A DNA stretch of 64,000 bases, taken from NCBI GenBank assembly GCA_020632665.1, contig JACKFC010000008.1, positions 71,557 through 135,556 of the forward strand, given 5' to 3'. The stretch comes from Deltaproteobacteria bacterium (lineage in GTDB: Bacteria > Myxococcota_A > UBA9042). The notes under the pieces were generated by a model. It worked only from the letters and a program-made list of their open reading frames with translations, did no database searches and was not told the DNA's origin. The translations under genes were made by a program, and so were the position numbers. Shown here one piece after another: positions 1 through 64,000 of this stretch (the first letter of the stretch is position 1; each line of letters starts with the position of its first letter).

Positions 1-1
1 G

Positions 2-412
2 GTCGGCACGGGCTGCGGCCTGCACTTGGTCGGCAAGCTGGGCTTCGACATCTCGGCCGCTGCGGTGCGCCGCGCCGGGCTGGACTATTGGCAAGACGTC
101 GCGCTGCACGTCCACCCGACCGTCGAGGGCTTCCTCGCGGCGATGGCGGAGCGCCGGCTGTGGGCGTTCTCCAGCCACGGTACCCAGCGTTACGATCAGG
201 TCGGCTACGCCTCGGACGACGTCCTGGTCTTCGGCAGCGAGTCGCGGGGCCTCGCCCCGGAGCTGCGCGAGCGCTTCGCCAAGCGGCTGTGCTATTTGCC
301 GATCTCCCCGCAGATCCGCAGCCTGAACCTGGCCAATTGCGTCACCGCGGTGGTCTACGAAGCGCTGCGACAACAAGACTTCGCCGGCGTCGACCAGCGT
401 CCGGCGCTCTGA
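2..412 (+). CDS. trmL: tRNA (cytidine/uridine-34 2'-O)-methyltransferase TrmL, 5'-truncated by window edge
   Basis: SPOUT/TrmL motifs LHLVGKLGF, AGLDYW, LVFGSESRGL, IRSLNLAN; frame is open to the window start. Confidence 0.9.
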   Translation, partial: VGTGCGLHLVGKLGFDISAAAVRRAGLDYWQDVALHVHPTVEGFLAAMAERRLWAFSSHGTQRYDQVGYASDDVLVFGSESRGLAPELRERFAKRLCYLPISPQIRSLNLANCVTAVVYEALRQQDFAGVDQRPAL

Positions 413-415
413 GCC

Positions 416-1738
416 TCAGAAGGGCCCGCGACCGCTGACGAGCACCTCGTCCGGATCCCAGACCCGCGAGAGCGCGTTCAACAAGACCTTCGCCCCGGAC
501 GGCATGCGATCGCGCAGCAGCTCGCGCACCGCCCCGGTCGCGCCGACCGGCACCGCGCCGGCGTCGAGCAGGTGCTCCACGCCCTCGAGCAGCGGATGCC
601 GCCCTGCCACCGCAATCGGCTGCAGGCGGAGCCGGACCCCGTCCTGCCCCAGCGCCCAACGTCGCCGCGTCGGCGCGCCAGCAGAGAGGGCGTCGACCAC
701 GTCCTGCACCTTCGGCGCGTCCGGCCACGCCACCCGCACGTCGAGCACGCCGTCGCCGCCGGGCGCCCAGCGCGGCGGCGCCACCTCCTGACCCAAACGA
801 ACCCGCGAGGGCTCGGCGTGCAGCGCTCCGAGCGTGCAGCCCTGACGGGCGAATCGCTCGCGAACCAAACCGGCGACGGTCTGCAGATCGTCGACGTCGC
901 GCAGGCTGCACAGCCGCGCCTCGGCCCGCGGTGCCGAGCCATCACCGGCATCGTCGAGCAGCAGGCTGTCGCACAGCCCGGCGGCGAAGGCGCGGCGCCC
1001 CACCGAGAGCGCAGCGAAGACGCCGTCACGGCCGGCCGGAAGCGTGACGTCGGCCCAACCGGCGAAGGGCGCTGGGTGCAGCCGCAGCGAGACCTCGATC
1101 AAGACCCCGAGCCGACCGTCGGCGCCGACCATCAGGGCGGCCGGATTGGGCAGGCCCGGCATCGCCCAGGGCGGATGGCCGAGCAGCTCCGCGGCGCTCA
1201 TCGTCAGGACGCGGCCGCTGCCGGCCACGATCACGGCCGAGACCAGATCGACCGCCAGCTCGCCCGCACCGATGCCGAGCTCGCCGCCCTCGCCACCCGC
1301 GATCAGGGCCCCGATCGGCTGGTCGGCGTCGAGGACCGAGGTGGCCCGCAGCGCCAAGCGGGCGCGCCGGGCAGCACGGTCGATCACGTCCTGCGCCACG
1401 GCGACGCCAACGGTGACGACGCGTCGGCTGATGTCGATCGCCGGCGGGCGGTCGAGGCCGCCACAATCGAGCACGACGGTGCCACGTAGGGCTGCAGGCC
1501 GATTCGCCGGGAGGCGGGAGCGGGGCACCACGCCGAGGTGGCGGGCGCGGGCGACGCGCAGCACGGCGGAGACGTCTTGCGCATCGGCGGGGCGGACCAC
1601 CGCGATGGGTTCGTCGGCCTCGCCACCGCCGATGGCGTCGCGAGCTGCGGCGCCGACCAGGACGCGGTCGGCACCGACCCGGTCGAGCAGGTCTGCGCGA
1701 GCAGCTTGGGTGACGGCTCCGGACCGGCGGTCCAACAT
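416..1738 (-). CDS. FAD-binding oxidoreductase-like protein (GlcD/FAD-linked oxidase fold, diverged)
   Basis: N-terminal AVVRPADAQDVSAVLR and vanillyl-alcohol-oxidase-type layout; C-terminal WDPDEVL resembles the DPxxxLNPG end motif. Confidence 0.6.
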   Translation of the reverse strand: MLDRRSGAVTQAARADLLDRVGADRVLVGAAARDAIGGGEADEPIAVVRPADAQDVSAVLRVARARHLGVVPRSRLPANRPAALRGTVVLDCGGLDRPPAIDISRRVVTVGVAVAQDVIDRAARRARLALRATSVLDADQPIGALIAGGEGGELGIGAGELAVDLVSAVIVAGSGRVLTMSAAELLGHPPWAMPGLPNPAALMVGADGRLGVLIEVSLRLHPAPFAGWADVTLPAGRDGVFAALSVGRRAFAAGLCDSLLLDDAGDGSAPRAEARLCSLRDVDDLQTVAGLVRERFARQGCTLGALHAEPSRVRLGQEVAPPRWAPGGDGVLDVRVAWPDAPKVQDVVDALSAGAPTRRRWALGQDGVRLRLQPIAVAGRHPLLEGVEHLLDAGAVPVGATGAVRELLRDRMPSGAKVLLNALSRVWDPDEVLVSGRGPF

Positions 1739-1829
1739 GCCGCGAGCCTACGCCAAGCGATGGGGGTGGACAAGCCGCGGTGCCGGCCCCGCACGACAAG
1801 CTCGGAGGGCCGGCACCGACATCGGCTCG

Positions 1830-4800
1830 CTACTTCTGGCCGTAGATGACCAAGTCGTCGACGAACCAGCCCTTGCCGTTGTTGTCCTGCTGGTCGATCG
1901 AGCTGAAGCGGTAGCGCAAGTTGAACTTCTTGCCCGCGAACTTGCTCAAATCGGCGGTGACCTTGACCCACTTGCCGGCGTCGGCGCTGGTCCGCGGCGC
2001 GAGGTAGGTCGCGGTGCCGTTGGTATTGCAGATGCTCGGGTAGGTGTTGTTCGGCCCGGGCGGGTTGGGGCAGCTCGTGGTACCGGCGCAGCAGAGCGCG
2101 TAGTTGTCGGTCGTGGCCTGCAGCGAGCCCTGGTCGTAGTTCGACGAGGCGTTGTTGCTGGTCTCGTAGCCGACCCACGAGTAGTAGACCGCGGTGACCT
2201 TGCTGAAGCCGGTGGCATCGATCTGCTGGCCCCAGGCGGCTGCTCCGGCGTTGCTGTTGCCGCTCGTCCAGTTGGAGCAGTTGCCGGTGCCACAGAAGTT
2301 GGTGCCGTTGTTGAAGTTCATCGTGCATTTGCCGGAGTACGGCGCGGGCTCGACCGGCGTCGCGTCGATGGCCCACTTCACGTTGTTGCGGTTCATGTCG
2401 GTGAAGGTCCAGCCCGTGTCGCCGCAGTCGAAATTCCACTTGGCGATCTCGACCGCGCTGCAGGAGAGGAAGCTCTTGCAGTCGGGGTCGGCGCAGTCGA
2501 CCGCGTCGTCGAAGTCGTTGTCCTTGCCGTCGTCGCAGACCTCGACGCAGGCGCCCTTGCCCTTGCAGGCGACGTCGGCGCAGTCGACCTGGCCGTTGCC
2601 GTCATTGTCGACGCCGTCGTCGCAGACCTCGGCGGTGATCTGGTCGTCGACGATGAGGTTGTCGACGAAGTAGCCCTTGCCCTGGTTGCCGCACTGGCCA
2701 CTCGCGCTGGCGAGGTTGAAGCGGATGCGGAACTTCTGGCCCTTGAGCTGCGAGAAGCTGCGGGTCTCCAGGCGCCACTGCTGGCTCTGGTTGGTCTTCT
2801 GCATGATGAAGCTGGTGATCACGGTGTTGCCGGTCTCGGCCAAGATCTGCACCTGCGGCCGGTCGGTGAAGCCGTTGCTGCACATATCGAGGTCGTAGTA
2901 GACGTTGAAGCGAATCCGCGCCGCGCTCTTGAGCTGGGTGCCGTCGATCACCGGCGAGGTCGCGTTGCCGCTCGGCGTCTGGCAACCGCCGCCCTGACTG
3001 TCGCAGTAGTCGGTGCCGTCGTTGAAGTTCAGGTTGCAGCCGAACTGCGAGTTGGTGCTCGGCGAGTTGTCGACCTTCCACAGCACGTTCTTGCCCTGCG
3101 GGGTGTCGAGGCTCCAGCCCTTGCCGGCGTCGGCGCACTCGAAGGTATCCGAGAAGAGCGCGCACTTGCTGGTGTCGCCGGCGGTGCACTTGCCGGCCTT
3201 GCAGGTCTCCTTGGTGGAGCACTCGAAGGCGTCTTGACAGGGCGTATCGTCGGCGACCGGGGTGAACTTGCAGGCGCCCGTCTTCGGGTCGCAGCTGTCG
3301 GTGGTGCAGGTGGTGCCGTCGTCGCAGGACTTGGTCGTGCTGGTGACGCACTTGCCGTTCTTGCAGGTATCGCCATAGGTGCAGAGGTCGCCGCTGTCGC
3401 ACGGCCCGGTATTGGGCAGGAAGCTGCAGCCGCCAGTGTCCTTGTCGCAGCTATCGTCGGTGCAGGCGTTGCCGTCATCGCAGGCCGGCGCGCCGCCGCC
3501 CTTGCACTGACCGCCGACGCAGACGTCGTCCTTGGTGCACTTGCTGCCGTCGTCGCAGGCCTGCTTGGCGCTGTCGGCGACGTTGACGTGCTTGCAGCCG
3601 GCGGCCTTGTCGCAGCTGTCGGTGGAGCAAGCGTTGCCGTCGTCGCAGTTCAGCGCGGTACCGGCGCACTTGCCGGCGGCGCAGGCGTCCTTCTCGGTGC
3701 AGGCGTCGCCGTCGTCGCAGGCGCCGGTGTTCGCGGTCCAGGAGCAGCCGCCCGACTTCGGATCGCAGATGTCGTTGGTGCAGGCCTTGCCGTCGTCGCA
3801 GGCCTTGGTCGCCCCACCGATGCACTTGCTGTCCTTGCAGGCGTCGTTCTCGGTGCAGACGTTGCTGTCGTCGCAGGCCTTGTCGTTCGCCGCGTTGGTG
3901 CAGCCCGTCTTCGGATCGCAGGCGTCGTCGGTGCAGGGGTTGTTGTCGTTGCAGATCTTGGCCACGTCGATCGGCGCGCCGGCGCCACAGCTGCCGTTCT
4001 TGCAGGCGCTGCCGCTCGTGCACTTGTTGCCGTCGTCGCAGGGCGCGGTGTTGCCGCCCCATTTGCAGCCGATCGCGAGGTCGCAGGCGTCGTCCGTGCA
4101 GGGGTTGCCGTCGTCGCAGTCGACCTTGACCCCGGCCTCGCAGGTGCCCTTCTGGCAGGTCGACTTGCCGGTGCACTTGTCGCCGTCGCCGCAGACCGTG
4201 CTGTCGGCCACCGGCGTGAAGACGCACTTGCCGGCCTTGTCGTCGCAGGTATCGGTGGTGCAGGGGTTGCCGTCGTCGCAGCCGGTCTTGTCGCTCAGCT
4301 TGCAAGAACCGGCGTCACAGGTGCCGAGCTTGCAGGCCTCGCCGGAGCAGCTGGCCGTGTTCGGGGTGAAGGTGCAGCCCGTCTTCGGGTCGCAGGCGTC
4401 GTCGGTGCAGGCATTGTCGTCGCCGCAGGTCTTGCTGCCGCCCGCCTTGCAGGTGCCGTCCTTGCCGCAAACGTCGCCCTCGGTGCAGGCGTCGCCGTCG
4501 TCACAGGCCACGCCCTCGACCTTCGGCTTGGACTCGCACAGGCCCGTGGTCTTGACGCAGGCGTCGTCGGTGCAGGGGTTGCCGTCGTCGCAGGTCACGT
4601 TCTTCGCCGGCTTGCAGGCGCCGCCGGTGCATTTGTCGCCGGTCGTGCACTTGTCGCCATCATCGCAGTCGAGCGTATTCGGCGCGAAGATGCACTTGCC
4701 GGTGTTGCTGTCGCAGCTGTCGTCGGTGCAGGGGTTGCCGTCGTCGCAGCCGACCTTGGTGCCGGTCTCACAGCTACCGTCCTTGCACTGGCCCGCGCCG

Positions 4801-5777
4801 ACGCATTTGTCGGTGTCGCCGCAGGGCGCCTCGTTGGCCTTCACCACGCAGCCCTTGTCGGAGGCGCAGCTATCGTCGGTGCAGGGGTTGTTGTCGTCAC
4901 AGACCTTGGCCGCGCCGACGCACTTGCCTTCCTTGCAGGCGTCGTTGTCGGTGCAGAGGTCACCGTCGTCGCAGCCGTCGCCATCGGTGCCCGGGGCGAC
5001 GGTGCACTTGCCGCTGGCGTCGTCGCAGCCGTCGAGGGTGCAGGGGTTGCCGTCGTCGCAGGCGATCGCCTCACCGCCGCAGGAGCCGCCGAGGCAGGCG
5101 TCTTTGTCGGTGCAGGAGCTGCCGTCGTCGCAGGCCGTGCCGTCCGCGTCGTCGACGACCTTGCAGGTTCCGGCGTCGCAGATCGCGATCTTGCATGCCG
5201 TCAGCTTGACCACCGCGGCGCACTCGGTGTCGCTCTGGCAGCCGGTGCTGGTGTCCTCGGTGCTGGTATCCGCGGCCGCGTCGTCCGGCTGCACGGTGTC
5301 CTGACCCGCGGTGTCCTCGGTGCTGGTATCCGCCGCGGTATCCTCGGGCTGCACGGTGTCCTCGCCCGCGGTATCCTCGGGCTGCACGGTGTCCTCGCCC
5401 GCGGTATCCTCGGGCTGCACGGTGTCCTCGCCAGCCGTATCGGTCGGGCCACCCGTGTCGGTCGGGCCACCCGTGTCGGTCGGGCCACCCGTGTCGGTCG
5501 GGCTACCCGTGTCGGTCGTGCCAGCCGTGTCGGTCGTGCCGCCCGTGTCGGTCGGGCCGCCCGTGTCGGTCGTGCCGCCGGTATCGGTGCCGGCGCCGGT
5601 TCCATCGGTGCCGACCGCGCCGTCGCTCGCGTCGAGCCCGCCGAGGCTGCCGTCGTCTTGGCTGCCGGTGTCCGAGGTCAGGCTCGGCCCTCCCACCGAT
5701 TCATCAGAGCCGCAGGCGCCGAGCGCCACGCTGATGACCGACAGACAGATCGCGAATCGCAGGTTCCAGGTACGCAT
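1830..5777 (-). CDS. Large Cys-rich repeat lipoprotein (about 1315 aa) with two C-terminal beta-sandwich-like domains
   Basis: ATG at 5777 after GGAAGGAG; lipobox-like ALGAC; many CDDGNPCTxDxC repeats; two EVCDDGxDND motifs; domains ending GYFVDNLIV and GWFVDDLVI. Confidence 0.85.
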   Translation of the reverse strand: MRTWNLRFAICLSVISVALGACGSDESVGGPSLTSDTGSQDDGSLGGLDASDGAVGTDGTGAGTDTGGTTDTGGPTDTGGTTDTAGTTDTGSPTDTGGPTDTGGPTDTGGPTDTAGEDTVQPEDTAGEDTVQPEDTAGEDTVQPEDTAADTSTEDTAGQDTVQPDDAAADTSTEDTSTGCQSDTECAAVVKLTACKIAICDAGTCKVVDDADGTACDDGSSCTDKDACLGGSCGGEAIACDDGNPCTLDGCDDASGKCTVAPGTDGDGCDDGDLCTDNDACKEGKCVGAAKVCDDNNPCTDDSCASDKGCVVKANEAPCGDTDKCVGAGQCKDGSCETGTKVGCDDGNPCTDDSCDSNTGKCIFAPNTLDCDDGDKCTTGDKCTGGACKPAKNVTCDDGNPCTDDACVKTTGLCESKPKVEGVACDDGDACTEGDVCGKDGTCKAGGSKTCGDDNACTDDACDPKTGCTFTPNTASCSGEACKLGTCDAGSCKLSDKTGCDDGNPCTTDTCDDKAGKCVFTPVADSTVCGDGDKCTGKSTCQKGTCEAGVKVDCDDGNPCTDDACDLAIGCKWGGNTAPCDDGNKCTSGSACKNGSCGAGAPIDVAKICNDNNPCTDDACDPKTGCTNAANDKACDDSNVCTENDACKDSKCIGGATKACDDGKACTNDICDPKSGGCSWTANTGACDDGDACTEKDACAAGKCAGTALNCDDGNACSTDSCDKAAGCKHVNVADSAKQACDDGSKCTKDDVCVGGQCKGGGAPACDDGNACTDDSCDKDTGGCSFLPNTGPCDSGDLCTYGDTCKNGKCVTSTTKSCDDGTTCTTDSCDPKTGACKFTPVADDTPCQDAFECSTKETCKAGKCTAGDTSKCALFSDTFECADAGKGWSLDTPQGKNVLWKVDNSPSTNSQFGCNLNFNDGTDYCDSQGGGCQTPSGNATSPVIDGTQLKSAARIRFNVYYDLDMCSNGFTDRPQVQILAETGNTVITSFIMQKTNQSQQWRLETRSFSQLKGQKFRIRFNLASASGQCGNQGKGYFVDNLIVDDQITAEVCDDGVDNDGNGQVDCADVACKGKGACVEVCDDGKDNDFDDAVDCADPDCKSFLSCSAVEIAKWNFDCGDTGWTFTDMNRNNVKWAIDATPVEPAPYSGKCTMNFNNGTNFCGTGNCSNWTSGNSNAGAAAWGQQIDATGFSKVTAVYYSWVGYETSNNASSNYDQGSLQATTDNYALCCAGTTSCPNPPGPNNTYPSICNTNGTATYLAPRTSADAGKWVKVTADLSKFAGKKFNLRYRFSSIDQQDNNGKGWFVDDLVIYGQK
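5230..5590 (-). repeat. Intragenic tandem repeats: 33-bp units (TAGEDTVQPED) and 18-bp units (TDTGGP)
   Basis: 33-bp unit GCGGTATCCTCGGGCTGCACGGTGTCCTCGCCC starts at 5335, 5368 and 5401; 18-bp GTGTCGGTCGGGCCACCC-type units follow to about 5585. Confidence 0.9.
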
Positions 5778-5956
5778 GGTCACTCCTTCCACCGTGACAA
5801 GTGCCGACACTGCCGGACGCGGATGGGGGGACGCGCCTTGCCTGCTACTACGATGCACCTGCCTGGACGGCTCCGCCAGATCTCGACGGTTCAGAATTGT
5901 TTGGAATCCAGTCGAAATGTCCCATGGGACGCGGTCCTCTCCGACGACGAGGCGAC

Positions 5957-6949
5957 TCAGCCGTAGAGCCGCCCAAGACCTTGCAGTGTCACGTTCGAGA
6001 GGGCGTGGTGGAGGACGGGCGCGGCGAAGTGGCGGCTGCGTTCGGCCAGCCAGGCGAAGAGCAGCCCAGGAAAAAAGACCAAGAGGCGATGCGGCGCGGG
6101 TGTGGCGGCCAAGTGTACCAGGGCGAAGAGCGCGGCGGAGAGCACGTGGGCGGCGCCGAACGGGACGCCGAAGAGCTGCCGCGACGGGGGCATCGCGGCG
6201 CGGAGTCGGCCCAGCATCCAGCCGCGGAACAGGGCCTCTTCCGGCAGAGCGACGACGATCAGCTGATCCAAGAGCAGCAGCAGCAGCCAACCGAGGCTGG
6301 CCGGGGCCTGCACCGGATTGGCATCGGCGGCGACGCGGTAGCGTCCGCGGCGGATCTGCTCGGGCGCGACGGCACCCTCGGGTCCGCGCACCGCGAAGGA
6401 GGCTGCGGCGGGACCGAGGAGTTGGTCGGAGCCACCGGGGAGCAGCCGCCGCACCGGACATGCGGCGCAATCGGGCCGCAGCTCCAGCGCCACGCTGCCC
6501 TCGTTGCGCACGATCAGGCCACCGCGACGCTCCCAGACCGTCAGCAACGCCCCCTGCGCCGGCGGCTCGGCGGGCGCTGGCGTGCCTTGGTACTCGAGCC
6601 CCGGCGAGGGGAGGCCGACGCCGGCGAAGCGGCGCTGTCCCCAGATTTCGCGGGCGACGACGTCGTAGCCCAGCGCGAAGGGGAGCAGGACGACGACGCT
6701 GACGACCAAACCCAAGCCCAGCGAGCCGATCGCCTGGCCGGGGGTCGCGCCGTAGGGGTCACCGTCGGCGCGGCCGAGGCGGGCCATCAGCAGCGGCGCG
6801 GCGAGGAAGCCCAGGGCGACCAAGGCGCCGGCGAGGCTCGCGACCGCAGGCAGCACCGAGCCTGCCCATTCGACCACGACGATCCAGACCGCCAACGTGA
6901 CGGTGACGACGACGGATTCGAGCAGCGCACGGCGCGCCGCGGGGCTCAA
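5957..6949 (-). CDS. CPBP-family intramembrane glutamic endopeptidase, myxosortase-like
   Basis: Motifs VALPEEALFRG, LFALVH, RLLVFFPGLLFAWL, HHALSN; multiple TM segments; TTGA overlap with upstream stop. Confidence 0.8.
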   Translation of the reverse strand: MSPAARRALLESVVVTVTLAVWIVVVEWAGSVLPAVASLAGALVALGFLAAPLLMARLGRADGDPYGATPGQAIGSLGLGLVVSVVVLLPFALGYDVVAREIWGQRRFAGVGLPSPGLEYQGTPAPAEPPAQGALLTVWERRGGLIVRNEGSVALELRPDCAACPVRRLLPGGSDQLLGPAAASFAVRGPEGAVAPEQIRRGRYRVAADANPVQAPASLGWLLLLLLDQLIVVALPEEALFRGWMLGRLRAAMPPSRQLFGVPFGAAHVLSAALFALVHLAATPAPHRLLVFFPGLLFAWLAERSRHFAAPVLHHALSNVTLQGLGRLYG

Positions 6950-8571
6950 GGCTCGGCCTGCGACGCCTGGAGGAAGCGGGTGTAGGCGCCGGCGTGCTCG
7001 CCTTCCTGCACCCGCTCGATGGCCATCACGAAGGCGACGCCGGAATCACGGGGTTCCGGCGTGCGGAGCAGCTTGCCGTGCAGGTAGACGGTACGCCAAA
7101 CGCCCTCGACCTCGATCGGCACGTTGAGCGTGAAGCGGGTCTCCATCGGTGGCGCGACGCGCGCCTCGACCTCCACGGCCAGGGTCGCTGCGCTGCGCAG
7201 CTTGGCCGGGACGAAGCGGCTATCGTGCTCGAAGGTGACGGGGATATCGACTTCGGCCGGCGTGTGGACACCGCTGTGGACGCCAGACACGTCGACGCCG
7301 ATGCCGGTGTCGAGTCGACCGCCGCGGCCGAAGATCTGCGAGCGCTCGAGGAAGGGCGAATCGTGCAGGCCGGAGGACGGCCGCGCCGGAGCTGCCTGCA
7401 GCTTGCCGCTCGGCATGCGGCGGACGTCCTGGCCCTCCGACGGCATCCGACGGATATCGGAGATCGGCCGCAGATCGTCGGTTGCGTAGGCGGAAGAGTT
7501 CGCCCGCGTGCGAGCGCCGCCCACCTCGGCGTCGAAGATCCCCGATCCGCTGCGGGCAGTCGATGAGCGCGGACGGCTCGGCGGCGCCGTCGGCTCGGCA
7601 TCGAAGACGCCCGAGACCTGCGCCGGATGGTCCGGATCGAAATGCCCCGAACCCGTCTGCCGCCGCGCTGCGCGCTCGGTCAAGATGTCCGAGGTCCGGC
7701 GCCCGACCACCCGGAGATCGTCGGACATGACGACGTCGCTGGTGCGACGGCGAGGCGGCGCTGTGCCGCTGCTGCGACTGTAGGTCGACCACTCGCCCGA
7801 GCGATCGCGCTCACCGCGTGGGGCGAATTCCGGGACGGCAACCGCTTCCGGCGGCGCGACCGAGACGTGGGTCATCTCCGGCGCCGGCGCGACCCGCGTC
7901 CCATCGGGCAACATCGCGTCGAAGGTCGGCGGCGTCGTCTCTGCGAACGCGTCGATCGCGTCCCCGTCGCCGACGATGACGGCGCCCGAGCTGCTCCCAG
8001 TCGGCGTCGTCGTCACCACCGAGGCCGCGCTCCGCCGTGGCAGTCCGGCGACCCGACTCGACGAGCTCCGTGAGCGCGGGCCGACGACCTCCTCACGGAT
8101 CATCCCCTCGCGCGGCAGCCCCGACGCGTTGCTGCGCTCGACCGCGCTGGCAGTAAAATCGAAGGCTCCGCCGACCGCCGGGAAGTCGAAGCGGACGCGG
8201 CGTCCGGTGCCGAGGCGCTCGGGCGTGATCCCGACGATGTGCAGCACCTTGCGCAGGACGTGGAAGATCGGCTCGCTGCCGGCCTCGGAATAGGCCCACA
8301 GCCAACGCACCGCGAATCCAGGTGGGTACGGGCCGCCGGGCGAGACGACCCGAACGACCTCGGCCCGCAGCTTCACCGGCGCGATCTTCGAGCCGATCGG
8401 GCGGACCAAGACGTCGACCTCGCGGCCCTCCGGCGCGTGGCGGAGCCCGGCGAAGAAGGCGCCGGTCGGGCCGATATCCGTGGTCACGGCGTTGATCTCA
8501 CCGTCAGGCAAGACCACACGGAGCGTCACGGTCTCCTTGCGGCGCGGATAGCTACGTCGGTCCTCGAACAT
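6946..8571 (-). CDS. PilZ-domain protein with long disordered linker and a second C-terminal PilZ-like domain
   Basis: N-terminal RSYPR (RxxxR) and DIGPTG motifs; C-terminal beta-rich segment VYLHGKLLR...FVMAI. Confidence 0.7.
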   Translation of the reverse strand: MFEDRRSYPRRKETVTLRVVLPDGEINAVTTDIGPTGAFFAGLRHAPEGREVDVLVRPIGSKIAPVKLRAEVVRVVSPGGPYPPGFAVRWLWAYSEAGSEPIFHVLRKVLHIVGITPERLGTGRRVRFDFPAVGGAFDFTASAVERSNASGLPREGMIREEVVGPRSRSSSSRVAGLPRRSAASVVTTTPTGSSSGAVIVGDGDAIDAFAETTPPTFDAMLPDGTRVAPAPEMTHVSVAPPEAVAVPEFAPRGERDRSGEWSTYSRSSGTAPPRRRTSDVVMSDDLRVVGRRTSDILTERAARRQTGSGHFDPDHPAQVSGVFDAEPTAPPSRPRSSTARSGSGIFDAEVGGARTRANSSAYATDDLRPISDIRRMPSEGQDVRRMPSGKLQAAPARPSSGLHDSPFLERSQIFGRGGRLDTGIGVDVSGVHSGVHTPAEVDIPVTFEHDSRFVPAKLRSAATLAVEVEARVAPPMETRFTLNVPIEVEGVWRTVYLHGKLLRTPEPRDSGVAFVMAIERVQEGEHAGAYTRFLQASQAEP

Positions 8572-8652
8572 CGGCGCTCCGCCACGGCGTGACCGACGCC
8601 GCGGCTCCTACACAAATCCTCACGGCCAGCATAACCCCGGCCGCGGCCGATG

Positions 8653-9804
<1,152 letters not shown>

Positions 9805-9834
9805 GGTCTCTCTCCTCTCGTTGGTGGGTGTGGT

Positions 9835-12240
9835 CTAATTGCGGAGCGGCTTGCCGGTCTCGAGCATGTGGCGGATGCGGGCCTGCGTTTTTTCCAGGCC
9901 GCAGAGGTGCAGGAAGCCCTCACGCTCGATGTCGAGCAGGTCTTGCTCGCTGAGCAGGCCGCCCTTCTCGCCGCCGCAGAGCACCTTGGCGATCTGCGTG
10001 CCGACGATCTTGTCGTGCTCGCTCGCCAGACCCGACCAATGGAAGGCAGCCAGCGCCATCTCGAAGGCAGCGAGGCCCTCGGCGCCGGGCAGCAGCAGGT
10101 TGCTCGCCGGGCCGACGGGGCGGTAGCCGTCCTCGATCAGGCGCAGCGCGATCTTCTTCGCCTCGCCGATGCGACGGTCGGTGTCGATGCAGAACTTGTC
10201 GGTCGGCCGCAGGAAGCCCATCTCGAAGGCGTTGCCGGCGCCGGTCGCGACCTTCGCCATCGCCATCGCCTCGAACGCCTTCTGCAGCAGCGGCAGGCGG
10301 TCGACCTTGACGTCCGCCGGCACACCGGCGAGCGCGCGCACCGTCATCTCCTTGGTGCCACCGGCGCCCGGGATCAGGCCCACGCCGACCTCGACCAGGC
10401 CCATATAGGTCTCGGCGCCGACGACGGTGACGGCGCTGTGCATCGTGACTTCGCAGCCGCCGCCGAGCGCCATGCCGTGCGAGGCCGTGACGACCGGCAC
10501 TGGGCCGGTCTTGCAGCGCTGGGTGAAGCCCTGGAAGCGCTGCACCGAGGCCTCGAGCTGCTTCCACGCGCCCTGCATGATCGCGCCGCCGATCATCATC
10601 AGGTTGGCGCCGACCGAGAAGTTCGCGCCGTCGTTGGCGATGACCAGCGCGCCGTAGCGACCGGCCTCGCAGAGGTCGAGCGCCTTCTCGCCGAGCGTGA
10701 GGATATGCTCGTCGAGCGCGTTCATCTTGCTGGCGAAGGCGAGGCAGAGCACGCCATCGCCGAGGTCGAGCAGCTCGGCGCTCTCGTTGCGCTCGATCAC
10801 GCCGCCGGCGGCGCGGACGTCGGCCAGATCGATGCCGGGCAGCGGGGCGACCGGGGCCGCCTGCAGGCCGGCGGTCAGGCCGGTGCGGGCGCCGGGCGCG
10901 CCGCCGTAGAACGAGGTCTTGCCCTCGGCGAGCATGGTCTGCACCAGCTTCGGCACGGCGCGACCCTCGGCGCTGAGGCGATCGGCGACCTTCTGCACGC
11001 CGATGGCGTCCCAGATCTCGAACGGTCCGAGGGCCCAGTTGAAGCCCCAGCGCATGGCGCGGTCGACGCTGACGACGTCGTCGGCGATCTCGCCCATGCG
11101 GTTGGCAGCGTAGACCAGGCTCGACGAGGTCAGCGCCCAGGCGTAGTTGCCGGCCGCGTCGTCCGCGGCGCAGAGGTTGGCGATGCGCTGGCCGACGTCG
11201 GCGGTCTTGCGCGCCGCGCCGAGCGAGTCGGTGCGGAACTTGACCTGCTCGCGGTAATCCCCGGCGGCAGGGTCGAAGACCAGGATATTCTTGCCGACCT
11301 TCTTGTAGAAGCCGGCGCCGGCCTTGGCCCCCGTCGCGCCGGCGGCGACCAGCTTCTGGATCACCTCGGGCAGCGCGAAGACGTCGCGCTCCTCGTCGTG
11401 CGGCAGGTTGTCGTAGCAGTTGCGGGCGACGTGGCCGAAGGTGTCGAGGCCCACGACGTCGGCGGTGCGGAAGATGGCGGATTTCGGCCGGCCGAGCGCC
11501 TCACCGCAGATCGCGTCGATGGCCTCGATGCCGAGGTCGCTCTGCTGCCAGAGCTCGAGCGCCTTCATCATGCCGTGCACGCCGATGCGGTTGCCGATGA
11601 AGTTGATCGTGTCCTTGGCGATGACGACGCCCTTGCCGAGGTCGTCCTGGCAGAAGGCCGACATCTTCGCGGTCACAGCCGGATCGGTATCGGCGCCCGA
11701 GACGATCTCGAGCAGCTTCATGTAGCGCACCGGGTTGAAGAAGTGGGTGATCAGGAAGTGCTTGCGGAAGCCCTCGCTGCGCCCCTCGGCCATCGAAGCG
11801 AGCGGGATGCCGGAGGTATTGCTGCTGACGATGGTATGCGGCGCGCGGTGGGCGTCGATCTTGCTGAAGACCGCCTGCTTGATGTCGAGGCGCTCGACCA
11901 CCGCCTCGACGATCCAATCACAGGCGCCGAGTTCGGCGAGATCGTCTTCCAGGTTGCCGACGCTGATCAGCGCGAGATCCGAAGCCTTCTGGTAGATCGA
12001 GGGCTTGGACTTCGGCATCTTCCCGAGCGCACCAGCGGCGATCGCGTTGCGCCGACCACGGACGGCGGCGTACTCGGGCGCCTCGGCGTCGGCGGGCAGC
12101 GCCGGAGCGTCCTTCGGCACGATGTCGACCAGCAGGACGGGGACGCCCGCCGAGGCGAGGTGCGCGGCGATGCCGCTGCCCATCACGCCGGCGCCGATGA
12201 CGCCGACCTTGCCGATCCGCTTGTTCGGGGTGCTGCTCAT
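9835..12240 (-). CDS. 3-hydroxyacyl-CoA dehydrogenase / enoyl-CoA hydratase (FadN/FadB-type)
   Basis: GAGVMGSGIA Rossmann motif, SSNTSGIP, HFFNPVRYM, C-terminal crotonase GGGCE and GLVEVGVGLIP; adjacent to thiolase. Confidence 0.92.
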   Translation of the reverse strand: MSSTPNKRIGKVGVIGAGVMGSGIAAHLASAGVPVLLVDIVPKDAPALPADAEAPEYAAVRGRRNAIAAGALGKMPKSKPSIYQKASDLALISVGNLEDDLAELGACDWIVEAVVERLDIKQAVFSKIDAHRAPHTIVSSNTSGIPLASMAEGRSEGFRKHFLITHFFNPVRYMKLLEIVSGADTDPAVTAKMSAFCQDDLGKGVVIAKDTINFIGNRIGVHGMMKALELWQQSDLGIEAIDAICGEALGRPKSAIFRTADVVGLDTFGHVARNCYDNLPHDEERDVFALPEVIQKLVAAGATGAKAGAGFYKKVGKNILVFDPAAGDYREQVKFRTDSLGAARKTADVGQRIANLCAADDAAGNYAWALTSSSLVYAANRMGEIADDVVSVDRAMRWGFNWALGPFEIWDAIGVQKVADRLSAEGRAVPKLVQTMLAEGKTSFYGGAPGARTGLTAGLQAAPVAPLPGIDLADVRAAGGVIERNESAELLDLGDGVLCLAFASKMNALDEHILTLGEKALDLCEAGRYGALVIANDGANFSVGANLMMIGGAIMQGAWKQLEASVQRFQGFTQRCKTGPVPVVTASHGMALGGGCEVTMHSAVTVVGAETYMGLVEVGVGLIPGAGGTKEMTVRALAGVPADVKVDRLPLLQKAFEAMAMAKVATGAGNAFEMGFLRPTDKFCIDTDRRIGEAKKIALRLIEDGYRPVGPASNLLLPGAEGLAAFEMALAAFHWSGLASEHDKIVGTQIAKVLCGGEKGGLLSEQDLLDIEREGFLHLCGLEKTQARIRHMLETGKPLRN

Positions 12241-12351
12241 GCGAACTCCTGAAGCTGAGTGGGGTCGCCGACCGCTGCGGCGAGGGCGCGGAAGCTAGCG
12301 TGCGGGGCATCTGGTCGCAAGGTGGTGCAGATGCGGCGCGCGGTTGTGTCG

Positions 12352-12480
12352 ACCCCTCTCTGGCCCGCTGGGCCATCTCTCCCCGCTTAGCGGGGAGAGA
12401 GAAGCGTCTTCGATCCGCAGAGCTGTGCCGGCTTTCCCGTTCTCTCCCTGTTGGAGAGATGCCCGTAGGGCAGAGAGGGT
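12352..12480. repeat. Inverted pair of REP-like hairpin elements
   Basis: 12352-12400 ACCCCTCTCTGGCCC..GGGCCATCTCTCCCCGCTTAGCGGGGAGAGA versus reverse complement of 12441-12480 ACCCTCTCTGCCC..GGGCATCTCTCCAACAGGGAGAGA; perfect 11-bp stem at 12376-12400. Confidence 0.7.
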
Positions 12481-12549
12481 TTTACGGTACGGGAATACGG
12501 CGTGAGTCGGCGAAGGAGCGGTGATTGGCCGGATGCGCCGGGTCCATGC

Positions 12550-13119
12550 TCATTGGCAGATCTTCACCGAAAGGTGCCGATCGGGGGCATCGATCCACTC
12601 GTCTTCGGGCGCGACGAGGTCCTCGCCGCCCTGCCACTCGACGACGACCTCGATATCGTCCTTGCCGAACCTGCACCTGCCGGTCTCGGGGTCGAGATCG
12701 CAGGGGGTCGCGATGACGGTCAGCCGTCCGCGATCCCGGCAGATTCCATCCTTGAATTTTATGAGTGTCCCGGAGTGACGCCAAGCCTTGGGGTCCCACT
12801 CAGGGTAGTTGACGTAATCGCTGCGGCAGCTCATGTCAGAGCGGAAACTCCATGCTTTAGAAAGAACTCTCTTGGCCTCTGTCAAACTCTGTCCCGGGAG
12901 CGGCTCTTCGAAAATCTCGACTTCGTATCGTAGGTCAGCGATATCTCCTGGCAGATCATATGTGCTCGGACATCCACCGCAAATCTCCGCTGTCACAGTG
13001 AGATCGAGCCAGCATATTTCCGTTGGTTTCGCGTAACAGCCTTGCGCGCCTGAGACGAGGATCACGCTCGCCACTGCCAAATGCGCGGCTGCGCTACGCC
13101 ATCGTCGCGCGCTACTCAT
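12550..13119 (-). CDS. Hypothetical Cys-rich exported protein or lipoprotein (189 aa)
   Basis: Basic N-terminus plus hydrophobic stretch ending AQGC; start overlaps stop of upstream gene (ATGAGTAG); GGAGG upstream. Confidence 0.7.
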   Translation of the reverse strand: MSSARRWRSAAAHLAVASVILVSGAQGCYAKPTEICWLDLTVTAEICGGCPSTYDLPGDIADLRYEVEIFEEPLPGQSLTEAKRVLSKAWSFRSDMSCRSDYVNYPEWDPKAWRHSGTLIKFKDGICRDRGRLTVIATPCDLDPETGRCRFGKDDIEVVVEWQGGEDLVAPEDEWIDAPDRHLSVKICQ

Positions 13120-16100
13120 CGAGGCCGCCTCCCTCCGGCAAGGTGCTCATCCAGTGCGCTTTCGGCTTCGGCGGTGGCTCGGGCAGCTTCAATCCGACTG
13201 TCGACCCAGCATCCCGCGACACGCCGCCACCAACGACTTCGGTATCGTCCACCGCAGTGGGATCGGCGACGAACACGGTCTTGGTAGAAACCCTCGCGTA
13301 GCGCTCCTGCCAGCCCGCGCTCTTCGTGCTCTGGATCGGCAGTAGCAGCTCATGCAAGGGCCCCGGCCACGTTGCGGAGGAGGGTAGAGTGTATGCTGCG
13401 GTCAGTCTCTTACCGAGCAAGTCCAACCACGGTCCGAATTCTCCCCACTTGGCTGCGACGCTGGGGTCGAGCAACTCTGCCTGTGCACGGCGCACAAGAG
13501 CGAGCAGGTCACCGTAGGCGCTCACGTCCGCCGTCGTCGAAAACCATAGCAAGAGAGGCTCGGCCTGCGCTTCATCCAGGTACTGAGCAAGCTCTGAATC
13601 GCTAAGCTTCTTCCACGAACTCAACGCCTTGATGAGAGCACTCGACTCCTGCTCCGCGCGCAGCGTCGCGACGGGTGGGGACCCTCCACTCCCGGGAAGC
13701 AACTCCTTGGTCCATGCAACCTCACCGTCGGGAGGGAAGCCCGGCCACGTTGGCGCGGCGGCCATCGCAACCCGCAACGGCATCGTAGCAGGACCAGACG
13801 CTGCTCCGCGCCATGGAGGTTGCGCGATCTCCGAGGCCGCGCCGGTCCAAGAGCCGGGGATACCGCCAACTGCTGGGCCGTGGACCTCGGCGCGAATCGA
13901 TGCGAGCGCTTCGAGCCGGCGGGTTGTCACATGCACGCCGCCGGCCACGGCCTGCGACGTGACCGACACCACACCAGAAACCGGCTCGTGGACGAAATCC
14001 GAATCCGCCGACGCGTTCACCCCAACAATGACACTGCCGGCTGGTGCCGCCTTGGGCCACTTCGCCGGGGGAAGGGCGAGTTCGATCGAGAGGGCGTTGC
14101 CATCGATCGCGCGGAAGCGGGCGACGACAGGATCCAGCTCCGGCGAGACGCGTGCAACCGCTTGCAAGGAAGCCGCGATTTGCTCGTTGAGGCGTTCGGC
14201 GAGTTTCTTGGCCTCATCCTTGAGATCTTCCTCGACGAAATCGAGCACAGAGTAGCTATGTAAGTCCAGAGGAAAAGGCGCGTTCGGGCGGACACGTACG
14301 TCGGTAAAGACCACGGTAGCAAACTCGGGAGGCTTTTCGCCGTCCAACGGTCCCAGCGCCGGCTTCAACTCCGCGCATAGCGACACCTCCATCAACCCTT
14401 CGCCAGACAGCCCATCTCCAACTGGAAGCAAGACCAACTTGATGTTGATTTGGGCGCCGTCCAACCCCAGGTTCTGGACGGTCACCGCGTAGGCCCCATC
14501 TTGCACTGCCTCGCGCAGCGCGCCTTCGGATGCGAACGCATCCCGAAGCTGGCCCAGTGCTTTGGCGACTCCTGCCGCAGCGAGGATTGTGAGCGGCGGC
14601 ACCGCCAGTGCCAGTGCAATAACAACTACCAAACCGAGGGAAACACCAACGAAGAGCGCGATCGCAACCAACTCCTTCGCCGGGATATCGAGTTTAGCGA
14701 ACCACTCGCTCGCGGCGAACGTCACGTTGACGGCGAGCCACTCGAATGGGCTGTCTGCGAGCTTCTTCAAGGTCTTGTGAACGCGTTGCAGACCAGACTC
14801 TGCAGCAACCGGTTCACACACACAGTCCTTGTCGCCACCAGTCTTCTCTTCGGAAACCCCGGCCGCGGGCACTTCGGCCATGTTGCGCGGAAATTCCCAA
14901 ATCATCGTCTGCTCGATGATCGCGGCGAGATAGAAGCGACCGATGTCGACGACCAGCCCCTCCGCCATCGCCTCCGCTCCAACGGCCGGGCCACCCATGA
15001 TGGGGTCCAACTGCACGTTGTCCTGGCTCAGGCGGGCCAAGAATTCCTCCAGTTCAGCTTCGACCTCCGCTTGTCGCTCGCGCTCTGCGACGGCGCTGGC
15101 CGCGCCAAGGATGGCTTGTGCCGCTTGCGCGTTGACGCCTGGTGCCAACGTGGCGAGCGCTGTGGGATTGGCAAGCCAGCTCTGGAGTTGTGCGACGTAG
15201 GCTCCGAGTGTGGACGTTTGTGGATCTAGGGACTGCGCCCCGGTCAGCGTCTGCGCAACGGACGTCCCACCGTCGAAGACGTAGGAGAAGCCCCACCACC
15301 CAGCATCTCCTGCTGCGGTCGTCAGCCTGGAATTGCCCGTCGGAAACACCCTGAGCAACGTTCGAGCTTGGTCGTCGCTAATCCCGAGATCCGCGACGCC
15401 GAGTTCATCGACGCTCATGCCCTTGAAGCTCGGACCGATGCCTTGGAAGGCGTCGAATGCAGCGTGCCGCGTCAAACCGACCGCACGCAGCATCCCACCG
15501 GCGTTGCGGGCGGCGAAACTCTCCAGCAACGAGACGACGCCATACGCCGCAGGCAACCCCGCGGCCCGGCTGGCGAGAGCGCGCAGCGCCACCGTTCCCT
15601 CTTCCCAATCCGAAGCGGGCACGCCGCTCGGAGGTGCGGTTACCCAGCCTTCTGCGTCGGAAGCCTCTGCTTTCGCAGACGGCGTACCTCCTTGGTGGAA
15701 CAGATCGACGGCCAGTTGGCTGGTCCAAACCGACCGACAGAACGATCGCCACGTCACGGCGGGGCCGAGTTCGACGCTCCCCGGACCCACTTGGTCGATC
15801 TTGCCGATGGTGTTGGCTTTGAGTCCGCCCGTTACCTCATGCACGCCGTCCATCCCGAGCCCGATGTCAAGCACCAGCCCGCTCGGAATGAACTCATCGC
15901 TGCCAACGCTCATAAGTGCGCCCTGCGGGGACGTGATCCATGCATCGCTGGCCAACGTTTGCGCGGCGTCGAGCAAGGGTATGGATGCAAGCAAGTTCAG
16001 CATCACTTCGAGCCCCAGCGGCGCAACGGTTGCCGCTTGGAATCGAGAGCTTGCCAAAACCCTGTCTGCTCGCCAACGGGAATCGATCAACCCAGAAGCA

Positions 16101-16405
16101 GCCCACGCACGATGGCACAGCAGCTCCGAACCCTTAATCTGGAACGAGAGATCCAACGGCAAGAGCTGGAAGGTTGAGTCCCCCGGTGTCGGCAGCAGAT
16201 CGCTCGTCGGATCTGCAAGCAGCGGAGCCGCTCCAGCGAACAGCAACTGGACTACGACGCTCGGCACGCCCTGCTTGCTGAGAAGATCACTCGCGGTCGG
16301 ATCGCTCTGGGCAAGGGCGCGGGCAAGTGAGGCGAGTCCGGCCGGAGACCACCGAACCCGCAGGTCGAACCGCCGCACCATGCCGGCTTCGCCGATGAGG
16401 ATCAT
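13112..16405 (-). CDS. Hypothetical 1097-aa protein with central hydrophobic segment
   Basis: 3.3-kb open frame in lower-GC DNA; ATGA overlap with upstream ORF; no recognisable family motif. Confidence 0.8.
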   Translation of the reverse strand: MILIGEAGMVRRFDLRVRWSPAGLASLARALAQSDPTASDLLSKQGVPSVVVQLLFAGAAPLLADPTSDLLPTPGDSTFQLLPLDLSFQIKGSELLCHRAWAASGLIDSRWRADRVLASSRFQAATVAPLGLEVMLNLLASIPLLDAAQTLASDAWITSPQGALMSVGSDEFIPSGLVLDIGLGMDGVHEVTGGLKANTIGKIDQVGPGSVELGPAVTWRSFCRSVWTSQLAVDLFHQGGTPSAKAEASDAEGWVTAPPSGVPASDWEEGTVALRALASRAAGLPAAYGVVSLLESFAARNAGGMLRAVGLTRHAAFDAFQGIGPSFKGMSVDELGVADLGISDDQARTLLRVFPTGNSRLTTAAGDAGWWGFSYVFDGGTSVAQTLTGAQSLDPQTSTLGAYVAQLQSWLANPTALATLAPGVNAQAAQAILGAASAVAERERQAEVEAELEEFLARLSQDNVQLDPIMGGPAVGAEAMAEGLVVDIGRFYLAAIIEQTMIWEFPRNMAEVPAAGVSEEKTGGDKDCVCEPVAAESGLQRVHKTLKKLADSPFEWLAVNVTFAASEWFAKLDIPAKELVAIALFVGVSLGLVVVIALALAVPPLTILAAAGVAKALGQLRDAFASEGALREAVQDGAYAVTVQNLGLDGAQINIKLVLLPVGDGLSGEGLMEVSLCAELKPALGPLDGEKPPEFATVVFTDVRVRPNAPFPLDLHSYSVLDFVEEDLKDEAKKLAERLNEQIAASLQAVARVSPELDPVVARFRAIDGNALSIELALPPAKWPKAAPAGSVIVGVNASADSDFVHEPVSGVVSVTSQAVAGGVHVTTRRLEALASIRAEVHGPAVGGIPGSWTGAASEIAQPPWRGAASGPATMPLRVAMAAAPTWPGFPPDGEVAWTKELLPGSGGSPPVATLRAEQESSALIKALSSWKKLSDSELAQYLDEAQAEPLLLWFSTTADVSAYGDLLALVRRAQAELLDPSVAAKWGEFGPWLDLLGKRLTAAYTLPSSATWPGPLHELLLPIQSTKSAGWQERYARVSTKTVFVADPTAVDDTEVVGGGVSRDAGSTVGLKLPEPPPKPKAHWMSTLPEGGGLDE

Positions 16406-16707
16406 CGTGGTCCGTCGCGCCTGGGATGGGGACGACTCCTACCGTCCCACCCAACCAGCATCTTCCCGATTTGTGCAGCCCAACGATCGGGCTTCGCCCC
16501 ATCGCCGCTGATTCGTACTCCCAGCGAGGCGGGCCCAGGCGAATCTGCATGCACCCTGGCGCTATCCGTGCGGGAAGTTGGAGAGACTGAAGTCATCGGC
16601 GCTCGAGCGCTAAGAACCGACCCGAGCGAAGCAGCATCGGCCCGAACGATCTCCACTTCGGGGCTGCCGATGATGACCTGACCATCACGCCGCGGTTCCG
16701 CGCTCAT
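16402..16707 (-). CDS. Hypothetical protein (101 aa)
   Basis: ATG at 16707 overlaps the TGA of the upstream gene; its TGA (16404-16402) overlaps the ATG of the 1097-aa gene. Confidence 0.6.
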   Translation of the reverse strand: MSAEPRRDGQVIIGSPEVEIVRADAASLGSVLSARAPMTSVSPTSRTDSARVHADSPGPASLGVRISGDGAKPDRWAAQIGKMLVGWDGRSRPHPRRDGPR

Positions 16708-17207
16708 CGACGCACCGTAGCAATCCGGGGCTGCGCTTGGCGGGGAAATGAAACGACGGGTCGGCCAGCGAGGCGTTCGTACCGAGCTAACGCTACCCAC
16801 GCACGGATTTGCACCATCGCGGCATCGCCCCCCGCACTCGCAGCATTGGTCAGGGTTAAGCGACCAACGCCGCCGGCATCCAGATTCGTCGCATCTTCAC
16901 GGCCCAAGACGATCTGCGCCACTGTCACCACATCGCGCGGCAGATCGATGAGGCTGCCAAGGGCAGAGCCGAACCGATCGTCACCGGGACCGTTGATGTT
17001 CGTGCGCTCGATGTCCAAGGAAACTTCGGGTGGATTGGTCGCGTGAAGGCCGAGCACCCGCGCTTGCACGGTGATCAACGCCTGATTGTAGGCGTCGAAG
17101 TTGATGTAGTTCTCCGGCGGGCATGCCCACCAGTTGGCGTAGGCGCTGTCTGACGCATCATCCAGCGTAACCGTTACGTCCAGCCAGAGTTTGGGTGTAT
17201 TTGACAT
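16704..17207 (-). CDS. Hypothetical protein, paralog 3 of tandem trio (167 aa)
   Basis: ATG at 17207 preceded by GGAGGAG; shares motifs with the two upstream ORFs. Confidence 0.8.
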   Translation of the reverse strand: MSNTPKLWLDVTVTLDDASDSAYANWWACPPENYINFDAYNQALITVQARVLGLHATNPPEVSLDIERTNINGPGDDRFGSALGSLIDLPRDVVTVAQIVLGREDATNLDAGGVGRLTLTNAASAGGDAAMVQIRAWVALARYERLAGRPVVSFPRQAQPRIATVRR

Positions 17208-17221
17208 ATGCTCCTCCATCG

Positions 17222-17668
17222 CTAGCCTCGCACCAATGCAACCGAGCAGCGCAGCCACACGACAGCCCATTCCGTTGCCGCGCCGGCGTTTTGCGCGATC
17301 AGCCGGCCGATGCCGCGGGGCAACTTGCGGATCGTACCGGCGGCCCCTGACATGTTTTGGTCCAAGCCGTAGCTGGCAGAAACGACGCCGGCGCCAGCCG
17401 CCGTTCCGGATGGCAAGAGCCAGGACGTCGTTGCGGTTGGCTCCATCGACTCGAACGCCGCTTCGAGCTCGACGCGGGCGGCGGACCGCTGCATGCCGAC
17501 TCTGACCGAAGCTGCGCCCGGCCCGGCCAAGCTGTATTCGAGCGTCAGGTAGGCTTGGTCGGCTTCCCCGAAGTCGAGAAAGTCATGCGGGGCCATCGTC
17601 CAGACGTCCACTGCAGTATTCGAAGCTCCAACGAATACAAGGCCTTCGTACCAGACAAATGACTTCAT
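17222..17668 (-). CDS. Hypothetical protein, paralog 2 of tandem trio (148 aa)
   Basis: RBS AGGAGTGAGG before ATG; shared motifs with both neighbours. Confidence 0.8.
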   Translation of the reverse strand: MKSFVWYEGLVFVGASNTAVDVWTMAPHDFLDFGEADQAYLTLEYSLAGPGAASVRVGMQRSAARVELEAAFESMEPTATTSWLLPSGTAAGAGVVSASYGLDQNMSGAAGTIRKLPRGIGRLIAQNAGAATEWAVVWLRCSVALVRG

Positions 17669-17693
17669 GACCTCACTCCTGTCGAGGCGATTC

Positions 17694-18128
17694 CTAGTTG
17701 GTGATCACGTGCGCCCGCACTCGGATCGCAGCCCACTCACCAGCGCTAAAGCTCGCGGCACTGAGTTCCGTGCGCAAGCGCCCCAGCGGAAAACTCCATC
17801 CGTCCACGCCGAGCCCACCGCCGCTGCCCAGAACAAGGCCCTCGACGCTTTGACCACGCGTCAACGTCATCGATCCAGATCCACCCGTGGTGACGATGTC
17901 GGCCCAGAGGTCTTCGTCGGCAGAGGGAGCTGCTGTGCGCTGCACTTTCAAGCTCGTCTTGGTCGCGCCCGGTCCGACACCAGTGACCTCGAACTCGAGC
18001 GTCGCCGACTCCACTTCGTCGAATGCCAGCCAATGGCTCGGCGGCAGGGTCCACGAAGTTGCTGCTCCCTCGTAGAAGAAGACCCAGAGATCATGCCACA
18101 GCCGGCGCTGTGCTCGACGCGTAGTCAT
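17694..18128 (-). CDS. Hypothetical protein, paralog 1 of tandem trio (144 aa)
   Basis: RBS GAGGAGG before ATG; shared motifs with the downstream ORFs. Confidence 0.8.
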   Translation of the reverse strand: MTTRRAQRRLWHDLWVFFYEGAATSWTLPPSHWLAFDEVESATLEFEVTGVGPGATKTSLKVQRTAAPSADEDLWADIVTTGGSGSMTLTRGQSVEGLVLGSGGGLGVDGWSFPLGRLRTELSAASFSAGEWAAIRVRAHVITN

Positions 18129-18169
18129 GTCACCTCCTCGGCACTCAACGTTTAGTAGGTGGCAGTGAA

Positions 18170-18235
18170 GCAGATTCTACCCCCCCCGTCAACAACAATA
18201 TTTCATTTTATAATCATGTTGTTATGCAGTAAGCT
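18170..18235. promoter_or_regulatory. AT-rich upstream region of the island operon with 7-bp inverted repeat
   Basis: AACAACA (18191-18197) / TGTTGTT (18217-18223) flanking a 19-bp very AT-rich spacer; -10-like TAAAAT and TAGAAT on the minus strand. Confidence 0.5.
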
Positions 18236-18359
18236 GGGGGCGTCTGGCGAAAAAGGGAGAGATGCATCGCACCGCCCTTCGACGGAGATATCGAGAACCC
18301 ACGGCTCGCGGCCGACACCGAACTCTCAACGCATCTTTGGCAAGCCCGCTCGCTCTAGG

Positions 18360-20334
18360 CTCGACTTTAGCGGTTTTCCAGGCGGCGACCAGCCAAGGCC
18401 CTTGTGTACGGTCGGCATCGCGGCGCCGCGACGCGGACAGCGATCAACGGTGATGCTCGGGTTCGACGCCTTGCGTCGAAGCAGAGCTGTTGGGCGCCCG
18501 AGTTCGCGAGGGCGACTTGCTGCAGATCCCGACCGCTGCAGTGCGAGCTAGGGTCGTCAGCAGGCAGGCACACATCTTGAGGAGATCGTTACGTCTTGCG
18601 GGCCGCCGTCGACGGCCACGGCCGTCGACGGCGGCCGTCACCGTTGCGGCAGTGGGTTGTTTCCTGCCCGCACGACTCGGTGTTGCTGAACATGGTCGCG
18701 GGCTCAGATCGACGGCCAAAGAACTTGGAGAGGCACGGGGAAGCCCCCAAGATCGGGTTGCTAACATCGTCACCAAGGAGTTCCCCGTGCCCGACGTCCT
18801 TCTTACCGCGTCGTTCGTCGCTTTGCTATCGCAACTGCGCCCTGTCTTCACTGCGCCTTCGTTCGCCAACTTCGTCGTGCTGCTCGCCGGCATGGTCCAC
18901 GCGCTCGGCGCGCATAGGCTTACCGACGCGCTACGCGCGGCCGGTCCTGCTGCCGAGCGACACTTCACGAGCTACTATCGGTTCTTGTCGCACGCGCAGT
19001 GGTCGCTCGACGAGTTGGGCCTGGCCCTGCTCGCGTTGATCGAACAAGTGTTGTCGTTGCCGGAACTCGAGCTGATCGTCGATGACACGCTCTGCCGCCG
19101 CAGCGGCAAGAAGGTCGCGCTAGCAACGATGCACGCCGACCCTCTGCTCAAGCAAGGCGGTCGGCCTTTCCATAGCTACGGCCACGTGTTCGTCGTGCTT
19201 GCGGTTCATGTGCGGCTACCTTTGCTGGCGCCGACAGGGTGGGCGCTGCCCGTCATGTTCCGGCTGTTCGAAGGGCCGCGCCAAGGCGGGCGCAAAGACG
19301 CAGCGTCCGATGCGCGGCGTCGCAAGCTGCGCCGCGACAAGGACCTGCCCACGCGCAACCGCGTTCGCAAGACCGACCGCAAAGTCGTCGATGGTAGGGT
19401 CGAGCAATGCGCTCCCGAGCCCGATAGCGGACCGTTGCCCAAGGAGTTGCACCGCACCAAGACCCAGCTCGCCGCTGAGTTGATCCTCGCGGTCGCGCGT
19501 CGATTTCCACACTTGCGCATCCGAGTTCTGGCCGACCATCTCTACAACTGCAACGCAGTGCTGAACGAGGTGCTTCGCGAAGTCGACAACGTCAACTTCG
19601 TCACCCGCGGTCGCCCCGATGCGGCGCTGTTCGCCATGCCAGAGCCGCGCAAGCCCGGCCAACGCGGCCGACCCGCCATCAAAGGCGAGCAGCTGCCCAA
19701 CCCCAAACAGTGGGCCGACGAGCACGCCGACGACTTCGAACGGCACGTCGTGCCCATGTACGGACGCGACGTCACGGTCAGGGTGGCAAGCTACCTCGGT
19801 ATGGCCTACCGCTCGCTACCGGGGCGGTTGGTCCGCTACGTCATCGTCATCGACCCAGCCGGCATCTACCGAACCGACTACCTACTATGCACAGACCTGG
19901 AGCTATCGGTCGCAGAAGTCGTCGCCGCCTACAGCCGCCGCTGGCCGCTCGAGCAAACCTTCGAGTGCTGCAAGCAGAAGCTCGGGATGCAGGATACACA
20001 GGTCCAGATGCCGGCAGCGGTCCGACGCCACGCGCCGCTGTCGATGCTGCTCTACAGCCTCGTCGTGCTCTGGTACCTGCAGCACGGCCACCAACTCACC
20101 AACTACGCCCGGCTACCAGCCGACCCATGGTACAAGGGCAACCCGCGGCCGAGCTTCACCAACATGCTCGCGTGCTTACGGCGAGCGAGCTGGGGCGAAG
20201 CATTTGTGGATCCACCGTTGCCCGGCACGGGAGCGACTGAAAATCAGCCGCCGACGACCCGCGATCGGCGGCCGCAACTCGCCCGCTACCTGTCGCGGGT
20301 CGTCGCCGCGGGTTGAAGATGCGCTAAAGTCGAG
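18360..20334 (+). mobile_element. Insertion sequence, IS701-like, 1975 bp
   Basis: Perfect 13-bp terminal inverted repeats CTCGACTTTAGCG (18360-18372) / CGCTAAAGTCGAG (20322-20334); direct repeats TCTAGG at 18354-18359 and 20335-20340. Confidence 0.92.
18787..20316 (+). CDS. DDE transposase (IS701-like)
   Basis: GTG start after AAGGAG; DDE-type motifs LIVDDTL, VLADHLY, YSRRWPLEQTFECCKQKLG. Confidence 0.88.
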   Translation: MPDVLLTASFVALLSQLRPVFTAPSFANFVVLLAGMVHALGAHRLTDALRAAGPAAERHFTSYYRFLSHAQWSLDELGLALLALIEQVLSLPELELIVDDTLCRRSGKKVALATMHADPLLKQGGRPFHSYGHVFVVLAVHVRLPLLAPTGWALPVMFRLFEGPRQGGRKDAASDARRRKLRRDKDLPTRNRVRKTDRKVVDGRVEQCAPEPDSGPLPKELHRTKTQLAAELILAVARRFPHLRIRVLADHLYNCNAVLNEVLREVDNVNFVTRGRPDAALFAMPEPRKPGQRGRPAIKGEQLPNPKQWADEHADDFERHVVPMYGRDVTVRVASYLGMAYRSLPGRLVRYVIVIDPAGIYRTDYLLCTDLELSVAEVVAAYSRRWPLEQTFECCKQKLGMQDTQVQMPAAVRRHAPLSMLLYSLVVLWYLQHGHQLTNYARLPADPWYKGNPRPSFTNMLACLRRASWGEAFVDPPLPGTGATENQPPTTRDRRPQLARYLSRVVAAG

Positions 20335-20335
20335 T

Positions 20336-23300
20336 CTAGGGCGCCGAACCAAGCACCGTCTCGAAGCTCTTCACCGGCGAGCTGCCGTGCCCCAACCCGA
20401 GCCGGGAAGCCGTGTTCAGCCCACAGCAGCGGACCTCGCCGGTCTGGAGCACGATGCAGGTCGTATTCACTCCCATCGCGACCTGCTCGACCTTGTCGAC
20501 GCCCGTCACCTTCATCGGCACCGTCGAGTCGAAGGTGTCGCCGGTCCCCATCTGGCCGTTGGAGTTCTGCCCCCAGCAGCGCAACGTATGGTCCTGCAGC
20601 ACAGCGCAGGTGGTGTGCATCGCCGCGTCGACCTGCGCCACCTTGCTGATATCGTAGACCGCGACCGGGCTGCCCGCGTTCTTCTTGCTGCCGTCGCCGA
20701 GTTGGCCGTAGCCGTTGTAGCCCCAGCATTTCAGGTCGCCGGCCTTGTCGACGGCGCAGCAATGCGCATGACCGCAGGTGAGGTCGACCGTGTCGACCAG
20801 CCCCGCGACGAGCTGCGGCTTGATCTCGGTCACGTTGCTCTCGCTGCCCTGCCCCAACGTCGCGGCGGAATTGTTGCCCCAGCACGCCACCTTGCCGTCG
20901 ACCAGCCGGACGCAGGTGGCGTATTCGCCGACGGCGACCTGGGCGACCTTGCCCGGCATGTCGGCAACCAGCGTCGGCTCGACCACGTTGCTGCTGCCGG
21001 CTTGGCCGAGGGCGCTGTAAGTGTTGCGGCCCCAGCAGCGCACCGCGCCTTCGGTGTCGACCGCGCAGTTGCGGCTGTGGTGGACGTCGATCGACGCGGT
21101 ATTGGGTGCCTTGAGCACGAATTCCGGCACGAAATAGAGCCCCGAACTGGTGCCGAGGCCAATCTGGCCATTGCTGTTGTAGCCCCAGCACCAGGTCTTG
21201 CCGCTGGTGTCGAAGCCACAGCCGTGGTTGCCACCCACCCGTGCGTCGACCATATCCTTGATCTTCTGGGCGGTTTGCAGGGTTCCGGGCGGGTTGACAC
21301 TGCCGTTGACGCCGCAACCACCGTTGCCGCACGCGCCCCAGGCGTGGACCAGGCCGGATGTTCCGACCGCCAAGCCATTGGTATCGCCCATGCTCACACG
21401 CACGGCGAAGCGCTTGGCGCAGACCCCGGCGATGCAGGCCTTCTCGTCGCCGCACGGGGTCAGGTCGGCCAGCGCCGGGTAGACACAGCCCGCCTTGCCG
21501 TCGCAGGTGTTGGCCGTGCACGGGTTGTTGTCGTCGCAGGTGGTCTTCGGACCGGCCTTGCAGGTGCCGCCGACGCACGAGTCGCCGGTCGTGCAGGCGT
21601 CGCCGTCCTCGCAGGCCGAGGTATTGTCGATATGGGTGCAGCCGAGCTTGCCGTCGCAGCCGTCGTTGGTGCACGGGTTGCCGTCGTCGCAGGCGCCGGC
21701 GCTCTTGCCGAAGCAGATGCCGGCGCTGTCGCAGGTGTCGTGGCCGTAGGGGTCGAAGCGCCAGACCGCAACCTTGGGCGCACCGACGCCGCCGTTGCCG
21801 TCGCCGACGCCGAGCAGCGCGGGCCCATCGACGACCAGATCGATCAGCGATTCGTAGCCAGCGCCGCTGCGCTGCTGCTTCCACAGCGTCAGACCGGTCG
21901 CGTCGACCGCGATCGCCGAGAGGTCGCCGCCCAGGCTCCCGGGCGTCCCGCCCGCGAGGACCCAACCCTTGCCGTGCGGCAAGATCCGCCACGGCCGCAG
22001 CGCCTCGCTCTTGTGCACCTGCCAGAGCTCCTTGCCCGCCGCATCGAGCCGGACCAACGAGAGCAGCGGCGCCCCGCCCTCCATCCGCGTCCCGGCAGCC
22101 AACGCACCACCATCGGGGGTCGCCGCAGCGACGCGCAGCTCACGGGCCACGGCTTGGCCGACCACCAACTCGCCGAGCCAGGTCGCGGTGACGGCCTTGT
22201 TGCCGTCGAAGAAGGTCGCGGCGAAGCGGCTGCTGTTGGCCGTCGTGGTCCAGCCGCGACCGACCAGGATCGCGCCGCCCTTCGCCAACGCGGCGACGCC
22301 GTAGCCGGACCGCACCGTGCCGCCGTCATAGGCCTGCCAGCCGAGTGAGCCATTCGCCGCGATGCGGAAGAGCGCGCCGTTGTTGCCCTGGCTGCCTGCC
22401 GCGTAGACGCCGCCGACGCCGTCGGACGCGGCGTCGTTGATCCAGGTCGCCGGCGGCGAGAGCGGGCCCGGGTCGACCAGCTTCGACTTGCCGTCGGCCG
22501 AGAGCACCACGTGCCGCAGCACCCGAGCGTTGCCAATCTGCGCATGACCCGTGAGCGTGATCGTGCTGCCAGCCGAGATGTAGCGGATGAAGCCATTCGC
22601 CAGCCCGGAGAGCGCGACCTGCGGCCAGCCCGGCGCGACCGCGCCAGTCTTGGTCAGCCGCCAGACGACCCACTCCTGGCTGCCATCGCCCGCGACCCGC
22701 ACGCCGGCAACCATCGCGCCGTCGGCGATCGGCGTCACCACGTGACCCCACGTCGCCTTGTCGCCTTCGCCGAACTCGGTGTGAAAGAGCGTGTCGGCTC
22801 CGCCGCCGACGCAAGCCCCGCTCTTGCACTTCGCGCCGACCTTGCACGCCGCGCCGTCGGCGCACTCCGAGCCGTCGGGCGCCGCGACCAGCACGCAGGT
22901 AAACGTCACAGCGCCCGTGCTGACGCATTTCGGCACGTCGCAGGCTCCGCCTTCTTTATCGCACTTCGGCGCCGGCCCAGCGACGCAGGCGCCGTCTTGG
23001 CAGGTATCACCGACCGTGCAGGCGTCGTCGTCGGCGTTGCAGCTCTTGCCGACGTAGCTCGACTTATCCGCCACGCAGGTGCCGGTCTTGGCGTCGCAGA
23101 CGTCGAGCGTGCAGGCGTTGCCGTCGTCGCAGCCCTTCGTCGTGTGGCTGCAGCCGGTCTTGGGGTCGCAGGCGTCGAGCGTGCAGGCCTTGCCGTCGTC
23201 GCAGTCGAGCGCGCTGCCCTTGCAGGCGCCGCCGGCGCAGGCGTCGCTGCTGGTGCAGACCGTGCCGTCGTCACAGACGGTGCCGTCCTTGACGGGCTGC

Positions 23301-25366
23301 AGCGCGCAATCACCGGACTTCGGGTTGCACTTGGCCTTGAGGCATTGGGTGTCCTGGCTGTCGTTGCAGAAGACCACGCCGGCCGGATTCGGCTTGCACT
23401 GCGGCTTGTCGGGGTCGCTCAGGTCGCAATAGGGCAGGCCGTTGCAGAGGTCGCCGTCGTCTTTGCAATCGGCGTCCTGCTGGCAGGGGCAGACGAGCTT
23501 GCCCGGCTTGCACTCGCCGATCAGGCAGAAATCGCCGGCCGTGCAATTCGAGCCGTCCTGACAGGCAGCGCCGTCGTCGACCAGCGTCTTCTTGCATTTG
23601 CCGCTCTGCGCGATGCACAGCGTCTGCACGCACGCCGTGTCGCCGACGGTCGGGCAGGTCACCGCCGTCGCCGGGTTCTGCTTGCACAGCGGCTTGGTCG
23701 GGTCGGATTTGTCGCAGAAGGGCGTGCCGTTGCAGAGGTCGCCGTCGTCGGCGCAGTCAGCGTCGCTCTTGCAATAACAAGCGAACGTCCCGGCCTGGCA
23801 GCCGCCCTGCTTGCAGAGGTCACCGACGGTGCAGGCGTCGCCGTCGCTGCAGGCGTGCGGCCCGGTGTTGGACTCCTTCTCGGGCAGCACCTCGCGGCGG
23901 CAGGCGTTGCCAGGGAGATCGCAGGTCTGCAACGTCCGCTCGACCGCGGTCGGGGTGCACTCGCCGGTCAGCGGGACGCAGGCGTTCTTCTCGCAGGCGG
24001 TGTCGAAGACGCTCGGGCAGCCGATCATGGTCGAGGCGTTGTGCTTGCAGACGGCGTCTTTCGGGTCGCAGAAGAGCGTGCCGTTGCAGAGGTTGCCGTC
24101 GTCTTTGTCCTTGCAGTCGGCGTTGGTCTTGCAGGGGCAGGTATTGGTGGTGCCGACGCAGGAGCCACCGAGGCAGATCTCGTCACCGGTGCATTTGTCG
24201 CCGTCGTTGCAGGGGGTGCCGTTCTTCACCGGGCCCAGCACGCATTGGCCGGTCGAGGGCACGCAAGCGCTGACGGTGCACGTGGTGTTGTCGGCGGTCG
24301 GGCAGCTGATCACCGTCGCCGGGTTGATCACGCATTTGCTGCTCTTCTGGTCGCAATAGAGCGTGCCGTTGCAGAGGTCGCCGTCTTCCTGCGCGTCGCA
24401 GTCGGCGTCGACCGCGCAGCCGCAGGTGAACGCGCCGCCCGAACAGCTGCCCTCCTTGCAGACGTCGTTCTTGGTGCAGCCGTCGCCATCGTCGCATTCG
24501 ACCTTTCCGGCCGCGCCGCCGAGCGCGTAGCTGCAGCCCTTGCCGGCGACGCAGGTCTCGACCAGCAGCTCGGTCGGCTCGGGCTTGCAGCTGCCGTCCG
24601 CCGGATGGCACGCGTTCTTGCTGCAGACCGTGTCGTTCTCGCCGGAGCAGAGCACGACCGTCGCCGGGTTCACCTTGCAGCTGCCGTAGGGCTCGGTCGT
24701 ATCGCAGTAGAGCGTGCCGTTGCAGGCGTTTCCGTCGTCGAATTTGGCGCAGTCGGCGTCCTGCTGGCAGGCGCAGAGGCTCTTGCCGGAGCCCTTGCAG
24801 TTGCCGCCTTGGCAGGCGTCCTCGGCGGTGCAGAGGTCGCCGTCCTGGCAGGGCGTGCCGTCGGGCGCGGCGATGGGAGCGCAGGAGCCGGTCTTCGGAT
24901 CGCAGACGCTCTTGCTGCAGACCGTGTCCTGGCCCTTGTCGCAGACCACGGCGGTCCCGGGCTTGCCGGCGCAGCGGTAGGGCGCCTTGCTGGTATCGCA
25001 ATAGCGCTGCTCGGCGCAGAGGTCGGCCGGAGCGCAATCGGCGTCCTGCTGGCATTCGCAGAGGTCGAGGCCGCCCTGGCACGCCCCGCCGACGCAGCGA
25101 TCGCCGATGGTGCAGGCCTCGCCGTCGTCGCAGGGGGCGAAGTCGATTGGGCAGGGGCCAGCGTCCGCGGGCCCGGTGTCGAGCTTGGAGGTGTCGGGTT
25201 GGCCCGTATCGGCCCCGCCCACGTCGGCCTGGGCCGTATCCTGTAGCGCTGCGGCGTCGGCCGTGCTGTCGGCACCGCCATTGGCCGCGCCGCCGTCGCT
25301 GCCGCAGCCCGCCATCAGCAGGACCAGCACCCAGACGAAAATGCCCAACCGAGCGTTGTTCTGCAT
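20336..25366 (-). CDS. Very large Cys-rich repeat lipoprotein with central beta-propeller-like region and C-terminal RCC1-like repeats (about 1676 aa)
   Basis: Lipobox LMAGC; DDGDLCNG and CDDGNACTxDxC repeats; RCC1-type repeats (WCWGYNSNGQIG, CWGYNGYGQLGDG, CWGQNSNGQMGTG). Confidence 0.85.
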   Translation of the reverse strand: MQNNARLGIFVWVLVLLMAGCGSDGGAANGGADSTADAAALQDTAQADVGGADTGQPDTSKLDTGPADAGPCPIDFAPCDDGEACTIGDRCVGGACQGGLDLCECQQDADCAPADLCAEQRYCDTSKAPYRCAGKPGTAVVCDKGQDTVCSKSVCDPKTGSCAPIAAPDGTPCQDGDLCTAEDACQGGNCKGSGKSLCACQQDADCAKFDDGNACNGTLYCDTTEPYGSCKVNPATVVLCSGENDTVCSKNACHPADGSCKPEPTELLVETCVAGKGCSYALGGAAGKVECDDGDGCTKNDVCKEGSCSGGAFTCGCAVDADCDAQEDGDLCNGTLYCDQKSSKCVINPATVISCPTADNTTCTVSACVPSTGQCVLGPVKNGTPCNDGDKCTGDEICLGGSCVGTTNTCPCKTNADCKDKDDGNLCNGTLFCDPKDAVCKHNASTMIGCPSVFDTACEKNACVPLTGECTPTAVERTLQTCDLPGNACRREVLPEKESNTGPHACSDGDACTVGDLCKQGGCQAGTFACYCKSDADCADDGDLCNGTPFCDKSDPTKPLCKQNPATAVTCPTVGDTACVQTLCIAQSGKCKKTLVDDGAACQDGSNCTAGDFCLIGECKPGKLVCPCQQDADCKDDGDLCNGLPYCDLSDPDKPQCKPNPAGVVFCNDSQDTQCLKAKCNPKSGDCALQPVKDGTVCDDGTVCTSSDACAGGACKGSALDCDDGKACTLDACDPKTGCSHTTKGCDDGNACTLDVCDAKTGTCVADKSSYVGKSCNADDDACTVGDTCQDGACVAGPAPKCDKEGGACDVPKCVSTGAVTFTCVLVAAPDGSECADGAACKVGAKCKSGACVGGGADTLFHTEFGEGDKATWGHVVTPIADGAMVAGVRVAGDGSQEWVVWRLTKTGAVAPGWPQVALSGLANGFIRYISAGSTITLTGHAQIGNARVLRHVVLSADGKSKLVDPGPLSPPATWINDAASDGVGGVYAAGSQGNNGALFRIAANGSLGWQAYDGGTVRSGYGVAALAKGGAILVGRGWTTTANSSRFAATFFDGNKAVTATWLGELVVGQAVARELRVAAATPDGGALAAGTRMEGGAPLLSLVRLDAAGKELWQVHKSEALRPWRILPHGKGWVLAGGTPGSLGGDLSAIAVDATGLTLWKQQRSGAGYESLIDLVVDGPALLGVGDGNGGVGAPKVAVWRFDPYGHDTCDSAGICFGKSAGACDDGNPCTNDGCDGKLGCTHIDNTSACEDGDACTTGDSCVGGTCKAGPKTTCDDNNPCTANTCDGKAGCVYPALADLTPCGDEKACIAGVCAKRFAVRVSMGDTNGLAVGTSGLVHAWGACGNGGCGVNGSVNPPGTLQTAQKIKDMVDARVGGNHGCGFDTSGKTWCWGYNSNGQIGLGTSSGLYFVPEFVLKAPNTASIDVHHSRNCAVDTEGAVRCWGRNTYSALGQAGSSNVVEPTLVADMPGKVAQVAVGEYATCVRLVDGKVACWGNNSAATLGQGSESNVTEIKPQLVAGLVDTVDLTCGHAHCCAVDKAGDLKCWGYNGYGQLGDGSKKNAGSPVAVYDISKVAQVDAAMHTTCAVLQDHTLRCWGQNSNGQMGTGDTFDSTVPMKVTGVDKVEQVAMGVNTTCIVLQTGEVRCCGLNTASRLGLGHGSSPVKSFETVLGSAP

Positions 25367-25436
25367 CGAATGCTCCCGAAAACCACCAACGCAACCAGCC
25401 ACGTCGGCGGTCATCGTGGCGCATTCCCGGGTCTCG

Positions 25437-26324
25437 CTACAAGCGAGGCGCGTCGAGCAATTTCTCGCGCAGCCATTTGCGGATCGCTGGGATCTCGGCG
25501 GCCGGGATGGTGTGCGCGCCCGGGTGCTCGATCTGCTCGGTGGTGATGCCGTGGCTCTCGAGCGCCGCGATCAGCGCCCGCTGGTCCGCGATCGCGACAA
25601 CCGGATCGCTGGTCCCGGCGACGACCAGCACCGGCGGCATCCGCGCCCCATTCGGCGGCTTCGGCAAGGAGCCGACCACCGCGCCGCCGACGCAGACCGC
25701 CGCATCGAGCAGGTCCGGCGCCATCACCGAAAGGTGCGCGATCATCATGCAGCCCTGCGAAAAGCCGAAGACGGCGACCTTGCGCCCCGCCTGCTTCAGC
25801 TCGCGCAGCTCGGCGCCGACCAGCGCCATCGCCTCGTCGAGCTTCTCGGGCCGCGCCCGATCGCCGAGGAACCAGGCCTTGCCGGGGCCCCACGGGTAAG
25901 GTGCCTCGAGCCCGCGCCAAGCCAGCAGCGGGCCGTCCGGGCCCGGCTTGGCCAACCGCCCGGCGAGGCCGGCGAAGCCGGTGGCGGTGTCGCCGCGGCC
26001 GTGCAGCCCGACGATCACCGGCGTCTCCGCGCCGCCGAGGTTCGGCGGCAGATCGACCCGGACCAGCCGCGCCGGCGCCGCCTCGACCACCGCCGGAGCC
26101 GGTTCTGCGGCCTTGTCGGCCGCCACCGCCGCGGCCTTCGCTTCGGCCTCGGCCGCTGCCTGGGCCCGCGCCGCCTCGATCGCGGCCTTGGCCGCCGCGG
26201 CTTCGGCCGCAGCCTGCCCACGCGGATCTGGCCGTGGCGCCAGGCCGACGTAGAGGCCGGTCAGCGCCATCGCGGCGACCAGGGTCCAGGTGGTGATTTG
26301 CACGAGCTTGGACTTCTGTCCCAT
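25437..26324 (-). CDS. Membrane-anchored phospholipase/carboxylesterase (alpha/beta hydrolase)
   Basis: LHGRGD, nucleophile motif GFSQG, GTSDPVV, HPGAHTI; N-terminal TM and Ala-rich linker. Confidence 0.85.
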   Translation of the reverse strand: MGQKSKLVQITTWTLVAAMALTGLYVGLAPRPDPRGQAAAEAAAAKAAIEAARAQAAAEAEAKAAAVAADKAAEPAPAVVEAAPARLVRVDLPPNLGGAETPVIVGLHGRGDTATGFAGLAGRLAKPGPDGPLLAWRGLEAPYPWGPGKAWFLGDRARPEKLDEAMALVGAELRELKQAGRKVAVFGFSQGCMMIAHLSVMAPDLLDAAVCVGGAVVGSLPKPPNGARMPPVLVVAGTSDPVVAIADQRALIAALESHGITTEQIEHPGAHTIPAAEIPAIRKWLREKLLDAPRL

Positions 26325-26343
26325 CAGAGGCTCCAGAATTCGG

Positions 26344-27879
26344 TCAGTACGGCCAAAAGAGTTGCACCCCAGCAGCGGCACCCTGGGCGTCGCGGCCGCC
26401 AGCCAGCAGCAGGTGCGGTCCCGGACCGGGCAAGACCGCCGGGCGCACCCGACCCGCGCCGAGGTCCCAGGTCGAGAGCTCACCGCCGCGCCGCTCGACC
26501 GCGCCGGACGCTTTGCCGTCGCCGGCGAGCCCGCCGACCAGCCAAAGCTCGCCGTCGAAGGTGCCGACGCCGATGCACGAACGCGCCACGGCGAGCGAGG
26601 TGGTCGGGCTCCAGCTGCCGGATTGCGGCGACCACTGCAGCACTGCGTCGCTCGCCGCGCCGCCGACCACGCCGCCGATACGCAGCGCGGTGAACGGCTG
26701 CTCACTGCCGAGCCAGGCGGCGGCGCTCGCGGCAGGGGTCGGGCCGATCACCGTCGCGAGTGGCCAGAAGGCGTCGCCCTGCAGCTCGAAGACCTCGCCC
26801 TGGCCGATGCTGTTGCCGGATGCGTCGACCCCGCCGAGGACGAAGAGCAGCCGGCGCTCGCTGCCGGGCTCGCGGACCAACGCGACGGCAGGATCGCGCC
26901 GGGGCAGCGCGAGGCTGCCGGTGCTGACGGTGCCCAGGCCGAGGTCGAAGCGCTCGATGCTCGCCACCGGTGCGCCGACGGCCTCCTCGTCGCCGCCGAC
27001 CAGCACGATCTGCGCCCCGTCCGCGACCACGCCGGCCCGCGCCCGACCGCGCGCCAACTCGAAGCTCGCGCCCTCGGAGCGGCCCTGATTCGCCGCAACG
27101 ATCTCCACCCCGCGGCTCAGGCCCACACTTCCAGCCTTGTCGACGTAGCCACCGAGCAACGCGACCCGACCGCCGAGCAGCGGGACGGCGGCGTGGTCGG
27201 CCCGCGCGTCGACCAGCTGGACCTCGGCCTCGACCGTCAGCGCCAGCAGATCGACGACCTGCGCGGTGGCGGTGATCGCAGTCGGTTTGCCTGGCGCACA
27301 CGGGCTGCCGGCGTCAGTGAGCGCGCCCCCGGCGACCACGATCTTACCGTCGCCGAGCGCCGTCACGCTGGCACCGGGGCCGACCCGCGGCAGCAGCGGC
27401 GCACCCGCGGCGCTCACCGGGGTGACCAAGGTCGTCGGCGGCACGAGCAGGGCGACCATCTCGCGATCGGGCTCGTCCTCGCGCAGCACCGCGACCGCGG
27501 TCTCGGCGCGGGCGAGCATCGTCTCGCCCTTGCGCAGCTCGACGACGAAACGGGTCGGCTGCTCGCCTTCGTAGGGCTCGGCGCGCAGGGCGGCGCCACG
27601 CAGGACGACGTCGAGGTCTTCGAGGCCGCCACCGGGGACGCCGCGGCGCAGGCGCAGCGAGACCCCGCTCGCCAGCGGATCGAGGTCCTTCGCCTCGGGT
27701 GGCGCGACCAAGGTGATCAGCGCCGCGCCGGTGCTGTCCTCGACCGGATCGCCCGCGTCCTGGCTGCAGCCGGTGGCGGCGCACACGCCCAGCGCGAGCA
27801 CCCAGCCCAGCACCAACACCCTGCCCAGCGCGTACACCCTGCCCAGCGCGAACACCCTGCCCAGCGTGAATCGCCTCAT
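26344..27879 (-). CDS. Kelch-repeat lipoprotein
   Basis: Signal ending AATGC; Kelch-like repeats (VVAGG, ALLGG, LVGGD, FVLGG, WLVGG); ATGA overlap with proB stop. Confidence 0.75.
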   Translation of the reverse strand: MRRFTLGRVFALGRVYALGRVLVLGWVLALGVCAATGCSQDAGDPVEDSTGAALITLVAPPEAKDLDPLASGVSLRLRRGVPGGGLEDLDVVLRGAALRAEPYEGEQPTRFVVELRKGETMLARAETAVAVLREDEPDREMVALLVPPTTLVTPVSAAGAPLLPRVGPGASVTALGDGKIVVAGGALTDAGSPCAPGKPTAITATAQVVDLLALTVEAEVQLVDARADHAAVPLLGGRVALLGGYVDKAGSVGLSRGVEIVAANQGRSEGASFELARGRARAGVVADGAQIVLVGGDEEAVGAPVASIERFDLGLGTVSTGSLALPRRDPAVALVREPGSERRLLFVLGGVDASGNSIGQGEVFELQGDAFWPLATVIGPTPAASAAAWLGSEQPFTALRIGGVVGGAASDAVLQWSPQSGSWSPTTSLAVARSCIGVGTFDGELWLVGGLAGDGKASGAVERRGGELSTWDLGAGRVRPAVLPGPGPHLLLAGGRDAQGAAAGVQLFWPY

Positions 27880-29072
27880 GCGTCCGGCTCCTCGGCAGCC
27901 TCGGCGCTGGCGCCGCGGGCGGGGAGGAAATCGTCGCGGTGGACCAGCTCGCGCGCCGGCAGCCAGCCGAGACGTTCGGCGATCGCGGCGCTGCGCAGGC
28001 CGGCGACGGCGGCGGCGTCTTCGCTGGCGTAGCGGCACAGCCCACGGCCGAGCAGGGTGCCGTCGGGTCCGACGATGCGGACCGCGTCGCCGACACCGAA
28101 GCGACCTTCGACCCGACGCACCCCGACCGGCAGCAGCGAGCGACCTTGCAGCAGCAGGGCCCGCGCCGCGCCGGCGTCGAGGTGCAGGGTGCCGCGGGTG
28201 CGAACCGAGGTGGCGAGCCATTTGCGGCGCGCGCTGAGCCGGCTGCGGCCGGGGAGGAAGAGGGTGCCTTCGGCCTCGCCGGCGAGCACCCGCGCCAGCA
28301 CGCCCGGCCGCGTGCCGTGGGCGACGACGGTGGGGATGCCGACCGCGGCGGCCTTGCCGGCGGCGAGGACCTTGCTGCGCATGCCGCCGGTGCCGAGGTC
28401 GGAGCGTCCGCCGCTGGCGGTGTAGGCGAGCGCGTCGGGATCGTCGGCTGTGAGGGCGGTGATCTGCCGGGCGGTGGGTTCGTGGCGCGGGTCGGCGTCG
28501 TAGAGGCCGTCGACCTCGGTCAGCAGCACCAACACATCGGCGCCGATCGCCGCCGCGACCTGTGCCGCGAGCGCGTCGTTGTCGCCGAAGCGCAGCTCCT
28601 CGATCGCGATGGTGTCGTTCTCGTTGACGATCGGCAGCGCCCCGGCGGCGAGGAGTTCGGCCGTGACCCGGCGCGCGTGCAGGAAGCGACCGCGATCGCC
28701 GAGATCACCGTGGGTCAGCAGCAGCTGGGCGACCTTCAGCCCGTGCGCCGAAAAGGCGGCCCGCCAGCGGTCCATCAGCAGGGGCTGGCCGATCGCGGCG
28801 AGCGCCTGCTTGCCGAAGCGCGGCGCGGGATCGTTGGGTGGCTGGCCGGCCTCACCGCGGCCGAGGCCGACCGCGCCCGACGAGACGAGGACCACCTCGC
28901 GGCCGTCGGCGATCGCTGCGGCGATCGCCGCGGCGTGCAGCGCGAACGCCTCTTCCCGCGGCGCGTAGCCGTCGCCGCAGAGCACGGCCGAGCCGAGCTT
29001 GACCACGACGCGACGGGCGCGACGCAGGCCGGCACGGGCGTCGGCGATGGCAGCGGTGGAGGGCGCGGCCAT
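27876..29072 (-). CDS. proB: Glutamate 5-kinase with PUA domain
   Basis: VVVKLGSA, VSSGAV, IVNENDT, FGDNDALA, GTGGMRSK, C-terminal PUA domain. Confidence 0.95.
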   Translation of the reverse strand: MAAPSTAAIADARAGLRRARRVVVKLGSAVLCGDGYAPREEAFALHAAAIAAAIADGREVVLVSSGAVGLGRGEAGQPPNDPAPRFGKQALAAIGQPLLMDRWRAAFSAHGLKVAQLLLTHGDLGDRGRFLHARRVTAELLAAGALPIVNENDTIAIEELRFGDNDALAAQVAAAIGADVLVLLTEVDGLYDADPRHEPTARQITALTADDPDALAYTASGGRSDLGTGGMRSKVLAAGKAAAVGIPTVVAHGTRPGVLARVLAGEAEGTLFLPGRSRLSARRKWLATSVRTRGTLHLDAGAARALLLQGRSLLPVGVRRVEGRFGVGDAVRIVGPDGTLLGRGLCRYASEDAAAVAGLRSAAIAERLGWLPARELVHRDDFLPARGASAEAAEEPDA

Positions 29073-29074
29073 CG

Positions 29075-30355
29075 CTAGCTCTGCACGCGCTCGATGCGGG
29101 CGCCGAGCGCCCGGAGCTTCTCTTCGATGCGCTCGTAGCCGCGGTCGATCTGCCGAATATTGTAGATCTTCGACTGGCCGCGGGCGCAGAGCGCAGCGAT
29201 CAGCAAGGCCATGCCGGCGCGCACGTCGGGGCTCTCGAGGCGGCTGCCGTAGAGCGTCGAGGGGCCGACGACGACGACGCGGTGCGGATCGCAGAGGATG
29301 ATCTGCGCGCCCATGCCGATCAGCGCATCGACGAAGAACATCCGACCCTCGAACATCTTCTCGAAGAAGAGCACGGTGCCGCGGCTCTGGGTGGCGACGG
29401 TGATGGCGATGGACATCAGGTCGGTCGGGAATTGCGGCCAGGGCGCGTCGTCGATCTTCGGCACGTGGCCCGAGAGGTCGGGGCGGATCTCCAGCTTCTG
29501 CCGGCCCGGGACGTGCAGCTCGTTGCCGCGCAGCTCGCTGCGGACGCCGAGCCGCTCGAAGACCATGCGGACCATGCGCAGATCGTCGGCGACCACGTCC
29601 TCGATCACCAGCTCGCCGCCAGTGACCGCGGCCAAGCCCATGAACGAACCGATCTCGAGGTAATCCGGGCCAATCCGATGCTGCACACCGCCGAGTTGGT
29701 CGACGCCGTCGATGGTCAGCTGGTTGGTGCCGATGCCGCTGATCTGCGCGCCCATGCCGACGAGCATCTTGGCGATGCCCTGCACGTGCGGCTCGCAGGC
29801 GGCGTTGCGCAGCACGGTGCGGCCCTTCGCCAGCGCAGCGGCCATCAGCAGGTTCTCGGTGCCGGTGACCGAGGCCTCGTCGAGGAAGAGATCGGTGCCG
29901 CGCAGCCCGCCGCTGCGCAGGCGGTAGACGTCGCCCGGCTGCAGGCCGGCGCCGAGGCGCTCGAGGCCGTCGAAGTGGGTGTCGAGGCGGCGTCGGCCGA
30001 TGACGTCACCGCCGGGCGGCGGCAGGTCGACCGAGCCGGCGCGGGCGACCAACGGGCCGGCGAAGAGGATGCTGGCGCGGACGCGGCGGGCCAGCTCGAC
30101 CGGGACCAGCGTCGTCTTCAACTCCGGAGTGTGGATGCGGACGTGGTTCGGCCCGATCCAGGTCACTTCGCTGCCGAGCGCAGAACAGATCTCGAGCATC
30201 ACGCGGACGTCGACGATATCCGGGATATTGGCGAGCTCGACCGGCTCGGCCGAGAGCATCGCGGCGGCGATCGCCGGCAGCGCCTCGTTCTTGTTGCCAC
30301 TCGGCCGAATCCGGCCGGAAAGCGGTACGCCACCCTCGATCACGAACGCGTCCAC
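29075..30355 (-). CDS. murA: UDP-N-acetylglucosamine 1-carboxyvinyltransferase (Asp at the Cys115-equivalent site)
   Basis: [42 protein letters not shown]. Confidence 0.95.
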
Positions 30356-30373
30356 GCTGCCTCCTGTCCGGTC

Positions 30374-31507
30374 CTAGCCGGCGCGGGTCAGGTCCAGCGA
30401 CGGCGCGAGCCGCCCGGCGCTGACCCGCCACACCCCTCGGGGCGCGGTGAGTTGGATGTACGACGCATCGGTGGTGGTCAGGAAGACCTGGCCGCCGAAG
30501 GCGTCGAGGTGATGCATGAGCGCCGCGTTGCGGGCCCGGTCGAGCTCGCTGCTGACGTCGTCCATCAACAAGAGCGGTGGCTCACCCAGGGCGGCCTCCA
30601 GGCTGCGAATCTCGGCGATCTTGGCGGCGAGCACCAGGGCGCGGCTCTGCCCCTGGCTGGCGTGATCGCGGGCCAGCCGACCGTCCAGCAGCATCGCGAC
30701 GTCATCGCGGTGCGGCCCGACGCTGGTGGTCCCACGGCGCAGATCGAGCCGGCGCCGCTCGCCGAGCCGACGCAGCAGCGCCTGCTGTCGTTCAGCGGCA
30801 GGGCTACCGGTGGTGATGCCGGGATCGTGGGCTTCGTAGCGGAGCTCGGCCGCCAGCCCCGGCGCGGCGAAGGCGGCGAATTCCTCGGCGACGCGGCGCG
30901 AGAGTTGGGCGCAGAAGTCATCGCGGGTCGCCGAGACGCGGGCGCCGGCCTCGGCGAGCAGGGCGTCGTAAGCGTCGAGGGCACGCAGGTCGAAGCCGGG
31001 CTGATCGCTGTCGCGGAGCAAGGCGTTGCGGCTGGCCACGGCCTTGTCGTAGCGGCGCAGCTCGCCGAGGTAGCCGGCGTTGTGCTGGAAGATGGCGCGA
31101 TCGAGCCACCGCCGCCGCGCCGCCGGCTCGCCGTGCGGCAGCAGCAGGTCGGCCGAGGTGAAGATCACCGCCGCCAATGCCCCGAGCGCCTCGGAGCTGC
31201 GCCGCACCGCCTTGCCGTCGACGAAGACGCGGCTGCGGTTGCCGGCGATCTCGACGCCGAGATCGAGGTGCGCGCCGCGGCCGTAGACCCGGCAGCCGAT
31301 CTGCGCCTTCTCCTCGGCGAAGGCGACGCAATCACCGAGCTTGGCGGTGCGGAAGCTGCGCAGCGTGGCGAGCACGGCGATCGCCTCGAGGAGGTTGGTC
31401 TTGCCCTGGCCGTTGTCGCCTTCGAGGATCGTGAAACGCGGATGCGGCTCGATGCGCAGCTCCGCGAGGTTGCGGAAGCACAGAGCCGAGAGCCGCTCGA
31501 TGCGCAC
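30374..31507 (-). CDS. recF: DNA replication and repair protein RecF
   Basis: FRNL, GDNGQGKTNLLEA, GPHRDD, SQGQ, LLMDDVSSELD; follows dnaN. Confidence 0.95.
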   Translation of the reverse strand: MRIERLSALCFRNLAELRIEPHPRFTILEGDNGQGKTNLLEAIAVLATLRSFRTAKLGDCVAFAEEKAQIGCRVYGRGAHLDLGVEIAGNRSRVFVDGKAVRRSSEALGALAAVIFTSADLLLPHGEPAARRRWLDRAIFQHNAGYLGELRRYDKAVASRNALLRDSDQPGFDLRALDAYDALLAEAGARVSATRDDFCAQLSRRVAEEFAAFAAPGLAAELRYEAHDPGITTGSPAAERQQALLRRLGERRRLDLRRGTTSVGPHRDDVAMLLDGRLARDHASQGQSRALVLAAKIAEIRSLEAALGEPPLLLMDDVSSELDRARNAALMHHLDAFGGQVFLTTTDASYIQLTAPRGVWRVSAGRLAPSLDLTRAG

Positions 31508-31522
31508 GGGAGGGAGCCGGCG

Positions 31523-32650
31523 CTACAGGCGCATCGGCATGACGACGAAGACCGAACCGGGCTCCTCGTCGCTCTGCACCAGGCAGGGCGAGAACTGGTC
31601 GGAGAGCTCGAGCGTCACCGCTTCGGTGTCGAGCACGCCGAGCACGTCGAGCAGGTAGCGCGGGTTGAAGCCCACCGCGACCTTCGGCCCGTCGTAGTCG
31701 GGGACGGGCAGCTCTTCGTGCGCGTCGCCGAAGTCGGCGTGGGTCATCTCGAGCGCGAGCCGGCCCGGCTCCAGGTCGACGCGCAGCAGGGCGTGCTTGC
31801 CGCTGCCGAGGGTCGAGACGCGGCGAATCGCGCCGGTCAACGCCGTCCGCGAGAGCGTCACGTGCACGTCGCCCTTGTTCGGGATGACGCGCTGGTACTC
31901 GGGGAAGCTCTCCTCGATCTGGCGCACCTGCAGCCGCGTATTGTCGCTCTCGAAGACGATGGTGCGGCCGAGCAGCTCGATCCGAACGCCGGGATCGTCG
32001 GACTCGAAGATGCGCGAGAGCTCGCTGGCGCCGCGACGATGGACGATCGTGCGGTGCGTGCTGCCGTCGTAATCGCCGGCCTCGACGGTCCGCTCGACCC
32101 GACTCAGACGGTGACCGTCGGTCGAGACCATGCGCAGCCGCGCGCCGCTGCCGTCGGCGGGCTCGATCTCGAGCAGCACGCCGTTGAGCGCCGGCCGGCT
32201 CTCGTCGGTGGAGACCGAGAACAGGGTCCGGCGCAGCATCCCGTCGAGCTGCGATTTGTCGAGCATCAGGCTGCGACCGCCGTCCTCCTCGACCACGTCG
32301 GGGAATTCCTCCGGACCCAGGCCGTTGAGGTGGTAGTAGGCACGACCGGCCTCGACCCGCACCCGGTGGCTACCGTCGGAGGTCAGCGTCACCTCGGTGC
32401 CGTCGGGCAGCGCGCGCACCACGTCGAAGAAGGCGCGACCGTTGACCAGCACCGCGCCCGGCTCGTCGATCTCGGCCGGGACCTCGGCGGACAAGGTCAC
32501 GTCGTAGTCGGTCGCGGTGAAGACGAGCATCCCCTCGCTGGCCACCACGTGGACACAAGCGAGGACATTGGTCGCAGTCTTCCGGTCGACCACGCCCTGG
32601 GCACGGTAGAGCGGCCTGACGAGAGCGGCCTTGTCGATGCGGACGCGCAT
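31523..32650 (-). CDS. dnaN: DNA polymerase III beta sliding clamp
   Basis: ATDYDV, LNGVLLE, VSTDGHRL, FPEYQRVIP, FNPRYLLD, VVMPMRL; probable ATG at 32650. Confidence 0.96.
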   Translation of the reverse strand: MRVRIDKAALVRPLYRAQGVVDRKTATNVLACVHVVASEGMLVFTATDYDVTLSAEVPAEIDEPGAVLVNGRAFFDVVRALPDGTEVTLTSDGSHRVRVEAGRAYYHLNGLGPEEFPDVVEEDGGRSLMLDKSQLDGMLRRTLFSVSTDESRPALNGVLLEIEPADGSGARLRMVSTDGHRLSRVERTVEAGDYDGSTHRTIVHRRGASELSRIFESDDPGVRIELLGRTIVFESDNTRLQVRQIEESFPEYQRVIPNKGDVHVTLSRTALTGAIRRVSTLGSGKHALLRVDLEPGRLALEMTHADFGDAHEELPVPDYDGPKVAVGFNPRYLLDVLGVLDTEAVTLELSDQFSPCLVQSDEEPGSVFVVMPMRL

Positions 32651-32789
32651 GACTCCTCCCAACTCGCATTCGGGCGAGGCGCCCGGGTTCTACCGCCCTT
32701 CGGCCGCGATGAGAAGCCCCCGAGCCATGGCCGGGCCTCCGTCGTCGACCGCGCTTCGGTAGGCGCGTCGAAGCCTTGTCTTCTCATGG

Positions 32790-33050
32790 AGTGAAGATCG
32801 AAGCATGCAACAACAAGAGCCTGGGGACGACTGTGGACCGCTCGCTTTCGAAAGCAAGGTCCAGGTGTTGGACGAGGCTCCGCTGTGCACGGCGGTGGGC
32901 ACCGGGCGTGGACCGCTGCCGGTCCATCCCCAATCACCCGTCTCGACGCCTCTGCTCCCCACCGCCATCCGCGAATTGCTCCACAGCGGCGATCGTGACA
33001 CTGAACAGTCACGTCCACAGGGGTGTGGATGGCGCGAATTGCCCCCACGC
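32790..33050. other. Candidate oriC in the dnaA-dnaN intergenic region
   Basis: Cluster of TCCACA/TGTGGA-core motifs (32832-32840, 32977-32985, 33011-33019, 33024-33032, plus weaker ones) and CAA-CAA-CAA-GAG triplets at 32808-32819; no perfect TTATCCACA. Confidence 0.55.
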
Positions 33051-33203
33051 TGGTGAGCATGGGGCCACTCGGCGGGCGGTCAAGAAAATCGCGCGATCGC
33101 CGCGCGGCCGCTGCGGGACGAGCGTGCAACGGTCGATTGCAGGCAGATGGAGGTGGTGTGCGAGGAGCGAGGCAGGCGCCTCGCCGGCCGTGTTCCGGGG
33201 CGA

Positions 33204-34574
33204 TCAGCGCTGCAGCGCGCCCTCGATCTCGGCGACGGCCTGGGCCACGGTCGCGTCGCTGGCGATCCACTCGGCGACCCGACGGCAGGCGTTGATGGCC
33301 GTGGTGTGGTCGCGTCCGCCGAAGAGGCGGCCCAGCTCGGGATAGGACGTCTCGTTGTGCTTGCGCACCAGGTACATCGCGACCATCCGCGCTGTCGTGA
33401 CGATGCGCTGGCGGCGGTTGCCTTTGAGGTCCTGGATCTTGACGCCGTAGTGGCGTGCCGTGGCGCGCTGCACGGCTTCGGCGTCGAAGCGGTACGAGGG
33501 CGCGTCGGCCAATGGGCCGAGGATGGAGCGGGCCATCTCGAGGTCGATCTCGCCGCCGATGAAGCGCTGGTGCGCCTCGAGCTTGATGACCGCGCCTTCG
33601 AGCTCGCGCGCCGAGCTGCGCAGCCGTTGGCAGAGGTAATCGGCGACCTCGTGCGGCAGCCGCAGGCCGCGCTCTTGCGCCTTGCGGTGCAGCAGCGCGA
33701 GGCGCAGCGACTCGTCGGGCGGGGTGATCTCGGCGATGACGCCCCAATCGAAGCGGCTGCGCAGGCGATCGTCGAACGACTCGAGCAGGCTCGGGGCGCG
33801 ATCGCTGGTCAGCACGATATGCTTACCAGCCTGCTGCAGCGCGTTGAAGGTATGGAAGAATTCGACCTGCGTCTGGGTCTTGTTCTGCAGGAACTGGACG
33901 TCGTCGACCAGCAGCACGTCGACCGCACGGTAGCGATCGCGGATCGCGGCCATCCGCGTCGTGCTGCGCTGACTACGCAACGCGGCGACGACGTCGTCGA
34001 TGAAGACCGCCGCCGGGACGTAGCGCACCCGGGCGCCCGGGCGCAGCCGCGTCATCTCCAGGCCGATCGCGTGCAGCAGGTGGGTCTTGCCGTTGCCGAC
34101 GCCGCCGTGGATGAAGAGCGGGTTGAAGGTGGCGCGGTCGGCGTGGGCGACCGCCTGCGCAGTGCCGTGGGCGAGCCGGTTGGCGTCGCCGACGACGAAA
34201 CGATCGAAGGTCAGCGAGGGCAGCAGAGACGGTCCGATCGCGGCACGATCAGCGGCGATCGCCGGAGTCTCCGGTGCGCTCGCGCCGAAGAGCTCGAATT
34301 GGTCGCGCGGGCCATCGGCGGGGCGCTCGACCACGAATTCGATCGCGGCACCGACGGCGCCGACGCGATCGATCGCGGCCAAGATCTGCTCGCCGTGGTG
34401 GGAGACGACGTGGTCCTTGAAGCGCTGGTCGGGAACGGCGAGCCGGAGGCTCTCGCGGGTACCCTCGAGGAAGCGGATCGGCGCGATCCACGCATCGAAG
34501 GCGGCGCGCTCGGTGGTCGAGCGCAGCGCGTCGGTCGCCTTGGTCCAGATCTCCAACATCAGCGCGACAACCAT
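33204..34574 (-). CDS. dnaA: Chromosomal replication initiator DnaA
   Basis: TFDRFVVG, NPLFIHGGVGNGKTHLL, LLVDDVQF, RSRFDWG, GGRDHTT; start at 34574 or 34559. Confidence 0.96.
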   Translation of the reverse strand: MVVALMLEIWTKATDALRSTTERAAFDAWIAPIRFLEGTRESLRLAVPDQRFKDHVVSHHGEQILAAIDRVGAVGAAIEFVVERPADGPRDQFELFGASAPETPAIAADRAAIGPSLLPSLTFDRFVVGDANRLAHGTAQAVAHADRATFNPLFIHGGVGNGKTHLLHAIGLEMTRLRPGARVRYVPAAVFIDDVVAALRSQRSTTRMAAIRDRYRAVDVLLVDDVQFLQNKTQTQVEFFHTFNALQQAGKHIVLTSDRAPSLLESFDDRLRSRFDWGVIAEITPPDESLRLALLHRKAQERGLRLPHEVADYLCQRLRSSARELEGAVIKLEAHQRFIGGEIDLEMARSILGPLADAPSYRFDAEAVQRATARHYGVKIQDLKGNRRQRIVTTARMVAMYLVRKHNETSYPELGRLFGGRDHTTAINACRRVAEWIASDATVAQAVAEIEGALQR

Positions 34575-34788
34575 CCTCTGCAGGCCTGCTCCGAAGCCCG
34601 CTCCGCAACCCTGCGAAATCACCATAAACGCAAGACTGAGCCACTGCGCCTGCGCCGACTCGCGTCCTACTCCCCCGGTCCTAGCGGAGCGCTCGGCGGT
34701 GCGCAAGCACCCTCGGACCAACTTGTGCGTAACCCCCCGACCCTTGGTCGACGAAAGTTCGGATCGGGCCTCGATCCCGCGATCCCGG

Positions 34789-34820
34789 TTGACAGTCCTA
34801 GGGGGGTATGGCTAGCTAAC
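34789..34820 (+). promoter_or_regulatory. Possible sigma70-type promoter for the rpmH operon
   Basis: Perfect TTGACA at 34789-34794; no convincing -10 at 17-bp spacing. Confidence 0.3.
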
Positions 34821-34958
34821 TGCGCTTTTCCCGGGGGGAAAAGCCGGATCAGGCCAGTCAACTAGCCAAGATCACGATAGGTTCAGGATCGACCAGCGGG
34901 TCCTCCCGCTGGCGTGTGCCGTTCACCCTCTCGCGGTGGGCGGCGGCAGGGTCGAGCA

Positions 34959-35111
34959 GTGAAGAAGGGTCTTTCTACGCCGAGTCGCACGTCGCGTCGT
35001 CGCACCCATGGTTTCCGCAAGCGCATGGCCACCGCCAACGGCCGCAAGGTCATCTCGGCGCGCCGCGCTCGCGGCCGCAAGCGCCTCGCCGCGGTCACCC
35101 CGAGCAAGTAG
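34959..35111 (+). CDS. rpmH: 50S ribosomal protein L34
   Basis: [29 protein letters not shown]; divergent from dnaA; GTG start; N-terminus somewhat atypical. Confidence 0.95.
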
Positions 35112-35113
35112 CG

Positions 35114-35479
35114 ATGACACCGCGCGGTCGGCTGCATCGCAGCGATCGCGTGCTGTTGCGCCGCGACTTCGAGCAGATCCTCCGTCGCGGCCGTCGCCGC
35201 CGCGGAGATCACCTCGGCATCGCGGTGTTGCGTCGTGAAGACGACACGCGGCGCATCGGGCTCGCGGTGAGCCGGGGCTGTGGTCATTCACCCGCCCGGG
35301 CTCGGATGCGGCGCTTGTTGCGTGAGGCGTTCCGGGCGCTGCGAGCCGACTGGCCGGGGATCGATCTGGTGGTGACGTGTGGACGGCCTTGGCCGGATGC
35401 CCACCTGCCGGAGGTCGCCGCCGAGCTCGAGCGGTTGGTCGCGGGATCGCTGGCCCGACGTGGTCGGCGGGATGGCTGA
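35114..35479 (+). CDS. rnpA: Ribonuclease P protein component (diverged)
   Basis: Position between rpmH and yidD; RRIGLAVSR...RRLLREAFR and DLVV motifs. Confidence 0.85.
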   Translation: MTPRGRLHRSDRVLLRRDFEQILRRGRRRRGDHLGIAVLRREDDTRRIGLAVSRGCGHSPARARMRRLLREAFRALRADWPGIDLVVTCGRPWPDAHLPEVAAELERLVAGSLARRGRRDG

Positions 35480-35789
35480 ACAGCCGCTGGCGCTCGCGCC
35501 GGGCCGTCGACCGATCGCGTGGCTGCTCGACCGTCTGGTCGCGGGCTACCAGCGCGCGATCTCACCGTTGCTCCCGCCGAGTTGTCGCTTCGAGCCGAGC
35601 TGCTCGCGGTACGCGCGGCAGGCGCTGGCACGGCACCGGCTGCCGCGCGCGTTGTGGCTGATCGGACATCGGTTGGCGCGTTGCCAGCCGCTCTGCCCCG
35701 GTGGTCACGACCCCGTCCCTCCCGGCCCGTGGGATCCCCCCGCTGCCCTGCACCCGGAGCCCGGAAAGCATGCTCAGAACGCCTCCTAA
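35472..35789 (+). CDS. yidD: Membrane protein insertion efficiency factor YidD
   Basis: YQRAISP...CRFEPSCSRY...RCQPLCPGGHDPVP. Confidence 0.93.
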   Translation: MAEQPLALAPGRRPIAWLLDRLVAGYQRAISPLLPPSCRFEPSCSRYARQALARHRLPRALWLIGHRLARCQPLCPGGHDPVPPGPWDPPAALHPEPGKHAQNAS

Positions 35790-37557
35790 GAGCCTCCTCG
35801 CGCTCGCCCTGCTGACCCTGACGGTCGGTGCGTCGTCGATCGCGCTCGCCAACCCGGGCTGTCGTCCGGGCACGACTGCTGCGGTGGTCGAGACGGCCGT
35901 GGCGCGCTGGGGGATCTCCCCCTGCGGCGGCGGCGCGGAGTCGATCCGCCTGCTCGGCGCGCAATTCGACATGCCGGAGGCCCGCCCGCCGTCCGGGGCC
36001 CTGCCTGGTTGGGCCAGCGAGAAGTGGTCGATCGGCGCGCTGCAGCTGGTCGGCACCTGGGACGCGAAATGGGATCCCTTCCGCGATCGCCTGCTTGCGG
36101 ACGCCGTCGGCCCGCTCGAGGTCTCGGTCGGTCTGCCGGGCGAGGCGAGCCGCACCCGGCGCAGCTTCGCCGATCTCGACGCGATGATGGAGGCCTTGCC
36201 GCGCTGGGGCACGATCGCCGGCGGCGACGGCATCACGCTGGTGTGGCCGGATCCGGAGCGCGTGAGCAGCCCGATTTACGTGCAGAAGCGGATTCGTCAC
36301 GACGCCGAGCGCCCATCGCTGCTGGCCGTCGACCTCACCGTCTTCTGGCGCGGCGAGAAGCCCCTGACGATCGCGCTCGAGACGGTCGTCTCGACCTACC
36401 GCGACCCCAGCACCGGCGACGGCGGCCTGCTCTCTTCGCTCTCGGGACCGCCCGATATCCCCGGCGCCGGGCTCTACGCCGGTGGCGAGTGGATCCACCA
36501 CGACGCCAACGCACTCGACGAATTCCTCGGTGACGCCGAGGCCGATCCCGCCGAGACCAGCGTGCAGGGCGTGCCGAGCTGGATCGAGACCGACTCGCGC
36601 TACTTCCTGCTGGCGCTGCTGCCGGGCGAGGGCTGGGGCGAGAAGGCGTCGGCCCGCGTCTACGCCGTCGGCAACGGCGTGCTCGAAGCCGCGATGCGCA
36701 GCGCTCCGCTGAGCCTCGCCGGTGGTGCGGCCGCTTGCCTGCCTGCGAGCTTCGCCGCCAAGGTGCAGGCCAAGGCATGCCCCGAGGGCGACGCAGCGCC
36801 GGCTGGATCTGCCCGGGTCGCGATGCACTACTTCGCCGGGCCGAAGGAGATCGACCTGCTGCGCAGCGTCGGCAGCGACCTCGACCAGAGCATCGATTTC
36901 GGCTGGTTCGGCGCGATCGCGCGGCCGCTGCTCTTCGTGCTCAAGGTGGCGCACGGCTTCACCGGCAGCTGGCCGATCGCGATCCTGATCTTGACGATCT
37001 TGGTCAAGGCGCTGCTCTGGCCGATCATGGGCAAGAGCATGAAGAGCATGCGGAAGATGTCCGCGCTCAAGCCCGAGCTCGACAAGATCAAGGAAGAGCT
37101 GACCGCCGAGGCGAAGAAGCGCGGCGAGACCACGCCCGACCCGGCGGAGTTGAACCGCCGCACCTTCGCGCTCTACCAACAGCACGGCGTCAACCCGCTC
37201 GGTGGCTGCTTGCCGATGTTCCTGCAGATGCCGGTCTACATCGCGCTCTACCGGACGATCTACTCTTCGGTCGAGCTCTTCAACCAGCCGCTCTTCGGCT
37301 GGATCGGCGACCTGACCCGGCACGATCCCTTCTACGTCTTGCCGATCGTGCTCGCCGTGCTGATGTTCGCGCAGCAGCGCTTCGCCCCGATGACCACGAC
37401 GACCGACGACGCCCAGCGCAAGATGATGATGTACTTCATGCCGGCGATCTTCGGCCTGATGATGATGAGCCTGCCCTCGGGCCTGACGCTCTACATCTTG
37501 ACCAATACGGTGCTCTCGATGATTCAGACCTTCTGGTTGCAGCGCAAAGAGGCGTAG
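35770..37557 (+). CDS. yidC: Membrane protein insertase YidC
   Basis: IDFGWFG, LTILVKALLWP, VNPLGGCLPMFLQMP, WIGDL, LPSGLTLY. Confidence 0.95.
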   Translation: MLRTPPKSLLALALLTLTVGASSIALANPGCRPGTTAAVVETAVARWGISPCGGGAESIRLLGAQFDMPEARPPSGALPGWASEKWSIGALQLVGTWDAKWDPFRDRLLADAVGPLEVSVGLPGEASRTRRSFADLDAMMEALPRWGTIAGGDGITLVWPDPERVSSPIYVQKRIRHDAERPSLLAVDLTVFWRGEKPLTIALETVVSTYRDPSTGDGGLLSSLSGPPDIPGAGLYAGGEWIHHDANALDEFLGDAEADPAETSVQGVPSWIETDSRYFLLALLPGEGWGEKASARVYAVGNGVLEAAMRSAPLSLAGGAAACLPASFAAKVQAKACPEGDAAPAGSARVAMHYFAGPKEIDLLRSVGSDLDQSIDFGWFGAIARPLLFVLKVAHGFTGSWPIAILILTILVKALLWPIMGKSMKSMRKMSALKPELDKIKEELTAEAKKRGETTPDPAELNRRTFALYQQHGVNPLGGCLPMFLQMPVYIALYRTIYSSVELFNQPLFGWIGDLTRHDPFYVLPIVLAVLMFAQQRFAPMTTTTDDAQRKMMMYFMPAIFGLMMMSLPSGLTLYILTNTVLSMIQTFWLQRKEA

Positions 37558-37611
37558 CCCACAGCCGCACCAGCCCGGATGCAAGCGGGCTCGGACCCGC
37601 AGAGGACCTCC

Positions 37612-38193
37612 ATGACCGAATCAGTCAACGTCGTGTCGGAAGAGCAACAGCAGCCCGAGGCCGCGGGCGCCGGCCCCGACAGCCTCGAGGCCCGCGCCGC
37701 GCTCGGTGCCGAGATCGCCAGCAACCTCTGCCAGATGATGGGTCTGCCCATCGACGCGGTACAGGGCTCGGTCGACGGCGACGCGATCGTGGTGCGCATC
37801 GACGGCGACCTCGGTGACGCCGAGAACCTCGACGGCCGCGCCTGGGAGTCGATGCAATTCCTGCTCAACAAGGCCGTGCATCGCTCGGGTGGTCGGCGCT
37901 GCCGGTTGCACCTGCGGGTCGAGGGCTTCCGCAGCCGCCGGCGCGATCCGCTCGACGCCGTGGCCATGGCGCTCGCCGACAAAGCCGCGAAGCTGCAGCG
38001 CGTGATCACGCTCGGTCCGCTCGACGACGAAGATCTCAAGGCCTGGTCGGGTTCGCTGCAGCGCCACCGCGGCACCAACCTCGGTCAGACCGGAAGCGAC
38101 GAGGCGCGCCGTCTCGTGATCGCGCCCGAAGGCCACGAGGCCGATGGTGGTGGCCGCAACCGTCGTCGCCGTCGTCGCAAGCGCCGCAACTAG
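37612..38193 (+). CDS. Jag/KhpB(EloR)-like protein, degenerate
   Basis: Position after yidC; KH-like (SMQFLLNKAV, VEGFRSRR) and R3H-like layout (GSDEARRLVI). Confidence 0.65.
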   Translation: MTESVNVVSEEQQQPEAAGAGPDSLEARAALGAEIASNLCQMMGLPIDAVQGSVDGDAIVVRIDGDLGDAENLDGRAWESMQFLLNKAVHRSGGRRCRLHLRVEGFRSRRRDPLDAVAMALADKAAKLQRVITLGPLDDEDLKAWSGSLQRHRGTNLGQTGSDEARRLVIAPEGHEADGGGRNRRRRRRKRRN

Positions 38194-38200
38194 CGACGGG

Positions 38201-38704
38201 TCAGCGCTTGGTCTGCTCGTCGAGGTAGCGGGTCAACTGCTCGACCAGCTTGGCCATATCGGCGCCGAACTTCTGGTCCGCTTCGCCCCAGGCCACCAGT
38301 GCAGCCTCGCGATCGCGGTCGTCCTTGGCCGCGCCGAGCCGATCGACGAGCTTGGTCGTCTGCTCGTTGTAGTCGCTCAGCACCTTCTTCAGCGTGGTGT
38401 GGATCTCCGCGAGCTGGGTGGTCCCTGGCGTCGGATGATCGCTCGCCAACTTCGAGAGTCGGGCCACCTCGGGCAGCAGATCGGTCTTGAACTTCGCCAG
38501 CATCTCCGAGGGCTCGGCGACGTGGAAGAGGTCGACACGAACGCGGTTCATCTTCGTCAGGCTGGGCTTGGCCTCCTCGAGGAAGCCCTTGTAGCCACGG
38601 ATGGCCTCGAAATCGGGGCCGCCACAAGCGGGCAAAGCGAAGAGGAGGGTCGCGGCGAGTAGGCTGCGCAGCGCGAAGCGACGAGCGACGAGCGAACGGT
38701 GCAT
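38201..38704 (-). CDS. Hypothetical helical lipoprotein
   Basis: Signal with lipobox LPAC followed by amphipathic helical sequence. Confidence 0.7.
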   Translation of the reverse strand: MHRSLVARRFALRSLLAATLLFALPACGGPDFEAIRGYKGFLEEAKPSLTKMNRVRVDLFHVAEPSEMLAKFKTDLLPEVARLSKLASDHPTPGTTQLAEIHTTLKKVLSDYNEQTTKLVDRLGAAKDDRDREAALVAWGEADQKFGADMAKLVEQLTRYLDEQTKR

Positions 38705-38973
38705 TCTCTTGCAGTCTCCCGTTTGGCGTTGGAGCGCCCTGCGACGCGCCGCGACTCTAGCCCAGCGTTTGCGACCTGTCGACTGCGCACCCCCCCGGCA
38801 GACCCTTGCGATCGTGTAAACGTCGGGACGATCTCGCCGCCACCGGCCAAGCAAGCCCTCGCGGCGGGTTGCCGCTGCCCCCCCGGCGATCTATCCTCGC
38901 CTCCCCAATTTCGCGCTTGGCCGGGGGCTCGCAACAGAGTCCCACGCGGGTCGCGACCGATGGATGGCTGCAG

Positions 38974-41900
38974 ATGTCCCAGACTCGCATCGCTGACCGC
39001 TTTACCGTCATCAGCACCCTCGAAGAGGGCAAGCTCGGGACGCTCTACCAAGTCGACGACAACGGCACCCCCGCGCTGCTGTTGGTCCTCGACGCGGCGG
39101 CGACCCAGGATGACGCGACCCTCGAGGCGATCATCGCCGACAACCGCGCCCTGGCATCGAGCCATGACGCGCTGCTGACCAACGCCTGGGGCATCGCCGG
39201 CGACCAGCGCTGGCTGCGCACCGAGGCGACCGGGGGGCGACTGCTCTCCGAGCACCTCGCGGCGCGCGCACGGGTCGGTCACGACGAGGTCCTGCGCCTG
39301 GGTCGGTCGCTCGGCAAGGCGCTCGAAGAAGCCGAGGCCCACGGCACCCGCCACCTCGACCTCGGCCCGCATCGCGTGCTGGTCGAAGGCGACGGCCTCT
39401 CCGGTGCGCCGCGGGTCTTCGGCTTCGGTTGGTGGCGCCTGCTCCCGGCGTGGGCCGGCAACGGCGACGACGCGTTCTATGGCGAGCCCGAGTTCATGCC
39501 CGCCGAGCTCTGTCGGGCGGAAGCGGCTGCCTCGACCTCGGACGTTTACTCCGCCGCGCTCGTGCTCTGGGCAACCGCGGCCGGCAAGCCGCCGTTCCGC
39601 TCGAGCCAGCCGCTGATGACGCTCAAGCGCCAAGCGATCGAGAAGCCGCTCCGGCTGGACCTGGTCAAGCCGACGCTCAAGGGCGTCAAGGAGATCGCTG
39701 CAGCGCTCGCGCCTGCCCTCGACAAGGCCCCGGAAGCCCGGCCGGTCGCCGCCGCCTTCCTCGGCGCGATCAGCGGGCTGGCCGAGAAATACGCGCCGGC
39801 GGTGCTGAGCGAAGAGCCCAGCGCGCCCGCCGGTCGTGCCGAGGCCTTCTCCGGCACGCTCGATCTCCCCAGCGCGGCACAGGTCGGCGCAGGCAATACG
39901 ATGCAGCTCGGCAGCGCGACGGTCGCCGCTCTGCGCGCCGCGATCGCAGACGTGCGAGACGGTGAAGGCGCCGGAGCCGACACCACGCTCAAGCTCTCTG
40001 CCGCCGAGGTCGCCGCAGCGCTCGGTGACCGCGAGCAGGCCGCCGGCGATCGCGCCACCGTCAAGACCGAGGCCGCGGACGATAAGGCCGCCGCCGAGAA
40101 GCAGGCCGCGGACGACAAGGCCGCCGCCGAGAAGGCTGCTGCCGACAAGGCCGCCGCCGAGAAGCAGGCCGCGGACGACAAGGCCGCCGCCGAGAAGGCT
40201 GCTGCCGACAAGGCCGCCGCCGACAAGGCCGCCGCCGAGAAGCAGGCCGCGGATGACAAGGCCGCCGCCGAGAAGCAGGCCGCGGATGACAAGGCCGCCG
40301 CCGAGAAGGCTGCCGCCGAGAAGGCTGCTGCCGACAAGGCCGCCGCCGAGGAGAAGGCCGCTGCCGAGAAAGCCGCCGCCGAGAAGCGGGCCGCGGACGA
40401 TAAGGCTGCCGCCGAAAAAGCCGCAGCCGCGCAGGCGACCGACGATTCTGACAGTGACGACGACGGCGACGACGGCGACGATTCCGACGATTCCGACGAT
40501 CGTCGTGGTCGCCGTGGCAAGCGCGGTCGCCGGCGCGGCAAGCGCGGTCGCGACAAGAACGACACTGCCGAGAGCAAGGCGGACGAGAAGAAGGCCGACG
40601 ACAGCAAGGCCGTCGTCGCCGCCGCCGCCGACGCAAAGAAGGCGGACGAGAAGAAGGCCGACGATAGCAAGGCGGACGAGAAGAAGGCCGACGATAGCAA
40701 GGCCGCCCTCGCCGCCGACCAGAAGAAGGCCGACGAGAAGAAGGCCGACGAGAAGAAGGCCGACGAGAAGAAGGCCGGTGGCGGTGGCGCCCGCCCCGCG
40801 ACCGGCAAGCTGCGCGTGGTCGCCGCCGAGAGCGCGTTCTTCACCGCGGACAGCGGCACGCAGCCCGCGGTCAGCGACCCGGCGCTCGAGAGCCCTGCCC
40901 TGCCGGAGCAGAAAGCAGGCCGTGGCGTGTTGCTCGCCATCCTGGTGCTCGGCTTCTTGATGGTGGCCTCGATCGCCTGGATGTATCTCAATGCGCAGAA
41001 GGCGCCGGTGCGGGCCGAGCAGAAGCCAGTGGAGCCCGCTGCAGCCGAGCCCGAGGCGGCTCCGGCTCCGGCCGCGGCGGCAGCAGCGCCCGACGAGGGG
41101 CTGCAGCGCGTCAACGCGTTGGTCGAAGAGGGCAACAAGGCGCTCTCCTCCGGTGACGCGGCCACCGCGTTGGCCAAGGCCAAAGAGGCGCTCGCGCTGC
41201 GCGCGGGCCACCCGCCGGCCGCCATGCTCGAGCGAATGGCCGAGGCCGATCTGCAGAAGGCCGCCGCTGCCCAGGTACCCGATGCCGGTGTGGCCGGTGC
41301 CGCTGTCGACGCCAGCGAGCCGGCCGAAGCTGCCGCCGACGCTGCCGCCGGCGCCGCTGCCGCTGCGGAGGCCGCTGCCGCAGAGAAAGCTGCTGCCGAC
41401 AAGGCCGCCGCCGAGGCTGCAGCTGCCGAGGCCGCTGCCGCAGAGAAGGCCGGAGCGGACAAGGCTGCCGCCGAGGCGGCCGCAGCGGACAAGGCTGCGG
41501 CTGACAAGGCTGCGGCTGACAAGGCTGCGGCTGACAAGGCTGCCGCCGACAAGGCTGCGGCTGACAAGGCTGCCGCTGACAAGGCTGCCGCTGACAAGGC
41601 TGCTGCGGACAAGGCTGCTGCGGACAAGGCTGCTGCGGACAAGGCTGCCGCCGACAAGGCTGCCGCTGACAAGGCTGCTGCGGCGAACAAGGCTGCTGCG
41701 GCGAACAAGGCTGCTGCAGCGAAAGCCGCCGCTGACAAGGCTGCTGCGGCGAACAAGGCTGCTGCAGCGAAGGCCGCCGCGGACAAGGCCGCTGCTTCCG
41801 CCAAGGCTGCTGCCGACAAGGCCGCTGCCGACAAGGCCGCTGCCGAGAAGGCCGCCGCTGCGAAGGCCGCCGCTGCGAAGGCTGCTGCGGACAAGGCTGC

Positions 41901-42105
41901 CGCGGCGAAGAAGCCGAGCGGGACGCAGAAGGTCAGCGCCAAGGAAGAGCAGGCCAGCAAGATGGCGAGCTTGGCGCAGAAGGCGAGCAACCCGAAGCTG
42001 AAGGTGCTCTACCTCGAGAAGGCCGTGAAGCTCGATCCGAGCAACGCGAAGTATCAGAACCTGCTGAAGATCGCGAAGGCCGAGCTGGCCGCCGAGCAGC
42101 AATAG
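38974..42105 (+). CDS. Membrane-anchored Ser/Thr pseudokinase with Ala/Lys/Asp-rich stalks and TPR-like segments
   Basis: Kinase-fold remnants (HLDLGPHR, VFGFG, FMPAE, SDVYSAALVLW, GKPPF); TM near 40927-40990; long KAAAD repeats. Confidence 0.8.
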   Translation: MSQTRIADRFTVISTLEEGKLGTLYQVDDNGTPALLLVLDAAATQDDATLEAIIADNRALASSHDALLTNAWGIAGDQRWLRTEATGGRLLSEHLAARARVGHDEVLRLGRSLGKALEEAEAHGTRHLDLGPHRVLVEGDGLSGAPRVFGFGWWRLLPAWAGNGDDAFYGEPEFMPAELCRAEAAASTSDVYSAALVLWATAAGKPPFRSSQPLMTLKRQAIEKPLRLDLVKPTLKGVKEIAAALAPALDKAPEARPVAAAFLGAISGLAEKYAPAVLSEEPSAPAGRAEAFSGTLDLPSAAQVGAGNTMQLGSATVAALRAAIADVRDGEGAGADTTLKLSAAEVAAALGDREQAAGDRATVKTEAADDKAAAEKQAADDKAAAEKAAADKAAAEKQAADDKAAAEKAAADKAAADKAAAEKQAADDKAAAEKQAADDKAAAEKAAAEKAAADKAAAEEKAAAEKAAAEKRAADDKAAAEKAAAAQATDDSDSDDDGDDGDDSDDSDDRRGRRGKRGRRRGKRGRDKNDTAESKADEKKADDSKAVVAAAADAKKADEKKADDSKADEKKADDSKAALAADQKKADEKKADEKKADEKKAGGGGARPATGKLRVVAAESAFFTADSGTQPAVSDPALESPALPEQKAGRGVLLAILVLGFLMVASIAWMYLNAQKAPVRAEQKPVEPAAAEPEAAPAPAAAAAAPDEGLQRVNALVEEGNKALSSGDAATALAKAKEALALRAGHPPAAMLERMAEADLQKAAAAQVPDAGVAGAAVDASEPAEAAADAAAGAAAAAEAAAAEKAAADKAAAEAAAAEAAAAEKAGADKAAAEAAAADKAAADKAAADKAAADKAAADKAAADKAAADKAAADKAAADKAAADKAAADKAAADKAAADKAAAANKAAAANKAAAAKAAADKAAAANKAAAAKAAADKAAASAKAAADKAAADKAAAEKAAAAKAAAAKAAADKAAAAKKPSGTQKVSAKEEQASKMASLAQKASNPKLKVLYLEKAVKLDPSNAKYQNLLKIAKAELAAEQQ
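41480..41900 (+). repeat. Intragenic 15-bp tandem repeats encoding DKAAA
   Basis: GACAAGGCTGCGGCT-type units repeated many times; a related AAAEKQAADDK block lies at about 40070-40430. Confidence 0.9.
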
Positions 42106-42224
42106 CCTGATCGCTGCGTCATGGCGCGTTGCCGCTTTCTGACAGCGATGTCATGATCGGGGCAGCTTGGCGATCGCCGCGTCAACGCGCCAAGGTTCTG
42201 AAAAGTCTGACGTTTGGGGGGGGA

Positions 42225-42788
42225 ATGACGGAACGGGGCACGGTTCTTGCGTCCCGTTCCAGGTGGTCCGTCCGTCGCCCGCGATCGATCGCGGCGCTGC
42301 GCGTCGTGACCGCCATGGTGTCGTCGTGCGTGTGGATGAGTCTCCTCGCCGGTTGTGTGGTCCCGCCTTCGGTCATCGAGCCGGAGCCCGAGGGGGCGCC
42401 GCTGCTGTGGATCGACACCAAGGACGTCGACCCGCCGCTGGTCGGCGATCTGACCCTGATCGGCAACGAGTCGACGCGGGAATTCCGGGTCCGCAGCGTG
42501 CAGACGACGTCCACGGTCAAGCAGCCGCTGCGCTACTATTGGTATTTCGACCTGGACCTGCGGGACGAGGTCGTCCCGGTGGCGACGTACACGCTCTGCC
42601 CGTCGAGTGCGGTCTGCATCACCAACGTCTGCGCCAAGATCAACGACAGCGATCGGCACACGGTGCTGCTGGTGGTCTCGGATCAACCGCTGCGCGACGC
42701 GGCGGCGACCGACCCCTTCGATTTTCCCGAGGGTACGGCCTACGACTGGGTGCAGTGGGGCGTCTACTCGAAGGTGGTGTGTCCATGA
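42225..42788 (+). CDS. Hypothetical lipoprotein
   Basis: Lipobox LAGC; ATGA overlap with next gene; exact start uncertain. Confidence 0.65.
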   Translation: MTERGTVLASRSRWSVRRPRSIAALRVVTAMVSSCVWMSLLAGCVVPPSVIEPEPEGAPLLWIDTKDVDPPLVGDLTLIGNESTREFRVRSVQTTSTVKQPLRYYWYFDLDLRDEVVPVATYTLCPSSAVCITNVCAKINDSDRHTVLLVVSDQPLRDAAATDPFDFPEGTAYDWVQWGVYSKVVCP

Positions 42789-44614
42789 ACCGCCGCCTGC
42801 TCACCCTGCTCATGTTGCTCGTGGCGATCGTGGGCTGTGGCGACCCCGTCGCGAGTGACGGCGGCGCGTGCCGGACCGACAACGACTGCGCCGCGGGCTT
42901 GCAGTGCTACGGCGAGCGCTGGTGCGTCAGCACGCCCGCCGAGGCGCGCGACATCGTCTTGCGCATGGCGCCGCCGCCCGGCAGCGACGCGGTGCTGGAG
43001 TATTTCGACGGCGCGGTCGGCGGCGGTAGCGCGATCGGTCAGGCTTGGCAGCTGACCCGACCGGCGGTGGTCCGTGGCACCGTGCTCCGCGCCGGCGACG
43101 CGCTCTCCGCCTCGATTCCGGGCCGCCTGCTGGCGACGGCGCCGAGCAAGGTCCTCGGCGCGAACCTGCGCTACGAGGCGCAGAGTCAGAACGCGTTGAC
43201 CTTCTTCGAGGGCGCGACGGTCCCGCACGGCTTCGAGCTGCGGCTGCAGGCCGGGCCGACCTACGACGTCGTCTTCTGGCCCGACAGCGCAGAGATCCCA
43301 CCCTACTACACCACCTGGACGGTCAGCGGCGACGCCGAGGGCTGGACCGTGCAGCTGACCGCCGAGGTCGACCTGATCAAGGTCCGCGGCCGCCTGCGCC
43401 GCGGATCGGCAGCGCCGCTCGCCTGCGACAAGGCCGGCGTCGGCGCGCACACCGCCTGCGCAGAGGATTGCACCGGCCTCGCCGGCCTGGTCGTGCAGCT
43501 GCAGGACGACGCCGGCCGGGTCCGCAGCAGTCGTTCGGTCACCGATGCCGAGGGTGCGTTCGAGGTCGCGGTCGACGCGGCCGCGGGCACCATGCGGCTC
43601 GCGATCTTGCCCGGACCCGACGCTTTGACCCCGATCCGTGGCCAGCTCGCCGCCGCGCTGGAGCTCGAGCCGCTGCGCAAGCTGGACCAGAAGGTCGTCG
43701 AGCTCGGCGACTTGCTCGCCGCCGGTCCGATCAGCGACGAGAGCCTCGGCTTCACCGTGGTCGACGCCGACGGCGAAATGATCCCCGGCGCCCACGTCCG
43801 CGTCCAGGCCGCGCTGCCGGTGGGGCAGAGTTGCGTCGCCGGGCAGGACGGCAAGGGTGTCACCACCCAGTCGCTCTTCTCCGACCTGCGGATGGAGCGC
43901 AAGGGCGTCACCGGCGCCGACGGATCGGTCGCCTTCGTCTTGCCGGCCGGCCAGGTCGAGGTCGACGCGGTGCCGCCGATGCAGCATCCGGCCGGGGCCG
44001 TGCACGCCGGCGTCGCGGTGACGGCAGCGTCGCCGGCGCAGATCGCGTGTCCGAGCCGGCGCGTGCTCAGTGGAACGCTGGTCGATATTCGCCAGGCCGC
44101 CGTCGCCGACGCCGGGATCCACCTCGAGCGGATCGACGCCGAGCCCGGCAAAGGCGGGGCGCAGCAGCCGCTGGTCTACGTGCAGACCGATCCGCAGGGC
44201 AATTTCGCGCTCCTCGTCGATCCCGGCCGCTACGCCGTGGTCGCGGTGCCACCGGAGGGTTCCGGCCTCGCCCGCGCGGTGGTCAAGGTCGTCGAGGTCA
44301 CCGCCGCCCACGACCCGCTGCCCCTCGCGCTGGTCTTGCCCGCTCCCTCGGTGTTGGTCGGCCGCGTCCTCGACGCCGACGGCAACCCGGCGCAGCAGAT
44401 CTTGGTCGACGTCTTCGCCCAGCAGGTCAGCAGCCTCGTCGTCCCCGACACGGGCGAAGGCGGGCAGAAGAACCCCGGCGGTGGCAGCGGTGAGCAATCG
44501 TTCGGCGACGCCGCCGTGCTCACCTTCGAGACCCATCGGCTCGGCAGCGTCACCACCGATATCGACGGCCGCTTCGAGTTGCTGGTGACCGCCGGACAGC
44601 TCGCCGCCCCTTGA
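42785..44614 (+). CDS. Lipoprotein with carboxypeptidase-regulatory-like (prealbumin-fold) repeats
   Basis: Lipobox IVGC; repeated G-x-V/L...TDxxGxFxL modules (VTDAEGAF, QTDPQGNF, TTDIDGRF). Confidence 0.7.
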   Translation: MNRRLLTLLMLLVAIVGCGDPVASDGGACRTDNDCAAGLQCYGERWCVSTPAEARDIVLRMAPPPGSDAVLEYFDGAVGGGSAIGQAWQLTRPAVVRGTVLRAGDALSASIPGRLLATAPSKVLGANLRYEAQSQNALTFFEGATVPHGFELRLQAGPTYDVVFWPDSAEIPPYYTTWTVSGDAEGWTVQLTAEVDLIKVRGRLRRGSAAPLACDKAGVGAHTACAEDCTGLAGLVVQLQDDAGRVRSSRSVTDAEGAFEVAVDAAAGTMRLAILPGPDALTPIRGQLAAALELEPLRKLDQKVVELGDLLAAGPISDESLGFTVVDADGEMIPGAHVRVQAALPVGQSCVAGQDGKGVTTQSLFSDLRMERKGVTGADGSVAFVLPAGQVEVDAVPPMQHPAGAVHAGVAVTAASPAQIACPSRRVLSGTLVDIRQAAVADAGIHLERIDAEPGKGGAQQPLVYVQTDPQGNFALLVDPGRYAVVAVPPEGSGLARAVVKVVEVTAAHDPLPLALVLPAPSVLVGRVLDADGNPAQQILVDVFAQQVSSLVVPDTGEGGQKNPGGGSGEQSFGDAAVLTFETHRLGSVTTDIDGRFELLVTAGQLAAP

Positions 44615-44683
44615 CGGGACGCCCCCGCAGGCCTTCTCTTCAGCCCCGCGTCGCGCTCCGGCGGCGCCAGCACGGAGATCGTC

Positions 44684-45646
44684 ATGCACAAGGTCGTCAT
44701 CATCGGCAGCGGCCCCGCCGGCCTCACCGCCGCCATCTACGCCGCCCGCGCCAACCTCGAGCCCATCGTCCTCGAGGGCGGCTTCCTCCCCTCCGGCGAC
44801 CTGATGACTCCCGGCGGTCAGCTCATGATCACCAGCGAGGTCGAGAACTTCCCGGGCTTCCCCGAGGGCGTCACCGGCCCCGAGCTGGTCGAGCGATGCC
44901 GCCAGCAGGCGCAGCGCTTCGGCAGCAAGCACCTCGACGCGGTCTGCGAGGACGTCGATTTCTCCGGCTTCCCGCTCAAGCTGCAGGTCGAGGGCGAGTG
45001 GATGGAGGCGGCGACCGTCATCATCGCGACCGGCGCGAACGCCCGCTGGCTCGGCTTGGAGTCGGAGACCCAGTACCAGAACCGCGGCGTCTCGGCCTGC
45101 GCGACCTGCGACGGCGCCTTCTTCAAGGACCAGGAGCTGATCGTGGTCGGCGGCGGTGATTCGGCGATGGAAGAGGCCGTCTTCCTGACCCGCTACGCCA
45201 GCAAGGTCACCCTGGTGCACCGTCGCGACGAGTTCCGCGCCTCGAAGATCATGGCCGAGCGCGCCATCAACCACCCCAAGATCACGGTCGAGTGGAACCG
45301 CGAAGTGGCCGAGGTCCTCGGCGACGGCAAGCGTGTGACGGGCGTCCGCCTCGCCTCGACCACCGGTGAGCCCGACAAGGAACTCGCCTGCGGTGGCGTC
45401 TTCGTCGCCATCGGCCACACGCCCAATACCAAGGTCTTCGAGGGCCACCTCGACCTGCGCTCGGACGGCTACCTCGAGGTGCAGGGCATGACCGGCACCC
45501 GCGCCAAGGGCGTCTTCGTCGCCGGCGATTGCGTCGATTCGCGCTACCGCCAGGCGATCACCGCCGCCGGCATGGGCTGCATGGCCGCGCTCGACGCCGA
45601 GAAGCTGCTCGAGGGCTACGAGGCCGACGGCCTGCTCGGCGACTGA
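44684..45646 (+). CDS. trxB: Thioredoxin-disulfide reductase
   Basis: IIGSGPAG, PGGQLMITSEVENFPGF, CATCDG, GGGDSAMEEA, FVAGD. Confidence 0.96.
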   Translation: MHKVVIIGSGPAGLTAAIYAARANLEPIVLEGGFLPSGDLMTPGGQLMITSEVENFPGFPEGVTGPELVERCRQQAQRFGSKHLDAVCEDVDFSGFPLKLQVEGEWMEAATVIIATGANARWLGLESETQYQNRGVSACATCDGAFFKDQELIVVGGGDSAMEEAVFLTRYASKVTLVHRRDEFRASKIMAERAINHPKITVEWNREVAEVLGDGKRVTGVRLASTTGEPDKELACGGVFVAIGHTPNTKVFEGHLDLRSDGYLEVQGMTGTRAKGVFVAGDCVDSRYRQAITAAGMGCMAALDAEKLLEGYEADGLLGD

Positions 45647-45676
45647 GCCACGCAGCCGAGGCGCTGCGGCAGGCGG

Positions 45677-46495
45677 CTACAGGTCGACCAGCCGCAGCGC
45701 CGCGCCCTGCATCGGGAAGAAGCCGCTGCCGACCCGACGGAAGCGCTCGAGTCCATCGGTGGCCAGCAATTCGGTCGCGCCGCTGCCCGTGGTGGCGCTC
45801 GGGAAGCGGGTCGCCAGCTCGTCGGCGATCGCTTCGGCCGAATCGATCAGCGCGACCTCGCGGCCCAGTCGGCGACCGAGCCACGCGGCGAGCGCCTCTT
45901 TGAACACAGGGTAATGGGTGCAGCCGAGGACCAGCGCGTCGATCGCGCCGGGGCCACGGCGCTCGAGCCACGGCCCGAGGTAGGCGTCGAGCGCGGCGTC
46001 GACCAGCGGCCCGGAGAAGAAGCCCTCTTCGGCCAACCCGACCAGCAACGGCGTCGCCTTGCCGTGGACCGACGCGCCTTGCCGCAACGCTTCGATCGCG
46101 AAGGTATAGGCGCCGGAGGCGACGGTGCGCTCGGTGCCGATCACGCCGATCTGGCCGGTCGGGCTCGCGGCCACCGCGCGCCGCGCACCCGGCGCGATCA
46201 CGCCCAGCACCGGCAGGCCACACTCGGCCTCCAGGGCCGGGAGCGCGCACGAGCTCGCCGTATTGCAGGCGACCACCAGCGCGTCGGCGCCGTCCTCGCC
46301 GAGCAGGGCCCGGGCGGCTTGCAGCGCGTAGCGGGTGACGGTCTCGGCGGTCTTGGTGCCGTAGGGCAGCCGGGCGGTGTCGCCGAGGTAGCGGAGATCT
46401 GCGCCGGGCAGCCGGTCGCGCACCGCCCGGGCCACGGTCAGGCCGCCGATGCCGGAGTCGAAGATGGCGATGCGGGGTCGGTGCGCGCTCTGCAT
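45677..46495 (-). CDS. murI: Glutamate racemase
   Basis: IFDSGIGGLTV, DTARLPYG, VACNTAS, LGCTHYP. Confidence 0.95.
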   Translation of the reverse strand: MQSAHRPRIAIFDSGIGGLTVARAVRDRLPGADLRYLGDTARLPYGTKTAETVTRYALQAARALLGEDGADALVVACNTASSCALPALEAECGLPVLGVIAPGARRAVAASPTGQIGVIGTERTVASGAYTFAIEALRQGASVHGKATPLLVGLAEEGFFSGPLVDAALDAYLGPWLERRGPGAIDALVLGCTHYPVFKEALAAWLGRRLGREVALIDSAEAIADELATRFPSATTGSGATELLATDGLERFRRVGSGFFPMQGAALRLVDL

Positions 46496-46601
46496 CGGCG
46501 GAGCATCGGGACGGCGTCGGTCGCGGTCAAGGGGCGCTGGCCGGGGGCAGGCGGGGTCGCTATGCTCTGACGTCGCTCGAAGTCGGCGACGGAGGCCGAA
46601 G

Positions 46602-48290
46602 ATGACGATCGCCCGCGCACTGCTGCTCCTCACGCTGGTGGCGATCGCCGTGCCGGCGCACGCCTTCACCCTGCTCACGACCAAATCCGGCGTGCCCAAG
46701 GTCTGGCACAAGAACACGCTGCAATACCGCACGGTCTTCGACGTCGCGGCGCCCGAGCCGGCTGCGAGCGAAGGCTCGCCGATCGGCGATCGCATCCACG
46801 AGTCGATGCAGCCGTGGTCCGAGACGACCTGCGACAAGGGCGGCGACAAGGTCAGCGTCGCCATCGGCTTCGAGAAGACCGCCGCCGCCGAAGTCGCGAC
46901 CTGCCCCGAGAAGGACGATATGATGGTCTGCGCCGGCGGCGACGGCGTGGTCCGCGTCATCTCCGACGAAGCCAAGTGGCCAATCACCGACCTGACCGTC
47001 GGCTACACCCTGCTCTCGAGCAGCGGCGAGACCGGCCAGAATTCGCGCTTCGTATTGCTGCTCAACGACGCCAACTACGACTTCTGCGACACCAGCTGTG
47101 ACGGCACCGCCTTCGATCTGCGCACCGTCGTCTTGCACGAGGCGGGGCACGTCCTCGGCCTCGACCACAGCTCGTTCTCCTCGGCGGTGATGGCGGCGGG
47201 CCGGACCCCGGCAGAGATCTTGCGCAGCCCGCAAGCCGACGACCTCGCCGGCCTGTGCACCGTCTACCCGACCGGCGCCGAGCCCGAAGAGGACGGCGGC
47301 ATCTGCAGCGCCGGTCGCACCGGTCGGCCTGGGACGCTGCTGCTGCCCCTGCTCCTCGCCGCGGTCGCCCTGCTCCTGCGTCGGCGGATGGTGAGCGGCG
47401 GGGCCGGCGTCGCGCTGCTGCTGCTGCTGATCGTCACGCTGCCCGAGCCGGCGTCGGCCTATACGCTCGCCCGCAGCGCTTCGGGTGCGCACCAACGCTG
47501 GGCGGTCGCCAATATCGCTTGGGATATCGACGATCGCGGGCTGCGCGCCCAAGGCGTCGACGACGCCAGCACCGAGCAGGCGCTGCGGCAGAGCTTCGCG
47601 GCGTGGGAAGCCGTGCAATGCGAGCTCTGCCACGACCCGAAGAGCCCGGCCTGTGCGCCGGTGGCGTGCGGCGCGAACGGGCTCGGCGTCGCATTCGCGT
47701 TCGACGGCTGGAAGGCGGCCCGCGCGCCCGGTCTCGGCTGCGCGGTGCGCTGGGGCGGCGCGCCGTGCAGCGGTGTGCCCGACGGCAATCAGGTGCTCTT
47801 CGTCTACGACAAGGCAGCGTGGCCGGTGGCGAGCCACGTGATCGCGCTGACGCTGGTGGCCGCCGACAAGGCCAGCGGGCAGATCGGCGACGCCGATATC
47901 CTGGTCAACACCGCGCACAAGACCTTCTGCATCGCGCCGGCCTGCGAGCTGGGCCAGTACGACCTGCAGAATACGGTGACCCACGAGGTCGGCCACTTGC
48001 TCGGTCTGGATCACAGCGAAGACAGCAGCGCGACGATGTACGGTGGCTCACCGCCGCAGGAGGTCAGCAAGCGTGCGCTCGCCGCGGACGATATCCTCGG
48101 CGTCTGCACCGCGTACCGCACGGTCTACGATGGCGAAGGCTGCCCCGCGGTGGAGCCGGACGGCTGCTGCGCGGCGCACGGCACCGGTGGCAACGTCGCG
48201 GCCGGCGCCGGCCTCGGAACTTCGGCGCTGGCGGCGGTCTCGATCCTGGCGATCGCTTTGCGCCGCAGCACGTCGCGGGACGCGGCTTGA
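46602..48290 (+). CDS. Tandem matrixin-type (metzincin) metalloprotease with internal and C-terminal MYXO-CTERM-like signals
   Basis: Two HExxHxxGxxH motifs (HEAGHVLGLDH, HEVGHLLGLDH), each domain followed by a Cys, hydrophobic and Arg-rich tail. Confidence 0.8.
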   Translation: MTIARALLLLTLVAIAVPAHAFTLLTTKSGVPKVWHKNTLQYRTVFDVAAPEPAASEGSPIGDRIHESMQPWSETTCDKGGDKVSVAIGFEKTAAAEVATCPEKDDMMVCAGGDGVVRVISDEAKWPITDLTVGYTLLSSSGETGQNSRFVLLLNDANYDFCDTSCDGTAFDLRTVVLHEAGHVLGLDHSSFSSAVMAAGRTPAEILRSPQADDLAGLCTVYPTGAEPEEDGGICSAGRTGRPGTLLLPLLLAAVALLLRRRMVSGGAGVALLLLLIVTLPEPASAYTLARSASGAHQRWAVANIAWDIDDRGLRAQGVDDASTEQALRQSFAAWEAVQCELCHDPKSPACAPVACGANGLGVAFAFDGWKAARAPGLGCAVRWGGAPCSGVPDGNQVLFVYDKAAWPVASHVIALTLVAADKASGQIGDADILVNTAHKTFCIAPACELGQYDLQNTVTHEVGHLLGLDHSEDSSATMYGGSPPQEVSKRALAADDILGVCTAYRTVYDGEGCPAVEPDGCCAAHGTGGNVAAGAGLGTSALAAVSILAIALRRSTSRDAA

Positions 48291-48309
48291 GCGTGGTCGG
48301 CTCGTCGGC

Positions 48310-48341
48310 TGGCACGGCGTCTGATTGGCACGGCGTCTGAT
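48310..48341 (+). repeat. Direct 16-bp duplication upstream of aroQ
   Basis: TGGCACGGCGTCTGAT at 48310-48325 and 48326-48341, running into TTGACA at 48341-48346. Confidence 0.85.
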
Positions 48342-48376
48342 TGACAAAGGCGAGCCGTCTGGCGGACAAGCGCGGC

Positions 48377-48841
48377 ATGCGGATCGACGTCGTCCAGGGC
48401 CCGAATCTCAACCTCCTCGGAGCCCGGCAGCCCGAGCACTACGGCGCGGCGACGCTCGACGCGATCCACGCCGCGATGCGCCGCCTCGCCGAGGAGCTCT
48501 CGACGGCGGAAGACTGCGTCGAATTGACGTTCTTTCAGTCGAACCACGAGGGCGAGTTGATCGACCGACTGCAGGCGATGGCGTCGGAGGTGGACGCTTT
48601 CATCCTCAACGCAGCCGGGTATACTCATACCAGCGTCGCGTTGCGTGACGCGCTGATCGCATCGGGGCGACCTGCGGTGGAAGTCCACCTCAGCAACGTC
48701 CACGCGCGCGAGCCGTTCCGGCACCGCTCGCTCCTCGCCGACGTGGCGAAGGGCAGCATCGTCGGACTGGGAGCGCGCGGCTATTTGCTCGCATTGCGAG
48801 CCTTGGTCGAAGAGCTGCGCGGGGTGCAGCTCCTGTCTTGA
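48377..48841 (+). CDS. aroQ: Type II 3-dehydroquinate dehydratase
   Basis: GPNLNLLG.R.P..YG, QSNHEGELID, NAAGYTHTSVAL, EVHLSNVHAREPFR. Confidence 0.96.
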   Translation: MRIDVVQGPNLNLLGARQPEHYGAATLDAIHAAMRRLAEELSTAEDCVELTFFQSNHEGELIDRLQAMASEVDAFILNAAGYTHTSVALRDALIASGRPAVEVHLSNVHAREPFRHRSLLADVAKGSIVGLGARGYLLALRALVEELRGVQLLS

Positions 48842-48872
48842 CGTCTGCACAGACCGCGTTTTCGAGGATTCG

Positions 48873-49436
48873 ATGTACGATACCAGTCAGTTCCGCAAGA
48901 GCCTCAAGATCGAGATCGACGATGTGCCGTGGCTCATGGTCGACTTCCAGCACGTCAAGCCCGGCAAGGGCTCGGCGATTGTGCGCACCCGCCTGAAGAA
49001 CATGATCACCGGCCAGGTCGTCGACAAGACCTTCCGCTCCGGTGACAAGGTCGGCGTGCCGGATCTGGAGGAGTTCGAGGCGACGTTCCTCTACCACGAC
49101 GGCGAGATGTTCCACTTCATGAACCAGAGCTCCTTCGAGCAGATCGCGCTCGACGAAGGTGCGGTGGGTGACGCGAAGAACTTCCTCGTCGAGCAGCTGC
49201 CGGTCAGCTTGCTGATGTTCCGCGGTCGGGCGATTGGCATCGACCTGCCGAACTTCATCGTCGCCGACATCACCTATTGCGAGCCCGCGGTGGCCGGCAA
49301 TACGGCGCAGGGCGCGACCAAGGGTGTCGAGATCACCACGGGCTACACGGTCCAGGTGCCGCTCTACATCACCGAGAGCGACCGGCTGAAGATCGACACC
49401 CGCACCGGCGAGTACGTCGAGCGCGTCAAGGAGTAG
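48873..49436 (+). CDS. efp: Translation elongation factor P
   Basis: HVKPGKGSA, TFRSGDK, VQVPLYI, IDTRTGEYVER. Confidence 0.97.
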   Translation: MYDTSQFRKSLKIEIDDVPWLMVDFQHVKPGKGSAIVRTRLKNMITGQVVDKTFRSGDKVGVPDLEEFEATFLYHDGEMFHFMNQSSFEQIALDEGAVGDAKNFLVEQLPVSLLMFRGRAIGIDLPNFIVADITYCEPAVAGNTAQGATKGVEITTGYTVQVPLYITESDRLKIDTRTGEYVERVKE

Positions 49437-49467
49437 GCTCGCCGATGCGGGGCTGCGAGGGGTCGCC

Positions 49468-51312
49468 GTGACCAGTCAGGTGGTCCAAAATCCGGCGAAC
49501 AGCCGAGCCGAGCGGCGGAAGAAATTCGCCGCGACGGTCGCGATTATCAAGGAGGACCCGCACGACGTGCGGGCCCGCCTTTCGGTGATCGAGCTGTTGC
49601 AGGAAGAGGGCCGCACCGACGAGGCCGTCCAAGAGATGATGCGCGTCGCCGCCGTCTATGCGCGGCGTGGCGTGCCGATCAAGGCGGTCGCGGTGATGCG
49701 CACCGCGGTCAAGCTGCGGCCCGAGCGCGCCGACGTCCGCATGGCGTACGGTGAGGTCTTCGAGAAGCTCAAGATGGTCGACGACGCGGCGCGCGAATTC
49801 CGCGCTGCGTGGGACCTCTTCCTGCAGCAGAACAACCTCGGCGGCGGGCTCGATGCGCTCGGCCACCTGCTGCAGCTCGACCCGGCTTTCGTTCCCGGCC
49901 ACGTCGTCTATGGCGAGGCCCTGGGACGCGCCGGGCGGGTCGAGCAGGCGGCCGAGGTCTTTCGCCGTTTGGCCGACCATTTGCTCTCGCTCGGCGCCAC
50001 CGCCGATTGGGAGAAGGTCGCCGAGCGCGCGGTCTTCTTCGATCCGTCCGATGTGACCTTGGCCCACGACCTGGCGCTGCACTACGTCCGCACCGGGCGT
50101 CACGCGGCGGCGTTGGCGAAGTTGATCGTCTGCTTCGAGGCGGAGCCGAACGACGGCGAGCTGACCGAGCTCATCGTCGAGGTACTCGAGGCGCTCGGCC
50201 AGCCCGAGCGCGCCGCGGCCTTGTTGCGCGTGCAGGTGGGTCGCTACCGCCGCGGTGGGTTGGAGAGGGAGGCCCAGACCGCGCTCGAGCGGCTGGCCGG
50301 CCTCGACCCCGACGACCCCGAGGCGCGCGCCGCCGTCGGCGCCGACGCCGGCGCGGTCGCTGCGGGCGCGGTGATCGCGTTGGCGCAGGAATCCGGCATC
50401 TATCCGGCGGTTCAGGTCGAAGAGGACGACGAGCCGGGCTTCGGCTCGGGGCCAGCTCCGAGCCGCCCCGCCGCGTCGCGGCCGCCGCCCGTGCCGGTCG
50501 CGGACGAGGCGCCGCCGCTGCCGGTCGCTGCGCTCGAGCCCGACTTCGGCTCGCGTGGTGGCGCGGCCTTCGAATCGCAGTCGTTCCCGATCGACTCCGA
50601 GGACTTCGGCAACGGCTTGCCGCTGCCCGTGGCGCGGGCCCCGGAGCCCGCTCCGGTCCGCAAGCGCGCAGAGTTCTCGGCCACCGCGCCGGAGCGGCCG
50701 AGTATGCGCCGCACAGTCTCGCGGCCGACGCTGACCCGGGTCGGCCAAGCCTCCGGCGGTCGCCCCGTCAGTGGCGCGTCGGCGACTGAGGCGCTCGATG
50801 CGACCGCGCCGTTGATCCCGATCCCCGAGCGCGCCGCTCCGCGCCTGCCGACCCGGCAGCGCGCGCCTTCGAGCGGCGTGGTGGTCGGCCGCGCCGACGA
50901 TGACGAGGCAGGGTTCGACGGGCCCGAGTCGGATCGGACCATCATCGACCCCTCGGTGCTCGCCGCGGTCCGCACGCTGGGCGAGGCGCCGTCGCTGGCG
51001 ATGCCGGCGTCGCGTCCGACCGAGCCGCAGCTCGAGCCACCCGCCGACCCGCGCGCGTCGCGCCCGCTGCTCAACGCGCGCCGCCGCAGCAACAACCTGC
51101 CCAGGCCCAAGCTCGTCCGCAGCAGCGCGACCAGTGGCGCCGAGCCGGCGGGCCGCAGCGTCAGCAACGACCTCAAGACGCTCGATTTCTTCATCGAGCG
51201 CGGCTTCTACGAGTCTGCCGTCGCGCTCTTTGCCGAACTGGAGCGCCGCCATCCGAACAGCGAGGAGCTGCGCGTGCGGTCCGCCCGCATCGCTGCGATG
51301 GCGAGGCGATGA
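49468..51312 (+). CDS. TPR-repeat protein with Pro-rich linker (possibly SgmX-like)
   Basis: N-terminal TPR-like helices (DPHDVRARL, KAVAVMRTAVKLRP), disordered middle, C-terminal TPR-like LDFFIERGFYESA. Confidence 0.7.
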   Translation: MTSQVVQNPANSRAERRKKFAATVAIIKEDPHDVRARLSVIELLQEEGRTDEAVQEMMRVAAVYARRGVPIKAVAVMRTAVKLRPERADVRMAYGEVFEKLKMVDDAAREFRAAWDLFLQQNNLGGGLDALGHLLQLDPAFVPGHVVYGEALGRAGRVEQAAEVFRRLADHLLSLGATADWEKVAERAVFFDPSDVTLAHDLALHYVRTGRHAAALAKLIVCFEAEPNDGELTELIVEVLEALGQPERAAALLRVQVGRYRRGGLEREAQTALERLAGLDPDDPEARAAVGADAGAVAAGAVIALAQESGIYPAVQVEEDDEPGFGSGPAPSRPAASRPPPVPVADEAPPLPVAALEPDFGSRGGAAFESQSFPIDSEDFGNGLPLPVARAPEPAPVRKRAEFSATAPERPSMRRTVSRPTLTRVGQASGGRPVSGASATEALDATAPLIPIPERAAPRLPTRQRAPSSGVVVGRADDDEAGFDGPESDRTIIDPSVLAAVRTLGEAPSLAMPASRPTEPQLEPPADPRASRPLLNARRRSNNLPRPKLVRSSATSGAEPAGRSVSNDLKTLDFFIERGFYESAVALFAELERRHPNSEELRVRSARIAAMARR

Positions 51313-52304
51313 AGCGCGATTTTGCGGCGTTGACGCCGCCGCCGATCGAGGCTGGCAGCACGACCGAGTTGACCCGCCGGGAAGAGGCGCTGGCGGAATC
51401 CGAACTCGAAGCAGCGCTCATCGACGCACGTCTGCGCGGCCGCGAGGCCGGCCTGGAGGCGCAGCGGCAGGCGCTCGAAGCGCGCGCCGGCTGGATCGAG
51501 GGTGTGGCCTCGACGTTGGAGCGTTTTCGCGCCGATCACGACGCCAACACGCGGAGCGAGCACTTGCACGGGTTGGGTGCGGGCCAGGCCAGGCAGGAGG
51601 CCGACCTGGACGCCTACGTCCGCCGCTCGTCGACGTTGATGCTGGCCCGTGCGGCGATGATCGCGACCCGCGAAGAGCTCCTCGCCCGCCGTCGGGCGCA
51701 GCAGCAGGGCCGTGGCCGCGAGATCGACGAGCTCGAGGCGGCGCTGGTCCGGGTCGAGGTTCGCCTGGCTGCGCGGGAGCGCTTGCTCCTCGCGGCGGTG
51801 CGCGAGCAAGAGGCGCTGGCCGCCCAGTTGGGGACCGACACGCCGCCGCTGCCGCCGCGTCCGGCTGCGGCGATCGAGGCCTCGCATCGGCACGCTCCGA
51901 CCGAGCCGATGACCGCCGCCGAGTCGCTGCAGCTCGACGCCAGCGCGATCCGCGTCGCCCGTCGCGCGTCGGGGGCCCACCGCGCGCCCCCGGTCCTCGA
52001 CATCCAGCCCGTGGTGGCGCCGCCAGCGAGCCTCTTCATCGGCCGCGAGGCGCTGGTCCGCGGCGATCTCGAGATCGATCCCAAGGGCCGCACCGTCCTC
52101 GCCTCCCTCTTCGCCCCGCCGTCGATCGGCGCGACCTTGGAGCTGCGCGGGCAAGATCCGAGCGCCGGCCCGCTGGCCCTGCCGGCCGTCGTGCGTCGGG
52201 TCATCCCCGGCGGCGACGGTGGCCCGTCGGCGGTGATCTTGGCGCCCACTGGTTGGGGGCAGGCCGATTGGCAGCGGCTCGACGCCCTGCTGCGGCAGCT
52301 CTGA
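51309..52304 (+). CDS. Hypothetical coiled-coil protein with C-terminal PilZ-like beta domain
   Basis: Glu/Arg/Ala/Leu-rich helical N-half; C-terminal PPSIGATLEL...LPAVVRRV; ATGA overlap. Confidence 0.55.
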   Translation: MKRDFAALTPPPIEAGSTTELTRREEALAESELEAALIDARLRGREAGLEAQRQALEARAGWIEGVASTLERFRADHDANTRSEHLHGLGAGQARQEADLDAYVRRSSTLMLARAAMIATREELLARRRAQQQGRGREIDELEAALVRVEVRLAARERLLLAAVREQEALAAQLGTDTPPLPPRPAAAIEASHRHAPTEPMTAAESLQLDASAIRVARRASGAHRAPPVLDIQPVVAPPASLFIGREALVRGDLEIDPKGRTVLASLFAPPSIGATLELRGQDPSAGPLALPAVVRRVIPGGDGGPSAVILAPTGWGQADWQRLDALLRQL

Positions 52305-52329
52305 TCTGCTGCATCGACCTGGATTGGGG

Positions 52330-53343
52330 CTAGAGCGTGTGCTCGAGGCTCGGCAGCGCCGCTGCGTCGGCGCCGAAGAGCGACTGCACCAGCGCGGCCA
52401 TATCGTCCGGCATCGCAGCGTGAAAGCGCATCATCTCGCCGCTGCTCGGGTGGTGGAAGCCGAGCGCGTAGGCGTGCAGGGCCTGGCGCTCGATCCGGCC
52501 GATCGCGGCGATCTCGGGGATGGTCGCCGGCGTCCGCGGGTGGTTGCGGACCCCGCCGTAGAGGACGTCGCCGACGATCGGGTGGCCGCGCTCGGCCAGG
52601 TGCATGCGGATCTGATGCGTCCGGCCGGTCTCGAGCGTGACCACGACCAAGCTCGCCATCGCCGAGCGGGCGCGGACGTAGACGTGCGACACCGCGCGCC
52701 GCTCGCTGCCCTCGCGCGTCTTGCCGCTGAAGCGCCGGCGGTCGCGCGGATGGCGGCCGTGCCCGCTCTCGACCGTGAAGCGCTCGGCCGCGATCTTGCC
52801 CAGCGCGACGGCGACGTAGCGGCGCTCGATGGTGTGCTTGGCGAAATCCGCGGCGAGCCGCGCGTGGGCGACCGGCGTCTTGCTCACCACCAACAGGCCG
52901 GAGGTATCTTTGTCGATCCGGTGCACCAACCCAGGGCGCTCCGGCGCGCCGACCTCGTCGAGCTCCGGCAGGTGCGCCAACAACGCGTTGACCAACGTCT
53001 CGTCCGGGTGTCCGGCACCCGGGTGGACCACCAATCCGGCCGGCTTGTCGATGACCAACAGGTCGTCGTCCTCGTAGACGATGGTCAGCTCGGCGTCGTG
53101 CCAAGGCTCGAGCTCCGAAGGCGGCGGCGGCTCGAGCCGAACCGTCACCTGCCAGCCTTCTTGCACCCGCAGCGCCGGCTTGAGCCGTCGCGCGGCGACC
53201 CCTTCGACCTGCACCCGCCCGGCGGCGATATGTTGCGCCGCACGGGCGCGGCTCAAGGCGTCGACCCGGGTCTGCAGCAGCGCGTCGAGGCGCATCCCGG
53301 CGGCGTCGGCGTCCACCGTGAGGTTGAAGATCTCCTCGTTCAT
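52330..53343 (-). CDS. rluD: RluA-family pseudouridine synthase (RluD-type)
   Basis: S4-like N-terminus, IDKPAGLVVHPGAGH, GLVHRIDKDTSG, ETGRTHQIR, QALHA. Confidence 0.92.
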   Translation of the reverse strand: MNEEIFNLTVDADAAGMRLDALLQTRVDALSRARAAQHIAAGRVQVEGVAARRLKPALRVQEGWQVTVRLEPPPPSELEPWHDAELTIVYEDDDLLVIDKPAGLVVHPGAGHPDETLVNALLAHLPELDEVGAPERPGLVHRIDKDTSGLLVVSKTPVAHARLAADFAKHTIERRYVAVALGKIAAERFTVESGHGRHPRDRRRFSGKTREGSERRAVSHVYVRARSAMASLVVVTLETGRTHQIRMHLAERGHPIVGDVLYGGVRNHPRTPATIPEIAAIGRIERQALHAYALGFHHPSSGEMMRFHAAMPDDMAALVQSLFGADAAALPSLEHTL

Positions 53344-56000
53344 TTGCCCGCTTTCTTCGCCTTGGCCATCCGGTGCACGCGCTGGATCAGGTTCTCGATC
53401 TTCTGCTTGCTCGCGTCGTCCTGCGCCGAGAGCTTGAGCTTGCCAAGCGTCTGCAGCAGCGGGCCCTCCTGGCTCGGATCGACGTCCATCGTGACGCCGG
53501 TCTCGTGCCACGCCTTCTTCCAATCGCCGGCCTGGGCGAGCGCCAGGGCGTAGGCGCGCTTGAGCGAGCCGTCGCCGCTGCCGGCCAGCGCTGCCGCCTG
53601 ACCGTAGGCCTTGGCCGCCTCGGCATGGTTGCCGGCCCGGGTCCAGGCCTCTCCGACCGACTTCCACCCGGCCAGCCGCGCCTTGTGCACGCGCTCGCCG
53701 TCACGCGCCCGCCGCTGCCGGGCGCCGGGCTGGCGATCGTCGATCTTGGCCGCCTGCACGTTGCGTACGCCGAAGGCGCGCACCTTGGCGACGTCGGCCC
53801 AGCGGCCCTTGGCTTCGTAGGCGCTCTCGAGGTTGTCGAGGAATTGCTTGTTCTGCCGGTGCCGCTCGAGGAAGGGCTCGAGCGCGGCGATCGTCTCGTC
53901 GAAGCGACGGGCCCGGTTCAGCCAGCGTGCGCGGGTGTTGAGCGCGTAGGCCTCGTCGGGCTTGAGCGCCAGCGCCGCGTCGAGCGCTTTCTGCATCTTC
54001 ACCTCGTCGCCGGCCTTCTGCGCGAAGAGCGCGAGGTTGACCCAGGCGTTGAGCAGGTTGGGGTAGAGCCGGAGCGAGCGCTCGATGGCGTCGATCGCCT
54101 TGGGCATATTGCCGAGCGAGTTGTGGCAGAGCCCCTCGATGAAGTGGTTCTGGAAGTCGTCGCCGTTGAGGGCGACCGCACGCTCGATCTCGATCAACGC
54201 CGCGCCGGCCTGGCCGCGCTTCTGCTTGCTGCGGGCGAATGTGAAGCCTTTCTCTGCTTCGAGTAGGCGGTCGTTCTCCCAGTGGACGAAGCCGACGCTC
54301 AGCACCGCCGCGACCAGCAGCGCGAGCAGCGCCCCGCCCTGCAGCGGCTGCGGCTGCGGCATCCGCGCCGACGCCGCTGTGCCGTCGTCATCGGCCTCGA
54401 AGACCTCGGGGTAGGCGTCCTCGTGCCGGCGCCGGACGAAGGCATACGCCGCGCCGATCACGCCGATGTGGACCAGGAAGAAGAAGGTCGGCGCCGGCAG
54501 CTGGAAGGGGAACGAGAGCAGCGCGTCGCCGCAGATCGCGATCAAGCCGGCGACCGAGGAGAGCGAGCCCAGCGCCATCCAGGCGACGTCGTCGCGCTGG
54601 CGCAGCCTTGGCCGACGCGAGAGCGCCAGCGTCCGCATCGAGAGCCACATCGAGACCAAGATCAGCGCCATGAAGCTGGCGAAGCCCTGGATGCCGTATT
54701 CGCTCCACAGCTGCAGGAAGTCGTTGTGCGCGCGGGTCGGCTGCTTGGCGATCGAGAAGTGGTCGTTGTCTTCGCGCTGGGTGACGTATTGCGGGAAGAG
54801 GACGCGCCAGTTGCCGGCGCCGCCGCCGAGCGGCTTGGCCTTGATCGCCTCCCAGGTCGAGGCCCACATCATCCGGCGCATCGCCCAATGCGAGTCTTCG
54901 GTGTCGCCGACGGTGCTGACCAAATCGACCATGCTCATCTTGCGCTTGCGGTCGCCGACGCCCTCGTCGAAGCGGGCCGAGAATCCGGCGTCGACCAGCA
55001 GCGCGCTGGCCAGCGCGATCGCGACCACGCCGCTCGCTCCCAGGCCGAGCACCAGCGGCGCGACCTTGCGGCCACCGCCGTCGCCGAGCTCGGCCTCTTC
55101 CGCGCCGTCGGATTTGTCGACGCTGCGGTGGCGCAACACGCCGATGGCGTACAGGCCCACCGCGATCATCAGGCCGAGCGCCGCGCCACCCCAGGCCGAG
55201 CGCGTGACCGAGAGGCGGAGGTAGTAGAGGAGCAGGAAGAGCAGGATATTGCCGGCGCTGCCGATGAGCAGCGCGCGCTGCACGCGATTCTCCCGCCACC
55301 AGCGCAGGCTCATCGCCAGCAGGACGTAGGCGCCCGGCATCACGCTCACGATCAGCTGCGCCGCCATGTTGCGGTTGCCGAAGGTCGAGCCGGGCGCGTT
55401 GATGCCGACCCAGCGGCGGGCGTCTTCCGGCAGCAGGCCGTCGATATTGTGGTGCTGCGCGATGCCGAAGATCGCGACCTGCACGCCGCCGAGCAGCATG
55501 CCGCCGACGACGTAGAGCAGCTGCCGCGGGGTGCGCACCGTGGAGATCGTCAGCAGGCCGATCAGCAGCGCCGCTGCCCAGCGGTAGGCGTCCATCTTGG
55601 CGAAGATCGAGAGCACGCCGCCGGTCTCGTCCGGGGCGAAGGCGACGCCCAGCGCGACCGAGGCGGCGAGGCCGACGATCGGCCACTTCAGCGGCGTGTT
55701 CTGCAGCCCCAGCGGCCGCTTGAGGAAGCCCATCGCCGCGACCGCGGCCAGCATCCACGCGGCGCAGACCGTCATCGCGAAGGTCTTGGGCAGCTGATAG
55801 AGGTCGCGGATTCCGACTTCGACCAACCGCGGCAGCAGCATCGCCGTCAGGCCGAGCACGATCGCCGGCAGGTCGTCGACGATCGATTGGTTCTGGATCG
55901 TCGGCGCCGCTGCGGTCTGTACCGGAGGCGCGGGCCGAATCGGCGTGCTCGGCGCGCTCGGCGCGTCGAAGGTCGGCTTGATGCGGTTCTTCTTGGCCAC
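53340..56000 (-). CDS. O-antigen ligase (Wzy_C)-family membrane protein with C-terminal TPR repeats
   Basis: Multiple TMs, STFGNRN, TRSAWGG, PLGGGAGNW, AHNDFLQLWSEYG; TPR-like C-terminus; probable GTG start at 56000. Confidence 0.82.
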   Translation of the reverse strand: MAKKNRIKPTFDAPSAPSTPIRPAPPVQTAAAPTIQNQSIVDDLPAIVLGLTAMLLPRLVEVGIRDLYQLPKTFAMTVCAAWMLAAVAAMGFLKRPLGLQNTPLKWPIVGLAASVALGVAFAPDETGGVLSIFAKMDAYRWAAALLIGLLTISTVRTPRQLLYVVGGMLLGGVQVAIFGIAQHHNIDGLLPEDARRWVGINAPGSTFGNRNMAAQLIVSVMPGAYVLLAMSLRWWRENRVQRALLIGSAGNILLFLLLYYLRLSVTRSAWGGAALGLMIAVGLYAIGVLRHRSVDKSDGAEEAELGDGGGRKVAPLVLGLGASGVVAIALASALLVDAGFSARFDEGVGDRKRKMSMVDLVSTVGDTEDSHWAMRRMMWASTWEAIKAKPLGGGAGNWRVLFPQYVTQREDNDHFSIAKQPTRAHNDFLQLWSEYGIQGFASFMALILVSMWLSMRTLALSRRPRLRQRDDVAWMALGSLSSVAGLIAICGDALLSFPFQLPAPTFFFLVHIGVIGAAYAFVRRRHEDAYPEVFEADDDGTAASARMPQPQPLQGGALLALLVAAVLSVGFVHWENDRLLEAEKGFTFARSKQKRGQAGAALIEIERAVALNGDDFQNHFIEGLCHNSLGNMPKAIDAIERSLRLYPNLLNAWVNLALFAQKAGDEVKMQKALDAALALKPDEAYALNTRARWLNRARRFDETIAALEPFLERHRQNKQFLDNLESAYEAKGRWADVAKVRAFGVRNVQAAKIDDRQPGARQRRARDGERVHKARLAGWKSVGEAWTRAGNHAEAAKAYGQAAALAGSGDGSLKRAYALALAQAGDWKKAWHETGVTMDVDPSQEGPLLQTLGKLKLSAQDDASKQKIENLIQRVHRMAKAKKAGK

Positions 56001-56124
56001 GATGGAACTCCGGCTGGGAGAGATCTCGACTTCGAGGGCCGAGAGGATACGCGCTGCGACGCATTTTCCGAAAGGGGCCGATAAGAGGGAAGGGAGCAAG
56101 GAGAGGGGAGCCGAAGGAGCCAGC

Positions 56125-56526
56125 ATGCACGTCGAATCGACCACCACCGCCGTGGCCCGCGCGCCCGTCGCGGTGCCCACCCTACTCGACCGCCTCGACG
56201 CCGCCGCCGCCAGCGCGCTGCGGTCCGAGCCCATCGCCTCGGGCCAAGTCGGCGCCGGTCTGCAGCTCTGCGAGGACCTTCTCGCGTTGCGCCAGGCGGA
56301 CCGGGCCGCCTACGAGACGGTGATCGCCGCGCGGCGGCCGTTGCTCGGCGTCTGGCTCTGGCGCCTGGCGCTCGCCGTCGCGGCGGCAGGCTGGCCCTCC
56401 GCCGGGCTGGAGCTGCTCGACGCGCTGCCCGGCGTCTTGGTCGACGGCGCCTGCCGCGAGGTGGTCGCGGCCGCCTTTCGGGAGCCTGCTGTGGCGCCGC
56501 TGCGGGCGGTCGGGGGTGGCCGATGA
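56125..56526 (+). CDS. Hypothetical protein (133 aa)
   Basis: AAGGAG RBS before ATG; ATGA overlap with downstream regulator. Confidence 0.55.
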   Translation: MHVESTTTAVARAPVAVPTLLDRLDAAAASALRSEPIASGQVGAGLQLCEDLLALRQADRAAYETVIAARRPLLGVWLWRLALAVAAAGWPSAGLELLDALPGVLVDGACREVVAAAFREPAVAPLRAVGGGR

Positions 56527-57776
56527 ATCGTCACGAATGGGCCGTGTTGCTGCGCGATCGCAGCGGTTGGCGCACCGTCCTGCCGCAGGGCCGGCTGACC
56601 CTCTGCGCGCCGGACGCCGTGGCCGACGCCGCCGACTGCCCGGACGTCGTCGTCTCCGCCGACGTGCCGATCGGTCGCTGGCTCCGCTTCCGGGCCCAGG
56701 GCGAGGGGGTGCTCGTGGTCGGCGAGGGCGCGGTCGACGCCAGCGGCGCCGCGATCACCGGCCGCCCCCGCAGTGTGCGCCCGGGCGAGGTGATCCGCCT
56801 GGGGCCGGTCGCGATCGTGCTGCTGCAAGCGGTGCCGGTGGCCGGCGGCGGTCGTGGGCCGGTGCTGCTGCGCGCGGCGGACGCGCTGAGCGCCTGCCCT
56901 TCGGTGCACCGCGCGTGGGGGGAGCTGTTGCTCGCGGCCAGCACGGATTGGCCGATCTTGCTGCACGGCGCGTCGGGCACCGGCAAGGAGCTCGCGGCGC
57001 GCTTGGCGCATCAGGCCTCACCGCGGCACGCGCAGCCGATGGTGGCGATCTCCGCAGCGGCGCTGCCGGCCGGCACGATGCACGCCGAGCTCTTCGGCGC
57101 GCGTCGCGGCGCCTATACCGGCAGCGTCGCCGACCGCGAGGGCGCCTTCGGCCGGGCCGACGGCGGCACGCTGCTGATCGACGAGGTCGGCGAACTCGAC
57201 GCCGGGGCGCAGGCGGCGCTGTTGCGGGTGCTCGAGACCGGAGAGATCACCCCGCTCGGCGACCGCCCGCGGCAGGTCGACGTCCGCGTCCTCGCCGCCA
57301 CCCACCGCGACCTCGGCGCGATGGTGCAGGCCGGGCATTTTCGGCTCGACCTCTACCACCGCCTATTGGTCACCGCCGTGACCCTGCCACCGCTCGCCGC
57401 GCGGGCCGACGACGCCGCGCGGGTCCTCGCCGAGCTGCTCGGTCGGCCGCTCGACGCCGCGACGCGGGCCGTCGTGCAAGGCTACGACTGGCCTGGCAAC
57501 CTGCGCGAGCTGCGCAACGTCGCGCGGCGGGTCCGGCTCTCGATCGCCGACGGTGAGCCGACCGCGGCCGACGTGCGGGCCGCGATCGCTGCCGGCGCGC
57601 CGCGGCAACGCGCCCTGGCCCGGGTCGATCCCATCGCCCGCCGCGCCGAACGTCGCCGCCGGGTCGCCGCGGCCGTCGCCGATCACGCCTCGACCGCCGC
57701 CGCGTGCCGCGCGAGCGGGTTGCCACGGGCGAGCTTCTACCGCGCGCTGCGCGAGCTGCGGGCCGATGCGGCCTGA
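56523..57776 (+). CDS. Sigma54 enhancer-binding-type AAA+ transcriptional regulator without receiver domain
   Basis: GASGTGKELAAR, ELFGARRGAYTGS, GGTLLIDEVGEL, FRLDLYHRL, WPGNLREL, C-terminal HTH-like segment. Confidence 0.88.
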   Translation: MNRHEWAVLLRDRSGWRTVLPQGRLTLCAPDAVADAADCPDVVVSADVPIGRWLRFRAQGEGVLVVGEGAVDASGAAITGRPRSVRPGEVIRLGPVAIVLLQAVPVAGGGRGPVLLRAADALSACPSVHRAWGELLLAASTDWPILLHGASGTGKELAARLAHQASPRHAQPMVAISAAALPAGTMHAELFGARRGAYTGSVADREGAFGRADGGTLLIDEVGELDAGAQAALLRVLETGEITPLGDRPRQVDVRVLAATHRDLGAMVQAGHFRLDLYHRLLVTAVTLPPLAARADDAARVLAELLGRPLDAATRAVVQGYDWPGNLRELRNVARRVRLSIADGEPTAADVRAAIAAGAPRQRALARVDPIARRAERRRRVAAAVADHASTAAACRASGLPRASFYRALRELRADAA

Positions 57777-57887
57777 TGCGACGGTCGCGACGGCGCGGGG
57801 GTGCGCGCAAATCTTGACGGCCCCCCGCGCCGCGCGAGCATCGGAGGCAGCGCGCCCACGGCAGCCGGGGGTGCCGAGGAGTCCCCG

Positions 57888-58613
57888 ATGTCCCGTACCG
57901 TCCGCAGCCTGCTCCGCACCTCGACCGCCCTATTCGGCCTGCTCGCCGGGCTGATGGCGGGCTCCCCGGCGTTCGCGCAGGGCGCGCTCGTCACCGGCGC
58001 GGACGCAGCCTTCGCGGCTCCGGCGGTCTCGGTGGTCGGCGCCGAGACGCTGGCTCCCGGAGAGCGCGCGCTCGTGGTCTCGGCCGGCTTGCCCGACGTC
58101 GAGGTCGGCATGCTCTGGGGCACCAGCTCGATGACGGACGTGCTCGCGCGACTGCGCTTTCAATACGGCCGCGGGGTGCGGATCGCGGGCGGCGGCATCA
58201 CGCTCGGCACGACGCTGCGCATGCGCCTCGCCAGCTTCTCGGGCTGGAACCTGGCGTTGACCAGCGACCCCGAGCTGACGCTGCACATCCTCGGCAGCGA
58301 TCACCCACCGACCAGCAAGACCGGCCCGGTCGCCTTCGGCGTCACGCCGTTGGCCGGCGGCGTGGTCCTGGATCGGATGCTGCTGCCGGAAGTGCGCCTC
58401 GCCCTGGCGGTGCAGACCGGCGTCGGTTTCTTCATCGCGCCCGATACCGTCGTCTCCGTCCCCATCAGCGTCGGGATCGCGGTCGAGAGCAAGCTGGCGG
58501 AGTCGATGTGGCTCTTCGCGCGGATCGACACCGGCTACGACCTCTATGGCCCCGGTGGCATCCCCGGCTCGGACGTCCTGCTCCGCGCGCGCCTCGGCCT
58601 CTCGTTCCTGTAG
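57888..58613 (+). CDS. Hypothetical exported beta-rich protein (possible outer-membrane barrel)
   Basis: Signal peptide ending PAFA; alternating beta-strand pattern; C-terminal Phe-Leu. Confidence 0.6.
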   Translation: MSRTVRSLLRTSTALFGLLAGLMAGSPAFAQGALVTGADAAFAAPAVSVVGAETLAPGERALVVSAGLPDVEVGMLWGTSSMTDVLARLRFQYGRGVRIAGGGITLGTTLRMRLASFSGWNLALTSDPELTLHILGSDHPPTSKTGPVAFGVTPLAGGVVLDRMLLPEVRLALAVQTGVGFFIAPDTVVSVPISVGIAVESKLAESMWLFARIDTGYDLYGPGGIPGSDVLLRARLGLSFL

Positions 58614-58927
58614 CGAATCGACGCAGTCTGCTCGACCGCAGCCAATCCTCCAGATCCCGTTCAGGTTCACGGTTCTCCGGCCGGCCGCCGCAGGCGTTGG
58701 CGGGTCCGACCGCCACTCTGCGTCACTCTGCCGCAGGGCGACATCGATGTCGTCCGTGAAAAAATAGTTTGAAATCGGAACATTCAGGATCGTCTGCGGA
58801 TCAAGTGCGCAAGACTTGCGCGGTAAGCGACAACCATGTCCGGCCCTCTCGATCCGACGATCGCCTCGATCACGGAGATCCCGCGAGATCTCGGCAGAAG
58901 ATCTGACATCATGATCAGGGTCGAGGT

Positions 58928-58943
58928 TGGCACGGCCTGTGCA
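58928..58943 (+). promoter_or_regulatory. Sigma54 -24/-12 promoter
   Basis: TGGCACG-GCCT-GTGCA matches consensus TGGCACG-N4-TTGCW with one mismatch. Confidence 0.65.
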
Positions 58944-58953
58944 TCATGAAGAG

Positions 58954-59052
58954 GCACGACGGATCGCTCGATCCCTCCAGTTGCTTGCGTACATGATCGG
59001 GTTGGAAGACGCGCGGGGCTCCGGTGCCAAAGGAGCCCCGCGCGTCGCTTTT
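58954..59052 (+). ncRNA. Candidate sigma54-dependent small RNA
   Basis: Bounded by a sigma54 promoter and an intrinsic terminator; no usable ORF inside; potential stem-loops and a CCCTCC motif. Confidence 0.45.
59008..59052 (+). terminator. Rho-independent terminator
   Basis: Perfect 15-bp stem GACGCGCGGGGCTCC / GGAGCCCCGCGCGTC with 9-nt loop, followed by GCTTTT. Confidence 0.75.
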
Positions 59053-59062
59053 GGGCCCTGCG

Positions 59063-59091
59063 TTGACTTGCAACCTCGGGGTGGTATGACT
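59063..59091 (+). promoter_or_regulatory. Possible sigma70-type promoter for the ArnT-like gene
   Basis: TTGACT (59063-59068), 16-bp spacer, TATGAC (59085-59090), immediately after the terminator. Confidence 0.4.
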
Positions 59092-59120
59092 CGCGCCCCC
59101 CGAGGGGGCCGGAGATCGTT

Positions 59121-61562
59121 GTGCAGCGACACCCACTTGCCATCCTCGCGGACCCGGAGTCCCTCGACCGCTTCGAGCCGACGCAGGCCGACCGGCGCTG
59201 GCGCTGGGGCACGATCTTCGCGTTCTTCGCGCTCTACGTCTGGAATTGCGGCAGCTTCGGCCTCTGGGACCCGTGGGAGACCCACTACGGTGAGGTCGCC
59301 CGCAACATGCTCGAGAGCTACGATTGGGTGAACCCGTGGTGGGGCTACCGGGAGAAGATCGGCACCGAGCCGGTCGCCGGCAGCTGGTTCTACTCCAAGC
59401 CGATCTGGATCTTCTGGTCCGAGGTGACCTTCCTCAAGCTGATCGGCCTTTCGGATTGGGCGTTTCGCCTGCCGATGGCGCTGATCGGCGCCTCGGCGGT
59501 GAGCGCGCTCTACCTCGCGGTCGAGCGGGCCCTCTCGCGCCGCCACGCCTTCTGGGCCGCGGTGGTCGTCGGCCTCTCGCCCTTCATCTACATGGTCAGC
59601 CGCCAGGCGCAGACCGATATGCCCTTCGTCGCGACGATGACGATCGGCCTCTCGTTCTTCATCGCCGCGGTCTTCGGCCGCCGCGAGCCGCTGAGCGACG
59701 CCGCTTTCGCCCGCCGCATCGCGGCATTTCTCGCCTTCTTCGCAGCGAATCTCGGCCCACAGCTCGCGATCGTCGCCACCGACCTGGTCGATCCGAACGC
59801 CGGCGCCGGGCTCTCGGGTGGTGCGGCGATCGCGGCGCAGATCCAACAGAACGGCGTCTGGCACTTGCTCTTCTACGTGCCGCCGGCGATCGCCGTCCTG
59901 GCTTCGGTGCTGCTGCCGATCTGGCGCGCCCGCGGCGCCTGGGACGACGCCTTCAAGGACCGGACGCTGCGGCGGATGCTGTTGCTCTGCTTCTACATGA
60001 TGCTGGCGCAGGCGACCTACGCCAAAGGTCTGCTCGGCTTCATGCTGCCCGGCGCGATCTTGTTCATCTGGCTGCTGGTGACGACGCATTGGCGCGTCCT
60101 CGGCCGGGTCGAGCTGCTCCGCGGCATCCCGCTCTTCCTGATCACGGCGCTGCCCTGGTACGTCGCGATGTTCTGCCGCCACGGCCGCGCCTACTACGAC
60201 CGCTTCTTCATCCATGACCACTTCAACCGGGTCGGCTCGGGTGTGCACCAGATCGACCACGGCACGTTCGAGCACTTCATCGAGTGGCTCGGCTACGGCC
60301 TCTTCCCATGGACCGCGCTGGTGCCGATGGCGCTGGTCGCGGTGGCGCGGCCGCGTCGCGCCGAGGCCAGCGGCACCGATTCGGTGCACGGCCAGGCGAT
60401 GCGGGCGTTCATCTTCGTCTGGTTCGCGGTCGCCTTCGCCGTCTTCACCATCAGCTCGACGAAGTTCCACCACTACATCTTGCCCGCGGCGCCGGCGCTC
60501 GGCCTGCTCGTCGCCTTCTACCTGGTCGAGCTCGAGCGCCTGCCCGACGCGACCCGCCGGCTGCACCTGCTGCTCGCCGTGGGCGTCGGCGCGGTCCTGC
60601 TCGTCGATCTGTGGATCGAGCCGCAGAGCCTGCGGCAGATGTTCACGTACAAATACGACCGCCCGCTGCCAGACTTCCTGCCCTACGATTGGAACGACGT
60701 GCTCGATTGGCGCTCGGACGGCAAGCCGGCGCTGCGCTGGGGCGAGACCGACTTCGCGCGGCACGTCGGCGCCACCACTGCCGCGCTGCTGCAGGTGCCC
60801 GCCTTCCGCTACGAGCGCTTCGTGCCATGGGTCGGTGGCCTCGCCGTCGCGCTGCTCTTGGTCGGCCTGCTGCGACGCGGGATCTCGGCGATGCGGATCG
60901 GCGTCGCGGCGAGTGCGGCGCTCATCGCCTTCTGGGCGTTGAACGTCTACATGCCGCTGCTGACGCCTTCGTGGAGCCAGCGCTACAACTTCGAGGCGTA
61001 CTACGGCGACTGCACCCCGCTCGAGCAACCGGTCGAGATCACCGAGGCCTATACACCGCTGGTGCGCCGCGCCGGATTGGACTTCGTCGCCGACTTCTTC
61101 GACAGCAAGCCCAAGCGCGTCTGCCGCGAAGACATCATCTCCTGGCTGATCACCTGGCGCGGCGAGACCTTCTACTCGAACAACGAGATCCGCCCGATCA
61201 ACAAGGAAGCGACGCAATTCGAGCCCTACCTGCGCGACTCGAACCACGGCAAGACCTTCTACGTCCTCATGGAGCGCGGCCGCAACGGCGGCTTCCTCGG
61301 CAAGCTCCGCTCGGAGAGCCGCAAGCTGAAGGACCGCGGCGAAGAAGGCTGGAAAGAGATCCGCGACTGGGACTGCACCTTGATCAACAACGACTCGGCG
61401 TTCTTCGTCGTCTCCAAGTGTGTGCCGAAGTACGAAGGGCAGTCTACGCCCGAGCCGACGACCCGGCCCGGTAAGGCGATCCCGACCGGGCGCGACGCGC
61501 AGAAGCTCCTCGAAGGCCTGCGCCGCGGCGCGCGTCCGGCACCCGCCGCGCCGGGACGTTGA
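59121..61562 (+). CDS. ArnT/PMT-family (GT-C) membrane glycosyltransferase
   Basis: LWDPWETHYGEVARNML, FYSKP, RLPMAL, TDMPFVA, YAKGLLG, LPWYVAM, TKFHHYILP; many TMs. Confidence 0.85.
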   Translation: MQRHPLAILADPESLDRFEPTQADRRWRWGTIFAFFALYVWNCGSFGLWDPWETHYGEVARNMLESYDWVNPWWGYREKIGTEPVAGSWFYSKPIWIFWSEVTFLKLIGLSDWAFRLPMALIGASAVSALYLAVERALSRRHAFWAAVVVGLSPFIYMVSRQAQTDMPFVATMTIGLSFFIAAVFGRREPLSDAAFARRIAAFLAFFAANLGPQLAIVATDLVDPNAGAGLSGGAAIAAQIQQNGVWHLLFYVPPAIAVLASVLLPIWRARGAWDDAFKDRTLRRMLLLCFYMMLAQATYAKGLLGFMLPGAILFIWLLVTTHWRVLGRVELLRGIPLFLITALPWYVAMFCRHGRAYYDRFFIHDHFNRVGSGVHQIDHGTFEHFIEWLGYGLFPWTALVPMALVAVARPRRAEASGTDSVHGQAMRAFIFVWFAVAFAVFTISSTKFHHYILPAAPALGLLVAFYLVELERLPDATRRLHLLLAVGVGAVLLVDLWIEPQSLRQMFTYKYDRPLPDFLPYDWNDVLDWRSDGKPALRWGETDFARHVGATTAALLQVPAFRYERFVPWVGGLAVALLLVGLLRRGISAMRIGVAASAALIAFWALNVYMPLLTPSWSQRYNFEAYYGDCTPLEQPVEITEAYTPLVRRAGLDFVADFFDSKPKRVCREDIISWLITWRGETFYSNNEIRPINKEATQFEPYLRDSNHGKTFYVLMERGRNGGFLGKLRSESRKLKDRGEEGWKEIRDWDCTLINNDSAFFVVSKCVPKYEGQSTPEPTTRPGKAIPTGRDAQKLLEGLRRGARPAPAAPGR

Positions 61563-61649
61563 GGCCCTCGCGTTGTCACCGCGACAGGACGCGGCTACCC
61601 TCGGAAACCCGCGCCCAAGCTACGACCCATCGGGCGCTTCGGTGGTGAT

Positions 61650-63038
61650 GTGAGCAGCTCGGACAAGGATCAACACGGCCTTCCTGCCGCCCCGCCACCC
61701 GGGGAACGCGCCGCGCTGCCGTCTCGCCTACGTGGCGACGCCCGGCGCGCTCGCGACAAGACGCAATTCGGCGTCACCACGCACGACGCGCAGCCGAGCG
61801 AACCACCTCACGGCGAACATCGGCCAACGGTGCAGCAGTTCGGCGCCACGATGTCTGGCCATCGGCACCAGGAGACCGTGCTCTACGAGGCCGACGCCGC
61901 CGAGCCGGCGCAGCCTCCGCTGCCGGGTGTCGGCCTGGACGAGCTGCTCGAGCGCGGCCCACGCGACGCCGACGACGCGATCGTCCGCATCCGCGACGTC
62001 GCCAAGGCGCTCGAGGCGCGCCACGCCAAGGGCATGGGTCACGGTGGCCTGACGACGCGCCACATTCGCTACGTTCCCGACGAGAAGGGCGAGTTGGTCC
62101 TGCTCGATATGCCCGACGCCAAGGTGGACGAGCTCTTCGAGGCCCGCTTCGAGGCGCCGGAGCTCTCGGGTGCGCTGCAGACCCGCACCGTGCAGCCGAC
62201 CCGCGCCGACGTGTACGCGCTCGGCGCGATCTTCTTCGAGATGGTCTGCGGTCGACCACTCTACCAAGCGCCGACACCGAAAGACCTGCGCAACAAGCAC
62301 GCCCGCGCCGCCGTTCCCGGCGCGCGCCAAGCCAACCCCGACGCAGACCTACCGCCGTCGGTCGAATTGGTGATGCAGAAGGCGCTGAAGAAGCGCCCCG
62401 GCGATCGCCATGCCGACGCGGCCGCCTTCATTGCCGACCTCGTCTCGGCCAATTCCGACGACGACCGCGGCACCGTTCACCTCTCCGCCGAGGAAGCCAG
62501 CTTCCTCAAGGATATCCTCGAGGCCAAGACGCAGTCCGAGCGGACCAAGCAAGAGGTCGAAGAGGAGAAGAAGCGGGTCGAAGAGGAGAAGCGTCGCGCT
62601 GCCGCCGAGGCCGCGGCCGCGGAAGCAGCCCGAGACGCGGCACGGCAAGCGGAAGAGGCCGCCAATCTCGCCGCACAGGGCGCAGAGACGCGCAAGAAGA
62701 CGATGCGCAAGCTCAGCATCGTGGCCGTCCTGGTGGTGATCGCCGCCGGTGGCGCCGCTGCGTGGTTCCTGACCCGCGACCCCGAGATCGTGACCAAGAC
62801 CGAGACCGTGACCAAGACGGTGACCAAGACGGTGACCAAGACCGAGGTCAAGCTGGTCGAGGTGCCGGTCGTCATCGAGGCGGGCCCGACCCAGCCGGTC
62901 GACGCCGGCTCGACCGAAGAACCCGAGAAGAAGGTCCGGCGGCCCAAGCCCCGGCCCAAGCCCCGGCCCGAGCCCGAGGCAGAGCCCAAGCCCAAGCCCA
63001 AGCCCGCGACGGACCCGAACGCGCTGCCGGTCTGGTGA
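61650..63038 (+). CDS. Membrane-anchored kinase C-lobe-like (pseudokinase) protein
   Basis: FEAPE, ADVYALGAIFFEMVCGRP, KALKKRPGDR; coiled coil, TM, Thr/Lys and Pro/Lys-rich tail; no catalytic HRD or DFG. Confidence 0.7.
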   Translation: MSSSDKDQHGLPAAPPPGERAALPSRLRGDARRARDKTQFGVTTHDAQPSEPPHGEHRPTVQQFGATMSGHRHQETVLYEADAAEPAQPPLPGVGLDELLERGPRDADDAIVRIRDVAKALEARHAKGMGHGGLTTRHIRYVPDEKGELVLLDMPDAKVDELFEARFEAPELSGALQTRTVQPTRADVYALGAIFFEMVCGRPLYQAPTPKDLRNKHARAAVPGARQANPDADLPPSVELVMQKALKKRPGDRHADAAAFIADLVSANSDDDRGTVHLSAEEASFLKDILEAKTQSERTKQEVEEEKKRVEEEKRRAAAEAAAAEAARDAARQAEEAANLAAQGAETRKKTMRKLSIVAVLVVIAAGGAAAWFLTRDPEIVTKTETVTKTVTKTVTKTEVKLVEVPVVIEAGPTQPVDAGSTEEPEKKVRRPKPRPKPRPEPEAEPKPKPKPATDPNALPVW

Positions 63039-63072
63039 GGCCGAGGCAAACGACAGTGGCAGGAGCGCGCGC

Positions 63073-63696
63073 ATGAACGCAGCGGAATTTTGGGATCTCC
63101 CGCGGGGGACGCGGCCATCGGCGCTGATGATGGAGATCGTGCCGGCCTCGCCGGTGAAGCTCCCGGCGGCGTCGATCTCGCTGCCGAGCACGATCGTCGT
63201 TCGCGGCACCGGCGGCGGCACCTGGTCCGGTCGCTTGGTCGATGGGAAGATCGCGATGGCCGAGGGGGCGCAGCATCCAGCGCTCTGCGCGGTCACGGTC
63301 GAGCGCAACACCTTGCGTGAGCTCGTCGCCGGCGCGTTGCGTGACCGTGGCCTGAAGATCATGGAGCGGCTCGGCCGGCCCATGGCCATCCCCGACCTCT
63401 CGCGCCTGCCGGTGCGTGAGGACCGCGCCCTGGCCTTGGCGAAATTGCAGGGCAGCATCGCGATCGAGATCGTCGACCGAGATTTCGGTGAGACCCACCG
63501 GATCGTGGTGACCTTCGGCGACGCCGCGCCCGCCTTCGAGACCGCGACCACGACGGTGCGCATCGACGCCGACGAGGCCGTCGAATGGATCGCGACCCGC
63601 GCCGACCCGCGCGCCATCCTCAAGGGCGGCCGGGTTCGCGTCGAGGGCGACCTCGCGCTGCCGACCCGCGCCCTGGCTCTTGTCCTCGACCCGTAG
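63073..63696 (+). CDS. SCP2 sterol-binding-like domain protein
   Basis: C-terminal ADPRAILKGGRVRVEGDLAL resembles the SCP2 signature. Confidence 0.65.
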   Translation: MNAAEFWDLPRGTRPSALMMEIVPASPVKLPAASISLPSTIVVRGTGGGTWSGRLVDGKIAMAEGAQHPALCAVTVERNTLRELVAGALRDRGLKIMERLGRPMAIPDLSRLPVREDRALALAKLQGSIAIEIVDRDFGETHRIVVTFGDAAPAFETATTTVRIDADEAVEWIATRADPRAILKGGRVRVEGDLALPTRALALVLDP

Positions 63697-63717
63697 CCGA
63701 GATCTCTAGGAGAGACC

Positions 63718-64000
63718 ATGAGTGACGCAGATCGCCTGCGCCGCGCCCTGCGCTCGCGCGCCCGGCGCGCCCCCCGCGACGCCGAAGCCGAAGCCGAGCG
63801 CGTGCGCCGCAACGAAGAGCTCGCGCGGGCCCAGGCCGAAGCAGACCCCGGACCGCGCGCGCCGAGCCCGGCCGTGGCTGCCAGCACCGCGCTGGCGCAC
63901 GCCGCCGACGCCGGCTCGCAGCTCGCCTTGGCCCGGCTCGACCAGGACGCGCCGTTGCGGCTGCACGGCGACCCGGACAACGGGCTCGACGACGACGAAG
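63718..64000 (+). CDS. Hypothetical protein, 3'-truncated by window edge
   Basis: AGGAGA RBS before ATG at 63718; frame open to the window end. Confidence 0.5.
   Translation, partial: MSDADRLRRALRSRARRAPRDAEAEAERVRRNEELARAQAEADPGPRAPSPAVAASTALAHAADAGSQLALARLDQDAPLRLHGDPDNGLDDDE

Follow-up and report, generated by a model that had tools for sequence, protein, structure and literature searches.

A Foreign Six-Gene Operon Combining a New Family of Predicted Jelly-Roll Proteins with Exchangeable Downstream Genes

RESULTS

Organization of the operon

The window (the whole stretch of 64,000 nucleotides that was analyzed) contains an operon of six genes, g1 to g6, all located on the minus strand (Table 1). 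The initial annotation had delineated six co-oriented open reading frames with strong ribosome-binding sites (RBSs) or overlapping start and stop codons, and inspection of the junctions led to the same sizes and the same arrangement. The starts of g4 and g5 sit in ATGA overlaps, whereas the start of g6 has 8 nucleotides in common with the end of g5 and is preceded by GGAGGGAGG as the RBS. An alternative ATG at position 17270 would extend g3 to 188 residues. Comparison of the six proteins with Pfam, NCBIfam, PADLOC, and PHROGs returned only two chance-level matches, far below the cut-off, in agreement with the absence of any family recognizable at first reading.

Table 1. Features of the operon and of its flanks (window coordinates)
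Feature	Position	Strand	Remarks
Foreign island with six-gene operon	12360..18340	-	Boundaries approximate, to ~20 nt; from G001 empty site and GC
Two REP-like hairpins	12369..12490	.	Downstream of g6; likely operon end
g6, exported Cys-rich protein	12550..13119	-	189 aa, 9 Cys; probable lipoprotein
g5, variable cargo protein	13112..16405	-	1097 aa; no signal peptide
g5 hydrophobic helical hairpin	14552..14671	-	Residues 579-618; Kyte-Doolittle
g4, probable small linker protein	16402..16707	-	101 aa; Arg/Ser/Ala/Gly/Pro-rich; ATGA overlap at each end
g3, paralog C	16704..17207	-	167 aa; basic C-terminal tail; RBS GGAGGAG before ATG at 17207
g2, paralog B	17222..17668	-	148 aa; predicted jelly-roll family; RBS AGGAG
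g1, paralog A	17694..18128	-	144 aa; predicted jelly-roll family; RBS GAGGAGG
Leader/promoter region	18180..18240	-	AT-rich stretch with inverted repeat, then TTGACG and G8 tract
IS701-family insertion sequence	18354..20340	+	DDE_5 transposase, E = 2.6e-26

Acquisition of the island and flanking elements

The G+C content of the island is 62.7%, versus 70.5% for the remainder of the window, and GC3 values are 0.60 to 0.75 for the operon genes versus 0.90 to 0.94 for their native neighbors. The local counts first reported (31/60 at positions 12841 to 12900 and 48/60 at 28141 to 28200) were exact on recount. In a genome of the same genus, G001, the counterpart of window positions 9835 to 12303 (91.7% identity) is joined to that of positions 20337 to 20863, with approximately 70 bp in between. 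This empty site indicates that the operon and the adjacent insertion sequence (IS) are an insertion, and the 6-kb island, which holds the six genes only, is of foreign origin, as the initial annotation had proposed.

The elements described on the two sides of the operon were also recovered. The genome contains 138 copies of one half-motif of the REP-like doublet, TCTCTCCCCGC, and 156 of the other, GCCCGTAGGGC. On the other side, the AT-rich leader (positions 18188 to 18240) contains a 7-bp inverted repeat (AACAACA/TGTTGTT), and TTGACG abuts the G8 tract (positions 18180 to 18187). The combination of TTGAC(A/G) with a G8, G10, or G11 tract is kept upstream of the orthologous genes of two other loci, L010 and L052, and the genome contains only 24 runs of G or C of at least 8 nucleotides. 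Expression of the operon might be phase variable through the promoter G tract. The IS is bounded by terminal inverted repeats (18351 to 18387 and 20307 to 20343) and flanked by TCTAGG; its neighbors are the operon leader on one side and the stop codon of a giant Cys-rich/RCC1 gene on the other, and it is a separate insertion, outside the operon system.

A family of paralogous proteins encoded by g1 to g3

The products of g1 to g3 (the trio) display 30 to 34% mutual identity, confirming the three paralogous subunits of the initial annotation, and belong to ancient orthogroups, A, B, and C, which occur in constant order (clade support of 100/99 for B and 96/85 for C) and are sometimes fused. Two-domain fusion proteins include those of L007 (298 residues), P0004, and L044. 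Identity to the genes at the same positions in L010 and L052 is 62 to 65% for g1, 70 to 71% for g2, and 63 to 72% for g3; for g2, identity to the second-position genes of G001 and of C8, another locus of the window's genome, is 42 to 45%. The family gave 46 matches among 1.84 billion representatives and is without a model in Pfam, NCBIfam, PADLOC, or PHROGs; none of the 33 members searched against Pfam had a match. It was detected in 8 of the 28 sampled genomes of this bacterial family and in 0 of 373 genomes elsewhere in the phylum. The dN/dS ratios are 0.04 to 0.26 for the family and 0.11 to 0.14 for g2. The trio thus represents a genuine, undescribed protein family that is under purifying selection. 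The label "orphan" given to the operon holds for g4 to g6 only, the trio being part of this small but genuine family. Its homologs are found together, and in an unchanged gene order, in other genomes, contrary to the condition under which the initial interpretation would have been refuted.

The AlphaFold2 model of the g1 product is an eight-strand β-sandwich of the jelly-roll type (pLDDT 88, pTM 0.81), and we are confident in predicting this fold for the trio. The proteins are devoid of signal peptides; g1 encodes no cysteine and g2 a single one.

Products of g4, g5, and g6

The codon-position GC pattern of g4 is atypical (0.69/0.63/0.60) and no homolog was found, so that g4 is a probable rather than a certain gene. 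The same slot is occupied by nonhomologous open reading frames of 69 to 287 residues in L004, L007, L010, and L046. Searches for g5 homologs were negative in 60 related genomes and among PDB sequences, as was a word-seeded search of a collection of 5.8 billion protein clusters, in which sensitivity was low, with no more than 100 words sampled. No toxin domain was recognized in the g5 product. Residues 579 to 618 form two hydrophobic spans flanking a Pro-Pro turn, with 19-residue Kyte-Doolittle means of up to 2.95, in keeping with the large membrane-interacting protein previously proposed. For g6, the homolog search was negative; its N terminus consists of a basic region and a hydrophobic core followed by a cysteine (…LVSGAQG-C), which makes the product a probable lipoprotein and agrees with the exported Cys-rich protein of the initial annotation.

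Replacement of the downstream genes

Two comparisons revealed replacement of the genes located behind the trio. The C8 locus and its G001 counterpart display 79.5% DNA identity in the flanks and trio, but the segment from the trio to the downstream gene (1,965 bp in C8 and 2,700 bp in G001) has nothing in common. Similarly, the trio of the window is 62 to 72% identical to those of L010 and L052, which have one cargo in common, but g4 to g6 are unrelated to that cargo, and the g5 slot holds unrelated proteins. Overall, the cargo and its exported partner are exchanged wholesale between loci with trios that are 62 to 92% identical. An exported Cys-rich protein or lipoprotein follows the cargo in every locus readable to its end; the partners are exported, whereas the cargoes lack signal peptides. 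The order reminiscent of effector-immunity cassettes was therefore borne out as a logic of organization, with the cargo and exported partner swapped together behind conserved trios.

The cargoes have no N-terminal or C-terminal similarity in common. A 422-residue cargo of C8 contains the motifs TNAHV and GGMSGAS and weakly matches Trypsin_2 and MarP, and proteins of L007 (373 residues) and C8 (425 residues) contain HExxHxxGxxDEY and weakly match M6; all of these protease-like matches fall below curated cut-offs. The cargo of L043 (709 residues) carries a rhodanese domain. The same metalloprotease-lipoprotein module also occurs without the trio at a prophage end, indicating that the back end can move independently as a unit of its own and that the cargo does not strictly require an adjacent trio.

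Trio loci adjoin genes for giant Cys-rich surface lipoproteins more often than expected by chance. Such repeat lipoproteins, encoded by approximately 35 genes in the genome, neighbor the loci of the window, C8, L007 (two), L043, and L047. Some terminal lipoproteins are members of this superfamily, and in D-type loci the terminal lipoproteins and other giant proteins have C-terminal Cys-rich modules in common.

DISCUSSION

Proposed function of the cassette

We propose, with a probability of about 0.45, that the operon is a mobile effector-immunity-like cassette of a lineage-restricted family, with a novel trio acting as the carrier in a conserved front end and with an exchangeable back end. The cassette family would most likely be used in bacterial antagonism. 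The three nonredundant paralogs A, B, and C would form a hetero-oligomer. The back end would consist of a linker, small and disordered, of a cargo without a signal peptide, and of the exported Cys-rich (lipo)protein cognate to that cargo. As an effector, the cargo would act in the envelope: in the window, the 1,097-residue protein with a putative membrane-inserting hairpin, and in other loci, proteins with serine protease-like or HExxH metalloprotease motifs. In the periplasm or at the outer membrane, the exported protein may be the inhibitor or immunity factor of the producer. Bound to the cargo, perhaps via the linker, the trio complex would carry or target it and accompany its release by lysis or another Sec-independent route. 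We infer hetero-oligomer formation, toxicity, immunity, and the route of release, and the terms structural subunit, adaptor, and toxin accordingly designate putative roles. With respect to the initial interpretation as a whole, acquisition, paralogy, the membrane protein, the exported partner, and the cassette logic stand; the orphan status does not extend beyond g4 to g6.

Several observations were counted against an effector role: g5 and g6 have no homologs or recognized domain, the protease-like matches of other cargoes fall below curated cut-offs, the rhodanese domain of the L043 cargo is not an obvious toxin, no secretion apparatus is linked to the loci (the sheath component TssC is lacking in each of the 37 family genomes), the cargoes, unlike classical polymorphic toxins, have no common conserved N-terminal trafficking region, and a metalloprotease cargo can occur without an adjacent trio.

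Alternative explanations

The enrichment of trio loci beside giant Cys-rich lipoprotein genes could instead mean a surface-anchoring role. The lipoprotein would then be a surface anchor or substrate, and the cargo an enzyme (a protease, a rhodanese-containing protein, or a membrane protein) maturing or decorating the Cys-rich proteins that are abundant on the surface of these bacteria. A chaperone or assembly function in the cytoplasm would fall to the trio. This explanation, which we consider unlikely although the best of the alternatives, would account for the proximity to a class of genes of which the genome has only about 35, for the Cys-rich C-terminal modules of D-type loci, and for the rhodanese domain of one cargo, suggestive of a sulfur or redox function. 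However, the giant gene is present and intact without the operon at the empty site of G001, the distribution is patchy even within the bacterial family (8/28 genomes), and nonhomologous cargoes are replaced wholesale behind near-identical trios. Such replacement is typical of conflict systems and not of housekeeping maturation.

Somewhat less probable is an antiphage defense in which infection would be detected by the trio in the cytoplasm, leading to the activation of an exchangeable abortive-infection effector, either a protease or a membrane-disrupting hairpin protein. The association of a conserved module with exchangeable effectors of the protease or transmembrane kind, the patchy distribution, the low-GC islets next to a prophage or an IS in which the loci reside, the possible phase-variable promoter, and the lack of signal peptides in the trio and cargo all fit such a system. 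Nonetheless, none of the trio, cargo, or partner proteins has a match in PADLOC, the proteins showed no domain of the sensor type, nucleotide binding or other, and the exported disulfide-rich lipoprotein that covaries with the effector in every complete locus would be left without a role.

Pseudo-T=3 capsids are built from three paralogous jelly-roll subunits. By analogy, the trio could coassemble into a capsid-like shell or carrier particle, with the basic disordered linker inside, that would package signal-less enzymes and exit via lysis or vesicles, a proposal that we regard as rather improbable.

Least probable, the genes would be phage-derived accessory genes or decaying foreign DNA devoid of a cellular function of its own, the trio being a remnant structural or receptor-binding module hitchhiking with prophages, as might be suggested by the tailed prophage of approximately 30 kb that C8 abuts (terminase, head protein, serine integrase, and M15 endolysin), by the best viral Foldseek matches, which include small uncharacterized phage proteins and tail-fiber or tip-attachment domains, and by the pseudogenized, interrupted copy in L043, but this prophage has its own head protein (matching the "major head and protease protein" family), the C8 trio is encoded on the other strand and is not part of its structural module, no phage genes surround the window copy, a tblastn search with g2 of 50,697 phage records and a trio-alignment scan of IMG/VR viral contigs detected no relative, and decay is hard to reconcile with purifying selection and with translational coupling that is still intact.

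Significance

If the effector-immunity-like reading is correct, the jelly-roll trio, which has no model in any curated library, is a new conserved module that organizes exchangeable effector-partner cassettes without a known secretion system. It would provide a new way to handle signal-less envelope-acting proteins, together with a set of wholly novel cargo proteins and of inhibitors cognate to them. The uncultured bacteria that host the system are Myxococcota-like and belong to a lineage considered predatory. The shell or carrier particle, if it exists, would be a protein-delivering jelly-roll nanoparticle. It would open a new route of delivery in bacteria and be the first bacterial compartment based on this fold. 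The system is small and directly testable (three proteins of about 150 residues and a cargo pair), and natural A-B fusions and cargo swaps offer built-in controls.

Comparison with known systems

The predicted eight-strand β-sandwich of the trio is also found in modules, cleaved or free-standing, that associate with enzymes or build fibers, such as gingipain cleaved-adhesin domains, CBM4, Bacillus Ena2A, and single jelly-roll capsid proteins, all of which are among the weak Foldseek matches (E = 1.2e-2 for Ena2A; best PDB match, E = 6.4e-3, TM of ~0.5, rmsd of ~10 Å). Unlike these proteins, with which it has no sequence similarity, the trio lacks signal peptides. In gingipain, too, a protease goes together with several paralogous jelly-roll domains, as in the loci with protease-like cargoes. 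Single jelly-roll capsid proteins were ruled out because the similarity is limited to a generic fold, with no PHROGs match and no replication or packaging genes in the island. Ena (DUF3992) fiber subunits were ruled out because of the absence of any Pfam match in 33 members and of conserved Cys connectors like those at the N terminus of Ena.

In type VI secretion system (T6SS) pairs of the Tse/Tsi type, periplasm-acting effectors are associated with lipoprotein or periplasmic immunity proteins. The pairing of a signal-less putative effector with an exported putative immunity protein is similar and would imply an effector that is delivered from outside and then acts in the envelope. In contrast to T6SS loci, there is no Hcp, VgrG, or PAAR gene in the locus, and the predicted trio fold is a jelly roll, not the Hcp barrel. 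Since TssC/VipB (PF05943) is absent from 37/37 family genomes in a search that detected the E. coli copy as a control, a T6SS effector-immunity pair was ruled out.

Colicins and S-pyocins are lysis-released bacteriocins, and accessory genes are found at prophage ends. The likeness lies in the putative signal-less cytoplasmic toxin, its putative cognate protective protein, the mobile DNA, and the phage lysis gene adjoining one trio locus. In contrast to these bacteriocins, the window island has no lysis gene and no recognizable receptor-binding, translocation, and killing domain layout, and the putative protective protein is exported rather than cytoplasm bound. Among known defense systems, PADLOC-DB 2.0 gave no match for the six window proteins (E value of ≤1) or for ten proteins from the cargo or linker slots of other loci (E value of ≤0.1).

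In the SitA/SitI outer membrane exchange toxins of myxobacteria, the toxin domain is at the C terminus of a lipoprotein, and a gene for cytoplasmic immunity comes next (PMC5562445). They were ruled out because the lipoprotein gene comes last here, its product is small, Cys rich, and without a toxin domain, and the large protein has no lipobox.

Polymorphic toxin-immunity systems have been defined by comparative genomics (PMC3482391). Unlike in those systems, the entire cargo is swapped here, rather than the toxin tip at the C terminus of a protein whose N-terminal trafficking or filament region is conserved, there is no Rhs, CdiA, LXG, or similar scaffold, and the conserved part consists of three free-standing predicted jelly-roll proteins encoded by separate genes. 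As for toxin domains, no known one scored above threshold; g5 offers only its hydrophobic hairpin, and the cargoes of other loci only subthreshold Trypsin_2/MarP and M6 matches together with HExxH and GxSG motifs. As in polymorphic toxin systems, the front of the locus is conserved and the back end is replaced by recombination, the partner gene lies directly downstream and covaries with the variable protein, for which it may have a protective function, and several loci associated with mobile elements are present per genome.

Organization and foreign origin of the six-gene operon

As claimed in the initial annotation, six co-oriented open reading frames on the minus strand of the window (positions 12550 to 18128) encode proteins of 144, 148, 167, 101, 1,097, and 189 residues (g1 to g6, respectively). 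Strong ribosome-binding sites or overlaps had been proposed throughout, and we found GGAGG-type sites at g1, g2, g3, and g6, ATGA overlaps of the g4 and g5 starts with the preceding stop codon, and an 8-nt overlap of g6 with the end of g5. The open frame of g5, with its 1,097 codons, is far above chance for DNA of such composition. The weakest member of the operon is g4, which displays a frame open over only ~133 codons and an atypical codon-position GC pattern; it is translationally coupled at both ends. Scanning for sigma-70 promoters and terminators revealed none exceeding the expectation from shuffling.

The six proteins had been assigned to no known family, and searches of Pfam, NCBIfam, PADLOC, and PHROGs likewise afforded nothing usable. 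Comparison of g5 and g6 with the sequences of solved structures gave chance-level matches only. Homologs of g5 were found in 0 of 60 related genomes, and no homolog of g5 or g6 emerged from 5.8 billion protein clusters in a word-seeded search; because such a search samples no more than 100 words, this negative result carries little weight for g5. The sole recognizable feature of g5 is a strong hydrophobic helical hairpin (residues 579 to 618).

The G+C counts on which the initial annotation had based the distinct composition of the operon were exact upon recounting. The G+C content is 62.7% in the operon island versus 70.5% in the remaining window, and GC3 is 0.60 to 0.75 in the operon versus 0.90 to 0.94 in the neighboring 3-hydroxyacyl-CoA dehydrogenase/enoyl-CoA hydratase gene and giant Dicty_CTDC/RCC1 gene. 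G001, a genome from the same genus, aligns with window positions 9835 to 12303 (91.7% identity), and the alignment resumes ~70 bp further on at position 20337, where the giant gene has its stop codon. Since G001 is continuous across the site with ~70 bp between the two blocks, positions ~12360 to 20336, made up of the operon island (6.0 kb) and an element of the IS701 family, are absent from that genome. This empty site supports the proposed horizontal acquisition of the module and shows that the giant gene adjoining the operon is independent of it. The insertion sequence reported on one side of the operon encodes a DDE_5 transposase and has terminal inverted repeats, with TCTAGG on both flanks. 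On the other side, two hairpins downstream of g6 (positions 12369 to 12490) correspond to the reported REP-like doublet, a designation justified by the recurrence of their half-motifs TCTCTCCCCGC (138 copies) and GCCCGTAGGGC (156 copies) throughout the genome. Neither an integrase, as already stated, nor flanking direct repeats were found at the operon island.

Jelly-roll trio

The products of g1, g2, and g3 (paralogs A, B, and C) are mutually 30 to 34% identical, in agreement with the earlier view of three paralogous subunits. Searching 1.84 billion representative proteins with the trio profile returned only 46 matches at E ≤ 1e-3, two-domain fusions included. No Pfam model matched any of 33 family members, the trio profiles matched PDB sequences at chance level only, and a full-text literature search found such a system nowhere described. 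The trio is a real protein family lacking an earlier description. Based on the 33-sequence alignment, AlphaFold2 confidently predicted an eight-stranded jelly-roll sandwich (pLDDT, 88.2; pTM, 0.81). Foldseek returned only generic jelly-roll matches, covering capsid proteins of picornaviruses, nodaviruses, and CRESS viruses, small uncharacterized phage proteins, CBM4, Ena2A, Cry11 domains, and an adhesin domain of a gingipain. These matches (best E values of 6e-3 in the PDB and 6e-4 among viral proteins; TM score of ~0.5) were taken as suggesting a fold class only.

According to gene position, A, B, and C form separate orthogroups, and the A-B-C order is kept. Trio identity is 62 to 72% between the window and two loci elsewhere, L010 and L052, and 81 to 92% between the second trio of the window's genome, on contig C8, and its G001 counterpart. 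The dN/dS ratio is 0.04 to 0.26. Two-domain fusions occur as a 298-residue protein at locus L007, protein P0004, and a 351-residue protein at locus L044. Ancient nonredundant paralogs whose gene order is fixed and that also occur as Rosetta-stone fusions classically point to an obligate hetero-oligomer, and we infer from these sequence features that the trio probably forms one.

The family was present in 8 of 401 sampled genomes of the phylum, all within the GTDB family of the window (8 of 28 sampled there; 0 of 373 elsewhere). The window's genome has three loci, namely, the window operon, the C8 trio, and a single-copy (D-type) member on contig C13. Scanning for related loci with the B-type alignment recovered three loci; scanning with a single protein recovered nothing. 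The trio alignment had no relative among IMG/VR viral contigs, and tblastn with g2 (paralog B) gave no match in 50,697 phage and 72,556 plasmid records.

Variable genes downstream of the trio

The slot behind the trio is occupied by nonhomologous Arg/Ala/Ser/Gly/Pro-rich open reading frames of 69 to 287 residues, which are probably disordered; at C8, this slot is fused with the next. The following slot encodes a cargo protein of 373 to 1,097 residues without a signal peptide, and the final slot encodes a Cys-rich protein that is exported and in most cases has a lipobox. At the orthologous C8 and G001 loci, conservation covers the gene upstream of the trio, the trio itself (79.5% identical in DNA across 1,582 bp), and an HTH gene downstream. 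From the trio to the HTH gene, C8 has 1,965 bp and G001 has 2,700 bp, and these two segments display no nucleotide or protein similarity to each other: the segment encodes a 422-residue protein and a 205-residue lipoprotein in C8 and proteins of 69, 643, and 149 residues in G001. Window genes g4 to g6 have no counterpart in L010 and L052, which have another cargo in common.

The 422-residue C8 cargo contains TNAHV and GGMSGAS motifs, with matches to Trypsin_2, Trypsin, and MarP that are all below threshold. The 373-residue L007 cargo contains the motif HEYGHALGFMDEY and weakly matches M6; a 425-residue relative (33% identity) has the motif HEVGHMLGLRDEY. The cargo of locus L043 (709 residues, 32 Cys) contains a rhodanese domain. 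This 425-residue relative belongs to a trio-less cassette on C8, together with a Cys-rich lipoprotein and a small conserved protein as the third member, which is 44% identical to a 246-residue protein trailing the L007 cargo. A related 121-residue open reading frame also lies behind the L044 trio. At D-type loci, the paired cargo proteins (768 to 927 residues, 30% identity) are each followed by a large Cys-rich lipoprotein with a MopE-like metal-binding motif at its end; this cargo family is conserved between genomes and is not swapped. At L043, the fragments of a family pseudogene are separated by an inserted gene encoding a 406-residue P-loop ATPase-like protein.

Mobile context, neighboring genes, and a promoter G-tract

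The C8 trio cassette adjoins a ~30-kb tailed prophage (64% GC) with genes for a large terminase, a head protein, a serine integrase, a Peptidase_M15_3 endolysin, and tail or baseplate-like proteins. The trio cassette lies at the left end of this prophage and the trio-less cassette at its right end. The prophage encodes a terminase and a head protein of its own, and the trio, which lies on the other strand, is not part of its structural module; the trio is therefore not the capsid of this phage. A gene flanking the C8-type locus (63% identity between the window's genome and G001) was considered as a REP-associated tyrosine transposase, an assignment withdrawn after Pfam and PHROGs gave no match.

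Giant Cys-rich repeat lipoprotein genes adjoin the trio loci of the window, C8, L007, L043, and L047, far above the frequency-based expectation (~35 such genes in 4.8 Mb). Since the giant gene is independent of the operon in G001, this association may stem from hot spots for insertion or from a functional connection.

Upstream of three orthologous window-type trios, a TTGAC(A/G) motif directly abutting a G8, G10, or G11 tract is kept. Runs of at least eight G or C are strongly avoided in the genome (24 observed versus ~1,400 expected under independence). This tract suggests a candidate slipped-strand phase-variable promoter.

Coordinates of features at the trio loci and in related regions (G000, the window's genome; L002, L061, and L062, stretches of C8; L003, stretch of C13; L004, G001 counterpart of the C8 locus; G006, genome with L043)
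Feature	Location	Strand
Tailed prophage with a cargo cassette at each end	G000 C8:58000-88000 (L002, L061, L062)	
Conserved 234- to 240-aa gene flanking the C8-type trio locus	L002:5922-6644; L004:7920-8624	opposite strand
Giant Cys-rich repeat (Dicty_CTDC-type) lipoprotein genes	window 20336-25414; L002:3388-6180	
Giant Cys-rich repeat (Dicty_CTDC-type) lipoprotein genes	L007:883-6288, 14930-17782; L043:527-5239; L047:14-2434	
Trio-less cassette: HExxHxxGxxDEY metalloprotease-like protein (425 aa), Cys-rich lipoprotein (139 aa), 168-aa protein	G000 C8:85628-87779 (L062:8628-10779)	minus
D-type locus: single family member, then two paralogous cargo proteins	G000 C13:58509-66571 (L003:8509-16571); also L045, L049	
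Pseudogenized second family copy (fragments 8019-8393 and 10448-10708)	L043 (G006:C142) 8019-10708	
TTGAC(A/G)-G-tract	window 18180-18193	minus
TTGAC(A/G)-G-tract	L010 ~1120-1150; L052 ~7480-7510	
Second G8 run in the window, gacgtttGGGGGGGGaatgacgg, one of the genome's 24	window 42216-42223	

Proposed role and comparison with known systems

The swappable protein lacks a signal peptide, yet its constant companion is an exported, disulfide-rich protein, which implies that the two meet in the envelope. Effectors that act in the envelope follow this logic with respect to their immunity proteins or inhibitors. Our leading reading, with a probability of roughly 0.45, is an effector-immunity cassette with the trio as carrier. 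The cargo would be an envelope-acting effector, the exported Cys-rich protein its immunity protein or inhibitor, and the trio, which stays constant, would be a carrier or targeting complex. The cargo would be released by lysis or another Sec-independent route. Dependence on a type VI secretion system was rejected because TssC is missing from all 37 genomes of the bacterial family.

Among the alternatives, a non-antagonistic module of surface enzymes comes first and is itself unlikely. A defense system is less probable; no PADLOC model matches, and the exported partner fits this model poorly. A phage-derived or decaying module is the least plausible of these alternatives. Separately, there is a small chance that the cassette is of a categorically new kind, namely, a jelly-roll carrier particle.

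The cassette logic is that of known polymorphic effector-partner systems. One defining feature of classical polymorphic toxins, a conserved trafficking protein that ends in a variable tip, is absent here. The conserved module is a previously undescribed family of proteins, and no apparatus is linked to it. Thus, since the logic is known but the conserved module is undescribed and the variable-tip feature is missing, the effector-immunity cassette considered here would represent a new form of polymorphic effector-partner system.

Follow-up and report, generated by a model that had tools for sequence, protein, structure and literature searches.

A six-gene operon on an accessory island

P0001 is encoded by the fifth of six genes in a translationally coupled operon on the minus strand of a 64,000-nt stretch of DNA (the window) from a Deltaproteobacteria bacterium. 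Genes 3/4, 4/5, and 5/6 are coupled by ATGA or 8-nt overlaps, and these overlaps are conserved in L006, a locus from another metagenome sample that carries a contig-truncated, 91%-identical copy of P0001. Together with an IS701-family element, the operon makes up an accessory island (positions 12304 to 20336) with no counterpart in the sister species: in G001:C270, from the same genus, the flanks (up to 12303 and from 20337) are only 70 bp apart. The GC3 of this 8-kb island is ∼0.7, versus ∼0.9 in the flanking genes. The IS701-family element (18351 to 20343, plus strand) has 37-nt imperfect inverted repeats and a transposase match at 1.6e-91, lies with the region upstream of the operon on one side and a 1692-aa gene, at its stop codon, on the other, and is missing from L006, where the insertion site is empty. 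The 1692-aa neighbor is a Cys-rich extracellular protein, a kind that is abundant in this genome. The gene island is rare and lies in a myxobacterium-like genome.

The first three genes are jelly-roll paralogues. Gene 1 (17694 to 18128, minus strand; 144 aa) has a strong Shine-Dalgarno sequence (GAGGAGG) ahead of its ATG, matches gene 2 by BLASTP (4e-9), and is matched by the family profile. Gene 2 (17222 to 17668, minus strand; 148 aa) was modeled with AF2 from a 30-sequence alignment, giving eight strands at a pLDDT of 91.6 and a pTM of 0.85. Foldseek matches of this model were generic jelly-rolls only, both in the PDB (best E value, 3.4e-3; best query TM-score, 0.52) and in BFVD (best E value, 2.9e-4; TM-score, ≤0.57). 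Gene 3 (16704 to 17207, minus strand; 167 aa) matches gene 1 by BLASTP (3e-7). We place its true start at an internal ATG (17207) that is preceded by GGAGGAG, and its counterparts are called at 166 to 167 aa in L004, L006, and L007. The jelly-roll family was found in one Myxococcota family, and its three members here lack signal peptides and are predicted to be cytoplasmic. Upstream of gene 1, an AT-rich tract containing the ribosome-binding site of the operon (18129 to 18260, minus strand) was read from the sequence. We infer that the promoter lies in this tract, where a scan for the sigma-70 consensus flagged none.

Gene 4 (16402 to 16707, minus strand; 101 aa) has an ATGA overlap at each end and is the first, variable gene of a cassette that follows the trio. 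L006 has a called ORF of equal length (dN/dS, 0.30), and gene 4 is unrelated to a 112-aa ORF in the same place in L007 (∼20% identical). Because its codon-position GC is atypical, we rate it only as a probable gene. Across genes 1 to 4, dN/dS between the window and L006 ranges from 0.19 to 0.30, which, like the value for gene 5, indicates purifying selection.

Gene 5 encodes P0001, the large protein that serves as the variable payload in this cassette. The 1097-aa ORF reported by the first-pass annotation at 13112 to 16405 was confirmed, on the minus strand and with an ATG start. The window and L006 differ by ∼9% in nucleotides, and the 3.3-kb frame is open in both. Since the codon-position GC pattern (0.68/0.51/0.72) persists along the full length and comparison with the L006 homologue gives a dN/dS of 0.28, P0001 is a genuine coding gene and not a chance ORF. 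Divergence between the two strains is concentrated in aa 576 to 700 (14306 to 14680, minus strand), which covers the transmembrane segment and the region after it. Here, each block of 25 residues has 16 to 20 identities, against 22 to 25 in nearly all other blocks (20 to 21 in a few), and dS is 0.36 to 0.53, against 0.03 to 0.26 elsewhere, with a dN/dS of 0.28 to 0.45. The combination of low block identity and raised dS suggests a mosaic or recombined segment.

P0001 had been called an orphan, which holds insofar as no family or homologue was matched across databases; the L006 copy and a 146-aa fragment from the same strain nevertheless exist. That fragment was the only result of an exhaustive phmmer search of 1.84 billion representative proteins, and a word-indexed search of 5.8 billion proteins came back empty. 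No relative was present in 60 related genomes or among viral contigs, plasmids, and phages; hmmscan against Pfam (E value up to 0.1) returned no family; NCBIfam, PHROGs, and PADLOC gave no match; and phmmer against the PDB yielded noise only (E values of 0.23 or higher). Profile-profile comparisons of P0001 with a family of 768-, 835-, and 889-aa proteins and with the jelly-roll profile gave no signal. We looked for internal repeats and for HExxH, Walker A, and GDSGG-type serine protease motifs and found none; the sole GxSxG match (aa 587) sits within the transmembrane helix and is missing from the L006 homologue. P0001 is a strain-level accessory protein.

The start of gene 6 (12550 to 13119, minus strand) overlaps the stop codon of gene 5. 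Its product is a secreted protein of 189 aa (N terminus, ...AVASVILVSGAQGC) with eight Cys residues in the mature form and is probably a lipoprotein. Beyond the N-terminal signal/lipoprotein sequence it has no hydrophobic segment, and Pfam, NCBIfam, and a homology search revealed no homologue. One alignment hinted that gene 6 might be a fourth jelly-roll paralogue, an idea that we dropped as the jelly-roll profile gave no signal on it.

Cassette exchange behind the jelly-roll genes

We compared the locus with others that carry jelly-roll genes of this family. In six loci, the jelly-roll genes precede unrelated large proteins, and behind each of these stands a gene for a lipoprotein or a secreted Cys-rich protein. 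Between the window and L007 or L004, nucleotide homology covers only 18104 to 16774, and the trio proteins are 64 to 72% identical. Gene 5 and the L007 and L004 payloads share no BLASTP or profile similarity, and tblastx matches past the trio were discarded as off-frame, Arg-rich compositional matches. For the L004 payload, we searched for the rest of the gene in its own genome and did not find it.

A second case of replacement is seen between G000:C8 and G001:C140, whose trios share 79.5% nucleotide identity. After the trio, the two contigs carry, in the order listed, 1.97 kb (a 422-aa protein and a lipoprotein) and 2.70 kb (108-aa and 643-aa proteins and a lipoprotein) of unrelated DNA, and homology returns at 84% beyond the swapped DNA. 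These alignments indicate that the large protein and the lipoprotein gene are exchanged as a cassette with sharp breakpoints while the trio is conserved. Two features of polymorphic toxin/immunity cassettes are present: a conserved module with a nonhomologous payload and a small downstream gene that covaries with it.

Lipoprotein-type genes close the cassettes of the window, L031, L032, L007, L036, and L038; in L037, such a gene stands directly after a jelly-roll gene, and the large protein is missing. Signal peptides are confined to the last gene of each cassette. No similarity was detected among the cassette-ending genes, apart from one weak BLASTP match between L032 and L037 (E value, 0.004), and their products can be large (295 to 588 aa, with 24 to 38 Cys). 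Immunity proteins that are Cys-rich lipoproteins as long as 588 aa would be unusual, which counts against such a role.

The payloads themselves differ in kind. A 709-aa protein in the same slot in G006 has a rhodanese domain, one transmembrane helix, and a Cys-rich tail; it is clearly bitopic by prediction and would fit an N-in/C-out orientation. The 643-aa and 422-aa payloads have no transmembrane helix, so that membrane anchoring is not shared by all proteins in this slot. A weak trypsin-like match (E value, 9e-4) was obtained for one payload.

The hydrophobic stretch and predicted topology of P0001

The first-pass annotation singled out a central hydrophobic segment (ELVAIALFVG...AKALG), which starts at aa 578 (14552 to 14674 in the window) and does contain the Kyte-Doolittle maximum of the protein (2.95 over 19 aa). 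The landmarks said to lie around it were also located, with ERERQAEVEAELEEFL at aa 441 to 456 and CVC at aa 528 to 530, and the N terminus (MILIGEAGMVRRFDLRVRWSPAG...) indeed lacks a hydrophobic core like that of a signal peptide. The description of the flanks as helical and beta-rich has as its sole basis a single-sequence AF2 model with a pLDDT of 37.6.

The same segment had been interpreted as a hairpin long enough for two membrane helices. The length was borne out, as aa 579 to 614 form a stretch of 36 uncharged residues, the sole one of its kind in P0001; the two-helix part fared less well. On a Hessa-type scale, only aa 579 to 601 (LVAIALFVGVSLGLVVVIALALA; 14603 to 14671, minus strand) are membrane competent, at approximately −3.8 kcal/mol over 23 aa, and no window elsewhere in P0001 scores below +1.5. 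The helix is followed at aa 602 to 618 (14552 to 14602, minus strand) by a Val-Pro-Pro break and a hydrophobic extension of 10 to 12 residues (LTILAAAGVA) that passes into an amphipathic, charged stretch. Windows of 19 aa beginning past Pro603 score +9 to +12, with about +11 for the residues that follow Pro603-Pro604. The uncharged residues are thus split 23 + Pro-Pro + 11, with the break off-center.

The L006 homologue retains the hydrophobicity of the stretch although local identity is 64 to 68%. Its equivalent of aa 579 to 601 also scores negative, and it has a Lys at the Pro-Pro break, followed by VSILVILVAAAV. Because only aa 579 to 601 score as a membrane helix and merely 10 to 12 hydrophobic residues follow the Pro-Pro pair, one span with a short extension appears likelier than a two-helix hairpin. 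With exactly one membrane-competent segment and no cleavable signal peptide, P0001 is at present more likely to have the topology of an ordinary bitopic membrane protein. The charges beside the helix do not support an N-in/C-out orientation, and the C-terminal side is slightly more positive in the L006 homologue.

A proposed payload with a cognate lipoprotein

We tentatively favor, at a probability of roughly 0.4, a reading in which P0001 is a variable payload that is anchored in the membrane and paired with a lipoprotein of its own, in the manner of an effector and its immunity protein. The small ORF, the large protein, and the Cys-rich lipoprotein would form a three-gene cassette, cotranscribed and translationally coupled behind the jelly-roll trio. 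The hydrophobic stretch would act as one membrane span with a short interfacial extension and anchor P0001 in the inner membrane. The ∼575 N-terminal residues would then lie in the cytoplasm, beside the signal-less jelly-roll proteins, and the ∼480 C-terminal residues in the periplasm, where the covarying gene 6 lipoprotein could bind them. Such a module would resemble effector/immunity systems (antagonism or kin recognition), with its active or recognition surface outside the cytoplasm. By analogy, the logic of a payload with its cognate lipoprotein is probably closest to an effector/immunity module; searches of Pfam, NCBIfam, PHROGs, and PADLOC revealed neither a toxin domain nor an established immunity family, and no known machinery for delivery was found.

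A bitopic P0001 might also be a nonantagonistic envelope scaffold. It would join a jelly-roll heterocomplex in the cytoplasm to a Cys-rich lipoprotein of the periplasm or outer membrane and could serve, for example, in adhesion, signaling, or surface display; the cassette variation would then represent surface diversity and not toxin/immunity pairs. The single transmembrane helix, the restriction of signal peptides to the last cassette gene, the abundance of Cys-rich extracellular proteins in the genome (such as the 1692-aa neighbor), and the large size that the lipoproteins can reach all agree with this, and the rhodanese protein of G006 resembles a transmembrane linker. We nevertheless consider a scaffold doubtful, given that the same slot holds payloads without any transmembrane helix and that an island-like, strain-specific distribution with wholesale cassette replacement is more typical of conflict systems.

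It is unlikely that P0001 is instead a soluble toxin that forms pores or translocates, as suggested by the first-pass annotation. The hairpin would in that case be buried in a helical bundle (aa ∼426 to 635) and inserted into the target membrane after release; the jelly-rolls would take part as carriers or binding subunits, and the lipoprotein would confer immunity in the periplasm. Thirty-six uncharged residues are within the range for colicin-type hairpins, the low-confidence AF2 trace places about seven putative helices around the stretch, interrupted at Pro-Pro, and a swappable cassette with a cognate lipoprotein suits toxin/immunity logic. The jelly-roll partners also recall domain III of Cry toxins and PirA, although Cry11Ba ranked merely 44th among the matches to the trio model (E value, 0.017). 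Against this, the second arm is short and scores poorly as a membrane helix, the break is off-center, and the AF2 model is too weak for use. Furthermore, Colicin, Endotoxin_N, ClyA, and other toxin families are unmatched in Pfam, NCBIfam, and the PDB, the G006 protein in the same slot is predicted to be bitopic, and no secretion route is evident. We rejected a type VI secretion system (T6SS) effector because PF05943 (TssC/VipB) was absent from 14 of the 14 family genomes searched; the Escherichia coli control was positive, and completeness reaches 90% or more in 12 of the 14 (G000, 67%). A broader proposal seems to us quite improbable, namely, that the trio and cassette form an undescribed system for antagonism or kin recognition in Myxococcota that lack a T6SS. 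P0001 would then found a class of toxins, new to science, that insert into membranes, with the trio acting as its carrier or delivery complex and the lipoprotein as its immunity protein in the periplasm.

Much less plausible is an antiphage defense system, in which the trio would act as the sensor and the role of interchangeable abortive-infection effectors would fall to the variable proteins encoded downstream (among them a transmembrane protein and a trypsin-like one). The island beside an IS element, the patchy distribution, the swappable effectors, and the trypsin-like match of one payload would be in keeping with defense, but none of the six operon proteins matches PADLOC, and it is not obvious what an intracellular defense system would do with the secreted Cys-rich lipoprotein that every cassette encodes. 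That P0001 is an ORF in decay or without function, carried on a recently gained island, is hardly credible, for although homologues are limited to one strain and an IS element adjoins the operon, the frame is open in two strains ∼9% apart with a dN/dS of 0.28, the coding GC pattern runs throughout, and the gene overlaps are conserved.

If the effector/immunity reading of the payload and its lipoprotein is correct, the locus would represent a new way for T6SS-less, myxobacterium-like predators to carry and exchange large membrane-active proteins, and it would add families without known relatives (the jelly-roll trio, P0001, a 768- to 911-aa family, and the Cys-rich lipoproteins). Even on a mundane reading, it offers a clean natural case of cassette swapping behind a conserved module of three paralogues and an example of a flagged orphan that is better understood through its neighbors than through its own sequence.

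Several known systems share parts of this arrangement. Like colicin-type (Pfam Colicin, PF01024) and other alpha-helical pore formers, P0001 is a hydrophilic protein with a 36-aa uncharged stretch and no signal peptide; unlike them, it has no sequence match to PF01024, its stretch is central and not C-terminal, and its arms are asymmetric, with one membrane-competent helix. Furthermore, the downstream gene 6 encodes a secreted lipoprotein rather than an integral-membrane immunity protein. PirA/PirB and three-domain Cry toxins also combine small stand-alone jelly-rolls with a larger protein that, in our case, may have a helical, membrane-active part. The match of the trio model to Cry11Ba is generic (TM-score, 0.36), however, PirA was outside the best 50 Foldseek PDB matches, P0001 has no Endotoxin_N match in Pfam or NCBIfam, and there are three jelly-roll paralogues here instead of one subunit. 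PknB-type kinases and anti-sigma factors are bitopic inner-membrane proteins with a cytoplasmic N-terminal domain and a periplasmic C-terminal domain. P0001 resembles them in its one central transmembrane helix, large domains on both sides, and lack of a signal peptide, but it has no recognizable domain and belongs to a swappable cassette, not to a conserved regulatory locus.

The last comparison is with polymorphic toxin/immunity cassettes. Examples are SitA/SitI of myxobacteria, which are transferred by outer-membrane exchange (PMC5562445, PMC8546572), and T6SS effectors whose immunity proteins are periplasmic lipoproteins. Here, no toxin or immunity domain is recognizable, and the conserved module consists of three separate jelly-roll genes and not of a toxin N-terminal domain. 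SitA is itself a lipoprotein with cytoplasmic immunity, whereas P0001 lacks a signal and lipobox and the lipoprotein is encoded downstream; unlike with T6SS effectors, no T6SS sheath gene accompanies the locus in the 14 family genomes. What the locus has in common with these cassettes is a conserved module with an exchangeable payload and a covarying small downstream gene, sharp recombination breakpoints, and a strain-specific, island-like distribution.

The P0001 gene and its homologs

The open reading frame that the first-pass annotation placed at 13112-16405 on the minus strand is present and encodes, from an ATG start, a protein of 1,097 amino acids (aa) (P0001). As long spurious frames are common at the window's G+C content of ~70%, we tested its coding status. 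The G+C contents at codon positions 1, 2, and 3 are 0.68, 0.51, and 0.72, a pattern that recurs in each 100-codon block, and no frame on the opposite strand exceeds 392 aa. A copy on contig L006, from another sample (Logan ERR14790958), differs by ~9% at the nucleotide level, with a dN/dS of 0.28. These measures show that the gene is real and under purifying selection.

The description of P0001 as an orphan is close to correct. No match was found in Pfam, NCBIfam, PHROGs, or PADLOC; among PDB sequences; in a word-indexed search of 5.8 billion proteins; in 60 related genomes; or in viral contigs, plasmids, and phages. However, the same operon on L006, found via neighboring genes only, carries a copy with 91% identity, the single close homolog, which is truncated at 1,066 aa where the contig ends. 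An exhaustive phmmer search of 1.84 billion representatives returned a sole match, a 146-aa fragment on a 535-bp contig (L003, ERZ28655102) whose DNA matches the window at all but one base. Close to the contig end, this C-to-T change (L003:15-20) converts a CAG codon to an in-frame TAG and thereby accounts for the 146-aa "protein" on record; an error in assembly or sequencing reads may be its cause. As protein libraries seem to lack contig-truncated genes, the orphan status of this 3.3-kb gene is partly a sampling effect.

The hydrophobic segment of P0001

The annotated hydrophobic segment starts at residue 578 (window positions 14552-14674) and marks the hydropathy peak of P0001. Between Glu578 and Lys615 lie 36 uncharged residues (LVAIALFVGVSLGLVVVIALALA-VPP-LTILAAAGVA); the equivalent stretch of the L006 homolog is LVAIALFVGVAWALVGAVALSL-K-VSILVILVAAAV-RN. 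We scored membrane helices on a Hessa-type apparent free-energy scale (per-residue values after Hessa et al. 2005). Windows were clearly negative only at starts 579 to 585, with residues 579 to 601 scoring about −3.8 kcal/mol; 19-residue windows starting past Pro603 scored +9 to +12, and no further window in the rest of the protein scored below +1.5. These scores point to one full-length membrane helix. Past it come a break (Pro-Pro in P0001 and Lys in the homolog) and a 10- to 12-residue hydrophobic extension leading into an amphipathic charged helix. The segment had been read as a two-helix hairpin, and its uncharged length would allow this, but only residues 579 to 601 are membrane competent. 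The layout is easier to reconcile with one span than with two, with a short-armed re-entrant hairpin as a conceivable alternative.

The two motifs noted earlier, ERERQAEVEAELEEFL (residues 441 to 456) and CVC (residues 528 to 530), were found and are kept in the L006 homolog. The "helical" and "beta-rich" labels given to the surrounding regions have as their sole support a low-value single-sequence AF2 trace (mean pLDDT, 37.6; pTM, 0.26), which places helices at about residues 426 to 635 and strands at residues 639 to 707.

In the comparison with L006, divergence peaks in the segment and the ~100 residues beyond it, with 16 to 20 identities per 25-residue block versus 22 to 25 nearly everywhere else (20 to 21 in a few blocks). 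Over this tract (14306-14680; residues 576 to 700), dS is 0.36 to 0.53 versus 0.03 to 0.26 in most of the gene, and dN is also raised, giving a dN/dS of 0.28 to 0.45. The tract looks like a mosaic or recombined one rather than a product of simple positive selection, and the strongly elevated synonymous divergence suggests import from a more distant allele by recombination. The hydrophobicity of the segment is kept throughout in the homolog.

The operon, its island, and an exchangeable slot

P0001 is the product of gene 5 of a six-gene minus-strand operon. Gene 1 (17694-18128; 144 aa) has GAGGAGG ahead of its ATG and is followed by gene 2 (17222-17668; 148 aa), gene 3 (16704-17207; 167 aa), whose true start is an internal ATG with GGAGGAG ahead of it, gene 4 (16402-16707; 101 aa), and, past P0001, gene 6 (12550-13119; 189 aa). 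ATGA overlaps at genes 3/4 and 4/5 and an 8-nt overlap at genes 5/6 indicate translational coupling. The gene 6 product has a signal- or lipoprotein-like N terminus (...VILVSGAQGC) and eight further Cys residues; no signal peptide was found in the other five. We infer a promoter in an AT-rich tract upstream of the operon, where a sigma consensus scan raised no flag. Just past gene 6, within the island described below, lie two perfect, G+C-rich palindromes, at 12376-12400 (TCTCTCCCCGC-TTA-GCGGGGAGAGA) and 12441-12459 (TCTCTCC-CTGTT-GGAGAGA). They may represent terminators or repeats, although neither has a T-tract.

The six genes have a GC3 of 0.60 to 0.75, versus 0.87 to 0.94 in flanking genes. 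In a same-genus sister genome (G001), the fadB-like flank (window positions up to 12303) lies on one contig with the 3′ end of a 1,692-aa gene (from 20337), 70 bp away, so that 12304-20336 represents an ~8-kb insertion. It comprises the operon and an IS701-family element (18351-20343) with 37-nt imperfect terminal inverted repeats, inserted precisely at the TAG that ends the 1,692-aa Cys-rich/RCC1-like gene; the duplicated ends contain CTAG. L006 comes from a sister strain and covers this locus with no insertion sequence, showing the empty site; the upstream gene on L006 shares 94% identity with the C terminus of the 1,692-aa protein. The window also encodes a homolog of a myxosortase-dependent metalloprotease (MXAN_2677/2678 family; 6.5e-42, under the model's cutoff), a TIGR02266-type domain, and a giant Cys-rich/RCC1-like protein. 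We read the genome as a member of Myxococcota.

Genes 1 to 3 are paralogous (BLASTP, 4e-9 and 3e-7). A profile built from them detected relatives on a few metagenome contigs and metagenome-assembled genomes (MAGs); of 401 genomes sampled from the phylum, 7 gave hits, all of them in the window's own family and mostly as tandem sets. The window's own genome, a MAG (67% complete; 4.8 Mb), has two further jelly-roll loci (L031 and L036).

What follows this trio differs between loci. Nucleotide homology between the window and two other loci, L007 (GCA_038135435.1) and L004 (GCA_964586155.1), is limited to the trio (18104-16774), whose proteins are 65, 72, and 64% identical, compared with 20% for gene 4. 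The large proteins of these loci (P0018/P0019 and P0020) showed no BLASTP similarity to P0001, and tblastx gave compositional noise only. The L009/L004 record (CAZPHC010000001.1) is titled "uncultured Enterobacteriaceae bacterium" but is identical to genome G012, which was placed in the window's own (Myxococcota-like) family, and the label is probably wrong. Between L031 (G000:C8:54174-55517) and its G001 ortholog, L032, the trio is 79.5% identical in nucleotides. The stretches that come next are dissimilar: L031 has 1.97 kb encoding a 422-aa protein (weak trypsin-like match) and a 205-aa lipoprotein, and L032 has 2.70 kb comprising a 108-aa ORF and the genes for a 643-aa protein and a lipoprotein of 149 aa. 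Homology returns past the cassettes, at 84%.

Six loci show the order of jelly-roll gene(s), large signal-less protein, and lipoprotein or secreted gene, mostly Cys-rich. The closing genes carry SGAQGC (window), ASICGC (L031), LLSGC (L032), TTQPGC (L007), FALTAC (L036; 588 aa, 38 Cys), and LLATC (L038; 295 aa, 24 Cys). In L037, the jelly-roll gene is followed directly by one for a secreted, Cys-rich protein. The large proteins belong to mutually unrelated families. At L036 (G000:C13:58526-58966), one jelly-roll gene precedes 768- and 889-aa paralogs and the 588-aa lipoprotein. The 768- to 911-aa family (L036:2998-5304, L036:6194-8863, L038:2249-4756, and L038:5631-8366; 33 to 44% identity; many invariant Trp residues) has no match in Pfam or PDB and is another dark family; its members invariably neighbor both a jelly-roll gene and the gene of a Cys-rich lipoprotein. 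In another genome (G006), two jelly-roll genes are directly followed by the gene for a 709-aa protein (L034:11257-13386; G006:C142) that combines a rhodanese domain (2.8e-17), a single strong transmembrane helix (VGVVIAIIIIIAY), and a C-terminal disulfide-type Cys-rich tail; the protein looks bitopic, N-in/C-out.

Readings of P0001 and comparison with known systems

The slot arrangement implies a polymorphic cassette in which P0001 is the payload, a cytoplasmic jelly-roll module the constant partner, and a secreted lipoprotein the variable one. Its single membrane-competent helix and the architecture of the 709-aa slot occupant argue for a predicted N-in/C-out anchor, in which the C-terminal 480 residues of P0001 would be periplasmic and would encounter the lipoprotein there. 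A payload with a cognate partner and an island-like distribution fit best with effector/immunity or recognition modules. We found no toxin domain, no immunity family, and no delivery machine; a type VI secretion sheath gene is absent from all 14 tested genomes of the family.

The ranking of readings follows from this cassette logic and island distribution, combined with the lack of a toxin domain, immunity family, and delivery machine. We tentatively favor, at a probability of about 0.4, a variable payload that is anchored in the membrane, has a lipoprotein as its partner, and is probably conflict related. A non-antagonistic envelope complex, which sits less easily with the cassette logic, is rather unlikely. 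The soluble pore-former with a buried hairpin proposed in the first-pass annotation is somewhat more doubtful still, with the 36 uncharged residues in its favor and the single competent helix against it. A defense effector carried by such an island is improbable, and a nonfunctional ORF is very hard to reconcile with the purifying selection.

For the jelly-roll module, AF2 on a 30-sequence alignment predicted an eight-strand jelly roll (pLDDT, 91.6; pTM, 0.85). Foldseek searches of PDB and BFVD with this model gave generic jelly-roll matches only (best E value, 2.9e-4; TM-scores, ≤0.57) and no specific connection with PirA, the matches including picornavirus and nodavirus capsid proteins, the Eph ligand-binding domain, GOLD, MAM, and phage tail domains; the Cry toxin Cry11Ba ranked 44th among the PDB matches.

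Follow-up and report, generated by a model that had tools for sequence, protein, structure and literature searches.

Three tandem paralogs with a predicted jelly-roll fold head an operon with exchangeable downstream genes

The window (the whole stretch of DNA that was analysed, 64,000 nucleotides) contains three tandem, deeply diverged paralogs, A, B and C, which belong to a real, rare and unnamed family and head a tightly coupled six-gene operon, A-B-C-D-E-F. The main functional clue, which goes beyond the initial annotation of this DNA, is that the trio stays constant at the head of the operon and the genes behind it are exchanged: as judged by comparing sequences, the entire stretch that follows C differs between loci, having been swapped as a whole. 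Tentatively, we read A/B/C as a conserved complex that carries or targets exchangeable toxin-like effectors, each of them paired with an exported, immunity-like protein. The features are as follows:

12304..20336, no strand: accessory segment, consisting of the six-gene operon (6 kb) and an IS (2 kb), missing from the sister species G001 of the same genus
12550..13119, minus strand: gene F, 189 aa, exported Cys-rich protein in an immunity-like position
13112..16405, minus strand: gene E, 1097 aa, orphan cargo protein
16402..16707, minus strand: gene D, 101 aa, small orphan protein
16704..17207, minus strand: paralog C, 167 aa, third position, predicted jelly-roll core with a basic C-terminal tail of about 25 aa
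17222..17668, minus strand: paralog B, 148 aa, second position, the most conserved type
17694..18128, minus strand: paralog A, 144 aa, first position, member of the jelly-roll family
18129..18353, minus strand: leader, conserved non-coding sequence upstream of A with an AT-rich patch
18354..20340, plus strand: IS element with a 608-aa transposase ORF (18490-20316), between a giant Cys-rich/RCC1 gene and the operon leader

The initial annotation had proposed three tandem, deeply diverged paralogs, and their similarity is indeed far beyond chance: the profile-profile comparison that it had suggested as a check (hhalign, with orthologues) is significant for all three pairs over essentially the full length (A-B 7.2e-20, B-C 2.2e-14, A-C 4.6e-11), and BLASTP gives E-values of 4e-9 for A-B, 1e-7 for A-C and 0.12 for B-C. 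The motifs that had been quoted for A, B and C are all found in the translations. The coordinates of the trio hold except for the start of C, which is most likely at 17207 (MSNTPK behind GGAGGAG) rather than at the 17270 start of a 188-aa ORF, so that the proteins are 144, 148 and 167 aa long. Each gene is preceded by a Shine-Dalgarno-like sequence (GAGGAGGTGACATG, ACAGGAGTGAGGTCATG and GGAGGAGCATATG; the RBS of A is GAGGAGG), in line with the strong RBSs claimed. In A, B and C, hydropathy stays at or below 1.6 in every 19-residue window; thus, the proteins have no signal peptide, as had been noted, and no trans-membrane segment. A has no Cys, and B and C have one each. Orthologues of A are 62-66% identical, and in comparison with the near-strain contig L044 the dN/dS values of A, B and C are 0.19, 0.21 and 0.24: by this sequence measure, all three are under purifying selection (about 0.2).

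A beta-rich, jelly-roll-like sandwich had been suspected too, and structure prediction agrees: the AlphaFold (AF2) model of A is an eight-stranded jelly-roll (pLDDT 83, pTM 0.78) and its Foldseek neighbours in PDB and BFVD are generic jelly-rolls only. Among them are binding-type jelly-rolls (MAM, Cry domain III, CBM4 and phage tail-fibre modules; TM 0.4-0.56), including Cry11Aa, Cry5B and Cry8Ea1 (Cry domain III chains with E about 0.01, TMq 0.38-0.46), the jelly-roll P-domain of furin/kexin, as well as viral single jelly-roll capsid proteins and Ena2A, the latter matches being weak and generic (TM 0.33-0.5). PirA is absent from the top 50 Foldseek matches of A, and there is no sequence signal to PirA either. 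A natural A-B fusion, modelled with a pTM of 0.65, finds only tandem beta-sandwich proteins, on which it superposes poorly as a whole (TM 0.2-0.28); these matches support neither a double-jelly-roll capsid nor another known assembly. Based on the models, A, B and C probably have a galactose-binding-domain-like jelly-roll fold.

The family comprises 74 clusters in 1.84 billion representatives and is limited to one MYXO-CTERM-bearing, Myxococcota-like bacterial family. It had been called unrecognised, and it is: when 54 members were scanned singly against Pfam and PHROGs, only isolated sub-threshold matches were obtained (0/54 with a credible Pfam match), and the family profile has no match to PDB sequences below E = 0.3. 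Within the operon, A to E have no credible match in Pfam, NCBIfam, PHROGs or PADLOC; the sole Pfam row for A/B/C is Chorion_S16, with 17.6 bits against a cut-off of 25. A profile scan of genome contigs with the B-type subset returned two loci, both on contigs already examined. Pattern scans of plasmid, phage, IMG/VR and metagenome collections were all empty, with no family match in INPHARED phages or IMG/VR, and a virus or plasmid origin of the family was rejected.

The gene order A-B-C is the same in at least nine loci from several genera. Over six loci, the copies form position-specific clades (support 97/97 for the B-type and 90/95 for the C-type) and cluster by position more tightly than in any of 200 shuffles of the position labels; in several lineages, neighbouring paralogs are naturally fused into single polypeptides. 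The conserved order, the position-specific clades and the recurrent fusions of adjacent copies, together with the pTM of 0.65 for the A-B fusion model, make it plausible that A, B and C are subunits of a hetero-oligomer. The initial annotation had gone as far as a trimer, but nothing among the data on the trio points specifically to such a stoichiometry. Some loci have only two family copies, or one. A single ancient triplication cannot account for every trio: when tested by AU, the grouping of all middle copies into one clade is rejected (p = 0.005). These loci with fewer copies, the rejected triplication and the dissimilarity of the fusion model to known assemblies all count against a carrier complex.

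Downstream of the trio, the genes follow each other closely: the start of D overlaps the stop of C (ATGA), the stop of D overlaps the start of E (ATGA) and F starts 8 nt before E ends. D has an atypical codon-position GC (0.69/0.64/0.60) and has the same length in the near-strain contig, with no indels and a dN/dS of 0.30; small ORFs are found at the equivalent position in the loci L011, L045 and L025. Hydropathy shows a single hydrophobic hairpin in the centre of E, about 44 residues long (574-617), and the dN/dS of E is 0.28 in the same comparison; E has no Pfam match, no endotoxin-type or other known domain, and no homologue in a 5.8-billion-protein word search, 40 related genomes or PDB sequences. 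F has nine Cys, a signal peptide ending in ...VSGAQG|C and no Pfam match. Tblastn with D, E and F found nothing at any other locus. The leader upstream of A has its counterpart in the near-strain contig, which is free of the IS: there it aligns with a 227-nt spacer that separates the giant gene from A. It is probably the promoter region; a sigma-70 consensus scan of the leader gave no match.

The exchange of the downstream genes, here called cargo, is seen most clearly between two genomes of one genus (loci L009 and L025): homology of 79.5% extends exactly as far as the end of C and sets in again with the next conserved gene, and the cargo between the two blocks is unrelated. Likewise, L011 and L045 have a window-type trio, with A, B and C 62-75% identical, and cargo unrelated to that of the window. 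In the replacement sets, large orphan proteins come first and small, exported, Cys-rich ones after them, and GC content rises from the cargo (0.54-0.57) to the trio (0.60-0.61) and the flank (0.70). The last gene of three independent cargo sets encodes an exported Cys-rich protein or lipoprotein, and its start lies against the big gene or overlaps it: the genes analogous to F encode 205 aa in L009 and 149 aa in L025, the latter with a LSGC lipobox and 16 Cys; F and its L009 counterpart have no canonical lipobox. In a Pfam scan of the cargo proteins, a Rhodanese domain was the only significant match, next to TPR matches below the cut-off in one protein and a trypsin-like sub-threshold match in another, a protease-like protein of 422 aa from a second locus, and no known toxin domain was found. 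The sister species has a cargo protein of 643 aa. Family members present as single copies precede one conserved cargo family, characterised by an invariant Cys...His...Asp.

The operon is part of an accessory segment. In a blastn comparison with contig C270 of G001, homology spans positions 9835-12303 of the window and resumes at 20337, the two blocks being about 70 bp apart. The GC content of the segment is 0.60-0.66, against about 0.70 in the flanks, and a search for att-like repeats at its ends returned 10-bp chance matches only. The IS element is missing from the otherwise syntenic near-strain contig and is no part of the trio system. The operon is flanked by a large ORF that is conserved with the sister species and that we take, from reading its sequence, to be fadB-like, and by a giant lipoprotein gene. 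A link to giant Cys-rich-repeat surface proteins was considered, as it is seen in four loci, but rejected, as such genes are numerous in the genome: it has 46 DUF4215 repeat matches, and the giant gene of the window is not one of them. Some family loci are adjoined by TA modules and a PD-(D/E)XK/AAA gene.

How could these data fit together? A, B and C may be three specialised subunits of one soluble jelly-roll complex, the constant part of a mobile cassette, with the variable part directly 3' of C (D, E and F in the window) serving as an exchangeable effector set. The hetero-oligomer would bind the effector, perhaps via a small D-type protein or via the N-terminus of the effector, and would then serve, when other cells are antagonised, as its carrier or as a lectin-like module for recognising the target. 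The product of the last gene, which is exported, would shield the producer's own envelope; a role of F in immunity is suggested by its position. This carrier reading draws on the paralogy and selection, the binding-type fold neighbours, the hints of a heteromer, the exchange, low GC and accessory status of the cargo, and on its layout, with exported Cys-rich last genes, a weakly trypsin-like protein, the hairpin of E and the Cys...His...Asp proteins. Against it stand the lack of toxin domains in the cargo and of database matches for A to E, the lack of signal peptides in A, B, C and the cargo, searched by hydropathy, the lack of a canonical lipobox in F and its L009 counterpart, and the lack of a T6SS: TssC/VipB (PF05943) is found in none of 23 genomes of the host family, including seven with the jelly-roll family (G000, G001, G002, G005, G006, G012 and G019), and is present in two genomes of other families. 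A T6SS effector with an adaptor, chaperone or Hcp-like carrier was rejected on this absence from the 23 genomes.

The same layout of a conserved module with swapped, low-GC effectors and patchy distribution is typical of defence islands, and A/B/C could be the sensor or scaffold of an intracellular conflict system (anti-phage or abortive infection), in which the swapped proteins (the membrane-hairpin protein, the protease-like protein and the Cys-His-Asp enzyme) would kill the producer cell. All operon proteins but the last are without export signals, membrane hairpins and protease-like domains are frequent among effectors, and the TA modules and PD-(D/E)XK/AAA gene beside some loci would fit as well. 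However, A to E have no PADLOC match, nucleotide-binding, nuclease and signalling domains are nowhere to be found, the family is absent from the phage and plasmid collections, and a recurrent exported Cys-rich last gene would be unusual as a defence component; we consider this explanation unlikely. It is distinctly unlikely that the trio is a self-assembling structure, either a capsid-like shell or an Ena-like fibre, in which the downstream proteins are enclosed or displayed. Three jelly-roll proteins build pseudo-T=3 capsids, and the trio consists of three diverged paralogs in fixed order, with single jelly-roll capsid proteins and Ena2A among the structural neighbours of A. Ena1A, Ena1B and Ena1C are also small jelly-roll paralogs that are encoded together (bioRxiv 10.1101/2020.08.21.260141). 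These structural matches are generic, though, and no family member matches DUF3992 or another Pfam family; the low Cys content leaves no Cys-based connector, the operon lacks genes for a packaging ATPase, a portal or other virion parts, phage and IMG/VR collections contain nothing, and the export signal needed for a surface fibre is absent.

Very unlikely, in our view, is a function of A, B and C as folding or stabilising factors (chaperone-, adaptor- or P-domain-like) working one by one, or as homo-oligomers, on the large protein next to them, with no delivery complex formed. Their position immediately upstream of large cargo genes, the single-copy members ahead of one conserved cargo family and the furin/kexin P-domain among the neighbours would suit such factors; yet, dedicated chaperones usually co-vary with their client, whereas here the trio is conserved and the clients are unrelated, and three distinct subunits have been retained over long periods. 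The carrier or targeting complex is the reading that we prefer. A bolder version, which we regard as rather unlikely, is that A/B/C form a hetero-oligomeric jelly-roll particle or ring, a delivery or targeting machine independent of secretion systems: it would be a modular, bacteriocin-like carrier of several subunits that takes unrelated effectors via a small adaptor (a D-type protein or the effector N-terminus) and is confined to one little-studied Myxococcota lineage.

As a carrier complex, the trio would represent a new way to package and aim exchangeable effectors in bacteria without T6SS, and would open up an orphan set of effector-like and immunity-like proteins: the 1097-aa hairpin protein, a protease-like protein and Cys-His-Asp enzymes. 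Function aside, this is a clean new family: its fold is predicted with confidence, its arrangement of three subunits is conserved and fused variants occur naturally, so that it lends itself directly to co-expression, structural work and assays of toxicity or immunity.

The best structural neighbours, CBM4, CBM22 and the meprin MAM domain, share the fold class with the trio. CBMs are normally domains of secreted enzymes; the trio proteins, in contrast, are free-standing, synthesised in the cytoplasm and occur in sets of three, with no sequence match and no identifiable sugar-binding residues. Viral single-jelly-roll capsid proteins differ in that the trio operon holds only orphans and no virus module, the viral collections are empty of the family and the TM scores are at most 0.5.

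In polymorphic toxin/immunity cassettes, reportedly described by Zhang, Aravind et al. in 2012, a constant trafficking part precedes a toxic part that can be replaced, with a cognate gene behind it. The loci described here likewise have a variable module exchanged behind a conserved one (L009 against L025; the window against L011 and L045), a sharp break point, a lower GC content in the variable part and a patchy, strain-specific distribution. However, the constant part here is three separate proteins and not the N-terminus of the toxin polypeptide, recognisable toxin or immunity domains are lacking, no secretion system was found in association with the loci, and a T6SS is absent.

Ena1A, Ena1B and Ena1C (DUF3992), from endospore appendages of the Bacillus cereus group, are jelly-roll paralogs that co-assemble (bioRxiv 10.1101/2020.08.21.260141). 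Like the trio they are small, single-domain and encoded together, and Ena2A is among the Foldseek matches of A; unlike them, the trio has no DUF3992 match and no N-terminal Cys-Cys connector, its host is Gram-negative and Myxococcota-like, and its genes are tied to variable cargo genes.

PirA of the PirA/PirB binary toxins, which has been proposed to provide target recognition, is a small, eight-stranded, galactose-binding-domain-like jelly-roll that adjoins a larger partner with a membrane-active part (PMC5742833). It corresponds to Cry domain III as a separate subunit; Cry toxins are among the neighbours of A, and E has a long hydrophobic hairpin. The structural likeness is generic (TM about 0.45), though, with no sequence relationship (0/54 members with a Pfam match), and E has no Pfam match and no PDB sequence match; the larger partner in PirA/PirB is of a type with a Cry domain I-like helical pore-forming bundle and a domain II-like beta domain. 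Where PirA is one subunit, the trio has three diverged ones, combined with a partner that is exchangeable and unrelated to E at other loci, and with an exported third component.

At the head of a translationally coupled operon with overlapping starts and stops stand three small genes (the trio), separated by spacers of 25 and 14 nucleotides:

18128-17694, minus strand, paralog A, 144 amino acids
17668-17222, minus strand, paralog B, 148 amino acids
17207-16704, minus strand, paralog C, 167 amino acids

The ORF listed for C has 188 amino acids and a start upstream of 17207; the most likely start is the ATG at 17207, which follows immediately after GGAGGAG and yields MSNTPKLWLD..., the N-terminus also found in orthologues. 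The initial annotation had described strong ribosome binding sites, a lack of signal peptides and a set of shared motifs: each of the three genes is indeed preceded by a Shine-Dalgarno-like sequence, none of the proteins has any hydrophobic segment and every quoted motif is present in the translations. BLASTP relates A to B (4e-9) and to C (1e-7), with B-C at 0.12, and the proposed pairwise hhalign comparison, run with small orthologue alignments, is significant for all pairs over nearly the full length (A-B 7.2e-20, B-C 2.2e-14, A-C 4.6e-11). These scores establish A, B and C as diverged paralogs, as had been claimed. All three are under purifying selection (dN/dS of 0.19-0.24 against L044, a contig of a near-identical strain).

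No family member has a credible Pfam match, and NCBIfam, PHROG and PADLOC returned nothing credible for A, B and C; 54 members scanned against PHROG yielded isolated matches only (all E > 4e-4), and the family profile found nothing below E = 0.3 among PDB sequences. The family had thus been correctly called unrecognised, and it is absent from the curated libraries searched. When 1.84 billion cluster representatives were searched with a 17-member profile, just 74 proteins were found at E <= 1e-3. The family is present in nine of 61 whole genomes of relatives, all nine from one GTDB family, and, in a phylum-wide sample of 401 genomes, in eight genomes of that same family, with one weak match elsewhere. 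Plasmids, phages, IMG/VR and metagenome contigs, scanned by tblastn and by sequence pattern, gave no family match. Seven MYXO-CTERM signals in the host genome, compared with none in 14 control genomes, fit a Myxococcota host. Public records under the titles 'uncultured Enterobacteriaceae bacterium' (L039/L011, CAZPHC010000001.1) and 'Pseudomonadota bacterium' (L040, JBEARB010000140.1) also contain orthologous trios; both titles are probably wrong, judging from the high-GC DNA and from where the records place, next to this MYXO-CTERM-bearing genome.

AlphaFold2 predicts A as an eight-stranded beta-sandwich (17-sequence alignment, mean pLDDT 83.2, pTM 0.78). Foldseek found no close structure to this model (best PDB match E ~0.009, TM 0.33-0.51), and the PDB matches form a consistent set of jelly-roll, galactose-binding-like domains: meprin MAM, domain III of Cry11Aa, Cry5B and Cry8Ea1, nanovirus and picornavirus capsid proteins, Ena2A, CBM4 and the P-domains of furin and kexin. 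The nearest predicted viral structures are small proteins without a name and binding modules of tail fibres (best E 9e-4, TM 0.56). The earlier jelly-roll guess is therefore supported as far as fold class and no further.

Trios recur at the following loci:

the window, host genome
contig C8:54150-57500 of the host genome (L009 8151-11491)
G001, the same-genus sister species
G012, G005 (twice), G023 and G034, genomes of relatives
GCA_038135435.1
L044, the near-identical strain

In a maximum likelihood tree of 35 domains, second-position genes form a clade across six loci (support 97/97) and third-position genes a clade across four (90/95), and the grouping of first-position genes is weak; in none of 200 shuffles do the position labels cluster as well. 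The pattern is not universal: the G034 and G005 trios fall outside the positional clades, and monophyly of the eight middle copies is rejected by an AU test (p = 0.005; first and third positions not significant, p = 0.055 and 0.23). In several lineages neighbouring copies are joined in one reading frame, as A-B in G034 and in P0020/P0031/P0045, as B-C in G005 and in P0024, and in further fusions (P0023, P0079, P0090). The A-B fusion is predicted to fold into two sandwiches (pLDDT 76, pTM 0.65), in an arrangement unmatched among solved tandem beta-sandwich proteins (TM 0.2-0.28). A fixed-order three-subunit arrangement with natural fusions is well supported. Taken together, the recurrent arrangement, the positional clades, the fusions and purifying selection make an A/B/C hetero-oligomer plausible; this evidence falls short of proof of a complex and is silent on the trimer that had been suggested. 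The trio of G002 (L030 2931-3400 / L048 10525-10803) is a decaying cassette copy: its first gene has an in-frame TAG, and its third is truncated and followed by a reverse-transcriptase fragment (weak RVT_1 match, group II intron-like sequence).

In G001, the conserved large ORF that spans window 9835-12240 (putatively fadB-like) has its counterpart ~70 bp from the giant Cys-rich/RCC1 gene, and by this sequence comparison window 12304-20336 is an accessory segment, made up of the operon and a later IS insertion. Its GC content is 0.60-0.66, compared with ~0.70 in the flanks. The IS element (18354-20340), which encodes a transposase of 608 aa, separates the giant gene's stop codon from the leader of the operon; as it is missing from the otherwise syntenic L044, where the leader upstream of A is conserved, the insertion is recent and left the leader intact. 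A giant Cys-rich-repeat surface protein gene adjoins the module in four loci (window 20336-25414, minus strand; L037 1709-3649; L028 527-7848; L048 4474-8139). Such genes are numerous in the genomes concerned, with 46 DUF4215 repeat matches in the host genome and none in the window's own giant gene, and the adjacency may reflect chance or an insertion preference.

Three genes (D, E and F) follow the trio. The stop of C overlaps the start of D (101 aa) in ATGA, as does the stop of D the start of E (1097 aa), and the end of E overlaps F (189 aa) by 8 nt. D is probably coding despite its odd composition, since its length is kept in L044 with a dN/dS of 0.30. E has one hydrophobic hairpin of ~44 residues (574-617, hydropathy), no export signal and no homologues in Pfam, a 5.8-billion-protein word search, 40 related genomes or PDB sequences. 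F has nine cysteines and a signal peptide ending ...GAQG|C. Just downstream of F, within the accessory segment (12370-12470, minus strand), lie two inverted repeats rich in G+C (CCATCTCTCCCCGCTTAGCGGGGAGAGA and CTCTCCCTGTTGGAGAGATGCCCGTAGGGCAGAGAGGG), which may be terminators of the operon or repeat elements.

The genes directly 3' of the trio (the cargo) are exchanged between loci. The second trio of the host (L009) and its G001 orthologue (L025) have the trio and both flanking genes in common; their DNA homology (79.5%) breaks off precisely where the third paralog ends, to restart at the next shared gene. In between, the loci have nothing in common: in L009 a 422-aa protein, whose trypsin-like match stays below threshold, is followed by an exported protein of 205 aa with a DAV repeat, and in L025 a small ORF is followed by an orphan of 643 aa, unrelated to the L009 cargo, and by a Cys-rich lipoprotein of 149 aa (lipobox LSGC); the cargo has a lower GC content (0.54-0.57) than the trio (0.60-0.61). 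Likewise, L011 and L045 have window-type trios (A, B and C 62-75% identical) followed by a different small ORF and unrelated proteins of 436 and 374 aa, and tblastn found D, E and F in no other locus. Pfam is almost silent on the further cargoes: it gives a Rhodanese domain in one protein of 709 aa and, in one of 400 aa, TPR matches below threshold only. The ORF after the third paralog tends to start with R-x(1-3)-[IVA]-x-[IV]-G-x-[PSRE], a pattern of low statistical weight in otherwise unrelated proteins (RRDGQVIIGSPEVE, RWPRITIGAPRDA, RRPVATIGAPRPS, RDRIGIVVGDRVS, GARIGVTVGESRG; window 16650-16707, the D N-terminus; L011 10964-11287; L045 2625-2963; L025 7494-7820; L009 9600-9660), which might serve the trio as a docking strand.

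Family members present as single copies fall into a separate clade (support 100/99); they precede a conserved orphan family of 750-930 aa with an invariant Cys...His...Asp (Cys486, His544, Asp562), a pattern compatible with a papain- or transglutaminase-like hydrolase. These loci (host contig C13:58509-66571, L010 8509-16571; L029, L032, L033) have one or two paralogous orphans, among which secreted Cys-rich proteins are interspersed. Immediately upstream of a single-copy locus are a PIN toxin pair and a gene for a P-loop (zeta-toxin-like) protein.

The behaviour as a cassette is clear, and cargo exchange is the main clue to function. Effector/immunity cassettes are recognised by a replaceable set with sharp boundaries behind a conserved module, by a lower GC content of the replaceable part, by strain-specific presence, and by a large protein that lacks an export signal and has a small, exported, Cys-rich protein after it. 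Because all four features combine here, we rank first, tentatively, a model in which A/B/C would form a hetero-oligomeric, lectin-like complex that carries or targets swappable toxin-like effectors, the exported last gene being the immunity partner. Two findings weigh seriously against this model: the cargo contains no known toxin domain, and none of the 23 host-family genomes searched has a T6SS sheath gene. It is unlikely that the genes form an intracellular system of defence or abortive infection whose effectors are swapped. More doubtful is a self-assembling shell or Ena-like fibre: Ena subunits are likewise small jelly-roll paralogs encoded together (bioRxiv 10.1101/2020.08.21.260141), but the DUF3992 and Cys connector of Ena are missing from the trio. 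Slightly less probable still are separate chaperone-like helpers, and functions outside these readings take the remaining probability.

For the carrier/effector model, the closest functional analogy is PirA/PirB, where a stand-alone jelly-roll that corresponds to Cry domain III stands beside a membrane-active partner (PMC5742833); the trio is set apart from PirA/PirB by its sequence and by the kind of partner it has. That the trio is a categorically new delivery machine seems improbable, and we read trio and cargo as a putative effector cassette whose carrier module would be novel.

Follow-up and report, generated by a model that had tools for sequence, protein, structure and literature searches.

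A conserved in-frame fusion of two paralogous matrixin-like proteases in Myxococcota, a candidate bacterial secretory polyprotein

Viral membrane polyproteins, for example the structural region of flaviviruses, are threaded through the membrane by alternating stop-transfer and signal sequences, and the chain is cut on the exoplasmic side by host signal peptidase. Polyproteins of the flavivirus type are a feature of the eukaryotic ER. By analogy, the precursor described here would be threaded through a bacterial inner membrane instead, and a lipidated Cys would be the site of its second cut, by a sorting protease of the CPBP type. In the literature covered, which is an incomplete set, no report was found of a bacterial polyprotein cut by signal peptidase or of an internal signal peptide. 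Within the same incomplete coverage, no report was found of tandem, sorting-tagged proteases fused by a hairpin of tag plus signal peptide.

The sorting signal concerned is the MYXO-CTERM tail, which is cleaved by MrtX (PMC11980579). TraA of M. xanthus is the only protein for which cleavage and lipidation at the Cys and then surface localisation have been demonstrated (PMC11980579). One of the closest described arrangements is MXAN_5598 of Myxococcus xanthus, in which an adhesin and an outer membrane (OM) beta-barrel/OmpA module are separated by an internal MYXO-CTERM signal and the N-terminal part is proposed to be processed (Guo, Haft and Wall, mBio 2025, PMC11980579). Internal cases of this kind are called rare there. 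The available text does not discuss an internal signal peptide or a signal-peptidase step for MXAN_5598, and the supplement has no entry for MXAN_2677, MXAN_2678 or MXAN_5598.

The locus described here shares with MXAN_5598 a MYXO-CTERM signal inside the ORF, a further exported module after it and an origin from two genes, split tandem homologues being found in other lineages. The partner module in MXAN_5598 is an OM beta-barrel/OmpA, whereas here two paralogous proteases make up the chain, each carrying a sorting tail of its own. In addition, the present locus differs in that the A-x-A/aromatic site is conserved, both signals are kept and the internal start has decayed in several orthologues. 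The fusion is also old, is common to three genera and has recurred in its protease family (at least 53 clusters). The nearest named family is NF041905 (myxosortase-dependent metalloprotease, MXAN_2677/MXAN_2678), whose name covers two M. xanthus loci with consecutive numbers. In Myxococcota, many loci with NF041905-like proteins have two tandem genes, each encoding a signal peptide and a Cys/TM/Arg tail, whereas here the pair is a single ORF.

The DNA comes from an uncultured freshwater myxobacterium, and the window is the whole stretch of 64,000 nucleotides that was analysed. Translation of positions 46602-48290 (+) of the window gives a single open frame of 562 codons plus a stop. In order, this frame encodes a signal peptide, a matrixin-like protease, a MYXO-CTERM tail, a second signal peptide, a paralogous protease and a second Cys/TM/Arg tail. 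The features are as follows, with predicted cuts marked by a slash; signal peptides and helices were called from inspection, hydropathy and the AlphaFold2 (AF2) model.

46602-48290 (+): fused double protease precursor; a single ORF, and the 92% identical protein P0004 begins at the same Met
46602-46664 (+): predicted N-terminal Sec-type signal peptide, aa 1-21, MTIARALLLLTLVAIAVPAHA/FTL (...VPAHA/FTL); n-, h- and c-regions and A-x-A by inspection; aligns with the internal signal peptide
46665-47273 (+): protease domain 1, aa 22-224, matrixin-like; HEAGHVLGLDH at 47136-47168, Met-turn M197; PF00413 39.7 bits
47295-47387 (+): internal MYXO-CTERM sorting signal, aa 232-262; GGIC235SAG motif, TM helix and RRR (GGICSAG...LLLAAVALLLRRR; full segment GGICSAGRTGRPGTLLLPLLLAAVALLLRRR)
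47388-47459 (+): predicted internal signal peptide/re-initiation helix, aa 263-286, MVSGGAGVALLLLLIVTLPEPASA/YTL; opens at ATG 47388; predicted signal peptidase I site A286/Y287; AF2 helix 269-278
47460-48137 (+): protease domain 2, aa 287-512, matrixin-like with a Cys-rich insert; HEVGHLLGLDH at 47982-48014; PF00413 45.2 bits
48159-48287 (+): C-terminal sorting-type tail, aa 520-562; DGC522CA motif, TM helix and RR, DGCCAAHG...AAVSILAIALRRSTSRDAA (DGCCA...ILAIALRR); AF2 helix 537-561
48288-48290 (+): stop codon of the fused ORF
5957-6949 (-): myxosortase-family CPBP intramembrane protease gene; PF02517 60.2 bits at 5990-6289; NF040914 Mrt_core 109.3 bits (cut-off 100)

An earlier note on this DNA had placed all elements of the double protease in one frame, and every one of them was found where the note had put it. 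The out-of-frame TGA that it had pointed out at 47392-47394 is also present and overlaps ATG 47388. The GC3 of the fused frame is ~0.9 throughout, junction included. A scan of 46300-48500 for promoters and terminators returned no matches. The two halves are paralogues from the signal peptide through to the tail (30% identity, E 1e-27). As they align over their full length, the repeated unit is the whole module of signal peptide, protease and sorting tail.

Both halves pass the Pfam matrixin model (PF00413, Peptidase_M10; gathering cut-off 24 bits) with the scores listed above, and the whole protein reaches 80.9 bits. The zinc motifs, HExxHxxGxxH, are at aa 179-189 and 461-471 and the Met-turns are M197 and M479. 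In the 17 fused orthologues described below, the zinc site and the Met-turn of each domain do not vary, the residues concerned in domain 1 being H179, E180, H183, H189 and M197. The AF2 model, made with the alignment of the 17 sequences, has a mean pLDDT of 72.6 and comprises two confident domains at ~22-224 and 287-508, helices at 247-263, 269-278 and 537-561, and a junction of low confidence (pLDDT 27-59). A Foldseek search of the PDB returned the catalytic domains of MMP-3, -2, -7, -12 and -13 and of karilysin with a probability of 1.00 and target TM-scores of 0.64-0.74; karilysin and MMP-12 were also matched in sequence searches.

The features in common with the matrixins (MEROPS M10A; PF00413; including bacterial karilysin) are the HExGHxLGLxHS zinc motif, the Met-turn and the MMP catalytic fold. 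In contrast to matrixins, the protein has no hemopexin domain, and no cysteine-switch propeptide (PRCGxPD) was found in either half, the catalytic domain beginning right after the predicted signal peptide. The mature N-terminus would be produced by signal peptidase. Further differences are the predicted membrane or surface anchoring by way of the sorting tag and the Cys-rich insert of domain 2. Among the NCBIfam models, NF041905 fits both halves best. The full-length chain scores 143.9 bits, domain 2 scores 107.3 and domain 1 scores 45.6, all below the equivalog cut-off of 250 bits. The fused protein is related to this family and lies outside it by the curated rule.

The earlier note had closed with the view that the locus must be a recent fusion or else an error in the sequence. 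One G less in CGGCGG would end the first half at ...LLLRRRW-stop, overlapping the ATG, and the genome is a 67%-complete MAG; both points would suit a 1-bp indel near 47385 that joined two overlapping genes, either as an artefact or as a very recent, lineage-specific loss of a stop. Comparison with related genomes refuted this. In a six-frame search, the whole query was found in one stop-free frame in 7 of 41 related genomes: one of the same genus (G001, 63% identity), three of a second genus (G012, G019 and G024, 54-57%) and three of a third (G011, G018 and G023, 43-47%). These seven are MAGs from unrelated projects, and in all of them the fused gene lies between murI and aroQ. With the protein database added, the fused orthologues number 17, at 39-92% identity and in three genera. 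Their junctions differ in length by multiples of a codon, and frame 0 runs through each of them without a stop. An indel is exceedingly improbable when independent assemblies from unrelated studies carry the fused frame down to 39% identity with varying in-frame junction lengths, when the trees of the two domains are mirrored (see below) and when the GC3 phase is continuous over the junction.

At the murI-aroQ site, other genera of this family carry just a single-domain gene that is homologous to domain 2 and encodes a signal peptide and a tail of its own. In the domain tree, domain 2 nests among these single-domain murI-aroQ genes of the sister genera, while domain 1 is in a separate clade, and the domain 1 and domain 2 subtrees mirror each other in having the same two-branch shape. 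Because of these placements and the mirrored subtrees, the tree points to one old fusion that was inherited vertically since. The arrangement is far beyond chance, as it is shared by the 17 orthologues and by dozens of proteins that are more distant, and the fusion is almost certainly real and conserved. At the level of sequence, two paralogous units are genuinely fused in frame in this ORF, and the fusion has been retained in evolution.

Most of the junction drifts, with a mean column identity of ~0.34 in the 17-sequence alignment, and a small number of positions do not. In the sorting motif, G233 and C235 are present in 17/17 sequences and A237 in 16/17, and the Arg cluster is kept at R260 and R262 in 15-16/17. 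At the predicted signal peptidase site, the -3 Ala is found in 16/17 (one Val), the -1 Ala in 16/17 (one Gly) and the +1 residue is aromatic in 17/17 (F10, Y5, W2). The C-terminal tail has C522 and R555 invariant in the same orthologues. As read from the alignment, the conserved junction columns are exactly the positions that processing would need. By inspection, the internal signal peptide is laid out as RRR, then GVALLLLLIVTL, then PEPASA/Y, which provides a basic n-region, a hydrophobic h-region and small residues at -3 and -1.

Activated animal MMPs have a Phe or Tyr N-terminus, which the aromatic +1 residue here resembles. Both halves have an aromatic +1, as do most stand-alone homologues when inspected by eye. 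Among 36 of the latter, small-x-small followed by F/Y/W was seen by eye in most; an automated cleavage-site picker gave 13/36, often a few residues off, and this count was set aside as unreliable. HMMER alignments to PDB chains stopped short of the N-terminus. The invariance of the aromatic residue suggests that the exact new N-terminus may matter for the enzyme.

The two proteases could in principle be made separately, if ribosomes initiated internally at ATG 47388 or shifted frame into the TGA at 47392-47394. The off-frame TGA does overlap the ATG, and a junction Met is kept in this genome, in P0004 and in some orthologues. However, there is no in-frame stop, so ribosomes on domain 1 continue into domain 2, and a suitably placed start codon is missing from L004, L006 and L008, none of which has an ATG, GTG or TTG in the stretch from the Arg cluster to the beginning of the hydrophobic core. 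In these three, a domain 2 with its own signal peptide therefore depends on translation of the fused chain. Frameshifting or termination at the junction was rejected, as L004 and L006 have no off-frame stops there at all and in the others the position of such stops is not conserved; the junction DNA shows no evident slippery heptamer. Separate synthesis is thus quite unlikely, given the lack of an in-frame stop, the start-less orthologues and the lack of a conserved off-frame stop.

The fused chain is, with fair likelihood, a precursor inserted by Sec in an out-in-out topology, from which a myxosortase and signal peptidase I would release two lipid-anchored proteases; its topology, both cleavages, lipidation and surface export are all predicted from the sequence. 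Here, the N-terminal signal peptide would direct domain 1 through Sec, and the internal MYXO-CTERM helix would act as a stop-transfer (N-out, C-in). The Arg-rich loop would then be cytoplasmic, in agreement with the positive-inside rule, and the next hydrophobic segment would function as an internal signal (N-in, C-out) with which translocation resumes for domain 2. The C-terminal helix would be the second stop-transfer. A cut by signal peptidase I after A284-S-A286 would leave domain 2 with a free aromatic N-terminus, Y287. A CPBP protease of the myxosortase family would cut at C235 and C522, presumably after lipidation, as is proposed for TraA (PMC11980579). Both proteases could then be brought to the surface by a type II secretion system, as is described for MYXO-CTERM proteins (PMC11980579). 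The expected products are two lipid-anchored surface proteases of ~22-25 kDa each and a discarded hairpin of ~50 residues.

The internal tail is recognised by the MYXO-CTERM models. When aa 232-262 were scored alone, the tail gave 22.7 bits with TIGR03901 (cut-off 20 bits) and 20.1 bits with TIGR03382 (cut-off 15.85 bits), both above cut-off, and a six-frame search of the genome with TIGR03901 recovered it at exactly 47295-47387 with 20.4 bits. Within the full protein it scores 14.8-16.2 bits, below the cut-off of 20. It is not at the C-terminus of the protein, which is 300 residues downstream. The C-terminal tail (aa 520-562) has the Cys/helix/Arg layout yet reaches only 8.2 bits with TIGR03901, below cut-off.

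This weak match of the C-terminal tail, together with the run of the internal sorting tail into another helix, would also suit a chain that is exported and left uncut, or cut at one site, in which the hairpin is a two-helix inner-membrane anchor with both protease heads in the periplasm. Topologically, the hairpin would make a good anchor. A plain anchor, however, needs no invariant Gly-Cys, no small residues at -3 and -1 and no aromatic +1, all of which are kept while the rest of the junction drifts, and it is in these columns that the stand-alone homologues have their cleavage site and sorting motif. The uncut anchor is accordingly a secondary possibility, clearly less likely than the two-cut precursor although far from negligible.

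As to the enzymes of the two-cut precursor, the genome has four CPBP-family genes, and one of them, at 5957-6949 (-), lies within the window. Its product is nearest to MrtP (Bradymonadales type) with 166.7 bits against a cut-off of 250, and is below the cut-offs for MrtP, MrtC and MrtX. From its family membership, it is a candidate enzyme for both sorting tails. Signal peptidase I (TIGR02227) was not found in this 67%-complete assembly. As the gene is present in three fusion-bearing relatives (G001, G012 and G011), its absence is attributed to the incompleteness of the assembly. The interpretation offered in the earlier note, in which sortase and signal peptidase would release two anchored proteases from one chain, is therefore borne out in part. 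The polyprotein reading is the best supported, with strong comparative evidence in the invariant processing residues, the loss of the internal start in several orthologues and a cognate enzyme of the myxosortase family; the conclusion of a recent fusion or error is the part that fell.

The fused form is not confined to the murI-aroQ orthologues. A survey of 80 related loci, with one genome per species, contained 11 fused loci, which are six orthologues together with L033, L039, L045, L054 and L102. A further 15 of the 80 are split tandem pairs on one strand, with ends that usually overlap or abut, and in one locus (L070) a single stop codon is all that separates the two genes, which share a frame. 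The remaining loci have one zinc motif within the 3-kb flanks. The earlier note had raised the question whether orthologues are split or fused: the 17 orthologues are fused, and the split state occurs as tandem pairs in other lineages of the protease family. Fused clades have split sisters, namely L054 versus L031, L033/L045/L102 versus L037/L060/L089, and P0038/P0040 versus L095, which implies at least four independent fusions. On these sequence comparisons, tandem split pairs of the protease family are common in Myxococcota and have been fused independently several times.

In 31 fused proteins from several clades, the grammar of the junction is nearly uniform. It consists of G-C-[S/A/T], a spacer of 4-17 residues, a hydrophobic helix and a basic loop of 3-45 residues with a charge of +2 to +13, followed by a second hydrophobic segment, small-x-small and then F/Y/W. 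In most of the 31, the loop has no Met. Within the genome studied here (a 67% complete MAG), there are at least 12 MYXO-CTERM matches, and three of these are internal, each followed by a new signal peptide. The third of these internal-tag fusions (C39) has no close homologue among 12 relatives.

It is tempting, though on balance doubtful, to regard the hairpin of tag plus signal peptide as a selected and reusable polyprotein linker of the Myxococcota and not a tolerated scar, the chain being cut by two housekeeping membrane proteases, the myxosortase and signal peptidase I, and the products being equimolar, co-localised and cooperating paralogous proteases. Such a linker would explain the repeated origin of the fusion, the decay of the internal start and the 3/12 internal MYXO-CTERM tags in this genome. 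If this is true, fusion would have been favoured by the 1:1 stoichiometry and co-delivery of the two enzymes.

The locus is a real and non-unique candidate for a bacterial secretory polyprotein. Should the predicted cuts take place, true secretory polyproteins would exist in bacteria, and a sorting tag and a signal peptide placed back to back would be a self-contained, cleavable linker that is processed by ordinary membrane enzymes. The myxosortase pathway would then extend to internal substrates, for which one published remark was found (PMC11980579), and the locus would be a natural test case for sorting tags located away from the C-terminus. The same arrangement would suggest a way to display two proteins in a fixed ratio from one gene.

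The extent of the fused form also shows in a search of 1.84 billion representatives with a profile. The 150 best matches include 61 proteins of at least 447 aa, and 56 of these have two zinc motifs. By a simple pattern, 53 have a Cys-helix-basic-helix junction between the motifs. The fused form thus comprises at least 53 clusters at 50% identity. In annotation, these clusters of the protease family stand as single ORFs called 'hypothetical' or 'Zn-dependent protease', and each probably represents two mature proteins.

The MYXO-CTERM joining the two matrixin-like units of the fused double protease is not the only internal tag of the source genome, in which two further contigs carry one each:

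C65:64685-64777, (-) strand, second internal MYXO-CTERM of the genome (locus L107; orthologue in L108)
C39:14665-14760, (+) strand, third internal MYXO-CTERM of the genome (locus L115; DGGCSATGGG...LAVLGLRR)

Together with the tag between the two units of the fused protease, 3 of the genome's 12 MYXO-CTERM matches are therefore internal. On C65, a new signal peptide follows the tag in frame (...SGCTAGSRPGGSQALWLLLIVAAGWALLRRRR, then SATPMVLLIMLATGLLLQPASASA, then VNLVANPGAEG...). The host ORF of approximately 1400 aa is built from repeated CBM-like modules, its two halves are paralogous to each other and it ends in another Cys/TM/RRK tail. The sister genome, G001, has the same fused junction, which lacks a Met there, and in G012, from a second genus, the counterparts of the halves are two separate loci. 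On C39, the tag is immediately followed by a lipoprotein-type signal peptide (MSRIRGFRGAAPSLRALLMLLAAVVSGC, then ADD), with a giant RCC1-repeat protein downstream. A close homologue was found in none of the 12 relatives searched.

Tandem protease genes separated by a single stop codon are present in an uncultured Myxococcaceae MAG (L070):

L070, 2-1162, first protease gene
L070, 1166-2080, second protease gene

Both lie in one reading frame (...LAWGRRRRA*TMLPAGLLLL...) and therefore, one substitution would be enough to produce the fused form. In the window, the short spacer between the stop codon of the double protease and aroQ, which starts at 48377 (MRIDVVQGPNLN), contains a perfect 16-bp tandem duplication at 48310-48341 (two copies of TGGCACGGCGTCTGAT). 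A terminator-like hairpin was sought in this spacer and none was found.

A search of the 67%-complete source assembly with the signal peptidase I model TIGR02227 gave no match, and G001, G012 and G011 (third genus) have one match each. The gene probably lies within the missing third of the source genome. A candidate processing enzyme of the other kind is encoded in the window itself:

5957-6949, (-) strand, myxosortase-family CPBP protease gene, passing the core model NF040914

This protein falls under the cut-offs of the subfamilies MrtP, MrtC, MrtX and MrtZ. It scores highest, 166.7 bits versus a cut-off of 250, on the Bradymonadales-type model MrtP, and may belong to an additional subtype of myxosortase that has an N-terminal region of its own.

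Among the public records of loci L028-L030, several MAGs with orthologues of this myxobacterial locus carry the title "uncultured Enterobacteriaceae bacterium" or that of "Klebsiella pneumoniae", which look like taxonomic mislabels.
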